64,000 bases of DNA from Octopus vulgaris (lineage: Eukaryota), in the NCBI GenBank assembly GCA_951406725.2, contig OX597825.1, positions 558,001-622,000 on the forward strand, written 5' to 3'. Shown here piece after piece: positions 1 to 64,000 of the stretch. The notes under the pieces are model-generated. The model had not been told where the DNA came from. It saw only the letters and a list, made by a program, of their open reading frames with translations, and did no database searches. The number at the start of each line of letters is the position of its first letter. Within the stretch, counting starts at the first letter, position 1. A program made the position numbers and the translations under genes.

Positions 1-4
1 ATAT

Positions 5-21
5 AAGGAAGGAAGGAAGGA

Positions 22-89
<68 letters not shown>
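5..89. repeat. (GGAA)n-(GA)n microsatellite
   Basis: Direct reading. Confidence 0.95.
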
Positions 90-91
<2 letters not shown>

Positions 92-208
92 ATAGTTAAA
101 AAAAGGTACTAAAATATGTCTGTCACAGAAAACTAAAGACATATAATTGCTGGGTTCTTTGTTCATCTGCTTCATTATGAAATGGAAATATTAAATAGGG
201 ATGCTTAC

Positions 209-302
209 CTGGATCTGTGATACCAACTATCAGTAATTTTTTCAAAACATCAGCCACTGTGTTCATTGTCTTCATACTATGCTTCTGTTGACCTTCAAGA
301 GC
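209..302 (-). CDS. MTOR: mTOR coding exon 14
   Basis: ALEGQQKHSMKTMNTVADVLKKLLIVGITDP; 94 nt, donor G|gtaagc. Confidence 0.94.
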
Positions 303-3300
303 CTAATACAATATAAAGAAATAAAAGAACCTAAAACAAAATAGTAACACAATTCTTTCCACTATAGGCACAAGGCTTGACATTTTAAGGGAGGGAGCTG
401 GCTGATTACAGTGACCCCAGTACACAACAGGTACCTATTTCATTGACCCTGAAAGGATGAAAGGCAAAGTTGACGAGGGTAGGACCTCAACTCAGAAGGT
501 AAAGATGGCCAAATTACGGCTAAGCATTTTCTTGGTATGCTAACAATTCTACTATCTTATGCCTTGATAATAATGATTTTAAATTTTGACACAAGGCCAT
601 CAGTTTTTGAGAGGGGAGGGGGGAAGTAGATTACATTGATCCTAGCACTCAACAGGTCAAAGGGTGCATTGAAATGTTGGCCAAGTATGTAGCTAACAGA
701 AAAGCAGTATGAACACAAGCCAGAGATGGACAGAAAATGGGATTTCCCCATAAAGACTGACCATACTCCTGAAGCCAGAAGAACCAGACATTATTATAGA
801 GGACAAAATAAACAAACAGTACAAGATGAAAAATTTTGCAACTCCTTGGAAAAGATTAAGAATTATCAGGATCTAGCTAGAGAGATGAGGAGACTGTGAA
901 AGACCAAGGCATCACCCAAATTGCTTCCTAAAAGACTGAAAGAAATTGGAATTGAAACTTGCATTAGATATCATTATCATTTCACTTCTGATTCTTTCCA
1001 ATAGCATTATCATTTTTTTTTGGGGGGGGGATTCACAACTTGTCATTTAAATCATTATATTTACAGACTGAAGCCACTGCTGCAGCTGGTCTGGCCAATA
1101 AAGCTCACGGGTAGCAGAGAATATTTTGTGGCTTTAATAATGTGGATCATTACAAAATGGAGAAATATTACTTTGCCTGGAAACCAATCTGACCTTCATG
1201 AGCTTTAATATCCTTCACACTCTGTCTTAAACAAAGCAGGGAGCATTTGATAGTGTAGCCCTAGATATGCATCTGGTAAAAAAACTAAAAAGAGGAGTAG
1301 TGGTCATGGTTGCAGGAAAGGCTTGTGGAACAACAGGTATCTGTTCCTATAATCCCCTGCTGTACATACTTCAGTAACATGGAGGTTCATCCTGTTTAAA
1401 ACTATCAAATAATAAAAATCATTATTCATCTTAGCATGGAAAGAAAAAATGGAAATGAGAAGAAATTTACTCACAGTTAACAATGGAATCAAAAGCCTTG
1501 CACATGTACGTATTGCTTCAGATCGGATTTTCTTGGATCGGCTGCACAAGTAATTCTCCGCACAATGCAACACAAATTGAGTGAGAGAATGACCTAACGA
1601 GGACAGAGAGGAGAAACAGCGAAGATGTAGGAGACAACAAACCAACAAATTTAAAAAGTCCCACCAACTGTGGAAACATTAATTTTAATCATTTTCATAA
1701 ATGATATTAAAGATAAAACACTGACTTTCTGGATATTGATCAAGAACCTCTCCTAATTTGTACTAATCTGGGAGCAGGAACTTCGAATTCTGGCAACCAG
1801 CAGATTAGTTTACTGGTACCTTGCACATACCAGTTTTTTTCATAGTAAAGTACTAATAAACTTGTATAATTTATGCTAATGTACAGGTGCCTATTTTACA
1901 TTCAATTATTTAAGTAAATTTAATACTTCTTAAATTTTGAGGCAACTGCTCCTGGTTTGAAAAAAGTTATTTGGAAAGGTTTTGGAACTAAAAGATTTCA
2001 GAACGTTGATGTTTTTATGTGTACATCATCAGTTAACTATTTCTCTTGTACATTATTGGTATATGATGGTTAAGAAATATATTTTCATAATTTCCAATCT
2101 GTTTTTGCATGTTTGCAGGGGTTGAAAAAGTCTTCTCCAAACTCACATCTCACTACTCGTGGCAGTTTTTCACCAAGTCACACCCACAATGTATCTCTTT
2201 TATACATTTGAATTTATTTTATGAGCATAGAAATTATTTTTAATATACTGATATTACATTTATGCTTTTGCTACATCCCTGTTGAAATATAACTTTGGCT
2301 CAAATAATTTTGAAAATAATAATGAATTCAGTAAAATAACTTTTTCATTATTAAGCTGGTGCTTTGAATATAAATTAATATGAAATTTTAATGGTAGGTT
2401 TTAATTAAGATGATTTAAAGACATGGAATTTGTATCATAGAACCAAGCACAGATTCAGGCGAGTTGGTGCCAAAAATGTTTAATTTCCTTTACCTATAGG
2501 ATAAACAACATACATGTTTGTGCATATATTCTCATTTTGGAGGGAAAATTACTCTTTGACCACAAATTAAAGATAGCTATTAGTTGTGGTCAAATAAACC
2601 TGTTAATTTTCATACAACACTTATAACTCTTAAATAAGACTACAACATTTAAAAACAAATGTTTTCAGTTATTGCCTTGAACAGAAGAAATGAATTTGGT
2701 TTACCTTCAAAATCAAAACTACCCAGAGTTGAGAGTGCCAATGTAATACTAGTGTCATCTTGTGAATCACTACCAGCTGGAAAAGTAAATAAATATACAA
2801 TCAGTAAATAATAATGCATCTCTCTCACACACACACACACACACACAGGTAACATTAGTTTCTTTTATCAAGGCCAATTCACCACCTTCAATACGAAATG
2901 CAAACTTCTAACAAGAACTTCTCTCCTCTGCCACCAGTACATGAATTATAACTACATCTAATTGAATGAAATTAAACTTTATATAATTTCTTATAGTTTA
3001 ATAATGTTTCTATGGAAATACAATCTGACTGTTTAATGTTGACATGTAGACCAAAAAAACCCAACAGCCTGTATTCTTTCCCAGTGTTGTGATGTTCCTG
3101 GATTATACTTTTAAGTCATGTATTGCAATTAGGAACGTTTCATGCAGTAGAAGGCAAGCCTCTTACTTTCTGCTTCTCCCCTTGCTTGCTAAACCTTGAT
3201 CCTGTTGCTTAGCTTCCTTTCTAGTTATATACTTCTCCGCTGCCCCCATTCTTCCAGTCTCTTTGCTTTTATGGCTCTATCTCATCACCTGCAGTTTTGC

Positions 3301-6300
3301 TTCAGCCACAAATATGGTCTGTAGTCCTCAGTAGGTCATCTTGTAGGAACTGTGCTACACATGTCCATCTCCTTTTTGTTAAGTGCTTCACTCTAGTACT
3401 TATACTAAATATATTCCAAAACTCTGAAAAGTCCATTGGAATAGCCAAAAGATAAAAAAAAATGTGCTTATTGTTTTCCCCTTACTGTAAACCAAGTGTT
3501 TCATGCGAGAATGCTTAGAACACTGCAGGAGAAACTGTTAGATGCTATTTTACAGTTTTTTGCAAGGTATCTTGTCAGCAAGGCAGCCTGAAGCAAACAG
3601 ACTAATGCGTAACTTACTAAGAGTCTACCATAACGGCCACAGCAGATTTTGAACTCCTGATCATCGGATCATTAATCCAGTTATTTTATCCTTAATTCAC
3701 AGTCTCTACAATTATCAGGAATCTATAAAAATAAAAAATGATTTTTAATTACACAGGTTGCTGGATACATCCTCGCCACCACCACCACCATTTTAATGTC
3801 TATTTTCCATGATGGCATGGGTCGGGCAGGTTGACAAGCCAGAAAAATGCACCAGGCTCCAAATGTCTGTACTGGCATGGTTTCTACAACTAGATGCCTT
3901 TCCTAAAGCCAACCCCTTTACAGAGTGGACTGGTTGCTTTCTACAATGGCACCAACAAGGTCACCAAGTAACTTGCAAGACAAGACCTCCTCAAATGAAG
4001 GGAAAGTAATGTTGAGGGAGTACCAGGTGATGAGAGGTTAAAGTATGACTGAGGGACAGAAACGGGTGTTTTGCTGTAGAGGAGACACGTGGCTACCAGA
4101 GAGAGAAAGAGAAGATGGTGAAGCTGTGTCAAGGAATACTCCAAGTTACAGGAAGGTGTATATAGGTAGTACAAAGGACTGGATAAGGTGAGTGCAAAAG
4201 TAAGATTTTGAGAATGCGAAAGGAGAGTGAAGGGAAGAAGGGAAACAGACCGAGAGGAGAAGAAAGGTAGAAGAAAGGGACTGCAGCCCTGAAATAGGAA
4301 ATAGTTTTAATGAGAACATGGATTATAAAAACCAGGGTCTGCTTACCAGACGACCCAATGGGTAAATTCTTGGGAGCACCAGGATGCTGAAGTGGTCGAC
4401 CAATCAGAATCAAGGACAACATCCTAAGTAACCCATCTTGGATATCTTTCTTCATCTGGGGGATATAGGTAGCCAGATCCCGCAGTGCGGCTGTCAATGC
4501 AGGACTGATGGAGAAAGGAAAAGATGAATTAACAAAATAAGATGAAAATGATTAAAAAATAAAAAAAGCAAAACAAAGGAAATATCACTTTGACTAAGTA
4601 CAAGGTCGATATTAAAACAAGAAACAAAAGAATAATTTGATTTATGGTATTTTCTTTAGTGACTCCCCCTCCCATACACTATAGAAGAGAGGGCAAAATA
4701 CATATCCTCCCTAAAGCACCAAATTAAAAAGAAAAAAAAAAACCCCACAAGATCTCAAGTCTTGCAGATATATTCTAGCCTCTTCATGACCATCATCATT
4801 TAATATTCACTTTTCCATGTTCACATGGGTCAGATGGAATTTGCTGAGGCAGATTTTATACAGCTGGATGCCTTTCTTGCTAACAACATTTACCTGTTTC
4901 CAAACCTGGTGATATTTGCCATGGACACTTGCTTACAACTATCATGTGATGTCAAAACATGGGTGCACACCCACACACATAAATGACAAGCTTCTTTCAG
5001 TTTCCATCAACCAAATCTACTCACAAGGCTGTGGTTGGCCTGAGGCTATATAGTAGAAGACACTTACCCAAGGTGCTGCATAATGCAACTGAACTTGAGA
5101 CCACATGGTTGAGAAACAAGAATCTTAACCACACCACACAAGCATACTGGTACTATACTTGCCATCCATACCACTACTCAAACAACAGCAACAATAAAAA
5201 AAAAAGAAACTATAACATTCTAAGATGACCATAAATAAGAGAATACACAGAGTCCCAGAATGACTGGTCCAAAGCAAGAACAACCAACATTTCAGTAGGT
5301 TAGAAATGTCATTAAATTATTTAAGCGTTTACCTTAAACCTGTGAACAGCATGGAGTCCAAGATGTCCTTCATGTCACGAGCAATTGAAGTCTCCAAAGC
5401 TCTCCCCAACATGCTGATACAGGTAAAAACAGAAGGTTCCACAGAGATAGCTTTCTGTTTCCTGAAAGACAAAATACTTTTTAATTAGATTTATCTAATG
5501 ACAATTACAAGCAATGAAACAAACCAAATAATCTTCCAGTTTTCTTTCTAATTTTTATAAGTACATCAGAATAAAATAAAAGGGGAAACTTGATATTTTA
5601 ATAAAAACAGGTGAGATGAAAATAAAATAAAAATAAAATTCACTGCAGAAAAAAAGCTATTTTGTTACAGTTTAATGATGGTCAACTGAGTTTTGGATCA
5701 TTGTCATTTAAGCATCCACATTTCACGCTGGCATGGATTGGACAGTATAACAGAGCCCCTGACCCAGCAGGAATCACTGCTAAAATGCTTAAAATATCTG
5801 GTGGTGAGGGTTGTGGTCTAGTAATATTGTAAATCAGGTAGTTCACGAAGGAGTCATACCCAATGACTGGCATAGCAGCATCATAGTCAACTGCTACAAA
5901 GGTAAAGGTAATGTTTTAGATAGAAATAACAAGGGTATCAAACTGCTGGATTAAGTGATGAAGGTCACGGAGAGGATCATAGCCCAACTAATTAGGGAGA
6001 GAGTCTGCTTAGATGAGATGCAGTTCAGTTTTGTGCCAAGGAAAAGCACCACTGATGCTATATTTCTGGTAAGCAACTGCAGGAGCAATACCTAGCCAAA
6101 GATAAACCGCTGTACTTGACTTTTGTTGACTTGGAGAAAGCCTTTGACAGTGTCCCCCGATCCCTTATCTGGTAGCTGATGCAGAAACTAGGATAGACAA
6201 GTGAGTGGTTAAAAAGAGCTGTACAGGCCCTGTACAGGGATGCTATCAGTAAGGTATGGGTCGGCAACGAGTATAGTGAAGAATTCCAGGTAGAAGTAAG

Positions 6301-9300
6301 GGTTCACAAGGATCAGACCTCAGCCCCTTCTTATTCATCATAGTCCTCCAAGCAATAACGGAGGAATTCAAGACAGGCTTCCCTTGGCAGCTCCTCTATG
6401 CTGATGACCTTGCTCTCATAGTTGAATCACTACCAGAACTAGAGAAGAAATTTCAGGCGCAGAAGCAAGGTCTAGAATCGAAGGGCCTTAGAGTCAAAGT
6501 TGCAAAAACCAAAGTCCTAGTAAGTAGGAAGGTGAACTAATATTTTGGTGTATTGTAGAAATATAACCCTAGTTGAGAAGCATTGAATTAAAGAATCCCT
6601 GGAGTTGATGGTATAAAAGACACACCCCAATTTCAGTGAAGCATACTCAGGTAAAACAGTTATGCCTTAAGGTGAGTAACAAAGGTTCAGTGAAGGCGCT
6701 TAGCAGTTAGGATATTTGGTTCATGATTATAAGGTTGTTAAGTTTGATACTTGAGAGCACGTTGTGCTCCTGGGGAAGATGTCATTCCACTTTGCTCCAG
6801 TCCACTCAGCTGGCACAAATGTGCTTTACCTAGGGTAAAGGTCTGTATATCTGTGTAGTTAACTTCATGAGCAGACTGTTCTGTTAACTGGATCAACTGG
6901 GATACTTATCGCAATCAACAGAGTGCCAGAAAATAGGCTCAATTTTGCATATAGGACCGGGAGAAATTTTTGGAGGTCTTTTTGGAAGAAAAATTGCATC
7001 TTCTAACCATCAAATACAATATATAAAATACATTCCAAAACAAAAAGAGACTTAAAATGAAAAATGTTTTTTATTTACTTTTGTGGTAAATCTTTAGGTG
7101 GTAGAGCACTTCTCACAAATTCCATGATCCGATTGCAAAAGCTGAAGATGTTATCCTTCACAGCAACTGCCAGGAGACCCACTGCTTGGAATGCTGCAGC
7201 TCTTTCTTTATCACGCCGCAAAGCATTAAGCAAGTATACGATGGTGTCTCGAAGGTATCTGGAGAAAAAACAGAAAAACCTCACAGTTTCTAAATATTTT
7301 TAATCATCATCATCATTTAACATTCCATCTTATTGATGGAAAAACAAAACTCAGAACTATAACAAAAACAACCAGTGCTGTCACAACCACCTTTACGACC
7401 ATAATGAATATTTTAATTATGCAAAAATGTCACCATTGAACAGCTCAATGGAATGTTCCCTTAAAAACTGAAGTCTCCAGAGTTGAATAAAGTCACAGGG
7501 GCTGCACAACATCAACTGTAAATTTATTTTAAAATTAAAAGAATATAAATTTAAACTTTTAGCATTTACAATATTCTGTCAAATGTAGTGTTTATTTATT
7601 CACATTGTTTAGAATTAATCCTGCATCATCTCATAGCTTTGAAATTTCAATGATGTGATTGTTTTTGGAATAACATTGCAGGGTACGTGCAAGAGGTTGG
7701 ATCTGGCCAGTTTTAACATGAAACAAGTAGAAAATGTAGGCTGAATATGACCAGTTTAAGTGTTAAAGGGTTAAGCCCATTCTTTTAAAACTTTGTTTTA
7801 ATAATAATAAAGAGAAAAAAAAAAACCATGAATGCAGTTAAAATTTTGATTTAATTACAAATTGATGAAATTCTGGATTAAGAGTGTACACACACACAGT
7901 GTTAAGGTGCACTTACGTTCTGGAAAACAACTCTGGATCAAAAGCTGCCAACCTAGGAATGGCTTTCAACATGACTTGTTGTACATAGCTGCTACGATTT
8001 CCTTGGTAAAGTTGATGAACCAAGTTAGCTACCTGTAATAAAGATCATATGTACTCTCGTCAACAACTATTTTCATTGACAAGGTCAATTTTAATACAAA
8101 ATGAGTTTTCTCATTGTTTTAGGCAGGATGTATAAATTATTCAGCTGACTGCCCAAATCCTATAACCTACTCCAGTATCTTAGCACATCATCCACCACAG
8201 AATGGCAGAGAAATGGATGTGTGGTTAAGAAGTTTGATTGCTAGTCACAGGACTTGGGGTTCAATACCACTGCATAACACTGAGTGTCTTCTACAAGCCT
8301 GGGGCTGATCAGAGCCTTGCGAGTGGATTTGATGGATAGAAACTAAAAAAAAGCCTGTGTGTGAGTGTGTGTAATATGTTTACATGAAGAAAATTCTTGG
8401 CATCACATTATGGTGGGGTGGAGTGGGGGTCACTGTCATTCACTTCCAATATTCTACAAAGACTTGTCTGGCCATGGGGAAATATTACATAGCTTGGAAA
8501 CAGATGAAGATTGGCAATGGGAAGGTCATCTGGCTTTGGAAATTCTTCCTCAATAAACTGACTCATGCAAGCACAGAAAAGTAGATGTTAAAATAATTAT
8601 GATGATGATGATAAAAAAAAAGGCAATGCTAGTGAGAGAGAATCTGAAGGATTTTAAAAGTCTTAGATATTTATTCAGGTGCCAAGATTGAAGTGTTGCA
8701 CTTGCTTGTAGTAAATGGGAAATATTAACTGCTTTGTTACTGACTGCCAAAAACTGCCCTTGGTACTATGGTAGAAACATTGTTTTAAAGTTCAGAATTT
8801 CAAAATCATGAAAGACGGAGACCCAGGAAAGCATAGGATAAAGTACAGGAGGACAGTCTCAAGACATTGAACCTTGTGGAGGGGATGACAAAGGACCAAG
8901 ATATCTGGTATTTTGCTTCACTCAAGAAGACCCATCCTTTACTGTAGAAGTGTTAACACCACTCCCACTGATGAAGAGGACTGGCCCACAAGAGCCCTGT
9001 GCTAGTGCCATGTAAAAGCACTCAACACACACTGTAAAGTGGTTGGTGTTAGGAATGACATCCAGCCATAGAGACCAAGTTAAATCAGACTGGAATCTGG
9101 TGCAGCTCTCCAGCTCTGGTTAAACCATCCAACCCATGCCAGCATGGAAAACGGACGTTGACGATATGATAGATATTTTAATAAATTTTTCATTATTATC
9201 AAAATAAAGTGTATTTCAACAGAAATATGGTAACAAAAGGATCAAATTTCTGGTACAAAGTACTAAATTTATTTCCGTCTATAAGGAGTCCATTGTAAGG

Positions 9301-12300
9301 AGGCAAAACTCAGTTGTGTGAAATTGATTATTGTTGATGTTAGTCTATGAAAAAATTGTGGACAAAGAGAGGTATCCAGAGAGTTGAGGTGCTGAGGCAG
9401 AAGGAATAGAGATAGTGCTTAGTGGGAGGCCTGGGGATGGAGGTGGTATGTGAGAAACTGGAAGGATGATGGGAAGAGAAGAGGCAAGTGTGACAGTTGA
9501 AGATGGTATGTAAGTAACTAGCAGGTTTAGCAGAGTAGAGGCCATTATAGTAGCGGTACAATAAGCAGTGAGATGAGACAGTACGTCTGTTGGAAAGGAA
9601 CTGGGATTCAGTCAAATTGGTTTTACTGAATTATAAACAATACTCCATTACATGTAAAAAGATAAAGGATTAAAAAAGGAATGAACAGAATTGTGAAAAA
9701 GATTGTAGAAACCTTGTCGTAGTTTTTGGTCATTAACTCTTTGCAAACTCTACTTTCAAAGAGACCTCTTTTCTGAGGTGCTGATGCATGCGATGCATCA
9801 AAGACTATTAAAGGAGACTTTTGATGTAGTTGTTGGAAGCCACTGGTGTTGGCAGGGGATCTACGGCGTGGAGAGAATTCCTGAAAAGAAAATTTTTAAA
9901 AACATTTCAAATAAGAAAAAAAAACCCAAAAAAACTTTATATTTTTAAATTGAATTGGAAACAATCATAGAAACAATCTCCGCAATAGGTTGTGGGAAAC
10001 TATTTGAAGAGGAAGGGGTGAGGAAGAGACTCTGCTACAAGTAGAATAATATATTAAGAATATATGAATAACGCGTGTTTATTAGTTGGCAGGTATCAGC
10101 ACTGAGCAACAACCAGCTTGTTCGCTGAAATTATAAACAAAGCCATTGGCTTGAAAGGACCAGGGATGCTTCTGACTGGTGTTGTAGAATCTGTGCACCA
10201 ATGAGCTGAGTTTGTTATGACCACATTGTCATTGTAAAATGAAGCTGTGCTGCTGTGACATACACGACAGTGACTAGCATATCTGCATTCAAATCTGCTG
10301 GAACATATGAATAAATACGCAAATCATTTCAAATTTTGCTGTACACAAAGGAAATAACTCTTTTAATAATAATAATTATTATTATGTAATAATCTATAAA
10401 AAATGTTGTCCAATTTAGATTCCTTTTGTGTTGGAGTATGAATGTCTTGCTTTAGGCTCACAAACATTAATACAAAATGTAATTATTGGAAAATATAAGA
10501 TTTACATTTTTGAAACTCCTTTTTCTCACTTTTCATATCTTTTAAGATTGAGAAGGAAATAAAGGAAAAGAAAACTAAATAAAAAGGAGTAGAGAAAAGT
10601 GAAGAAAATGGATAATCATGAGTATAAAGTTTACTCACCTTCACTGCTTTCTCAAATGTGTTCTGCTGAATGGCCAAGTCCTCCATTTCAACACGAAGGC
10701 GCTGAAGAAATTGAAAAACAAAATAATATAAAACAAATTAACTAAAAAAACGTAATATTTTCAACCCATCATCATAGTTTAACATCCGTTTTCCATGCTA
10801 ACACGAGTTGGACATCTCTTAAATTTAATTAAACTAATCAATAATAGGTTAGAAGAATAGAAGGCCTATGGGACAATCCCTGCTGTAGCTCTTTTCAATT
10901 CCTTACAATTAGATGGTTGACAGCTGAGTTCAGCTACCACTATTTCAATCATTGTAGACTCACAGCTAAGCTATTTCAATTCATTAACCCTATGCCATTT
11001 AAACTGGCACTAACATTCAGTTTTATATTCAAACTGGCCAGATTCAGCCTCTCACACCTACCCTACAATGTTATTCAAAAGAAAAAAAAAAGAAAATACA
11101 GAAATGTGAAAAGTAAAAGATAATGCATAATTCAAAAGAGTGTGAATAATTAAGCATTCCATTTGACAGAGTAATCTGAGTGCTAAGGAGTTAAAGAGAT
11201 TTAAGTCTTTGGGAAATGTATGAATATCACAGTCGCCTTTACTTTTCTGCTAAAAATCTTAGATTTCAAACTTACATAAAGCCAGAAACAAGAATGCCCT
11301 CCAATATGACTTTCTTAAAACACAAGGCTAGATAGAGTGCCAGTAAACAAGAATCCGATCTAGGGCCAAACCCGATTCCCTCCCTCTCTACATATATCCC
11401 GATTGTGCAGCCGTCAGTGTCATCAATCACACTAGTCTGGCAAGACTTTGCAAACTCAGAAACTACTTATGAAGACAAAGTGGTCGAAATTCACACACTT
11501 CAACTTAAGCCAGTATTTAGTTCCAAGACATGTAACTTAATTTGAAAAATGACATGACACAACAAAAGTTGTTTAATGTATTAGATAATATCTCTTTTAA
11601 TAAATCATTTGTCAATATTTTCACATGGATCTTATTTCACTTTCCCACTTCAGTATTGGGTTTTAAATCTTTTTTTTTCCACTTTTAAAGGTTTGCAGAG
11701 ACTACTGCAAAAGACATACCTCAAAACGACATAATAAGTGACTGTGTGTGCATGTGTGTGTGTGTGTATGGGGGGGAGGTGTTAAAGAACCATTTTTTTA
11801 GCTTTGTAGTTTCAGGTTCTATCCCACTGCATGGTACTGGTATCTTAGAGAAATGTCTTTCACTATAGCAACCAGCTGACTAATGTCTTGTGAGTGAAAC
11901 TATATGGTACCTCATGCAAACATGAGAGAGAGGGAGGAAGCGAGTGTGTGTGTGTGTGAATATTTATTTTCCATTTGTCCTTTTTTAATATTGTTTGAAC
12001 AACGGTGAGGTTCTATTTACACCTCTTGTGAACAATATTTTCTGTAGCTCAACATTTTCAACAAGAATATAAATGCATTACTTGATATATAGGTAAGGGT
12101 TGGTGAGAGCAAGGGCCTCAGACCACAGAATACAGCTGTAATAAGTCTCATTCAATCCATGTCGATATAGAAAACAAACACCCAATTCTGGCACATCCTC
12201 ATCATCCTTTAACATCCATTCCTCATGCATGCATGGGGGTTGGATGGTTTGACTGGAGCTAGGAAGCCAGAGAGCTGCACCTGGTTTCTACAGCTGGATG

Positions 12301-15300
12301 CCTTGCCTTTCCTAATGCCAACCACTTTACTGTGTGCTGGGTGCTTTTAACATGCCCCCAGCACAAGCGTCTCTATGTGCCGTGAGTACTTTTTTCATGA
12401 GGCACCCTGTCAGGGTTCTGACAGGCCAATTCTCATCACCAGGGGATGTGACCTTAACACTTCTGCAGTGTTCAAAGCATCAGGTATCTTGGTCCTCTGT
12501 TATGGATGCATAACATGCTTTTATTCTGTTACTGTTTTCAGATATTGAACTGTTGCCATGCTGGAGCATTGCCTTCTATGAAACAATTTATCATATTGAC
12601 TACCTCAGCATTTATTTTACTGAACATTGAATAATGAAATGCGTTATGGACCTGGGTGGGATTACAACTCAGAATGTCAATATGTGAAAGCATGTTACTA
12701 AATACCACGTTTAGTTCCATGCTTTACTGATTCTTGCCAGCTACATGTTTGAGCAGAGAAAACATTCCAACATTCAAGGAAAAAAAAAAGAAGAAAAAAA
12801 GAAACCCACCTCTCCTTCCATGTTGCTGCATCGTAGAAGTTCATTGATTATCAGTAAAGATCCATGCAGCCAATCATCCTTGTTGAGACGTTTCTCTTTA
12901 GCAAGAGCATCACTGTATGGCCTCAACGCTTCTTCCAGACAAGTCTAACAAATATTAAGAAAATAAACTAAAATCAGTTCACAACAATTTCTGCAATAAA
13001 TAAATTAAAACCTTTTCTATAAGAACTTACCTGATAGTACCTTGTATTTTAAACTTTCCCAAATCAAAACCTTCCAACATAATGTAAGTTACAGTCTAAA
13101 CATGAGCTTAATAATGAAAATATTAGTTACCGAACTAAGAAGCAGTATATTTTTATTAGGATTATGGGTCACAAAAGGAATTGGTTCTGAAGTGCATAAG
13201 ACACTCGAGTTACTTCCCTTTATACGGGGATTTCTATTCTGAATCTCCAAGGAAACAGCAGGCATTGAGAAATTTATTTTTAAAATATTTGTTGATTAGT
13301 AATAGTGACTACAAAGGCCCAAAACATTAGGGAGAGTACACAAATGAAATACAAAAGCAATTAACAAAGAAAAAGCAGTGTTTTTATGTATTAGATTGAG
13401 TAAAAGGGTGAAAAGAAAAATAATGAAAGCACATTAAGAAATACATAATATATAGCAATAACAGGACTGAACAAGAAGACCCTGCGAAATGGGGAGATGC
13501 AGAGAATCATAGAGAGTAGTAATCCAGGGCACCTTACATGCAACTCTGAAACCCATTAAAGAAAACGCCTTCTCAGAGTTTTTGTTACCAGCCTTACAGC
13601 CACATATAATGTTGGCCCATTTAGCCACACCAAGTTTGCCGCTCTTGCTCATTTTCCATGAAATTCATTGGAGGGTAGCATCCCTCTTGTTACTATCATT
13701 TTTCTCTAAACTTTTTAATACCAACCTGCCCGAGACCACCCTCACAGATTCTATGATACAAACTTCCACTTTGAAAGTGATCAAAATTAAACCTCGAATT
13801 TCTTGTTTATTTATGCTCCAAATACAATCTTAATAATGACAAACTTATTTCACTAAATTTTTCATTATTTTCAAAATTATTTGAGAGAAATGAAGTATAT
13901 TCCAACAGAAATATGGTAACAAAAGGCAGCGAGCTGGCAGAAACGTTACACGCCAGGCGAAATGCTGAGTGGTATTTCGTCTGCTGCTACATTCTGAGTT
14001 CAAATTCTGCCGAGGTCAACTTAGCCTTTCATCCCTTTGGGGGTCGATTAAATAAGTACCAATAACGCACTGGGGTCGATATAATCGACTTAATCTCTTT
14101 GTCTGTCCCTTCTATGTTTAGCTCCTTGTGGGCAGTAAAGAAATAAGAAATATGGTAACAAAAGGGCTAAGAGGTATTTCACCATGACCACTAAGCAAGA
14201 GAAGACTATTTCTTGGCTGAAGGGAGGTGGTGGGTCAATCTTCATGATAGATTCAGCTAATGGCCAGACCCATCCTACAAGTGGTAACAGATGTTCAATA
14301 TAAACCCCAAAATCAATGATTTCATACTGGTTGGTTTTGTCACCCAACAATGCATCTCAGATGGGTTCAGTTGCTGGCAGTTCCAACATGGCAATTCAGT
14401 AGAATTTATCCCAAACAAGCAAAGACCTTACTTATAGTTCTGCTAGTCCGCAATCCTTATCTGATAGTCCTTCAGAAGTGACTACCCTGATGGTCGTCGT
14501 CTATGCTTGGAATAACTCCCAGGCCATCCTTATTCACATCCCCTGTCTAATCCACTATACACTGTGAGGGTTGATTTTCTACTAATCAGAAGGCCCAGAC
14601 TGCAGTGAGCGCCAGGCAACATTGCATGTGACAAATGCTCAACTTGTGCTTGACATAAGATTGCATCTTGGTGAGGGAGACAAGTTATGGGAAGGCGTGA
14701 TATGTGAAAGATGACCACACCTGTCCACCATTATTGTCATCAGAGAATCTCTGCAGATATGTCAGATTTAGTATGTGCATCATTAGCCATGACAACTCAA
14801 GACCTCATGTGAAAGTGGACATTGGCAGAATCAGACCCAGTGTCAAGAAAGATGGTGGACTGAGCACATGATGCAAAATGGTTGTAATGATGATGATGAT
14901 GATGATGTGAAATAAATTATGGTATTCGTAAGTTTGTAGCATTTTATGAAATTACATTTCCAGAGTGACGTATATGTGAACGAGAGAATCATGCTTTAGA
15001 TGCTGAGACATAAAGGGGTTCACAAGGAAGGGAAAAACTGGTAACCCCAGAGAATTTAGTCAGCAGCTTACGGTAAACAAATTCGGAGAAACAAACTAAT
15101 AAAAGAAGAAATGAGCAGCAAATACAGCTTTTTAAGATGAGGACTACTCATCAAACAAATGTTTTTTTTTCCCCTTAGAGATACACTGTGTATGTGTGTG
15201 AGGACATGGTAATATGGTCAATTCAAAATATAACACATGTCATGCTGCCCTTAACCTGTTATGGGGTTAACAGCATGAAGAGATCATTATCATCCAGTTA

Positions 15301-18300
15301 GGTGATTTGCTTGGATGAATGCAACTCTTCTGCACCAGACATCCCGATTGAACAAAGTGACACGAATGCCTGGTCTGTGTTTTAGTCAGATCAGCCTTTC
15401 ACTAGCTGAAATGTCTCATCTGTGCATGTTATGACTACAGCAACAGTTTGCTAACGGAACTGGTTGATCCTGGCCACTGAGTTTGTTGTCTGTTCAGCCA
15501 CTCAGCATCCAGTGATATTTGCCATTGATTCAATTAAGCTCATCTACTGAAATAGTTCACATCCAAGATGCTACATCCCATGATGTCAATGTATCCTGGT
15601 TCAGGTTGCTACATACCATTTAACCCATTACTGGGATCCTGGAGAGGTGTTACTACTCTGAGTCAGAGTAGACCTGGAATGTATAGAGGTTAAGAGAGAG
15701 TTCTACACTGTTCAAAACTTTGAAACTCCCGAACCATGACCCCACCACCAGAAGCAGGTTAAAGACATACCCAGGACTAAATGAAGAGAGACAAGACCAT
15801 AAAACACAAATTCTCTAATAAACATCTAAACATGAGTTTCGGTAATGGAAGAACGAATTGAGAGAAACTTAGAAAAGTTAACAAAAGACAAAAGAAAGGA
15901 ACAAAAGGGGATTGCATGATTAAAGCATTGAAGACAACAGGAAAACTTGAAAGGAAGAAAGAATTAAAGGAGGAGAGAAAAGGAGAAAAAAGATTTACTG
16001 ACTTTGTACCAGTCTTCACTGTGATCTCTTTTCGTCTCTCGTTGTGATGTAACAGCAAGTGTTGCCCGCAATGCAGCTACGGCAGCTTCTCTGACAGCCG
16101 GCTGCAAAAGCACAGCAGAGATTCATTAGGGGAGAATTAGAATAAATTAATCATTTTAACGTCCACTTTTCCATGCTTGCATAGGTCGAATGGAGTTTAC
16201 TGAGGCAGATTTTCTAGAACTGGATGCACTTCCTGATGCCAACCCTCAAGCCAACCCCAATGTATTGGAAATGAGCAACACTACTTGTATGACAGTAGCA
16301 ATCATTTACAACTCTTACCACAGTGTCAAGATAAGGGACACAAATACACACTTACATATAAGTATATATCATCATCATCTTTAATGTTTGCTTTCCATGC
16401 TGGTATGGGTTGGACAGTTTGACAGGAGCTGCTTAGCCAGAGGACTACACCAAGCTCTTCTGTGTGTTTTGGCATGGTTTCTGACTGGATGCCCTTCCTA
16501 ATATCAACCACTTTACAGGGTGTGCTGCCAAATCCATTCCCAAGCTTTGGTTAGCTTGGGGTTACAGTAGAAGACACTTGTTCAATGTGCCATGCAGTGG
16601 GCCTGAACCTGAAACCATGTGGTTGGAAAGCAAGCTTCTTACCACACAGCCACACCAGAAGCTACATTACACACACTAAATGAATAATCCTGCAAGAAAG
16701 TTCTTAACATTTTGGACACCATTTCTTATCCAATCTTAAAGAAATTCTACAAGGCATGGCGAATCAGTTCATTTCAATGAACAATGGCTATACTGTGCCC
16801 ATGGACTTTTAACTGTTTTCATACCAATCTGTTTGAGACCACTCATGGTTCTAAGACACAAGCTTAATGTTTTAAAGTGAAAATTACATTTTTATTTAAT
16901 TAAGAAATAATTTGATTGCATATAGTGTTAACAAGTTCTGATCACAGAACTAGTTACCTGCAATAGACTAGCATTCTATCCAAGGAACGATTTGGCTCCT
17001 GTCTACTGCCATGGAAATGGGAAATAAACACCTGTCCATTGAACTGCAGGTGATTGTGAATGGAAATAAGAATATTTAGGAATGGCTGTGTGAAGTTCCA
17101 ATCTGACCGATGGGTCAACTGATTAACTCCTTATTTGTCTAATCCAGTGGTTCTCAGCCAGGGTCCATAAATTTTGCTTTTAGATTTCTTTAAATCTTTA
17201 CATGGTTTACGAGGTTTCCAGTCACTAAAACATGTTCTCTTAGAGACTACAATTGCAAACCTACACAAATGAACAGGTGAAAAACAAAATAGGAATTTTA
17301 TAAGAAGTTATCTACAAAACTAGTTTTTAAAGACTAAATGATTTTATGGCGTCCTTCAGAATAAAATAGGTAAACAAAATGGTCAAGAACCACTGGTTAC
17401 CTGTCATTAATATTGAGATGATTGTAAAACTAGTTGACTTGTTAAATATTTAACTGATTTATAATGCTACACACAGTTTGCCATTGCTATAACTTAGAAC
17501 TGTTCATTTCTGAAGACAATAGCTTTGATAACATATCAATACCTAGGGGAAGTGAGGCAACTGATTTTAGTAAACACACTTGAATAGTGATTGAAGTAAT
17601 TAAAATGGGATTGATAACATGTGGCATATAATCTGAGATGCAGTTGATAAATAATCCAGTTCATCATCATCACCGTTTAACGCCTGCCTTCCATGCTAGC
17701 AGAGGTTGGACAAATCCAGTAATTTGCACAATTCTTCTCTATTAAAATTTTGTTGTTTACTCATTGCATATTAGCTCAAAATTTCAATAATCTTATATTT
17801 TGTAGAATTTGCATGTATTTACCTGTAAATAGATTCACTTTGAGATAAAAATTATTAAACAGATTTGGTTGAGAACCTTTTGTTAAATTGTGTTCCAAAA
17901 ATCACAATAAAAAAGACTTCTACTTTGAAACCAGTCAAAATTCAAGGTTATTTTAGAATTTTATTGAGAAACATAAAGTGTATTTTGGTTAGAAATATAG
18001 TAACAAAAGGGTTAAAATGAAAGATATTTACTTTGCTTTCACTTAACACAAAGTGTTATGTATAAATAGGTAATTTCTAGAGTTAAAAAAAAAACAACAA
18101 AAAGAAAGAAATATGAAGGTTTGGTAGAGAATGAGCCATAATACCATGGGATTTGGTTAATACTCTTTACATTCTGACTTCAAATTCCAACAAAATCAGC
18201 TTTGTGGTTGTTCTAAAATCCATTCAATAAAAGAAGTACCTTTAAGAACTGAGATTGAAATAATTGGTTGGAGTGATGAAAGCAATGCTCCAGCAGGGGC

Positions 18301-20105
18301 TAACAACTTACCTTGGGATCTCTAACAGCATTAAAGATATTTTCAAAAAACTGTGGAACTTGTTGAAAAAAGAATGTTGGTGTAAAAGTAGCCAACTCCT
18401 TCAGAATGAGTACCTTTGGGAGACAAATGAAGGATTCCTTAATTTACAACGATTTCAAGAGACAAACAAAAGACATAAAAAAATTTTGTGTCATATCAAC
18501 AGCAACCTGGTCCCTGTAAACGTCCCTTAAATATTATTTGGTGCAATGGAATTATGTCAGTGTTTGTGGGTTACTGAATGCTACAATCACTTATGTTAAA
18601 AAAAGAAAAAAACAATAACCCATAAATTGTTCAGTTCTTCTATATTTAATCCATTTTCCTTGAAAAGATAGGATCTAACCCTTATTGGTGATAAAATTAT
18701 ACATTTTCTCACAATAAACAACACGTTCAATTATTTTGACTCGAGTCCATGAATGAGTTCAGGCCTTGACAACAACCAGTCAGCAAGCTCCATAATGATG
18801 ATATGCCTCAGACAGCTTGGCTGACAAAAGCCTGTAATACTTGCAGTTATGTGGAGAGCAATAGGAAGAACATTGTCTTTAGTTTTAAAAAAAGAAAAAA
18901 AAAAAAAAAGGCAAAGTGCTACCCCAGCCAACACGTAAAAAAAAAAAAGCATGTCAAACAATTTTAAACAAAATTACATTAAAAATAATAGTAATTCTTT
19001 GTACAAAGATAAGATATAAATCTTAATGTAAAAACAAACATTACTAAGATAAATCTTGTCTCAGTGGTTAAATTTTGTAGTACATCATTCCAGTTTCAAA
19101 ACAGTTACATGGCAAATATATTCCACATTGGTTTGGGTTGACTAATGCCATGTCAAAGGAATTTGGTAGACAGAAACTGTGCCAAAGCCCATCACACACA
19201 CAATATATATATATATATATATATACAGTAGAACTTCAGTTTTTAAACAACTCTGATTATGAATAAAATCGTACTTTATCTCCTGTGTTTCTCACATTCA
19301 TTTAATACAGTAGCACCTCTGTTTACAAACGCCTCTGATCACAAATAAATCAGGCTTTATATATCTATCTATATATAAATATAAAGCATGATTTATTCAC
19401 AATCAAAGTTGTTCAAAAACCAAGGTACCACTGTATGTTGCATATTTATTCTTAGGTTCAGGTGCTTCTGGCTAACGAAACAACAGGTTGAAACATGAGT
19501 GTCCTAGAATTCTTGTACCAGTGAACAAAGTGTGTTATGAACACACTGACATTGTAAAAGGGAGAAATTGTTGTGACATGCATATTGGCATTCAAATCTG
19601 CTGCAATGCATTAAGAACACTAAATCATTAAGATCTCACAGTACACAGTGCAAATAATGATTCATATACATCTGTAGGAGAAAGGCAATAGAAAATCTCG
19701 TTAAGTACCACACGTTTGAAAAAGACTCATCAAATGCATATTGCATAACTTTAAGGTGCGACACAGGTGTTCACTGTTCCTTCTTTTCAGATGCCTTTCT
19801 ACCTGTTGCTCACACATTCAATGGGGGAGTCTTTTGAAACATGCCTAGTATGAAATTATCGATTCCATTCCCTTTTTATTACGTGATTAGCAACTTCTGT
19901 TCTATTAGAGATGCCCTTTGTATAAGAGCAGTCACTGGACTTTCTATCCAATTCAATATGGGACAAAATGTATTGGATCCATTGATTAATAAACTTTATT
20001 GATCAATCATCATCTACTTTGTGTTTTCTATACAAACTCTGTCAATGCTTGAGGCTGACCAATTGTCTGCCCAACAACCACATTGGATCTCACTACTTTA
20101 TTTTA

Positions 20106-20159
<54 letters not shown>

Positions 20160-21677
20160 AGATTGTTAGCTACTACACACATTTTTTCTCTCCTTGTTTT
20201 TTCTGTGTCCCTTTCTGTCGAAGAGCGTAGGCTCGAAACGTAAAAGACTTTTTCTATTCCTGAGCGTTATACTAATACATTTGTTTTGTTTTGTACACCA
20301 CCCATCTTCGTCTTTTGTTTATTTCGTAAACTCTCCCTATATATATACATATGTACATGTGTATCTTTTGGCAATGAATATTAGTGACAAAACAGAAAAC
20401 TTAGCCCTGTCCCCCAACTGAGGTTCCCTGTGATGTTTCTTTTGCACCAACTTTATAACTGTTGCTCACAAAAACCTGCAATATATAATGCTGCTGCTTC
20501 CCAGTTGCAAATACACACCATTCTTCATGCAGGCAGACACCATTTATTATCAAGGGTATATGTCATTGTATGTGTGTGTGTGTGTGTGTGTGTGATGCAT
20601 GCGTGTTTACTTACGGCTGAATAACGTTGGCCTTCATGTCTTTCACCAGCTAAAAGTTCCAGAGATCTCTTCGTCTCAAAGTCCACATACTCAGCAGCGT
20701 GGTTACCAGCAGACAGAGCTAATATGCCCATCCCTTTAGCTGTCATTTCCATCAAGCCAACATCACTGGATGGAACAAGGTTTCTCAAGTAATTAGCGAA
20801 ACGGCTAATTTTTGTAGCTGCATTTCCAATATCAACACCAACGAGGGTGGCTGTAAAAGAAAGACATTTTACACCATTATTAATTTACAACAAATCAGTG
20901 AAATCAGTTTCGTCTTTTTCTTGCTTCACCCGTTAGAATGTAGCTATGCTAGGGCTCTGTCTTGAAGAAATTCTAATCAAATGAACCAACCCCAGTACTT
21001 TGGTTTCTGAAGCCTGGTATTTATTCTCTTGATCTTTTTTGCTAAACCAGTAAGTTACAAGAGACATAAACAAACCAAAGACCATTTGTCAAATAGTTGT
21101 GTGTGTATATATATATATATATGGTGATGCATGACCTTCAAACGTTGGGCCTCATGGAGGCAATGACCAAAGACCAAGACCTCTGGAGTTATGCTGTGAC
21201 TGAGAGGACCAGGCAAATAAAGTGAGTCCACAGCTGTAACCTACACCAGTGTCGCATAACCAGCCCACTGAAAAGTACCTTGGATCAACATGCCATGCTT
21301 GAGGAGACATCAGCAATATCAAAATCAAATCAGATGGAAATTGTAGTTGTGAGCCCCATGCTGGTAGCATGTAAAAAGCATCATCTGAATGTGACCGATG
21401 CCAGTGCCGCCTTGACTGGCTTCTGTTCCGGTGGCACATAAAAAGCACCATCCAAACGTGGTTGAAGCCAGCTTTTCTGGCCCCTTGTGCTGGTGGCACG
21501 TAGAAAGCACCCACTGTACTATCAGAGTAGTTGGCGTTAGGAAGGGCATCCAGCTGTAGAAACACTGCCAGATCAGATGGGGGCCTGGTGCAGCCTCCTG
21601 ACTTCCCAGACCCCAGACAAACCGTCCAACCCATGCCAGCTTGGAAAACGGATGTTAAACGATGATGTTGATATATA

Positions 21678-21712
<35 letters not shown>

Positions 21713-24700
21713 TATATATACTTTTCATTTAGACACACACAGACACAAACTAGGAGAAAACATGCGCAAGGTGTCACGCAATGGGACGGACTCTAGAAGC
21801 ATTGGTTGGGGAGCAAATTTCTTACCACACAAACACACCTGCACCTTTAAGTTCCATTTTCTCATTTTCATGATTTGTTCACAGGTAAAACTATTCTTTT
21901 TCTTCAAGTTATCTACTCTGGGTCATTGACCAAATCTGTTGCCCAGTTTACAAACCACTCAGATAGCTTTGTGTGGCTTTTGTGGAGTTCACTGTTGGAA
22001 GCATTTTCTGCAGATGTTCAGGGTGAGTATCAGCCATACCAATGTTATCAGTCTGGGGTGTGGCTGGGGAGGAGCCACAATGGTAATGGGTACAGCCTCT
22101 CTTCTCACAAGTATAAAAATAAACATCTGCACATTTCATCAACTGGCATCTGTTCTCCGCACTGGCATGATTTGGATAGTTTGACAAGAGGTGGCCAACT
22201 GGAGAGCTGCCCAAACTATTTGTCTGTTTTGGGATGGTTTCTATGGTTGGAGCCCCTTCCTAACACCAACCACTTTACAGAGTGTACTGGATGCTCTCTA
22301 CATGGCATTGGCATGAATGCTTTTATGTGGCACCAGCACAAATGCTCTGAGTTCAAATTCCGCCAAGGTCGACTTTGCCTTTCATCCTTTCGGGGGTCGA
22401 TAAATTAAGTACCAGTTGCGCACTGGGGTCAATGTAATTGACTTAATACCTTTGTCTGTCCTTGTTTGTCCCCTCTATGTTTAGCCCCTTGTGGGCAGTC
22501 AAGAAATAAATATTCTATGTTGAAACAAGTCAGATCTGGCCTCTCACACCTACCCTACAATGTCATTCTAAAAACAATTACACCATCAAAGCCTTGAAAC
22601 TAAGAGATTATACTTGGTTAATTGAAAACAACATGAATAAATAAGCATTATGTTCGACAGAGTAATCTGAATGGTTCAACCAATAAACACAATTGCATTT
22701 CAGTAACTTTCATAAAATATGCCGTGTGTAACGATGTCACATGAAAATAGTTATGTGCTTTGTAGTAGCTGGCTATTTCGGGGAGAAATATACAACATTC
22801 CATGTCTATATTCAGTAAGTAATGGAATTTTATTAAAAATACAATTTAATCAGATACACATGTACTGTCTGCACACAATAATCTTAGACACTGGGTGGCA
22901 ATTAAAGATGAGAGAGACAGAGAAAGAGAGAGAGAAGCCAATGAAAATATTGTAAACATTAATGTCTAGTATAACATTCCAACAATCTTTAGACATACAG
23001 TTTTTTGACTGTTCTACTTAGAAATCTCTGCAGCTGAATTCCATCAATCTGTCTTACCCACCCACCCACCCACCCCACTAGTTTTTAACTTCTTTAAGCT
23101 GAGGGGTTAAGGGACATTAAACAGCATTTGGTGATGAGGCTCCAGCTTACAAGTTTCAGGGAGGCTAGACTAGCCCCTTTGTCACCACTACTCCCAAGGG
23201 CATTTTGACAAGAGGTGCTGCAACCTGCCAAGGACACCAGCTAGGAGTCAAATCGCATAAAGATCCTATGGCTAAACCATACAGCACTTAGCGTAGGACT
23301 AACTTTCAGACATGTGTCACACAGGCCCGCTAGTGAGAGTATTGTCCTGAAGTCACATGAACCTGTTCCCTTTTCTAAAGTTTAGGTCCTGAACGTCAAG
23401 GGTTAGCTTAGGGGAACAAGAGACTAGCGGAGTAAATTATAAATAGACTGGAAGAAGGCTATAAAAAACATTCATGTATCTTTTCCAAGAAAAATCATGC
23501 ATCTTCAGACTTTGGCATGGAAGTCTATGATTACTGATACCTGAGGACATGGCACATGAAAAGAGAAATTGAGAGAAAACTTGGTTAAAGAAACTGCATT
23601 GAACAAATCTTAACATTTAATCAATCTAACACTTAAGCTAAATTAAGAAAAAAAAATTACTCTATTTTCTTGCATACAAGTTGAATTTTTCAAACCAAAA
23701 TTTACAGCCAAACAAGGTAGGTTGACCTATGTACCAAAATGACTTTGAAGAACCAAAAACTTCATGTGAACTGCAGCAGGATTCGGAAAGATAGTGACAA
23801 AGTTTGACTGTCTACACTACATGTTTGCACTATACACTGCACTGACTTACATGCCAGAAAATAAAAGAATCCGTTTTGAAATTACTAAACCCTCTCAAAT
23901 GCAACAATTCAATATTTATAATTAGAAACTACTGTTATTCAAATTTTAATTTTTTTAAAAATTGAAATAGGATATATTTACAATCATTTCACACAATGTT
24001 TATTAAACAGAAACATTGAAGATATCTGATCATATTCGAAAGCATGAACCCCATTCCCATAAAGGGTACAGGAAAAGGATACACTTTGACATCATCTCAA
24101 TAACATTCTCCTCACATTCAATAATATATGAAAATATTGCCCAGCAGCAATAAATGGCTGTGAGGTTATGGTGATGCACTACTGAATGCATGGCCCTACC
24201 AGCATTGTGTTGGGCCCATGAGCTTGAATAACTAAACAAAAAGACAGTCTCCATTCCTACTTCATAGTTGAGTAGATAGCAGTAGGATGGCTGTTCAGTT
24301 GTGAAAGCAATGCTTCAATAAAAACTATTTCCATCAATCGCAACTACAGTATAAGGCAGTGCATTATTTAGACCAGCCACAGGCAAAGCGCATCCTATGG
24401 AACTTTCTGAATGGAAAGCCTAACAAAACATTACCCTGAATTTTTTTTTTAGTAGTACAGCCCACCTGATGATGAGCCATATCTCATGTGGCCTGCTTCT
24501 CAAAAAATGCTGTCCATGCTTGCTTGAACCTTTAGCATTTAAACCAAGCACATCTAGCCCAAATATTCTCCTTGATTTACATTCAAACTGGCCCCATCCA
24601 GCCTCTCATACTTACCCTACAATGTCATTGCTAAAAATAAACAATCACATCAAAACCTCAAAGCTATGAGATAATGCATGATTAATTCAAAATAAGTATT

Positions 24701-27700
24701 ATGTTTGACAAATTAAATTGGATGCTAAAGGATTAGACCAATGCAGATAACCAGAAAGTCTTGATGGCTATAATTTGCCTTCTTCCATTCCACACTCAAC
24801 ACTTTAGTCAATCTTTCTACAGTATACCAAAAGTCCTACATCAACTCTAACCAACAAACAGAAACTTCATACCAAACATTTCTTTGAAAATTGTTTGTTG
24901 CTAGTGCCATGTTCTGCATTGAACCAGTAAATTTCTTGCTTCCACTGAAGTGGAACTTGTGACTGTTCACTATATATATGAACTAACTTAACGAAAGATC
25001 ATTCTTTAGTTCATCCAGTACCTAAGCTACTTACGATATTATAAAAGAAAATCAACTCTAACCAACAAACAGAAACTTCATACCAAACATTTCTTTGAAA
25101 ATTGTTTGTTGCTAGTGCCATGTTCTGCATTGAACCAGTAAATTTCTTGCTTCCACTGAAGTGGAACTTGTGACTGTTCACTATATATATGAACTAACTT
25201 AACGAAAGATCATTCTTTAGTTCATCCAGTACCTAAGCTACTTACGATATTATAAAAGAAACTGTATACAGTCTCTTACAGTTTCTTTACAAACTGTCTC
25301 TGAAGTAGACTATAGCACTATGAGGTTATCTTTCCGTGACATACAATGAACCAACAATTTCACATTTATGAAGCTGTAATACTTCTCTATAGATTAATCA
25401 GTAGCCAGAAACATTACACATTGTAGGTGCAGTTACCAGCACATGAACTCAAGTTTGCTTCCATTGTGTTGTATTTTGGGAAAATGTCATTTCCTATAGC
25501 TTTGGCTATAGGAAACTGGGTTGAAAGAAACTGTAAAGAAGCCTACTGAGTGACAGCACCTGGAATTCAAAAGGTATAGCATTGTCCCACACTATGCCAT
25601 GCTGATTGTAAGAGTACACATGGCTGGCTGTGGGGTTAAAAAGCTTTGCAACCACATTGTTTCAGGTTCAGTCCCACTGTGTGGCACCTTGGGCAAGCAC
25701 CTTCTGCTATAGACCCAGGCTGACCAATGTCTCATGAGTGAATTGGGTAGATGGAAACTGTCTAGAAGCCTCTCTTACACACACACAATTATGTATGTTT
25801 GCCCTCACCACACACATCACTTGACAACTGGTGTTGGTTTGATTACATCCTTGTAACATAGCAGTTCAGCAAAAGAGAACATTAGAATTAGTACCAGGCT
25901 TAAAATAAGCACTGGAGTCAATTTGTTTGACTAAACCCTTCAGCATGGCCACAGTCCAATGATGGAAACAAGTAAAAGATAATAAAAGATGTGTGTGGAT
26001 TGGTCCGTCACTTCGACACGAGGATTTGCTCAACCAAATCCTCATCATTGAACGACTGATCCATTCATCACACTATACAGTCAATGCCCTACACAGTTTG
26101 TGGAGCTGATACTGTGAGTCGATAACAAAAACAGACTAGACTGTCACTTGTGTTAATCAACTTGAAAACATACTTTCTGAATGTTCAACATTATGACCAC
26201 TGTTTTATGACGATTTAAACATCACAGACACAGTTTACACACAATGGTGAGGACTTTGGACACAGTTTATCACCACATTTCACATCACTTTCATTTATGT
26301 GATTCCAACAAGTCTGATCAACATTACAGTAAACCATTAATGTTGCTGATCACCACACAACACACACACCTCTGTTAATTGTTTCAAATTTCGGTTGCTT
26401 CCCAATAACATGGTTTTGGGTTCAGTTCCACTGCATGGTACTTTGGACAGCCCTAGGTTGATCAAAGCCTTGTGAGTGGATTTGGTAGATGGAAACTGAA
26501 AGAAGCCCATCATATATATTTATATATGTATGTACATGTGAATATGTTTATCCCCACCACCACCACTTAACAACCAGTTGATAAAAGGGATCGACAGAAT
26601 AAATACCAAACTTAAAAAAGTAAAAAACTGGGGCTGATTCCTTCAACTAAACATTTCAAGATGGTGCCCCAGCATGACCGAAAACCAATGAGTGAAACAA
26701 AAGATAAGACCAAGCAAAGAGGTGGGGGCTAGTTGATGACATTGACCAAGTACTTGACAGGTACTTTATTTTATTGAATGAAAGGGTGAAAGGGAAAGTT
26801 GACCGTGACAGGATTTGAACCTAGAATGTAAAGAGCCTCAAGAAATGTCTGATGTGTTAATGTTTCTGCCAACTTTCCATCTTAACTTTGCTATTTTTTT
26901 TTTACTTGTTTCAGTCATTTAACTGTTGCCATGCTGGAGCACTGCCTTTAGTCAAATAAATCGATAACAGGACTTATTCTTTGTAAGCGTTAAGTTATGG
27001 GGATGTAAACATGCAACATCGATTGTCAAGCGATGGTGGGGGGAACAAACACAGACACAGATTCACACACACACACATATATATATATACAATGGGCTTC
27101 TTTCAGTTTCTGTCTATCAAATCCACTCACAAGGCTTTGGTCAGCCTGGGGCTATTGTAGAAGACACTTGCCCAAGATGCCATGCAGTGGGACTGAACCT
27201 GGAACCATGTGGTTGGGAAGCAAGCTTCTTTCCACACAGCCACTCCTGCACTAGTAAATAAATTTTTTTTTTAATTATCAAGTGCAATTATTGATTTAAG
27301 AGTTATGCAATATAATTGTCATATGTGCAACTATATTCTTACACTATAAACCACAGAATTAAAATTGGTGACTCCTGCTGATGTGATTCAAACCAGCACT
27401 GATTGCAATTTAGCATCAATGTGATTTCAAACAACTATTTTCAGGACTTCCATACACTAGGACAATTTCTTTACAACAGCTTTAAGCATCAAAAAATTTT
27501 TTTAAATACTAGATCATCTTATCCTTGTGTGGCTGCATATGTAAAAATGGCCAAATTTTTCAGACCAAAATTTACAGCCAGGAGAAAGAAAAAAAAAAAG
27601 ATCATTAAATAAATATTACATTTGATAGACTAATATGAATGCTAAAGGTACACTACAGATACATGTATCATTAACACAACTCTCAGACACACTGTCCAAT

Positions 27701-30700
27701 TCTACAAACAGAGCTACTAAGGCTATAGCAGAAGATACCTGCTAGTGGGATTGATCCCAAGATTGTAAAATGCACTGCTTAAGCCTTATCTTGTGCCTGC
27801 ATAAATAAAATCACACATTGTGATTTTGGTTAGGCAGTGACTTGGCACGGGGGTTCAGAAGTTGGTTTCCCAACCACATGGCAGGCAAATGACTTCTATT
27901 ATGGCCTTAGATCAACCAAAGCTTTGCGATAGGAGTGAGTTGGCTGGTAGGTAGATGTGTGTGTGTGTCCCCTTCTCTTAACATCATATGATAGTCATAT
28001 GGAGTGTCATCCTCCTACAAACAGTAACCTTCATTTCCAATCTTCCATCAACACATGCCTGGCTATGAAAAAATATTAACTGGCTTCTCAACAGGTGAGG
28101 GTTGGCAAGAAAAAGAGCTGCTGACTGTAGAAAATTTGAACAAATTCTGCCTGATCCATGCAGGAATAGAAAAGTGGACATTAAAATGTTAAGTAATATT
28201 AACTTGGAAGCCTGCATACAGCGAGACAATGATGTCCTCCACAGACTTTTTGTTTTTCCTATCAACAAAACCAATATCTTTAGATAAAAAGTCAGTGGTT
28301 GAAAGAGTTTAACTCATTTGAAGTGAATCTAAGTCCTACATTTAAAAGGTCAAATCTATAAATTATAAAAATTAATAATTCAAACATTACACAATAGTGT
28401 TCAGATGCTCTCTCAGTCCAATAGACTGAAAAAAAAAAAGAAAAAGTTTGCTCACACAAAATGCCATGTCAATCTATTTTGGGGAAATATTTTTTTCCTT
28501 TTTTGTGTTTAACAGAAAATGTGAGTCAAAGTGAAACAGTAGTAGCACATGGCAGATCTCTTAAGTATGTCTAGGAGAAACCATAATTGTCATCAGGAAG
28601 CTATGAGTTGTATATGTCTGTATGGATGTACTTTAGTTCCAATTGTTAAAGGAAAGTTGAAATGAGAGGGGGGAGGGGGAAGAAAGGGGGAGAACATTTA
28701 AATTTATTTTACAGACTACTTTTCTCTTGCGTTTTTCTGTTCAACATAATTCAGAATTGGCAAGAGAACTAATAGTGAAATCCTGCAACAGAATTAAAGA
28801 TGTGGAGAATAAATCTAGAATAAGGGGTGCATGCATATATGTGTGTGTGTGTGCAAGAGAGAGAGAGTCAGTGAGTCTGTCTGTCTGAGTGAGTGTGTGT
28901 GTGTGTGTGTGTGCGTGCGCATGTCTGTGTCTCTCTGTCTGGCTGTCTGTGTATGTGTATTGCCTGCCTGTGTGTACATGTGTCAGTGCGTGTGTGTGTG
29001 TATCTATGAACCAGATGAGATACTATATACTGCTGGTAACAATGCACTTCCTTGCAACGTTGAAGCTTTTGAATAAGGTTGCCAGTTTGGGAATTGAAAC
29101 CATGTCTTGTAGTCACAGATACAACACCATAACCACTAGGCTATGGTGTTGCATTCATGTGTGTACGTGCGCATGTGTGGTTATTCAGACTGAAGAAATG
29201 ACAGGGGACCGAGAGTTGCAGTGATTTGCTGTACTTGAGAAGCCAAGTCAAATCATTGTCTTTCACACATATAGACTTGTCCTTTACAAGTGCTGGTGCC
29301 ACAGAAAATGCACTTGTGCCAGTGTTATGTAGAAGAAACCTATGCCAGAGGCACATAAAGAAACCCAGCACACTTTGTAAAGTGGTTGGTGTTAGGAAGA
29401 GCATCCAGCTGTAGAAACCATGGTACAATGAACAATGGGAGTCTGGCCAGCTCCTTCACTGGCCAGCTGCTGTCAAACCATGCAACCCATGCCAGCATGG
29501 AAAATGGATGTTAAAGGATCATGATGAAGATGACTATATTGGACATGGGCTAGCATTGTATTCTTTCTTGTCTTGAGGTTCACAGTCAAACGGCTGGGTG
29601 GATTCGCGTGAAAAATGGCACACATGTGGAGACAGGTGCATAGATTGGAATGCGGTTTGTATTTTTTTCCTAACCCCCATAGTTACCGAGAAAATTGATT
29701 AAAACTTTTTCTTATGGAATTCTCTTATTTGTTCTACCATTAAAACAACCAGTTGCTCACACAGCCGGCATATACCATTTCGCTAGCAACAAGGGGAGTA
29801 CAGGATGACAATCAGTCAAAACTTTCGCTATGCTGTCTCTCTTCTTTCACCTCTTTGTGGGGTTAATAATCTTAATCTTTAGTTACAGCTTCTCATTCAA
29901 ACTATATAATAGGTAGAATTGTCGGATGGAGACAGTGGGGGAGATTTGGCTGCTATTTCTACCATGTAGAGGTCTGAACTTAATTTTCATTCAAATATTT
30001 GCATTTCAAAAATTTAACAATCTTTTTCATAAATCAGTTATCGTAAAAATTTTATATGATGAACACGCATGCATACACGCACACACACATGTCCATTTCA
30101 TATATCTTCTTTCAATTTCTGCTCTCTGCAATTAAAAGTTTTATGGATACAACTGCTTACAAAAATAGGGATTAATGTATAATTTTTTTCTATGTTCATA
30201 ATTAAATCAATATTTTAATGATTAGACAGAGGTCCAATAGTATAGCTCTCACAAACAGACTATGTACAAATTTGTTCTTCACAACTCCTGAAGCTGTTTT
30301 CTGACCGGGGTGGGTGGGAGGAGTCAGGAAATTTTCATACAGCTGGAGGCTCTAATCGAAACAGGGGCCCCGAAATGATATGGTTGAAAAACACTGTTAT
30401 AGATTATGCCTAACTGAAAACAATCACAGCCACATTACCCAAAACAGACTGTGTGAAACTGGGCTTAGCTGCTAGTATACATATGTAAATCACCATTTTT
30501 ATTTAGCATCTATTTCCTATGTTGGCATATTGAGGAAGGTTTGACAGGAACTGTTAAGTCAGAAAACTGCACCAAGCTCTGCTGCTTGCTTTTGCATGGT
30601 TTCTATGGCTGGATGTCCTTCCTGACACAAACCACTTAACTGGGTGCCTTTTATGTGGCACCAGCAGCCATGAGATCATCATATAACTTGCAGGACAAGA

Positions 30701-32247
30701 CCCCCTCAACTGGAGTGGGGGAGGAGTAGTACTGAGGGACAGAAAAGATGTTTTGCATTAGAATAAAAACATAGATAACTCAGAGAGTGAGATAGGAGAG
30801 AAAAATGAAGATGTGACAAAGAGGGGCAGCCCCCCCCACACACACACCCAAGTTACAGTGATTGGAGAGGGTGAGGGAGTTTACAAGATTGACGGGAGAG
30901 TGGGAGCTAAAAGGGAGGATGTAATGAGTGGGCAGTGGTAGAGGAACAAGGTATTTGGATTATGTTGTGGGGAAGGGATTGAACAGGGACATTGTGTGCA
31001 GGTAGGTATGTGAGGGAGAGTGGAGGGGAGAGGGATACAATGGTGGTAAGCATAAATGGGCTGTGGAGAAGGGATGGGGGTCACACACATGGATTTTATG
31101 AAGAGGAGCAGGTCAGGGCACTTGAAAACGAATCAGAAACTGCACCAATTGAAACAGTAAAGGTTAAATATTACATTCTCCCTACATCACGTCAAGGACA
31201 CCTCTCTCTCTCTCCTTTTGCTTTCACCCTACTCTCTCACTCCTTGCTTTTCCTCCTCATCTTTCCCTTCAACTAATCATGTGATGCATTTTAGCCTTAG
31301 TGTACTAATACATTGATGCTCTATGTTTAACCTTTTAGCATTTAAACCAGCCATATTCAGCCCAAATATTCTACATGTTTTGTGGTCAAACTGACAAGAT
31401 CCAGCCTCTCACACCGACCCTACAATGTCATTTGGAAAACAAACAATCATCCAAGTCTTGAAGCTATGAGATAATGCATGATTAATTCAAAACAACATAA
31501 ATAAATAAGTATTACATACGACAGAGTGATCCTGATGCTAAAGGGTGAAATTCTTTTGAGATCAGCTTTACCCTTCGTGCTTCCAGAATCAAGAAAAAAA
31601 TGTACCAGAATCAATCAAGTACTGCGGTCAGTTTAATCAATTATAAATGAGAAGCTGGAGCCCCTGAGGCAGTCCATTCTGTAACTCCAGCCAGAATGGA
31701 ACTGGTGCTAAGCTTCATCAGCCCTTGCCCCCCATACCCTACCTGAAGTTGTTGAGGAGAGGAAACCTGCTGCATAAGTACTTGCAAACAATCTTACCTA
31801 GGTCTACACCCTGGAGACGATGCCCCACTGTCACATCCCAGACCGATCGTCTCGTAAAGAATATGGATGCCAAAGAAATTAGTTTGAACTACTCTAATAC
31901 TACTGACCATGCTGCAGCACTGCCAAAATTATTCATACAAATATCTAAAATTCTTTTGAAAGTTATCTAAGATGAATATTTTGGAAAAGAATGACTAAAA
32001 CACTAAAGAGACAACTGTGCTCACCAATGGCCAAAATTCCTCCTTTCTTTTCATGCACTTCACTACTGGATACCATCTCAAAGACATTGTGGTTAATCTC
32101 ATCAATGAATGCATTCTGGTCATCTAAAGGCATCTCAGGAACATCAGTGTTAACATAACGATAAAGTTCGTAGGCTGTTGCCAGTCGACTTTCGTCATTG
32201 CGGCTACGTAAGCCAGTGATAAAAGGAGTTATATGTTTGGATGTCAT
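209..32247 (-). CDS. MTOR: Serine/threonine kinase mTOR, N-terminal HEAT region; 14 coding exons in window, 3'-incomplete
   Basis: complement join of 32025-32247, 20615-20850, 18312-18413, 16003-16101, 12810-12944, 10639-10701, 9713-9880, 7917-8032, 7079-7258, 5333-5461, 4347-4504, 2705-2776, 1475-1593, 209-302. All have GT..AG boundaries and compatible phases (1894 nt). TOR-like peptides: EKKGGILAI, ISRFANYLRNL, PTFFFQQV, IQDGLLRMLSLIL, LALSTLGSFDFEGHSLTQFV, VADVLKKLLIVGITDP. Confidence 0.97.
705..975 (+). mobile_element. Decayed R4/Dong-like non-LTR fragment (restriction-like endonuclease region)
   Basis: Frameshifted YEHKPE..WDFPIKTDH..PDIIIEDK..EKIKNYQDLAREMRRL. Confidence 0.6.
1475..1593 (-). 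CDS. MTOR: mTOR coding exon 13
   Basis: HSLTQFVLHCAENYLCSRSKKIRSEAIRTCARLLIPLLT; 119 nt. Confidence 0.95.
2705..2776 (-). CDS. MTOR: mTOR coding exon 12
   Basis: GSDSQDDTSITLALSTLGSFDFE; 72 nt, phase 1/1. Confidence 0.92.
4347..4504 (-). CDS. MTOR: mTOR coding exon 11
   Basis: PALTAALRDLATYIPQMKKDIQDGLLRMLSLILIGRPLQHPGAPK; 158 nt. Confidence 0.95.
5333..5461 (-). CDS. MTOR: mTOR coding exon 10
   Basis: KQKAISVEPSVFTCISMLGRALETSIARDMKDILDSMLFTGL; 129 nt. Confidence 0.95.
5755..6540 (+). mobile_element. RTE LINE RT fragment in mTOR intron
   Basis: GITAKMLK, STTDAIFL, FVDLEKAFD, LLYADDLAL, KTKVLVSRK remnants. Confidence 0.9.
7079..7258 (-). CDS. MTOR: mTOR coding exon 9
   Basis: YLRDTIVYLLNALRRDKERAAAFQAVGLLAVAV...LPPKDLPQ; 180 nt. 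Confidence 0.95.
7917..8032 (-). CDS. MTOR: mTOR coding exon 8
   Basis: VANLVHQLYQGNRSSYVQQVMLKAIPRLAAFDPELFSR; 116 nt, ends phase 2. Confidence 0.93.
9713..9880 (-). CDS. MTOR: mTOR coding exon 7
   Basis: EFSPRRRSPANTSG...LFESRVCKELMTKNYDK; 168 nt open, AG/GT. Confidence 0.88.
10639..10701 (-). CDS. MTOR: mTOR coding exon 6
   Basis: RLRVEMEDLAIQQNTFEKAVK; 63 nt, cttcag| and |gtgagt. Confidence 0.9.
12810..12944 (-). CDS. MTOR: mTOR coding exon 5
   Basis: TCLEEALRPYSDALAKEKRLNKDDWLHGSLLIINELLRCSNMEGE; 135 nt. Confidence 0.95.
13925..14145 (+). mobile_element. SINE family 2 (Meta-domain-like central motif) with 18-bp TSD
   Basis: ggcagcgagctggcagaa...gagttcaaatt...gcctttcatccc...gtcgattaaataagtacc; TSD agaaatatggtaacaaaa at 13907-13924 and 14146-14163; relatives approx. 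350-550(-), 22345-22510, 45785-46125, 56022-56180, 57085-57290(-). Confidence 0.85.
16003..16101 (-). CDS. MTOR: mTOR coding exon 4
   Basis: PAVREAAVAALRATLAVTSQRETKRDHSEDWYK; 99 nt, AG/GT. Confidence 0.95.
17145..17395. mobile_element. hAT/Charlie-like MITE
   Basis: Termini cagtggttct ... agaaccactg. Confidence 0.6.
18312..18413 (-). CDS. MTOR: mTOR coding exon 3
   Basis: VLILKELATFTPTFFFQQVPQFFENIFNAVRDPK; 102 nt, AG/GT. Confidence 0.95.
19226..19433. mobile_element. pogo/Tigger-like MITE
   Basis: ta|cagtagaacttcagtttttaaacaactctgatt ... aatcaaagttgttcaaaaaccaaggtaccactg|ta, about 45-bp imperfect TIRs. Confidence 0.72.
20109..20156. repeat. (TA)n microsatellite (others approx. 36297-36324, 53675-53707, 58859-58892)
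   Basis: Direct reading. Confidence 0.95.
20615..20850 (-). CDS. MTOR: mTOR coding exon 2
   Basis: (A)TLVGVDIGNAATKISRFANYLRNL...GERHEGQRYSA; tttacag| and |gtaagt; 236 nt. Confidence 0.95.
21121..21668 (+). mobile_element. RTE 3'-end copy
   Basis: Closely matches 51385-51958; ends gttaaacgatgatg. Confidence 0.85.
24840..25261. repeat. Direct tandem duplication, 2 x 211 bp
   Basis: 24840-25050 repeated at 25051-25261, no mismatch seen. Confidence 0.95.
28835..29002. repeat. Compound (TG)n/(GA)n low-complexity tract
   Basis: Direct reading. Confidence 0.85.
31331..31545. mobile_element. piggyBac-like MITE family 2 (copies at 7555-7770, 10988-11190, approx. 24527-24735, partial 22510-22670)
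   Basis: ttaa|cc(c)tttagcat...atgctaaaggg|ttaa consensus; shared internal gcctctcacacctaccctacaatgtcatt. Confidence 0.8.
32025..32247 (-). CDS. MTOR: mTOR coding exon 1 (ATG at 32247; exon extends in 5'UTR to acceptor at 32311)
   Basis: MTSKHITPFITGLRSRNDESR...HEKKGGILAI; donor G|gtgagc (phase 1); upstream acceptor ttttcttacag|. Confidence 0.93.
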
Positions 32248-33170
32248 TTTGGTAAAATTGTCTCTCCACACAGAGGCACTGCCCAAACTTCTTTTTTCAA
32301 TCCAGTTTAATCTGTAAGAAAAAAACAAAAAAATTCTTAAACAGCATAAGAAACATTTTTAAACAGGAAAACACTAATTTCATGGTAGTAAAACAGCGTG
32401 ATTTTAGTATGATTGAAACACCTAATGATATCACAACTATACATCCATTGTGTGTGATAGGTGTAGGAATGGCTGTGTGGTTAATAAGCTCACCTTGCAA
32501 CCCCATGCGCCTTGGACAAGTGTTTTCTGCTATAGGCATGAACTGATCAATGCCTGAAGTGAATTTGGTTGACAGAAAAACAGTGTGAAAGTTCATCGTG
32601 CACACACACACGTACTATGAGAGTTGAATCATTGGTTACACCATGATGTTCTGGTGCACTGAGCAGCTAGCTTTCTTTATCTGCAGTAATTCATGAATAC
32701 ATAACTGTATTGTATAATGCACAGCGTGCACATCAGTGCAGACATTTATTCCACACTGAAATTATTATTACATGAAGACGGCTGCGAAATGGCTGTAACC
32801 TTAAGGATGTTGAGTGGTTAAATAACTACATCCACCTGTCATACTTCCTGACTTTTTATGGTTTATATACTCCTCATGAAATAATTTCAACAATTGTATC
32901 TTCTGGATTTCAGCTGCATGGACACTTTGCATCATTACACTTTTCTTTACGTGGATTACTATGTGGTCTGTTAGCCAAGTCCACTAAAAGATTTTGATAG
33001 CCACACAATTCTATGAATCCGGATATTACACTACAAATTTTTTAAACTCTTCCTATTAAAATAAGGACTTATTACATTGACACAAAGGCAATAAACATTT
33101 TGGAATATGATTATAGTTAACAATAGCAGTGGTTTTCAAACTATAAATGGTAACCCTGCCCTTTCCTTAA

Positions 33171-33392
33171 CCCTTTTGCTACCATATTTCTGTTGAGATG
33201 CTCTGTATTTCTTTCAATTAATTTTAAATATAACAAAGAATTTAGTAAAATAACTTACTTATGATTAAGCTAGTGTCAGGAACATAAATTGTGACTAAAG
33301 TTTGGTGGAAGATTTTAATTCAGAACCTTTGAAAACAAGACATTTGTACTACAGGGCCAGAGGTGGTTTCAGATGGGTTGGTATCAAAAGGG
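33171..33392. mobile_element. piggyBac-like MITE (TTAA TSD)
   Basis: ttaa|cccttttgctacca ... tggtatcaaaaggg|ttaa; 13/14 terminal inverted match. Confidence 0.85.
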
Positions 33393-34337
33393 TTAATTAA
33401 ACATTTAATCATTGTTACTGTCTTCCCAGATGCTGATGCATTTTACATAGAATTTTTGGTCCTTCAAAGTTGACTGAGCTTTTGGCATTGTAAAATTGGG
33501 GCTGAAAAATTCTACTAGTATGCCAGGAAATACAGGATCTATTTCCATGGAACAGTAACAATTGCTGAAGGAAAAAGGCTTTGAATGCCATCATCAAAAA
33601 GCTGTGTATCTAAGTCCCTTGAACAGTGTTGTGTAGGGTGAAATACTAAACCTACAGAAAACAAAAAAATGATTAAAAACTGGTAAACTTGGTGGTGGGG
33701 GGAATTTGGTGATAACTGAGATAGAAGCTAATAATTATCTTCCAGATTGATATTTTACAATGATGAAATTAATTCTGAGCAACAGCTACAGTAAATTGAA
33801 GGCAAATCTCTATCATTTGCATTGTGATAACAAAACTATTGAAATGTCGTCACTAAAGTAAATAATTTCTTATAGAGTTCTAAATATTTTCACCTTCCTT
33901 TAAAATAATAAAATTTATCCAGGAAAGAAGGGTGGAACACAAAACCTTTGTAGGCTCTTCCAAATTGGTGAGACTGATGTGACTGGTACCCAACCTGATC
34001 ACCTACAGGTTAATGCTTGGGTGGAAAAGTAAGTAGGAAATGAAAGGAAAGGAACTAGATTTGGTTCGAATGATTGCAGCAGAAATCAAATTCTACTCAA
34101 AGGACCTAAGAACTAGCCAGTGGTATTAATCAAGTTATTTATTTACTTCTAATAAGGATTAAGAACAGAGTAAACCTGCCTAATCTCAAAATATGACCCA
34201 TACTTAGTTCAATGAAAATATTCCTCTGCTACAGGAGCAGGGTGGTGACTATTTGGAGTAGCACTTTATGGTTATATATATTTCATGTTGACAGCAAATA
34301 CCTGCTTTTGAAGTAAGGAATTTTGTTTTATTCCACA

Positions 34338-34685
34338 GATGTGGCTGTGTGGTAAGAAGTTTGCTTTCTTATCACATGGTTCTGGGTTCAATCTCACTGC
34401 ATAGTACTTAGGGCAAGTGTCTTCTATAACTCTAGGCCAACCAAAACTTTACAAGTGGATTTGGGAGATGGAAACTAAAAACATGTGTTACTGTCTCTGT
34501 TTTGACATCACAATGAGATTAATAAACGAGTATCATTGTCATGCAAGTGGGGGGGGGGGGAATATTACCTTACTTGGAAACAGGTGAGGGCATAGGAAGG
34601 CATCCAGCCATAGAAAATCCACCTCAATAAATTCCATCTGACCCATACAAGAATGGAAAAGTGGGCCTTAAAATGATGATAATGG
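34338..34685 (+). mobile_element. SINE with family-1 head and RTE-type (GAT)n tail
   Basis: gtggctgtgtggtaagaag head followed by ggaaggcatccagcc...atgatgat; similar at 4790-5140(-) and 27835-28190(+). Confidence 0.7.
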
Positions 34686-36088
34686 TCTTAAAAAAGTGCA
34701 GAATGACTGGTCATAATGTCAATAAGGAATGTAAACAGCAGATCACCATTTCACTCGAGTGACAAGCAACTCTGTGGAATTTCAACACGCACACACACAA
34801 ATAGTGTTTCTAACAATCAAATCCACTTACAAGGTGTTGATTAGCCCAGGGCTACAATAAAAGACACTGGCTCAAGATATGCCATACAGTGGGGTTGAAA
34901 CCATGATCAAGTGGTTACAAAGCAAAATTCATAACTGCACAGACAAAGCTTTTACCAATTATTTCATTGACAACAAGAAATATATTTATTTAATGATATA
35001 AACCAGTTGCAGACTTTCCTGTTGTAGATGACAGATGAGGGTTATGCAAATTGATGCAGAACCGGAACGGAAGATTGGTTTCTAGTGACTGAATGTCTTT
35101 GCAGTACATGAGCTCGCTCCTTCCATCAAATTGACATTGCCTCTACAGGTGCATGATGTGTCACATCAGAAGTGATCCCAATGCAACAGGAGATGAACTG
35201 TTTTGCTCAAGAACATAAATGCACCACTCAGTCCAGGAATTGAAATCATAATCTCACAATTGTGAGTGGAACACCATAATGCCTAATTGATATGTACCAC
35301 TTACTGTGGTACACATCAATTAATCTTAACAATTTTACCACAATAAAAGGAATCAACTTTATGAATACAAGTAACTGTATTTTACAGAAGCATTGCCTTC
35401 CTGAAAACATTAGTCACATGAAATTCCTTAACACAAAACCCATTTCCCCTGATTTACATGTAAAGAAATTATTTTTATCATTATTTTAGCTGTTGGATGA
35501 TAAAACCATAAGGCTACAATCTTGACTTAAATACACTGCTTTTTAGTTTAAAATCCACAGCCTCTTCCAATCCGCTATATAGACACATTATTGTTTTTAT
35601 TCAAAAACATCAAAAATGAAAATAAAAAAAGAGTGAAAGTCACACACTTATCTACAATGTATTCCCCTGCTTTTTTTTTTTTTTTTGTCTTTTAAAGAAA
35701 CAAAAATATCTTGGTTTTCTTGAAAAGTTCTAGTAATTTTCAATATTTTGTTCTGGCCTTTTTACAGACTGGCTTCAAATCCCGCTAGCTTTTCCCAAAA
35801 TCCAACAGTTATGTCTCTTCCCAGCAACTGATTGAACATGTATCAAGCTTTAGACAATATGTCTGATTTACTTTGATACAATAATTTCATGTTACCGCCA
35901 TATAAAGCAGAAACCGTATCTTGCAATGCATGGGATGCCAGTATTCAAAGTATGACTCGTTTAGGGTGCAACGTTTCCCCACCCTCGTCCCAATTTTAAC
36001 TTGGTGCTTATGCTAAATCTGTTGACTTTAAAGAAATAAACCAAATTGGCAGGAGCAGACCTACAGGAAAGCAAGGCTACCAATACAT

Positions 36089-36289
36089 CTCTTTCTCTTT
36101 TACTTGTTTCAGTCATTTGACTGCGGCCATGCTGGAGCACCGCCTTTAATCGAGCAACTCGACTCCGGGACTTATTCTTTGTAAGCCCAGTACTTATTCT
36201 ATCGGTCTCTTTTTTGCCGAACCGCTAAGTGACGGGGACGTAAACACACCAGCATCGGTTGTCAAACGATGCTAGGGGGACAAACACAG

Positions 36290-36324
<35 letters not shown>

Positions 36325-36487
36325 CGACAGGCTTCTTTCAGTTTCCGTCTACCAAATCCACTCACAAGGCATTGGTCGGCCCGGGGCTATAGCAGAAGAC
36401 ACTTGCCCAAGATGCCACGCAGTGGGACTGAACCCGGAACCATGTGGTTGGTTAGCAAGCTACTTACCACACAGCCACTCCTGCGCC
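36089..36487 (-). mobile_element. tRNA-headed, CORE-like SINE family 1, young copy
   Basis: Head ggcgcaggagtggctgtgtgg (A box), ggttcagtcc (B box), cttgggcaagt core, internal (TA)n, tail tgactgaaacaagtaaaag; near-identical to 58723-59085. Confidence 0.88.
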
Positions 36488-36493
36488 TATCGA

Positions 36494-36714
36494 CTGGGTT
36501 GGTGCATAATTATTGCGGCTTTTTTTTCAACAAATACAAAACATCTTTGAATGATGGTCTGACCGTCTGCCAAGCAAATGGGAAGCAGTAATTGAAGTAA
36601 ATGGTGAATATGCTCCGGAATAATCATTTAAAGATGTTTTTGTTACATGTTGTTATTGTTTTTGTTGAATAAAATTTGCTGCAAAAAAGCTGCAATAATT
36701 ATGCACCACCCCAA
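36494..36714. mobile_element. mariner-like MITE
   Basis: TIRs tgggttggtgcataattattgcggc / gctgcaataattatgcaccaccccaa|ta resembling Hsmar1-type TIRs. Confidence 0.8.
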
Positions 36715-37170
36715 TACATAAACCCAACTCGCAGTTGATTAAACATACATCAAATTTTAGACAACATATTCAAGTTATATTTTAATACCATTTAAATTCC
36801 ACATACTGTGAAATTGACTTCTTACATAGGTGGAAGTCCTTGATTCTGAAGGGAATGCATATTCCATTGTGTAGACCCTTAGAACTTGTCCGGATGAAAA
36901 GCAAAGTTGACTGCAAGGATTTAAACTCAGAAGAGACCATATCTAAATGGCACAAGGCATTTTATGGGACACTCCAGCCATTCTGTCAACTCACTACACT
37001 TACAGCACAATAACAGACAACAACAAGATGAAGCACAATCGAGAAATGCATAGCAACCACGTAGTCATTCCCACAAAGGTAACACATAAACATCAAAATG
37101 CTTTTTTCCTGCTTTTCACAATAAGTAGAAATAATCAACAGGTGAAATATCCAAATTGAATTTAGAGAAT

Positions 37171-37498
37171 TGACAGATTCACAGAAGAAGTTTCATGGGA
37201 ATATTGAATTTACAAGCGGTCCCCGACATCCTGCATGCATATCCCGAGTGACGGGACACCATGTTTGCTGCAGAATCTCCTCAGATGAAGGGACAGAACG
37301 ACCTCGAAGCCGCCGGTTGCCGATCAAACGCCTCTTGGAACTCTCAGGTCTGCACAGATGGAACTGCGAATGGCTTGCTATCTCCAGTGATCTCACACAG
37401 GACCGTCAAGCACGGGCCGCCATGGTTCGTGATGCCGTTAGGAACAGAGAAGAAGCCGGCTCAACCTGCCCTGAGTGAACGCCATCACAAGTACAAGT
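37171..37498 (+). mobile_element. 5'-truncated non-LTR (RTE-like) insertion of a second family with 12-bp TSD
   Basis: Flanked by aatttagagaat (37159-37170, 37499-37510); GC/CpG-rich; encodes DLTQDRQARAAMVRDAV; ends caagtacaagt. Confidence 0.75.
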
Positions 37499-39190
37499 AA
37501 TTTAGAGAATGAATGGAGAGAAAATCTGAGATGAACCTTAATGGAAATAGTTGCATCAATAATGGATATGTTACAAGTTGGCAGCTCAATATTATACTAA
37601 ATACTCAAGATCGTGATCTTGAAAATATTGACTTCTAAGGTCTTTACTCAAAAAATTAGCATTCCACTGAAATAATTTCTAAACCAGCTTTTTAGTGGTT
37701 TCTGTCTTTAAGTCATCAGTATAGAGTACCTCTAAGGCCATTTATACATGAATTCCCTAAACAGACCTTTGATGATCAAGAAATCTATTATGTTTTGTTT
37801 CTGAAGGACCTTCTCACCCAATTGGTGCAGAATAAAAAATAAAATCCATTATGTCCCCACATCATCCACTTTTCATGTTTGTTTCACATGCTGGGTTGAA
37901 CTGGACAGTCTGGCAGAGTCCTGTAAGCTGTAGGATTACATTGAGCTCCAATATCAGGTTCAGCATGGTTTCAATAGCTTGATGCTCTTCCAAAGTCTAG
38001 CCTAATAACATTTCTATATTAATCTGCGAATGCTCTCGATGTGAATGTCTTCATCAACACCATTCAACCAAGACAATGACATTTGTATATTTTCTCTGTA
38101 TTTCAGCAAGATGGGTAAGGACTGGAGTATAAAGAAAAAAACGAAAAAAAAAAAAAAATTGTAAAGGGAGAAGTGGCTGAAAACTGATCAGCAGAGAAAA
38201 ATGGATGTGAAATGATGATGAGAGACTGCTGCAGAGTTTGTCAACCAAATTGCACTCACAAAGCATTGATCAACTTGCACAGAGAGAACCATGGAGGATG
38301 CAAGGCCAACCTCTTAATCATATAGTACTACCTGCACTGAGTGAGTGAGGACATTCCCTCTTACTGTCAGCAAAATCATCATCATTTAACATCCATTTTC
38401 CATGCTGCCAAGGGGTGGATGGTTTTTCAGGGGTCCAAGGACAGCATCAAACTCCAGCATTAGCTTTGGCATCGTTTCTCTGGCTGGACGCCCATTCCTA
38501 ACACCAACCATTTCACGGGGTCTACAAAGAATGCTTTTCTCATGCCACCAGCACTATGAGATTGCTATGCAGTTTGCCAGTCTATAAAACTTAAGAAGGG
38601 GAATGGGTGCATTATGTTAGGTGGGGGTTAAGGAATGAGAGAAGAGGTTGGGGTACAGCAAATTCTTGCTGTAGAGGAGCTACCTGGCTACTCATATTTA
38701 GGAGAGAGTGAATGAGTTAATTGGTGGTACCTCCAAAGGGATAGTGATGATGAGGTGCACAGGTGGCACCTCAATTACTTGTTCTTGTGGGATCATTCCC
38801 CTGTTGTGGGTTGAGCTGGCTCTGACCAACAAGTTCACCACATCCTTCATGACTACTGACCACATCAGACGGTTGGTGGCAGTCAAGGTAGTCCAGTTTG
38901 ACAATTGGACAACTGCCCCACTAAGAGAGCAAGTGCACCAGATAGCACAAACACTGTAGCTGTCGTTGTCATTCACTGTTGCAACTCAAGTAATAGTGGA
39001 TGGGAGTTTGCAAGGATATATGTGGAAAGAGATAAGAGGAAGGTAATATCTGTAAAGATTGAAAAGGTTTGAAGGTGGGACAGGAGTTGGGGAGGCTTGA
39101 AGGATGCTAGCAGCAATCCTAATATTTCATTATTATCAGTAATTCACAATAAACTAAGAATTAAATCAACATGGACTCTGTCCCTAAACA

Positions 39191-39280
39191 GTCACACTTT
39201 CAGGTGTCGGCCTCATCACTGTCACACTTTCAGGTGTCGGCCTCATCACTGTCACACTTTCAGGTGTTGGCCTCATCACT
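39191..39280. repeat. Minisatellite, 3 x 30 bp
   Basis: gtcacactttcaggtgtcggcctcatcact x3 (one C>T). Confidence 0.95.
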
Positions 39281-39882
39281 GTATACCAGATAAAAAAAAA
39301 TTAATAAAAATCAAACCAATGAGGGAGTTCTCAACTGGGGTCCATTAGGGCTTTTGGAGGTTAAAATTTATGTACACTTTACACACTGAAACCCCACAAC
39401 CCATGTCTAACTATCATACAACTTGCATTTGTGAAGAGAAACTTTATGGCTTACAAAGTATCAATCCAGGACAGTGAACTGCAGAACTGTAAGAATGTTG
39501 GACAAGATGCTTTACTCTATTTGGTCCAGCTTTTTGCATCTTAAGTTCAAATCCTGCCATAACTAATTTGGTCAGTGGGACTAATTTGTGGCCCAGTTTG
39601 ACACTAACAACTAGTACCTTGGGTGCTCTTAGCTGAATCCATTTTTTTGTAATCATTCAATCACCAGGTCACTACTTTAACAGTTTGCTCCTTCTAACTA
39701 GTCAAGCAAACCCATAAAAGGGTCATGGGTATTGCCTCCTACCCTAAAAAACCCTTCCTAGCTCTATAAATCCTAGATTCTTACTGCTTCTACCTCCACC
39801 ACTTAAGTACATCACCAATATAACAGTTGACTGTCAACTAGCTATTAAGATCATAGGTTAGCTTGCAGCTAATTATTCCCAT

Positions 39883-40290
39883 ACATCATCATCATCGTTT
39901 AACATCCGTTCTCCATGCTAGCATGGGTTGGACGGTTCGACCGGGGTCTGGGAAGCCAGGAGGCTGCACCAGGCTCCAGTTTGATCTGGCAGTGTTTCTA
40001 CAGTTGGATGCCCTTCCTAACGCCAACCACTCCGTGAGTGTAGTGGGTGCTTTTTACATGCCACCTGCACAGGTGCCAGGCGAGGCTGGCAGCGGCCACG
40101 ATCAGTTGGTGCTTTTTACGTGCCACCAGCACTGGGGCCAGATGAGGCTGGCAAACAGCCACGATCGGTTGGTGCTTTTACATGTCACTGACACGGACGC
40201 CAGTCAGGCGGCCCTGGCAACTGCCATGTTTGGACGGTGCTTTTAACGTGTCACCGGCACGGGTATCTTAACTACAATTTCCATTTATTA
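39883..40290 (-). mobile_element. RTE 3'UTR/tail copy with internal subrepeats
   Basis: catcatcatcatcgtttaacatccg...ggatgcccttcctaacgccaaccac, matching 53707-53915. Confidence 0.85.
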
Positions 40291-42780
40291 AAATCTTTGA
40301 TTCTTTGTCAATATGTCATCTCAAATCTTGATTACTTGTATCTTGTAGTGAGTAGAGAGTACAGGTACACCACTAACTTTCTAGACACTGATGGTCCGGA
40401 ACCTCTTATAATCTTTACTAATTTACAGTAATGTACGGACACCTGTTTTCATTAAATTATTCAAATAAATTTAATATTTAATCTAATTTAGGGTATGTTG
40501 ATCAAGTTGACCACCCTCACTACTTCAGAAAGTCTTTGGAACCAAACGGCCCTGGAAATTTCATCTTGTGCCTGTATGTAATCCTTATCAACACTTTAAA
40601 CAAAACAAGGACATTTTCTGCCTGGCACTGATATTTTGTGTTGTTCTGTTATTAATTAGTTTTGAACTTTGCAATATTACCTATTAAACAATTCCAAATC
40701 TTTCTACGAGATGTAGAATCTTTCTTGCAGCTCTTCAACAGATTCTGCAATAAGAATCAGATAAAAACCTTGATGAATATCTACCTATACTGAATCTACT
40801 GCCAATTCTGACCTTACAGATCTTTTGTACATGACTTAACACCCTCTCTTGAACTATTCGTCTCTACAATGTAGGCTTAAACTTTCACTACGCTGAGAAT
40901 GAGGAGGAGACAATTAAGCCACAAGAGAAAATATATTCAATAAAATTATTTTACATCTAAATTGTATAGACATATATATATATACATACCGATATCTACA
41001 CAAAAACACACATATAATTTATATTAGTGCGTGAATGTGTTATGTAGGAGTACATATATCGCATGTTGTATACAAGTATGTATATAAATGTATGATGTAT
41101 GTGTATGTGGATAGGTACACAGACAACCAGTTCTATCTGTAAGCCATAACATAATGGAATATTTCTCACATGAACATAATATCTCAGAAACGGGCGAGAG
41201 ATATGCGAATTGTTGATGATGTTTACGCCGTTCTGCCTGGCGTTAGTGAAAAGAAATGATATGAAACGGAACACTTAAACCCCGACATAATAAGTAACAT
41301 AAAACTCAAATTTCAAAGTTTGAAATCGAAAACACAAACAGAAAATTCTTGTACGAGATGTGTGTGTGTTTATAGAAATCATTTCTTGTGTGGGTTAAAG
41401 GTCTCATATTTATAGAAAAAGGGGGGAAAAAAGTGATATTTATGTCTTTCAAGAAGACTTTCAAAAATAGACAAAATAATGATAATTATTTAATTTGCAA
41501 CATGTTTTTTATTTTTCGCATTCTGAGTTTTGATTTTTGTACGGTTTTTGTTACCGAAAGATGAAGCAAAACCACTGTTAAAAGTGGAGGGAGGGAGGGA
41601 TAGATGGATAGATATACCACACACTATGTTAAAGATGAGGCTACTGGAGTCCGCTGCTTCTAGTTCACTTGCATATTAAAAGCAAAGCCGACCCCGATGG
41701 TGCTTTGAATGTCAGGTTTAATGAAGCACTGAACATAGACACGCATACACACACGTGTGTGTGAGTGTTGTTTAATCCCCAGGTTAGAAATTGATAAGGC
41801 ACATCTATAATTAAAAGCATTTCAGCTGTAACAATTTAGTCTGGTTTTTCTCTAATACGACCCTATACAGGGATGCATTACTCGGAATACAATGTCCCGA
41901 TATAATTTTTCTTTTAAATTAGTAATTTGAGGGAAATTTGGCTGCTATTTCTAGCACATCAAGGAACTCCTGTATATGTATATATATGTGTGTGTGTGTG
42001 TGTAGTTTATTCTCAGATTAACCCTACTAGAAAACGGCTATAATGAAAGGCATTCTTTTTTCTTTTTTTTCCTGGTCAGAGCGTATCCAGGACTACATTG
42101 ATGTGGCTGTATTTTTAAGAATGCAGTAGGGTGTGATTCAAGGGAATTTGTCTGCTATTTCTAGCAGGCTTCTTCGAGTGCATAATAGTGTGTGTGTGTG
42201 TGCGTGTGTGGATGTTAGTGTCCGTCATCTGTGAAAGCCGCAGCAAGCAGCGAAAAATTTAAGGAGGAATCTTGACTCTGCAAACGACGAGGGAATAGCA
42301 ACGAGATCGATTTTTTTGTGGTTCCTAAATTTTTGTAACCCAAAAAGACATCGGAAAGACTTGCAACAATTCCTGATAATAATAGTTTCTTTTATTATTC
42401 TTCCTAGTTTTGGCAGAAAGCCTAAAATTTTGGGGGAGGAGGATATCATCGACACCAGTGCCCCGAAAAGATGAAATAATAATAATAATGCTGATGATAA
42501 CATTAATAAAAAGTGTTTTTCTCTCCGAAATGCCTCAGCTTTTCTTTTCTTGAGACATCAGCGAAAATAATGAATGCAGCAGGAATAAAGAGAAATACCA
42601 CCATGAATGCTGGCTTGCTTTCTAAATGGTAAAAAGAAATGATTAAACGTTTGCCATGAAAAAGAGTCTGAATATATTTTGAGTAATGTTCTTCTTCTTG
42701 TTCTTGTTATCTCGAAATGGGAACAGGGCGAGAGATGGGAGAAAAGAGAAAGATGGAACGGTTATGAGAGAACAGCTTAC

Positions 42781-43105
42781 CTTAAAGATCTGGCATGTCG
42801 TCCAAATTAACATATCTGAGTTGAATATTCCCCAGGAAATGCTAACTAAAGTTTGTAGTGGGAAGGCGGTTGTGTTGGAAGGCTTCGATGGATGTGGCAC
42901 ATCGCACACAGCTGCCTTGTTTACCTGCAGCGGAGAGGAATGGCAGATCTCGCCTGCAAGTCACACACACTCCTGCCTTCAAGATCTCGGCTACGCGAGA
43001 TTAGGCTACACATATTATATTAAATATATTGAAAGAAATATGTGTGCGCGCAAACACACACACACTACTACATAAATATATCTATATATATATAGATATA
43101 TTTAG

Positions 43106-43139
<34 letters not shown>

Positions 43140-43854
43140 ATGTATGTATGTGTGGGTGTGTTTGTATGTAAGAAACTGTTCATGTGCGAATGGGATCGCG
43201 CACACACACGTACGCCCATGTACATAAATGAACAGATTCGCTCATGCACACAAAAATAAAACATAAACGTATTATCAGAAATACTTATAAATATTTATAT
43301 AATTTATCTTACCAATCCGGCGAGTTTCTCACATACACACCCATTTCACAGACATACAAACACACATTGATACACATACGTATACACACACATATATATA
43401 TTATACAAACACGCTGCGTTGACTCTTCCATTAAAAATTACTCAAATTCGTGATTAATATATTTAAAATTATATTTGACTCTAATAATAATAAATATTAC
43501 ATCTTTTATCTGTTTAATTAGCGATCAATTGCTGTCGTTATTAATTTATCAATTTTATTTAAATTGACATTATATTTTTCTTTTCACTTATTCCCCATTC
43601 CATATTTTTATATATTCACATCACTTGTAGTTCTCTCCCTCGCCTCGTTTAGTATTTAAATTGACATTATATATTTTTTCTTTTCGCTTTTCGTTTATTC
43701 CCCATTCCATATTTTTGTATATACCCATCACTCGTAGTCCTCTCCGTCATTTAGTATGTTTCTCGCGAAGCATCATCGCTATTGCTTGTGCTGACTCTCC
43801 TCAAGAAGACCGTGTCGAAAGACCTTACACCAACTGGAAAATTATACTGAAGTG
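42781..43854. promoter_or_regulatory. Putative shared divergent promoter region, with candidate non-coding first exon of mTOR
   Basis: CpG-retaining unique sequence between the divergent genes. Minus-strand donor-like sites AAG|gtaagc (exon end 42781) and CAG|gtaaac (exon end 42925). The mTOR ATG exon begins with an acceptor, so an upstream exon is expected. Confidence 0.45.
43558..43757. repeat. Diverged tandem duplication of about 98 bp upstream of UBIAD1 copy A
   Basis: tttaaattgacattatat...ttattccccattccatattttt...atcact(t/c)gtagt...tttagtat twice. Confidence 0.85.
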
Positions 43855-44799
43855 ATGCAAAACAATAGCCATGCTAAAGAAGGAAACAAGTGTCGTGTCA
43901 AGAAAACTTCTCTTTCACAGGAATTGTCTAAATACTTAGCAGCCCTTCGACCATGGTCTTTCACATCCTCTTTCACCCCAGTTGCTTTAGGCAGCGCCCT
44001 TGCCTATATGGAGCATGCCGAATTTAGCCTTCTCATATCTTTGGTCACCTGTCTCACTGCCCTCTCTGTCCATGCTGCTGGAAACCTTGTCAACACCTAC
44101 GTCGATTATGTTCGAGGAATCGACACCAAGAAAAAGAAAGATGCTAATCACAAAACATTGGTCGATTCTGTGTTGATGCCGGGTGACATTGCTTGGCTGG
44201 GAGGGTTGTCCTACGTGTTGGGATGCTGTGGATTTTTGTTGCTTGCCTATATTTCTCCTGCCCGCATGGAGCACTTGGCCCTTATTTACTTTGGAGGTTT
44301 ATCCGGAAGTTTCCTTTACACTGGTGGTCTTGGACTGAAGTACGTTGCTCTCGGAGACGTGGTAGTCTTCCTCACTTTTGGTCCCCTTACAGTCGTGTTC
44401 GCCTTTCTTTCACAAACCGGTGAACTATCGAACGAACCCATTTTTTATGCCATCCCTTTAGCTATCAGTGCTGAAGCAGTCCTTCATTGCAATAACACTC
44501 GACATATGGAAAGTGACACGGATGCTGGGATTGTTACCTTAGCCATTCTGCTGGGCCATACTGGCTCCTACATATTGTTCGTGATGCTTTTATTTCTGCC
44601 CTACATTGCCTTTGTCTACTTGGGACTGCATTATTCCAAATGGTATTTTCTACCTCTCTTAACCGTGTTTGAATCCTTTAAATTGGAGAGATATTTTCGT
44701 TACCGTCACTTGGAACAATTGCCTCGGAAAGTGGCACGGTTGAATTTTATTTTTGGACTTCTTTATGTTATAGCTTGTATATTGGCACTAAAACACTGA
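43855..44799 (+). CDS. UBIAD1: UbiA prenyltransferase domain-containing protein 1 (MK-4 synthase/heixuedian family), copy A, single-exon CDS, 314 aa
   Basis: LRPWSF, HAAGNLVNTYVDYVRGID, EHLALIYFGGLSGSFLYTGG, KYVALGD, TFGPL, AGIVTLAILLG; multiple hydrophobic helices; first ATG at 43855. Confidence 0.96.
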   Translation: MQNNSHAKEGNKCRVKKTSLSQELSKYLAALRPWSFTSSFTPVALGSALAYMEHAEFSLLISLVTCLTALSVHAAGNLVNTYVDYVRGIDTKKKKDANHKTLVDSVLMPGDIAWLGGLSYVLGCCGFLLLAYISPARMEHLALIYFGGLSGSFLYTGGLGLKYVALGDVVVFLTFGPLTVVFAFLSQTGELSNEPIFYAIPLAISAEAVLHCNNTRHMESDTDAGIVTLAILLGHTGSYILFVMLLFLPYIAFVYLGLHYSKWYFLPLLTVFESFKLERYFRYRHLEQLPRKVARLNFIFGLLYVIACILALKH

Positions 44800-47404
44800 C
44801 CAAACATTCGCAGCAAGATCCATCAAAAGGCAAAGTATTTATTATTGTTATTTTTATACTTGTTTTTATTATTGTTTTTTGTTATTGATGGAGAAACAGA
44901 TTTGGTAAAGCCTTGCAGTATTCATAGCGTGTTTTTCAGCCTTTCGCGATCGATAAAATAAAGTACCAGTCAAATACTGGGGTCGATTTTGTACTGTGCC
45001 ACTCTGCCATGTGAGGTCCTGTGGGTGAATTGTGTTGAGAAGGCGAAATCAGTAAAGCGGCCGACAAAATTCTTGCGGTATTTCATGTTCCTTTACGTCG
45101 AGGACAAATACTGACAGGGTTTCCGTTTTTGTATCAATAAAATAAACACCTGTAATTACTAGTTACGATATAATCAGGTACATCGATTATACTCTCACCA
45201 ATAGTTGAAATAATAGTTATTAGTGAGACTTTAGAGTGGTTGAAACGGAATGCTAGGTTAACAGGTTCCCTTATGTTCTGAGTTAAAATCATATTGAAGT
45301 AAGGACTTGTCACATACTAGTACCGGTTTCATCGAATAAACCTTTCTACTGTAATTTGTGGCCTTCTATCAATTATGATAGTGTAGTCGTATCCTTGTTT
45401 ATGATGTCTTCAGAATAATTAAAATGCTTCAAAATTTCAAATCAAATTACGCGACTGTTCCACCTGCTAGAAATGGTAGTCATATCACACCCTACGAAGG
45501 CTGAGGAACCATGTCTGAGTAATAGACAGGATGGTCACAACTTTTATGATTAACGATTTACCTACTCGACACAATAATTCACATCCAAGACTTTATATGT
45601 TGATTGTAGAGTACAGAATCGATTATATTGATCTCAGTATTTGACTGGTACTTTATTTTATCGATCTGACTTGTAGGACTTTTTGACCAACGATTCGTTC
45701 TCCTTCAATTAAAACTGACTCGGTGCTAAACAACAATAATGACTTCGACCGTTCGTCATGATTAGCATGAATTATCAATATTATTGGCAGAATTGTTGAA
45801 GTGTGGAAGAAATACTTTGCAGTATTTATTCCAGCTCCTTATTTCTGAGTTCAAATCTCTCTAAGGTCAAGTTTATCTTTCATTCCAAGATCGATAAAAT
45901 AAAGTATCAATCCAGTAGTAAGGATCGGTTTATTCGACTAACCATCTTCTTTCAAGATTGTTGGCCAAAATCAGAAATCAGTTTTCTTCAGGTGCTGCAC
46001 AAATTATTTAGCGCTATTTCCTCCGGCTCTTTATGTCCTGAGATCAAATACTGTCGGAGCCGACTTCGCGTTTCATCCTTTCGAGGTCGATAAGATAAGC
46101 AGCATTTGAGCACCGGGGTCGATGTGAAGATCCTAATCGACCTCGCTCACCCCTCAAAAAATTCATTTATTTTCAAGACAATATTCTCAGTTGAGATAAC
46201 TAATCTTGGTGCTTTACGTTTTCTTCTTTCTTCCTCTCATCTTCTTTAGTTCGCGATCTTTTGTTTCGTGTTCAAACAATCCTTACCACATCCATAATCT
46301 TGATACAAACTAATGTTTCAAGTTCTAGGCTGTAGTTATTGCACAAGGGCATATCTTCTTAAGAAGGTAATCGGTTATATGATTTCTCCACCCAGCTGAT
46401 ATTTTATATAACCACGAATAACACGGGGCATTACTAATTAGTTAATTATATATTTACCACGAGTTAGTTTATGACGATAGACATACACCGGAGAGATACA
46501 TATGTCAAGTTTTAATACCCCTATTTTTTTTTTGTTTTTCACAGTTGCTAATTTTGTTTTGTAAATGACATGTGCTGTTTTCTGAATTATTCTAGTGTGT
46601 TTACAAAAATGCCTCTGTAGCAGATTTTTGCCTCAACTATCGGGGACGGGAGGAAGTCTTTCTAAAATCTGAGTCCCTCTGAATCTACTGAGGCCCTTTT
46701 AAGTTTTAGGGCATCTACATTTAGTCGGGCCCTCTCTGCTATTTTATGTTCTAAGTTAGCAAAACCGTAGCCCCCCCCCCCCGGAAAATGGCCTCGATGT
46801 CCCATCAGACCTAATTCCGGCCCTACTTACGAAGATCCCTAGCAACTCTTTCCTAAGTTGTACTTCACTGTGTCGCCTGAAATGTTTTTCATCACGTTTG
46901 CTCCATAACCTGTGGCTGAAGAAAAATAACAAATAATACGGCAAGTACAGCATCATCAATGATTCTTACGCTGATTACACGAGTCTCCAAGTCAGGGGTC
47001 GGGGAACTTTTTTGGTAACCAATTACACCAAAATATATTTATTTACTCCGACTTTATCCCCCTTAATTTGAAAAGAAGAAAATCGCAGATTCTTTGAATT
47101 CAAAAGGTTTATTGAAAGAACTCGTTTTCTATGTAATTTTACTTACGTCTAATGAGTCCTCATTACCCCTAAGAATTTTATTCTTACCCCACTTCGGGTA
47201 ATTTATCCCGGTTCACCTGCCCTAAGCGGGTGCGTGATCTTTTAGAAATAGTTAGAATTTTCCCTAAAACCACAACCTGCCGTATTAAAAGAGAATGGTC
47301 ACAGTGTATAATAATGTATGTATGCATACACACTCCTGGTCTAATTTAGTCTCTTTTAATATGGTATACGCACACTTAAGCACGGTCGAATAGTTATGAA
47401 GTGT

Positions 47405-48060
47405 GCTCCATCGACTTTGTTTCGTCAAAAGTTCCAGAAAAGTACTTTTTAATAAAATTTTCTCCAACTATCTTTCATATGGTGTAGATTATGATTCTAT
47501 TGAAATTTGTTGTGAAAAAGTGTTTTCGGAGGTGGGAAGGAGTTTCGGGTAATTCCACAATGTTGGATTTGTTTCCTCGTTACTTTATGGAAAATTAATA
47601 TTTTTGTAATGAAATTGTCTACAAATAACTTTCAGATGTACAACATTACGATTACATCGAAATTTAAGAAAAAGAATTGCAAGCACCCATTCATACTAAC
47701 TCTCTTTAGAATATCTTTCGAGTTTCGATTTGTTCATAAGTAAAACGTGTCAGTGTGTGTGTGCGAGCCGACCAATTTTTTTCTTTTACACGTGAAATTC
47801 CAATATAATCATAATTTACACCATCTGAAAGGTATTTGTGGAAAATTACATTAAAAAATACCCAATGTTATAAAAGTTTTGGAGAAACAAAGCCAACTCG
47901 TGTTAGTTTTCCAAAACTCTTTACCCCACTCACGGAAAGCATTTTTTACAAACATTTCCGATATAATCAGAATCTACGTCATCTGAAAGGTATTTGTAGG
48001 AAATTTCACTAAAAAATATTCATTTTTCTGGAAGTTATGAAGAAAGAAATTCGGTGGGGG
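47405..48060. mobile_element. Foldback element with long imperfect inverted arms (shorter relative at 59783-60125)
   Basis: Two subunits (tttgtttc..tctttcagatg..gatta) on the left arm, two inverted subunits (catctgaaaggtatttgt..gaaacaaa) on the right. Confidence 0.7.
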
Positions 48061-48878
48061 ATGATACACTTGAGTGGTGGGTGTTGAAGTTGATCGAACA
48101 TCTAAATGACATCGTCGAAACCAATGGAGATTGCACCATCATCAGATGTACAAGAAGACGGCTTAATCATTCGCTCTCGATCAGGTTTACGAAGTCATAC
48201 TAAACTTAGGATTAAACGATAGCAACACGTGTCGAAAAATGTTGCAGTCCCTCTGCCAACCAATTCTGTTTTGGGCGATGTTAATATTTCATAAAACACC
48301 GTTCAGATTTTTAGAAGTTGGATGCAAAGTCCGGAAAAGGGAAAGATTTCCTTTTGTACTCTCTCTTAAACTTTTTTTTTTTTAATATTATACATGGTGG
48401 AAAATTGATTTCCTTACAATAATAATAATGATGAGAAAGTTATAAAAATAAAAAAAAAATTACTCTTAAAAAGAAACATCATTTCTGTATTATGTATATC
48501 CATGTCTCAATTTGCTTAAACGTTAACTCGATGAAATTTGCCTTACCTTATCAAGATAATAAAACAAAAATTAAAAAAAATCTGAAAATATTTTAACTGA
48601 CATGACTTGTACAAAATTTACATTTGATTGTATTACACACGTGCAAAAAACAAACAAACTGTTATTCAATTTCCTAAGCAAATTAAGACAATGAATAAAA
48701 CAATTTATTGACAATAATATGACATACAAATTGAAAACATCTTACAATAGTATTGTGGGTTTACATGTATATTCAGTATTTTTAATGTTGATGATTATGA
48801 TGAATATTTCAGTCAAATAGACAAAGAAACTCTGCCAGGTTAGGGCTATACTGGGTCATCTATACTGCTCAGCACTTT

Positions 48879-49155
48879 CATCATCATCATCGTTTAACGT
48901 CCGCCTTCTATGCTAGCATGGGTTGGACGATTTTGACTGAGGGCTGGCGAACCAGATGGCTGCACCAGGCCCCAATCTTGATCTGGCAGAGTTTCTACAG
49001 CTGGATGCCCTTCCTAACGCCAACCACTCCGAGAGTGTAGTGGGTGCTTTTTACGTGCCATCAGCATGGGGGCCAGTCAGGTGGTACTGGCAATGACCTT
49101 GCTCGAATCTTTTTACACATGCCACCAGCACAGATGCCAGTAAAGCGACGGACCA
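48879..49155 (-). mobile_element. RTE-type 3' tail copy (other copies approx. 3785-3960, 8985-9170, 12200-12380, 29185-29533, 50770-50913, 52400-52668)
   Basis: Shared (CAT)n-cgtttaacgtcc...ctggatgcccttcctaacgcc motif. Confidence 0.8.
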
Positions 49156-49204
49156 CACATAACAAGTAACTTCCTAGAAAATAAGTGAAATAAATATGTA
49201 TATA

Positions 49205-50520
49205 TTGATTAGGAAAAGAATTAAACTAGATGAGATGTAATTTGGTTTTATTCTTGGGAAGAGTACCACAGATGCCATCTTCCTAGTGAGACAGCCGCAG
49301 GAAAAGTACTTGGCCAAAAGTAAGCCATTGTACTTAGCCTTCGTCAACTTTTAACAGAGAAAGCTTTCAACAGAGTTCCCTGCTCTGTTATATGGTCATC
49401 TCTAAGAAAGTTAGGAGTAGAGGAGTGGCTTGTTAGAGCTGTACAATCCATGTACAGTGGTGGTGTGAGTAGGGTGAAAGTCGGCCATGAATACAGTGAT
49501 GAATTTAGCATACAAGTAGGGGTTCACCAGGGCTCAGTTCTCAGCCCACTCAATCATTATAGTCCTCCAGGCCAGAACAGAAGAAATCAAAACTGGATGC
49601 CCATAGGAACTGCTATATGCTGATGACCTTGCTCTTATTGCAGAATCTTTAGTAGAATTGGAGAAGAAATGCCAGGTATTGAAAGAAAACCTGGAATCAA
49701 AGGGCCTCAAAGTTAACCTAGCAAAGACGAAAGTTGTTAGCAAGAAAGAAGATAAAACTATCATTCCATCAAGTAAATGGCCCTGCTCAATATGTAGGAA
49801 AAGAGTTGGAAGAAATTCCATTCGCTGCCCCCAGTGTAAGCTATGGACACATAAGAGGTGCAGTGGATACAACAGGTAGATTAACAGATAAAGTCATCTT
49901 TGTATGTGGCAGATGTGCAGGAACAATAAGTACTAAGAGCACACAGGACTTAGACTCTCTCAAATGCCCAGGAGGCTCTCTTGAGGTTGTGGATGGTTTC
50001 TTTTATCTAGGTGACCAAATTAGCAATGGTGGAGGATGCTCTTAAAGTATTGTTTCTAGGATAAGAATAGAGTGAAGGAAGTTCAGAGAGCTATTACCTC
50101 TGTTGGCAGCAAAAGGACTCTCTCTCTCTCAGAGTGAAAGGTAGGCTGTATGATGCCTGTGTGTGAATGGCTATACTCCATGGTAGTGGGACATGGGCTC
50201 TAAATGCAGAAGACCTGCATAGACTGGAGAGAAATGAAGGCAGTATGCTCTGTTGGATGTGCAACATCAGTGTGCATGTATGACAAAAGTGCAAATGTAT
50301 TGAGAGGAAAGTTGGGCATAAGGCAAAATCAAATGTAGCATGCAAGAGAGAAGACTATGTTGGTTTGGACATGTGATGTGTATGAATGAGGACAGCTGCA
50401 TAAAGAAGTGGATGGTACCTGTGGAGGAGAGAGACTCAGGAAGACATGGATGGCGTGGTAAGGATCGATCTCAGGATGTTGGGCCTCGTGCAGGAAATGA
50501 CATTGGAGGTATGAGGTTCT
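49205..50520 (+). mobile_element. RTE LINE fragment (RT to C-terminus), stops and frameshifts
   Basis: STTDAIF, LLYADDLALIAES, GLKVNLAKTK, WPCSICRK, YLGDQIS remnants homologous to 53707-55890. Confidence 0.9.
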
Positions 50521-50999
50521 TGAGAAGATCCACCCATGTCAGTGAAACTGAATTCTAGCATAACAAGAAAACTTCTCACACACTCTACCACAACAAACCA
50601 AACTACATCTCTTCTCTTCCTCACATTTTCACTTGATGCACTATGCTTACCTCCCACTCACAAATCCTGTCTCACTGTATCATTGCTGTCCGCTAGTTCC
50701 TGATCTGTGTGTTCCACCCACACATAAGAAAACTTTTCTTACATCCTACCCCAACAAATCAATCTACGTCTCAGTGGTTGCCGTTAGGAAGGGCATCCAA
50801 GTGTAGAAACTCTGCCAAATCAAGATTTGAGCCTGGTGCAGCCATCTGGTTCGCCAGCCCTCAGTCCAACCCATGCTAGCATGGAAAGCGGACGTTAAAC
50901 GATGATGATGATGTCTCTAGACCTCTTCCTCACATTTCCTCCTTCATACTCAATGCCTAGCTCTCACTCCCCAATCCTGTCTTCGCGGCTGGGCATGGT

Positions 51000-51958
51000 T
51001 CAGAAAGCTTCTACCCCTACTGGTGACAATGGGCTTCTTGCTCAGAGTGAAAGGTAGATTGTATGATGCATGTGTGCGAACTGCCATACTTCACGGCAGT
51101 GAAACATGGACCCTGACTGCGGAGGATATGCATAGGCTTGAAAGAAATGAAGCTAGCATGATCCGATGGATGTATAATGTTAGTGTGCACAGACGACAGA
51201 GTGTAAGCACCCTGAGAGAAATGTTAGACATAAGAAGTATCAGATGTGGCATGCAAGAGAGACGTTTTTGTTGGTACGGTCATGTACTGTGGATGGATGA
51301 GTAGAGCTGTGTGAAGAAGTGCCACTCCCAAACAGTTGAAGGAATCCGGGGTAGAGGGAGACCCAGGAAGACATGGGATGAGGTGGTGAAGCATGACCTT
51401 CAAACGCTGGGCCACACAGAGGCAATGACAAAAGACTGACGCCTCTGGAGGTATGCTGTGACTGAGAAAACCCTGCAAATAAACAAATAAAGTGAGTCCA
51501 CAGCTGTAACCTACACTAGTGTCACATAACCAGCCCACTCAAAAGTACCTTGGATTGTAGGGCGACATGCTATGCTTGAGGAGACCTATTGAGTCAAGTA
51601 CATCAACATCAGCAATATAAAAATCGAATCAAATGGAAATTGTAGTTGTGAGCCCCATGCTGGTAGCACATAAAAAGCACAATCCAAATGTGGCCAATGC
51701 TTTGACTGGCTTCCATGTTGGTGGCATGTAAAAAGCACCATCTGATCATGGTCGATGCCAGCTCCTCTGGCCTCTGTGCCAGTGACATATAAAAAGTACC
51801 CACTACACTTATGGAGTGGTTGGCGTTAGGGAGGGCCTCCAGCTGTAGAAACACTGCCTGGTCAGATCAGGACCTGGTGTAGCCTCCTGGCTTCCTAGAC
51901 CCCAGTTGAACCGTCCAACCCATGCCAGCATGGAAAACAGGCGTTAAACGATGATGAT
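51000..51958 (+). mobile_element. RTE LINE 3' portion with (GAT)n tail
   Basis: RVKGRLYDACVR...WYGHV ORF remnant, same 3'UTR and tail as 53707-55890. Confidence 0.9.
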
Positions 51959-53149
51959 TGCTAACTGGTAGTAGCCCCCCACCCCCAGGTTTTCACTACT
52001 CACTTCCTTTCCACACTCTCTAATCATACTTCTTTGGCAATGTCCTTCGAACCTGAAGGGTATGCCCTGGCATTTGCCACCATTTATATTTCTCTCTGCC
52101 TTTACTTGACCATCCCATTTCTATTCTGATCCCCAACCCCTATTATCATGCCCAGCACTTTGCCACCATCTCTATCCTGCTGTCTCCCACTCTCTCTTGT
52201 TCTCATGCTCTTCCCTCAGGTTAGGTAACCATGTACCTCCTTTGCAGCTGCACACCTGTTTCTGCCTCTCTAAGTCACAATAACCTTTCATCATCTGACA
52301 AGGAGGTCACCTCCTCCAATGCCCCCTCCCCTCTCAAAAGATTTTTGTTTGCAAGTTACTTGGTGACCCTGTCAGTGCAGGTGCCTCTTGAAAAGCATCC
52401 TGTCCACACTGTAACGTGGTTGGTGTTTGGAAAGGCATCCAGCTGTATAAACCTTGCCAAAAATGACCTCACCTGTGCTCATGCCACATAGAAAGCACAA
52501 AGTCCACTCTGCTGAGCGGATGGTGTTGGGAAGGGCATCCAGCTGTAAAAATCTTGCCAAGACAGTCACAGAAGTCTGGTGCAGGCTTCTGCCTGGCTGG
52601 CTCTTGTCAAATTGTTCCACCCATGCCAGCATGGAAGGCGAACATTAAGTGATGAAGATGATGATGATGTTTATATTTCACTTAGGCATGGTGAGACCAA
52701 TAACCAAATGTAGAACTCAGTATACACATGTTTCAAAATGAAGTGTTGGCTGAGTATAGAGCAGTGATAAGAAAGAGGGATGACAAAAGAATAAATGATT
52801 ACCTTATGAACTCCATTAGCTTACGGCTGTTACTGCTATAAGATGCAGTGGACTCATAGTTGAGTGCCTGAGTAACACCTCATGGCTTTATAGGGGCCTC
52901 GGATATGAAGTACAATTTATTTGGGAAAGAGTTACATTTGTCCCTGAACAACTCAACAATGGGAAAAGTCAATACAGATGTACATAAGAAAAGTGTAAGT
53001 TCAAAATATAATTAGATGCATTAGTGAAAATATATGTGCATGCACTGTGAGGCACCTACAGATACAGAAAGACACCTACACAGATACACCTGTATACAGA
53101 GTGCAGTGAATATCTTGTCTAAATTATGCAAAAAGGAAAATAACATTGA

Positions 53150-53652
53150 CATCTCATTTTAATAGTCATATTTACCAAAATTACATAAAAATATATTGAA
53201 ATACAAAAGAGTAAATGTATTCAATAAAATCGCCATTGGCTTCAACTCCAGACGACTTTGGAATCTCCTACAACTCTTCTATCTGAAAGTTTTGGTTTTG
53301 TTCTGGAGTTTTGTTTACACAAGGAGGTTTTTCCCGCTTTCTCAAAGGCTGTCATTACTTTCGAGACAGTACTTCTTGATACACCAAACATTTCACTGCT
53401 TTTGTTGCGCTAGCACCTGCCATACGAGCACCAACAATTTTACCTCTTTGAAAGTCCGATAGATCTGTCATTTTAATGAATTTTAATTAGCTTTTTCCGA
53501 TGATATCTTAAAAGAAACAGCAATTTTAGCAAAACATATCAAGCAACACTAATAATAAATCAAAAAATATAAAAATAAACATATTTTTGATGGTTTTATA
53601 GATATTTCAAAATTATGATGCTAGGTGTTTCCATTATTTTGTGCAACCCCTG
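53150..53652 (-). mobile_element. Internally deleted Tc1-like transposon
   Basis: TIR ta|caggggttgcacaaaataatggaaacacc; from ATG 53471: MTDLSDFQRGKIVGARMAGASATK then (frameshift) EMFGVSRSTVSKVM (HTH); C-terminal EANGDFIE remnant; left boundary approximate. Confidence 0.78.
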
Positions 53653-53670
53653 TATATGTATGTGTGTGTG

Positions 53671-53706
<36 letters not shown>

Positions 53707-53709
<3 letters not shown>

Positions 53710-55890
53710 TCATCATCATTTAACATCCGTTTTCTGTGCTAGCACGGGTTGGACGGTTCGACCAGGGTCTGGGAAGCCAGGAAGCTGCACCAGGCTCCAG
53801 TCTGATCTGGCAGTGTTTCTACATCTTGTTGCCCTTCCTAATGCCAACCACTCCATGAGTGTAGTGGGTGCTTTTTACGTGCCAGTGGCACAGGTATCAT
53901 AACTACAATTTCCATTTGATATTTATTTTGATGTTGATGTACTTGACTCAATAGGTCTCCTCAAGCACGACAGGTCACCCTACGCTCCAAGGTAAGCACA
54001 GCAGGTCGTTTTGCGATCCAAGGTACATTGGATGGGCTGTGGCTATGCAAAACTGGTGCATGAAGCAGCCCTGAACTTACATTACTTGTCGGGTCTTCGC
54101 AGTCACAGCATATCTCCAGAGATCTCGGTCTTTCGTCATTGCCTCTGTGAGGCCCAAGGTTCGAAGGTCATGCTTGACTACCTCATCCCATGTCTTCCTG
54201 GGTCTACTTCTCCCCCGGATACCTTCAACTGTTTGGGAGTGACACTTCTTCACACATCTCTCCTCATCCATCTGCAGTACATGACCATACCAGCGCAAAC
54301 ATCTCTCTTGCACACCACATCTGATGCTTCTTATGTCCAGCATTTCTTTCAGGGTGCTTACACTCTGTCGTGTGTGCACACTGACATTACACAGACAGTG
54401 GATCATGTTAGCTTCATTTCTTTCAAGCCTACGCATGTCCTCTGCAGTCACAGCCCATGTTTCACTACTGTGAAGCATGGCGGGTCGCACACATGCATCA
54501 TACAATCTACCTTTCACTCTGAGCGAGAGACCTTTTGTCAACAGCAGGGGTAGGAGCTTTCTAAACTTTGCCCAGGCTATTCGTATTCTAGTGGTGACAC
54601 TCTCTGAGCATCCACCTCCACTACTAACTTGGTCACCTAGGTAGTGGAAACAATCAACTACTTCTAGTTTCTCCCCCTGGAGTGTAATGGAATGTTTTCT
54701 GAGTATCTGTGGTGTCTATTGCCTCTGTGCATCTGCCGCACATGAAAACTATCTTCTCAGTTAATTTTCCTTTGATGTTGCTGCACCTCTTACACTGGGT
54801 ATATCTTATGGAGTTTCTACCTACACCTTTTCTACAGATCGAGCAGGGCCACCTGCCCGAGGCGGTGTGTGATGAGTTCACCTTTCTGCTTACTAGAACT
54901 TTGGTCTTTGCTACATTGACTCTAAGGCCTTTTGATTCTAAACCTAGCTTCCACACCCGAAATTTCTTTTCTAGTTCCAGTAGTGATTCTGCTATGAGGT
55001 TGTCAGCATAGAGGAGCTCCCAGGGGCAACCCATTTTGAATTTCTCTGTTATTGCCTGGAGGACTATAATAAATAGAAGAGGACTAAGGGCTGAACCTTG
55101 GTGGACCCCTACTTCTACCCGGAATTCTTCACTACACTCGTTGCCAATCTTAACCTTACTAACGGCCTCTCTGTATAGGGCCTGAACAGCCCTTATTAGC
55201 CATTCGTCAATCTCCAGTTTCCGCATTGCCCACCAGATAAGGGATGAGGGGACCCTGTCAAAGGCTTTCTCCAAGTCCACAAAAGCTATGTAGAGGGGTT
55301 TATCTTTAGCTAGGTACTTCTCCTGCAGTTGTTGAACCAGGAAAATGGCATCAGTGGTGCTTCTACCAGGAACAAAACCAAACTGCATCTCATCTAAGCA
55401 GACCTTCTCCCTAATGAGATGGACTATGACCCTCTCTGTGACCTTCATCACCTGATCCAGCAGTTTAATACCCCTGTAGTTATTCCTATCTAGAGCATCA
55501 CTTTTACCCTTGTAGCAGTTGACTATGGTGCTGCTATGCCAGTCATTGGGTATGACTCCGTTATGTACTACCTGGTTTATAATGTGGGTGACTAGGCCAT
55601 AGCCCACACCACCAGATGCTTTAAGCATCTCAGCAGTGATTCCTGATGGGCCAGGGGCTTTTCCTGGCTTCATACCCTGAATTGCTTTAACTACTAGGGA
55701 GCTGTCTATTGGGATAGCTGGTCCCTCTACTGGGTCAACATTTGGAGGGCTCTCCTCCTCCCATTCATTCTCCACATTCAGCAGTCTTTCATAATGGCTT
55801 CTCCAAACCTCTTTCTTTTTGAGAATCACTAAAAGCAAGTGCACCATCATCCATTCGAACACATTTCTCTCCTGTAACATCACTTGCAAA
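53707..55890 (-). mobile_element. 5'-truncated RTE-clade LINE (RT, PHD-like finger, C-terminus, 3'UTR, (GAT)n tail), decayed
   Basis: ORFs 54654-55889 (KAPGPSGI, NYRGIKLL, QFGFVPGRSTTDAIF, FVDLEKAFDRV, GVHQGSALSPLLF, LYADN) and 54077-54541 (LRWYGHV, RPRKTW); frameshifted, YADD damaged. Confidence 0.93.
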
Positions 55891-58410
55891 CAAAAATCTT
55901 TATTCTTCAGTCTGCACTTAGGAATATATTTTCCTTTAGACCTGCTGGCTGACTATTTTCTTGGTGCCAGTCTTTTGGCCTTGACACCAGAAATATTCAC
56001 TCTTTATTATTTATGAAACTTAAGGCAGCAAGCTGGCAGAATTGTTAGCATAGCAGACACAATGCTTAGTGGCATTTTGTCTTTCTTTACGTTCTGAGTG
56101 CCTTTCATCCTCTCAAGGTTGATAAAATAAGTACCAGTTGAGTGCTGGGGTTGATGTAACTGACTTCCCCACTCCCCTAAAAAATCTCAAGCTTTATGGA
56201 GAGGATTATTTATGAAAGTTTGTGCTTCTGGAAATTCCTGAGCAGCCCAGGCATGTCTCTCAGATTCAATTGTTTTCCTGATCTGGTTTTTCATTTCCAT
56301 TCATAATTTATCAACACTAATCCAAGATTATCCTAAGGTAATCCCATATTCCACTTCAGTGTGGCCTCTACACCCACACTAGTCCAACTTCACAGTATTT
56401 TAAATAGGATTCTTAAAATTCTTTGCATATTCAACCATTTCAGCCAAATATTGCTATCTTTGTCAGTTTTGGTCTCCATTCTTTACTGATTAACAAAAGG
56501 AATTTTGTATCATTTACTTGTTTCTGTCACTGAACTTGAAGGATTTAATCAAATAAATCGATCCCAGTACTTTTTTTTTAAAATTAAAGTCTGGTACTTA
56601 TGAGTCTCTTATGCCGAAATGCTAAGCTATGGGGATGTAAACAAACCAATACTGGTTGTCAGGTGTGGTGGCGAACAAACACACATATATATATATTAAT
56701 TTCCGTCTACCAAATCCATTCACAAGCTTTTGGTTGGCCTGGGGATAGGGCTGTGGGAGTGAACCCAAAACGACATCGTTGGAAGTAAATTTGGCAGTCA
56801 AAACAGAAATTTAGAGTTATTTCCCTTGCATTTTTAAACTCAATTTTTAACTCTTGAGGTTTTGTTAACTAAATCCCTTGGGTTCAAAGTTTTTCAAATC
56901 AGTATAATACTCGAATGAGACAGACGTAGCGTTTTCCACCATAAAAGCTATATCAATTTAATTATTTAACACCATTATTTAACTTATTAACTCAATTTAA
57001 CTTATTAACTCAATTTAATTATTTAACACCATTATTTAACTTATTTGTGATATTATTACATATGGTATATATTGATTTCTGATTTCGGCATAAATCCAAC
57101 AATTCAGAGAAGAGCGATTTAGTCGATGCAATCGACTCCTTTAAATTATTGGTATTACGTTTTGTCGACTCCGAAGGGATGAAAGTCAAAGTTGGCTTCG
57201 GAGGGATCTGAACTCAGATCGTGAAGACCCGGAACAAATGCCACAAGCCATTTCCCCCCGATTCCCTAACGATTCTCCCAGTTCACTGCCTTGCACATTT
57301 TGTTAAATATCACAGATTTAAAAAAAAAATCAAATTATTACTATTTTCAGTGTGAGTTCTGCGCGTTCGTCCCATCCGTTAGAAATAACAACCAAGTTCC
57401 CTCAAATGCACCTAGCGCATCTTTGTTATATCTCGACCTTCCTGAACAGTTGCTGCTTAGAATCCAGATCTAAGAAGTCCCAGATCTGACCTTTGGTCTA
57501 CAGCATCTCAACTATGACTCGTGTTTCTAAGTTTTATGTAGACGTATATTTTTTAGTGTTTGCTCTGGTTGTGATAAGGTGCGGTTCGAGGGAGATTTGG
57601 CTGCTATTTGCAGCAATGATGTTCCATTGGCTTGTGTCGTAATATGAGCCATTTCAAAGCATGTCTGAAGCCACACAATACGAATTCCTGTTTTTCGCTT
57701 TTTTTACTTCGAGCGACGGGAGTAATTCTGGAACTGACTGGCAGATGGAAGGGAGATAACTGACATTTTTTATTTCACCTTTTAGGAGAAAGTATCCCCA
57801 AAATGTTTAGATACAAAATAATTCGACTAAGAAGTGCAAATGCCATAAGTGTTTCTTTTATTTCGTGGTTGATCCGCTATCTGCCGATGTACGTTATTTT
57901 TCTAAACATTTACATTTGTCATTTATCCGTGCGTGCACACACTTTCTCTTCCTAAAACACTTTGCTTTTAATAAAATAGATTTATGTTTGTGGATCTTTT
58001 CGGTTTAAACGGCAGTTTTTTTCTAGCGGAGTCATATGAAATTGTCACCCATAATTATGACCCTAGTATCGATCTATTGCATTTCAATCTGGTTTAGGGT
58101 TAGAGGTGGGAGAAGGGTATGTTTTTTCTTCACAAGTGTAAATAAACCCAATCTGTTTCTCAAACGAGGGACATATTCATACGGCACAGAATGTTTTCAC
58201 CTCAATAGACGTCATTGATTGGTTGAAATTGCAGAAATTGAAGAAAAACAACAACAAATATCTTACATACTATAGAATTTTCTCAATAAAGCCATGAGAA
58301 AAAGATGTGGATCTTTTCCTTTTAAACGGTAGTTTTCAAAACAATTTCTAGTTAACTAAACTCTTTTAAACTTCGTATACTGGAAGATTGTGTCAAAATA
58401 AAACATTTTT

Positions 58411-58857
58411 TGTCTTGGCTTTCTTGAGAAAATTGTAATTTGTAAGTTTAACGTAGTTTAATTTTTCGAATTTTAACCAATCGATTGCCTCATTTGAGCT
58501 AAAATAATTTGCTGCGTCTAAAACTGAGACTACATCCTGTCACTAACCCTCACCCTAACCCTAACTCTAAATTTTAGCCTTTCGGTTTTTTTTTTCTTAA
58601 TTGTTAAATTAATTTAATTGTTACGCGTGTGTCTAAAATTATTCGTTTTGTTTTTGTTTTGAGTTTTTGCTTTCGTTTTTTTTTTCTTAAATTAATTGTT
58701 AAATTAATTTAAGGATAACATAGGCGCAGGAGTGTCTGTGTGGAAAGTAGCTTGCTAACCAACCACATGGTTCCGGGTTCAGTCCCACTGCGTGGCATCT
58801 TGGGCAAGTGTCTTCTGCTATAGCCCCGGGCCGACTAATTCCCGAAAGAAGCTTGTC

Positions 58858-58894
<37 letters not shown>

Positions 58895-59416
58895 TGTGTG
58901 TGTCTGTGTTTGTCCCCCTGGCATTGCTTGACAACTGATGGTGGTATGTTTATGTCCCCGTCACTTAGCGGTTCGGCAAAAGAGACCGATAGAATAAGTA
59001 CTGGGCTTACAAACAATAAGTCCCGACTAAAGGCGATGCTCCAGCATGGCCGCAGTCAAATGACTGAAACAAGTAAAATAGTAAATAACAATTAAGAAAA
59101 AAAAGACGAAAGCAATGGAAAATAATTTTAATCTAACAATTAAGAAAACAAACGAAAGCAAAAACTCAAAACAAAAACAAAACGAATAATTTTAGACACA
59201 CGCGTAACAATTAAAATAATTCTATAATTTTACAAACACGCTTTCCGTATATTCTGTATAAATAGCTGTTTACGTAAACATAAGTGACAGGATGTCGTCT
59301 CAGTTTTAGACGGAGCAAATGATTTTAGCTCAATAGAGGCGATTCATTGGATAAAATTCGAAAAATTAAACTACGTTAAACTTACAAATTACAATTTTCT
59401 CAAGAAAGCCAAGACA
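58411..59416. repeat. Long inverted repeat flanking a central SINE
   Basis: 58411-58545 inverts 59283-59416; 58612-58690 inverts 59135-59216. Confidence 0.85.
58723..59085 (+). mobile_element. SINE family 1, young copy
   Basis: As 36089-36487; other copies approx. 25620-25980(+), 26395-26705(+), 26898-27250(-), 56510-56770(-), 59420-59595(+), 60635-60990(+), 61160-61450(+). Confidence 0.88.
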
Positions 59417-62400
59417 GGTAGGCGGAAACTGAAAGAAGCCCGTCATATATGTATGTTTGTGAGTCTGTGTTTACGTACCCGTAACTTAGCGGTTCAGCAA
59501 AAGAGACCGATAGAATAAGTCCTGGGGGCGATTTGCTCGACTAAAGGCGGTGCTCCAGCATGGCCACAGTCACATGACTAAAACAAGTAAAAGATGAAAA
59601 CAATAACACTCATTGACTCCCGAAATGAGATTCGTGAATTTATTTGGAGCGGAGACTTTCGCTGATTCTGAATTTAAGATTTTTTGTGAATATATACTAA
59701 CCTAATTTTCTGTCTACTCCTTTGGATTTAATATGTATTGTGTATCATTGGGTAGTTTATGAGGCATGCCTACACAAGTGTAACTCCATCGACTTTGTTT
59801 CCTCATTACTTTTCGAAAAATGAGTATCTTTTCAATGACATTTTCTACAGACACCTCTCAGATGATGTAGTTTATGCTTATATCGAAATTTCATGTTTAA
59901 AAAAATTTTTTAAATTGAGAGCTCGCACACATACCGCGACATATATTTTACAAAACGAAACTTAAAATCAGTATCTATGTGTGTGCGTCCACTAATTTTC
60001 TTTTCTTTTCCACATTACCAGTAAATTGCGATATAATCGCAATCTGTATATTTGTAGAATAGAAGATATTTGTAGAAACTTTCAGTAAAAAAAAAATCCA
60101 TTGAGTTATGAGGAAACAAAGTCGTGTAGTGGAGGCACACTTGTAGGTTTACCTAAGATTGATTTATCATTAATTCATAAATTGTTAGGATCTTAGTTGG
60201 GTTTTTTTTATTATCTGAACTGTAAGTGATGTTTTAAAAGAGTATTTAAAATGTTCTCTTTGTTGTTTCATTATGGTAGACGTTTAGATTCAAATTACTG
60301 AACGAAACAGAGAAGCGGGAAATTGAATTTCAAAAAATTGCCTATGAAGTAAAATGAACCAAAGAAAAACAAAGTTGGGAACCCCTAAAATTAGAGATTC
60401 ATTGAGGGTTGAATGGAGTTAGCTAAATTAGATATGCATATTGCTGTAGTAACAAAGCCCTAACCCGTTGCTTTGGGTTTAAAAGAAATCTTAAAATGAT
60501 CGAAGCTTCATTAAAGTGCTATGTAAATATTCATGTTTCTGATAAATTACTTTCTCAGTAATTTTTAATCTATTCATGATAATATTTTTAATCATTCGGG
60601 TGCTTAAAAGTAATTATTTAAAAACAAAAAGAACAGGCGTGGGTGTGTGACAAGAAGCTTGCTTCCCAAACAGGATTCTGGGTTCGGTGGCACCTTGGGC
60701 AAGTGGCTTCTGTTAAAGCTTCGGGCTGACTAAAGCCTTCTGAGTGGGTTTAGTAGACGGAAACTGAAAGAAGCCCATCGTATATGTGTGTGTGTCTGTG
60801 TTGCCCCTCTCCCTTTCTTGACAACCAGTGCTGGTATGTTTGCGTCCTCGTAACCTAGCGGTTCGGCAAAAGAGACTGAAAGAATAAGTTCCAGCCTTTA
60901 AATAAAATAAAGTATTGGGGTCGATTCGTTCGACTAAAATTCTTCATAGCGGTGCTCCAGCATGGCCGTAGTCTAATGACTGAAACAGGGTAAAATGCAA
61001 TTATATTATAATTATAAATTTAGTCTGTAAAAAAAAACCCATTTTAAATACGTAAACTTAATTTGTCTGCATAAAGCGTGGTTTGGTATGATTTTCAGGT
61101 TTTATAACGAACATTCTCGGTCTACAACAGAAGAAGCTGTACATATATTATTAATATTGAAAGCTTGTTTCCCACATCTGTAGTTTTGGGTTCGGTCTCA
61201 TTGCGCGGCACCTGGGGCAAATGTCTTCTACTTTAACCTCGGACCAACCAATGTTTGTGAATGGAGTTGGTCGTGTTTGTGGCCGCTTGGCGACTGGAGT
61301 TGGTTTGTTTACTCCCCCGTACCTTATTCGGATAAAGATCGTTAGAATAAGAACCAGGCTTCAAGAAGAAGAAAAAACGAAAAAGTACTGGGGTCGATTT
61401 ATTCGACTAAACCTTTCAAAATTGCCCCAGCATGGCCGAGGTTCAATGACTGAAACAAGTAAAAGATAAAAGAGTCCAATGGAGAATTGATTTTAGGTTG
61501 GAAAATCTTTTATTTTCCTTTTTAATTTTATTTTGTGTGTGTATATACATACATATACATACATACATACATATATATTTCTTAGTTGTAGCGCACCTGA
61601 GCGCTGCATGCAACACTTTCTTTCATATCTTATTCTCTCTTTGATAGTATTTTTCTTTTACAACATTTAGTTTCATTGACGCTGATTTTTTTAATGTTGA
61701 ATTATAATAAAGCTGCTAATAACATGCAATAAATTGTATCCAAAACTGCCTTTTCTTGTGTGTGTAGCCGGGATGGGAGAAAATGCAGGAAATAAAGTTA
61801 AGAAACACTTGCCTTGAAGGTTTGTATGTGTTTTAGAAAGTCCTAAGCACTTTTAGCATCTTTTCGGGGGAATTTTGGATTTTCTTTTTCTTTTTTGTGT
61901 CAATGTGCAATGAAGCATTACAAAATATTAAACCTAAACTCACTTTTTTGTGACGGTTTTAGCTCTTTTTGTGTTTAAAGCGGACAATATTTTAAGGTGT
62001 GTTTTATATGGTTAATGTCTGTGATTTGTTTGATAAGTTGTTAGCTATGAATCTGGAAAAACTGACTTCTTCGTGATATAGGCTGGAATATTTGTTTTAG
62101 TCATCGACATTAAAAATATTGAATATGCTTGTCATGCCACAACACAATGCGAGGTGTTTTCAGTTTTCCTTGCTAAAATAGTGACCTTTTTTTCTGGACA
62201 CTTAACGATTATCGGACGAAGTAGTTGTGTTTTTTTTCTTTTTCTCTTAACTACTGTTCATTTTTGTTTTGCATTTAGTCAACATAAAGGTAGGCTTCTC
62301 TGATATGATTCCATCTGTCCTTTCATTGTATATAAGAAGCGTGTTTGTATCCTGCATGTTCCTTGTAACGTCCCCTCTATGCAAACCTTTTTATAGGTAA

Positions 62401-62448
62401 ATAAAGAAACATTCTCTGATATGATTTCGGTTCCCTAAGTTGAATTGT

Positions 62449-63324
62449 TTAAATATTTGAGAAAAGAAGCGTGAAACAGTAGAGCAAACCTTGTACTAAA
62501 TTAAGTTTGGCTAGTGTCTCAGGAAGTCCGATCATGTCAAATTCCTGTATGCGTTTGTAAAGCGGAACCAGAGTAAATGCAGTTAATGCCGGCAAAACAA
62601 AGAGCAGGTTACGTGTGAAAGCGATTATGAGTAGAAAAAATATGTAAGATGAAAAGAGCAGCCCTATCATCAGCTGGCGAGAAATGTGCTTTCCAAGTAG
62701 CATGGGTAGAGTGCGAATTGCTGCTTTCCTGTCAGCTGCTTCGTCTCTCATGTTGTTAGCGTGGAGTATGGCGACCGCATTGGTGGCCAGGGGCAGCACG
62801 AGGACTGCTGCCCTTCCGGACAAGAAACCGCTGCAGCTGAGGTAAGAAAACTCTGTTACTAAAGGCCCAAAAGTTAAGAAGATCAGGAAATCGCCCAGTG
62901 CCCTGTATTTGAGGGCTATCCAACTGGTGTAGATCAAACTGCTAACAACTCCCAGACTGTACAGAACAATCAAGGACAGATGTGAAGCCGGGGAATGGAC
63001 AACGGTGAAAGTGAGTGAAAAGAGAGAGCCGATGTAGCAAACGGCTAGCAATGATAACAGCTGGTCTTTGGTCAGTTTGGCATCGGTCAGGGTCGGGTCG
63101 TGTGTAGAATCTTTCTGATCGACACCATTTATGAAATCGCAGAAGGTGTTGTTCAGGTTACCAGCAGCGTGAATTAAAAGTACAGTGAATAATGTGTTAC
63201 AAATAAGGCACATGCTCGGATTGTGGTCGGGGTTAGTTAGGATTATCCCAACAATACTAGGGACGATAGATGCCGAAAAAGACCAAGGTCGGGCTGACAG
63301 CAACAGCTCTTTCAAAATCGCCAT
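62449..63324 (-). CDS. UBIAD1: UBIAD1-like prenyltransferase, divergent copy B, single-exon CDS, 291 aa
   Basis: ARPWSF, HAAGNLNNTFCDFINGVD, KYRALGD, TFGPL, AILHANNMRDEAAD, LAKLNL; uninterrupted ORF, ATG context aattATGg. Confidence 0.92.
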   Translation of the reverse strand: MAILKELLLSARPWSFSASIVPSIVGIILTNPDHNPSMCLICNTLFTVLLIHAAGNLNNTFCDFINGVDQKDSTHDPTLTDAKLTKDQLLSLLAVCYIGSLFSLTFTVVHSPASHLSLIVLYSLGVVSSLIYTSWIALKYRALGDFLIFLTFGPLVTEFSYLSCSGFLSGRAAVLVLPLATNAVAILHANNMRDEAADRKAAIRTLPMLLGKHISRQLMIGLLFSSYIFFLLIIAFTRNLLFVLPALTAFTLVPLYKRIQEFDMIGLPETLAKLNLVQGLLYCFTLLFSNI

Positions 63325-64000
63325 AATTCTCAGAATGGAAATGCTTTAGTAGTTCTCGCGCTTGAATTACAGTAACGTGTGTGGTTTTGTTAATAAAGTA
63401 TTCGTATATAATTCTCTGTCAAGGCCTTTTTTGAAATGTCTACTTATAAAAAAGTTGTTTTCGTTTTCGCAGCGACAATAATGTACCAAAGTGTAGTCTT
63501 TTCTAGTTTAGTTTATCTTTTTTAAAAACCAAACACTGCATGTCAGATAGATGCTGCCGGTTTTTAGATAGGCGAAATGGTGGTATTAAGCAATTATAAA
63601 AGAAGCTTTGGCAGGAAGAAATGCAGGGTTTATAAATAGTAGATCAGGAAAACGTAAATTCTTAAGAAAACTGTTCACCCTTGAAGTTTAGTCCTTTTTT
63701 TTCTCTGCTAAATAAAATCCAGTTTGTGTCTGTTAATTTGATTGGCCTTATTTAAAGAAAAAAATCACTTGTGACTTAATATAACTCTTTCAGACATTCA
63801 GATTTGTGAATATATCAAATCTACATGCGCAAGTCAATCCACCCGCCCCCCTCTCTCTCTCTCTCTCTCTCTCTCCAAACACACATGTTTCAGTGGAATG
63901 TGAAGTCTTACAGTTTCTTTATGGAAGCGTTGATAACAAGTTTGTTGCATATGGCTTCTTTAATCATGAAATAAATCAGAAAACGAGCCAACAAAGGCGC

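Follow-up and report, generated by a model that had tools for sequence, protein, structure and literature searches.

Work on UBIAD1 has treated it as a single protein in which two jobs are entangled, vitamin K2 synthesis and GGPP sensing for control of HMG-CoA reductase (HMGCR), the statin target, and in vertebrates one UBIAD1 protein does both. Whereas vertebrate UBIAD1 is a single gene, the window analysed here (the whole stretch of 64,000 nucleotides from Octopus vulgaris) carries two, with fixed complementary changes. The copies lie 17.6 kb apart, and mTOR, on the minus strand beside UBIAD1-A, is transcribed away from it:

32017..32250, minus strand: coding exon of the mTOR N-terminal region, given for context (E 7e-16, human mTOR residues 23-91)
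43855..44799, plus strand: UBIAD1-A, 314 aa, intronless single ORF; the conserved copy, adjoining mTOR
63324..62449, minus strand: UBIAD1-B, 291 aa, intronless single ORF; fast-evolving, with the N-terminal extension almost absent

Both copies have the UbiA domain (Pfam scores of 104 bits for A and 96 bits for B, cut-off 34.2) and the nine-helix fold, and the nearest solved structure of both is hamster UBIAD1, 8DJK_B, which places them in UBIAD1 within the UbiA superfamily. This structure was the best match in sequence (E 3e-95 for A, 4e-40 for B) as well as in fold for the AlphaFold models of A (pLDDT 92.5, TM-score 0.79) and B (pLDDT 96.5, TM-score 0.81). The closest NCBIfam models for both were MenA models, every one under its cut-off. 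A genome search returned A and B as the only UBIAD1-type matches in O. vulgaris, with no further copy found in the whole genome or in the 40 kb beyond the window; from their translations we read the other UbiA matches as COX10-like and COQ2-like exons, except one that is a simple-repeat artefact. A seeming splice after position 44830 in A was also rejected, as a skipped simple repeat explains it, and uncovered flanks and contig ends around 63660-63720 were given no weight.

The copies differ at the position of human Asp236, in the second Mg-binding motif. ORF translation agrees with the sequence-only reading of this motif in both:

44503..44505, plus strand: A His217 at the Asp236 position (CAT, motif NNTRHMESD)
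62743..62745, minus strand: B Asp194, equivalent to Asp236 and retained (GAC, motif NNMRDEAAD)

The A clade comprises Octopus, Argonauta and a sister group of sequences, in all 12 proteins, 10 of which were aligned. To exclude a sequencing error or a private allele, as the earlier reading had advised, the CAT codon was checked in reads and relatives. Contigs spanning the codon showed no difference in four of four runs from four studies, and His is shared by 12/12 A-clade proteins and by none of 132 other animal UBIAD1s; both explanations were rejected. RNA editing that restores Asp was likewise ruled out, since by the genetic code A-to-I editing at CAT yields Arg. Of 526 collected proteins the position could be read in 469: it is Asp in 437, Asn in 20, and His in the 12 A-clade members and nowhere else. 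The 20 natural D236N proteins fall in two separate places in the tree. The D236xxxD240 motif is thus broken by His in 10/10 aligned A sequences and present in 12/12 B sequences.

How much this substitution costs depends on the enzyme consulted. Bacterial MenA and archaeal AfUbiA have a two-motif active site, as do the octopus copies, and in the available part of PMC4106721 the equivalent change abolished activity of E. coli MenA and weakened GPP binding 45-fold in AfUbiA. The same text places the second Mg 3.5-4.0 A from the diphosphate and describes its ligands as the least important for binding. Human UBIAD1, unlike E. coli MenA, did not require the residue in one study, where D236A gave normal or raised MK-4 synthesis and K109A, too, was no less active (PMC4398444, available part). 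The label "catalytic Asp" given to this residue by the sequence-only reading is therefore too strong. Among essential residues only D236, dispensable in human and required in MenA, is lost in A; N102, D106, D112, Y174, K181, Y182, N232, N233 and D240 are retained.

The inventory of changes made from sequence alone had caught D236H in A and had overlooked the replacement of A's DDR loop, as well as the loss of R119 and of the HMGCR face in B. We defined 62 strict columns, each at least 98% conserved in the 132 other animal UBIAD1s; relatives of A were the best 120 of 995 matches, non-octopod B orthologs were found by profile searches (a single-sequence B search missed them), and sequence counts leave out P0006, which has an internal duplication. 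The columns lost in all 10 aligned A sequences are D117, R119 and D236 only, all of them in the lid over GGPP. The lid loop L2-3 differs between the copies:

44122..44166, plus strand: A loop L2-3 (lid), a longer polybasic loop in place of the DDR motif, net charge +3, with Lys at R119
63094..63101, minus strand: B loop L2-3, D118 retained, R119 replaced by Pro, net acidic

This combined loss occurs in 0/132 other UBIAD1s, 112 of which have lost no strict column at all. The D117-D118-R119 sequence is intact in neither copy, D118 surviving in B. Position 119 is Arg in 131/132 others, Lys in all A (a conservative change) and Pro, Ser or Ile in all B, and the loop carries +3 in 10/10 A, 0 to -4 in 12 B and 0 or -1 in 123/132 others. 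Judged by its residues, A has lost one second-Mg-site ligand and gained basic charge. The lid, or cap, is where Schnyder corneal dystrophy alleles cluster (PMC9314443). In B, 10 strict columns are changed and 41 are intact in all 12 sequences, including every metal ligand (92 of 276 columns are invariant). B retains N102, D106, D112, D118, Y174, K181, Y182, N232, N233, D236 and D240; the first motif (N102, D106, D112) together with Y174, K181 and Y182 is complete in 10/10 A and 12/12 B, and P309 is intact in both copies. V122 is lost along with R119 in 12/12 B, and the octopod sequences carry G177W.

The second difference between the copies concerns TM4, part of the face that binds HMGCR:

44263..44313, plus strand: A TM4, HMGCR-binding face retained (R156, E158, F172; hamster numbering)
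62920..62987, minus strand: B TM4 region, HMGCR face changed (156 Ser, 158 Leu, 172 Leu; G177W)

A retains all of the interface residues V101, K/R156, E158 and F172, its Arg at 156 being found also in 31/132 other UBIAD1s. Octopod B has lost all four; among non-octopod B, V101 is kept in 7/7 and R156 and E158 in 6/7. F172, whose change to Ala weakens HMGCR binding (PMC9314443), is Phe in 132/132 others and 10/10 A and in 0/12 B. TM4 identity to hamster is 19-20/23 in A, 7-11/23 in B and 18-19/23 in single-copy molluscs; since the face of A is no better kept than theirs, we take it as retention, not specialisation. The partner is present too: octopus HMGCR keeps 7/7 named interface residues, of which V181, S185, V267 and S271 were read by alignment to 8DJK_A and N250, V252 and V256, where direct search matched nothing, were counted back across a GT-AG junction. 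INSIG occurs in the same genome, as do a carboxylase-like HTTM gene and polyprenyl synthases. Four family searches of the genome detected no gene of the squalene-to-sterol branch, by a method that also missed HMGCR's sterol-sensing exons; the apparent absence is a weak hint.

As far as the alignments reach, these are two intact, linked UBIAD1 genes whose complementary changes are fixed across octopods and the sister group. At a probability of roughly 0.45, A would chiefly regulate HMGCR by binding it, its GGPP handling re-tuned, and B would be a prenyltransferase that no longer engages HMGCR. With its core ligands and HMGCR face intact and its lid altered by the loop replacement and D236H, A may handle GGPP weakly or differently; a poorly closing lid would keep it on HMGCR in the ER, as with the Schnyder alleles, and could protect the supply of non-sterol isoprenoids in a carnivore whose sterols may be dietary. 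B, for its part, would provide prenylated quinone, probably with altered kinetics or acceptor. The background agrees in two respects, as HMGCR was stabilised by each of the 21 Schnyder mutants examined (PMC6668851) and, in the available part of PMC7069719, the essential UBIAD1 job in mice is HMGCR protection, not MK-4. A regulator/enzyme split had been proposed from the sequence; it is supported in part, gaining from the lid-only strict losses in A, the lost HMGCR face in B and the kept face on HMGCR itself. Against a clean split, human R119G lowers activity (PMC4398444, available part) and R119 is gone in 12/12 B, so that B is not an intact enzyme.

The division of labour need not involve a catalytically dead A. 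The sharper version is that A, the ancestral gene, has become a pseudoenzyme fixed in a Schnyder-like state, protecting HMGCR at all times from destruction triggered by sterols, since cephalopods would obtain sterols by feeding and not by synthesis, and that quinone prenylation has moved to the second copy. This is rather unlikely: human D236A is fully active in one study, D236N is found naturally in other lineages, and as an MK-4 synthase B is itself not intact. Those human data, with the minor role of the second-Mg ligands in binding, instead allow A to be a working MK-4 synthase and HMGCR partner in which His and the basic loop replace the second Mg, B having been neofunctionalised towards a different product through its acceptor or chain length. 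We regard this as a reasonable but tentative possibility. The copy beside mTOR, A, evolves slowly (258/276 core identities to Argonauta A, versus 189/274 for the B counterpart), and the 10 changed strict columns of B would suit a new enzyme; yet E. coli MenA needs the equivalent Asp, the three losses of A are grouped in the lid in a combination found in none of the 132 others, and the D236A evidence comes from one study that had no loop change alongside.

If instead both copies were MK-4 synthases that drifted under a shared load and now diverge chiefly in where they act (tissue or compartment) or in their GGPP threshold, the intact first-motif ligands, Y174, K181, Y182 and P309 would be expected, as would the loss of R119 in different ways in each copy; extra or divergent UBIAD1-like records in Liolophura (two, among the matches listed) and Limulus are also compatible. 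This is improbable, however, because the losses cluster by function, in the lid for A and in the HMGCR face and TM3-TM4 for B, and are fixed per clade. Opposite loop charges and neighbouring genes could also suggest one A-B complex in which the basic loop of A complements the acidic loop of B, but charge and neighbourhood are weak grounds and a solved UBIAD1 protomer has its own active site (PMC9314443), which makes such a complex very improbable. A prediction of the complex scored 0.00 and was weighed neither for nor against it.

Both clades share the split between octopods and the sister group. B as sister of A was absent from free trees, and this arrangement, that of a tandem duplicate with an ancient paralog as the alternative, was not rejected (p-AU 0.204 with 31 rows, 0.085 with 36). 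T225A, present in 22/22 A and B sequences and 3/132 others, was given no weight as a link between the copies, as other sequences in the control had no fewer B-like rare states.

Vertebrate UBIAD1 (PDB 8DJK/8DJM), which makes MK-4 and partners HMGCR as a GGPP sensor, shares its fold and core ligands with both copies and its HMGCR face with A. Of the human Schnyder positions (D118, R119, D236, G177), A is altered at R119, D236 and the D117-D118 loop, and B at R119 and V122 and, in octopods, at G177; Schnyder alleles are patient variants, whereas the octopus states are wild-type, clade-fixed and other residues (His and Lys in A). Rhomboid and iRhom form an enzyme/pseudoenzyme paralog pair, which the octopus copies resemble in pairing a conserved, possibly weakened copy, kept for a presumed regulatory contact, with a paralog predicted to be active. 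They differ in that A keeps most catalytic residues, making it at most a partial pseudoenzyme, and in that B is itself altered.

With disease-like fixed changes in one copy and a lost reductase face in the other, the pair provides separation-of-function proteins without any engineering. Whether the HMGCR control loop exists outside vertebrates could be tested with it as well; we found no paper showing HMGCR binding by an invertebrate UBIAD1 and none on cephalopod UBIAD1, in a search with most subscription journals outside it. A pseudoenzyme A with a prenylating B would be a natural separation of both UBIAD1 functions, and a fully active A would show a UbiA enzyme working without one second-metal-site ligand. 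A smaller likeness concerns the locus: as A lies beside mTOR, so MTOR and UBIAD1 are named together in the legend of a vertebrate synteny figure (PMC5237311, available part).

The window holds two convergent UBIAD1 genes, a conserved copy adjoining mTOR (UBIAD1-A, hereafter A) and a fast-evolving copy (UBIAD1-B, hereafter B), which lie 17.6 kb apart and encode proteins with 37% identity.

Features of the UBIAD1 locus
1300-32350, minus strand: further mTOR exons, read from ORFs
32017-32250, minus strand: exon of the 5' part of mTOR, tested by sequence match
43855-44799, plus strand: UBIAD1-A, 314 aa, single open frame
54654-55952, minus strand: reverse transcriptase fragment, RVT_1 match
63324-62449, minus strand: UBIAD1-B, 291 aa, single open frame

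No UBIAD1-type genes beyond A and B were found in a genome-wide search, and the predicted structures of both (pLDDT 92.5 for A, 96.5 for B) had hamster UBIAD1 as their top fold match. A falls into a cluster with entries from O. vulgaris and O. bimaculoides; for B, one O. sinensis record is nearly identical. LINE-type reverse transcriptase fragments occupy 49500-56000 between the genes. A cluster of plus-strand A>G differences 3' of A (47486-48041), seen in contigs of runs X1, X2 and X5, resembles A-to-I editing and could also represent alleles.

As the sequence-only reading had claimed, at the position of human Asp236 in the second Asp-rich motif A encodes His217 (CAT, 44503-44505) and B encodes Asp (GAC, 62745-62743). 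The His codon withstood the checks proposed for it in reads and in other cephalopods: the A frame is spanned by contigs from all four runs, from four studies, none of which differs at this codon, and His is common to 12 of 12 A-clade proteins, which fall into four clusters at 90% identity, one each for Octopus and Argonauta and a pair making up the sister group. Contigs of the same four runs cover B. One X11 contig (depth 5.5) carries an extra A within an A-run at 62634, which would shift the B frame and may be a sequencing error, and in X5 a G>A change at 62613 turns a B Arg into Cys, the residue of the O. sinensis record.

For comparison we used 132 other animal UBIAD1s, comprising 115 A matches (from the best 120 of 995), four B-search matches and 13 named arthropod or vertebrate records, with protein P0006 excluded; 62 columns whose conservation in this set is 98% or more are termed strict. 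Among the matches listed, the D236 column holds Asp in 130 and Asn in two, and 112 of the 132 lose no strict column. Every A protein loses three of the 62 (D117, R119 and D236; the D117 loss depends on the alignment of a longer loop), and a polybasic loop of net charge +3 replaces the DDR motif, at which 123 of the 132 are 0 or -1 among the matches listed. The residues lost in A are part of the cap, which closes on the prenyl diphosphate and in which human Schnyder disease alleles cluster (PMC9314443, section 8). A retains all four residues named at the HMGCR interface, V101, K156 (as Arg), E158 and F172 (PMC9314443, section 7).

Every B protein loses ten strict columns (D117, R119, V122, G142, A161, F165, S169, F172, G179 and Q206), and B retains 41, including N102, D106, D112, D118, Y174, K181, Y182, N232, N233, D236 and D240. 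F172 is gone in 12 of 12 B proteins, and all four interface residues are gone in the five octopod ones. A and B both retain P309, a residue tied to Golgi export (bioRxiv 10.1101/2023.03.02.530834, discussion).

Profile searches recovered B orthologs, all with a short N-terminus, from Argonauta and four further clusters (at least 388 bits, against 273 for the next match). The B proteins divide into octopods and a sister group, the same split as in A; judging from the trees, the sister-group proteins are likely from squid or cuttlefish. For Argonauta, the accessions of A and B are consecutive and their contigs equal in size, and the O. bimaculoides A and B contigs are likewise equal. The A/B feature is real and fixed clade-wide. 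Core positions matching the Argonauta ortholog number 258/276 for A and 189/274 for B, and B is the faster-evolving copy by this sequence measure. A literature search on UBIAD1 and cephalopods, with most subscription journals outside its coverage, did not find the feature.

The A+B grouping was absent from every free tree. In a 36-row tree, whose bootstrap had not fully settled, B joined one divergent protein (93/93) and a lophotrochozoan clade containing A (99/98) excluded B; the A+B grouping was not rejected (p-AU 0.204 and 0.085). Linkage speaks for B as a tandem duplicate on a long branch, and it may instead be an old paralog. Seven divergent animal-like UBIAD1s (P0257, P0258, P0260, P0263, P0270, P0253 and P0470), several of which have a short N-terminus, lie outside the canonical clades and may represent a second UBIAD1 lineage in animals.

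The octopus genome contains HMGCR and INSIG. Its HMGCR membrane exons retain V181, S185, V267 and S271 (aligned to 8DJK_A, the HMGCR chain of the hamster UBIAD1 structure, with the numbering offset worked out by hand) and N250, V252 and V256 (counted across a GT-AG junction). The sequences show two intact genes with fixed complementary substitutions, and the partner face of HMGCR is conserved. The genome also has a carboxylase-like gene and polyprenyl synthases. Family searches of the genome found no squalene synthase, squalene epoxidase or either oxidosqualene cyclase domain, a method that also failed to detect HMGCR's own sterol-sensing exons, so these results only hint at sterol auxotrophy; a review terms the evidence on molluscan cholesterol synthesis sparse (PMC12965858).

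The sequence-only reading had suggested that the jobs of UBIAD1 may be split between a pseudoenzyme or regulator (A) and an enzyme (B), or that A may have changed its use of metal or substrate. The complementary changes are indeed fixed, but the His is not enough by itself to make a pseudoenzyme of A, since human D236A is active and D236N occurs naturally, in two clusters grouping with annelid records (P0030, P0035) and one protein grouping with arthropod records (P0261). Nor is B a plain intact enzyme, since it has itself lost R119. In those Asn-bearing proteins the DDR loop is intact or nearly so. Published evidence on the loss of D236 is divided: the corresponding substitution left E. coli MenA inactive and made AfUbiA bind GPP 45-fold less tightly (PMC4106721), and in human UBIAD1 D236A gives normal or higher synthesis of MK-4, the vitamin K2 product, and R119G reduced synthesis (PMC4398444). 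The D236A experiment argues that D236 is dispensable and speaks for the main rival, a somewhat less likely one, in which A would go on synthesising MK-4 behind a basic lid and B would make a new product.

We tentatively prefer, at a probability of about 0.45, that A is mainly an HMGCR-binding regulator whose lid is weakened or re-tuned, and that B would be a prenyltransferase released from HMGCR. In mammals the essential role of UBIAD1 is shielding HMGCR (PMC7069719), and 21 of 21 Schnyder mutants stabilise HMGCR (PMC6668851, section 8). Shared drift, with A and B differing in tissues or compartments, seems unlikely. An A-B complex is very improbable. In its predicted function the pair bears on a medically studied control loop.

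A stops directly after its last helix (44770-44799) and lacks the C-terminal Leu-Pro tail, which is present in 95 of the 132 others (drawn from the best 120 of 995 A matches plus additions) and is also missing from octopod B.
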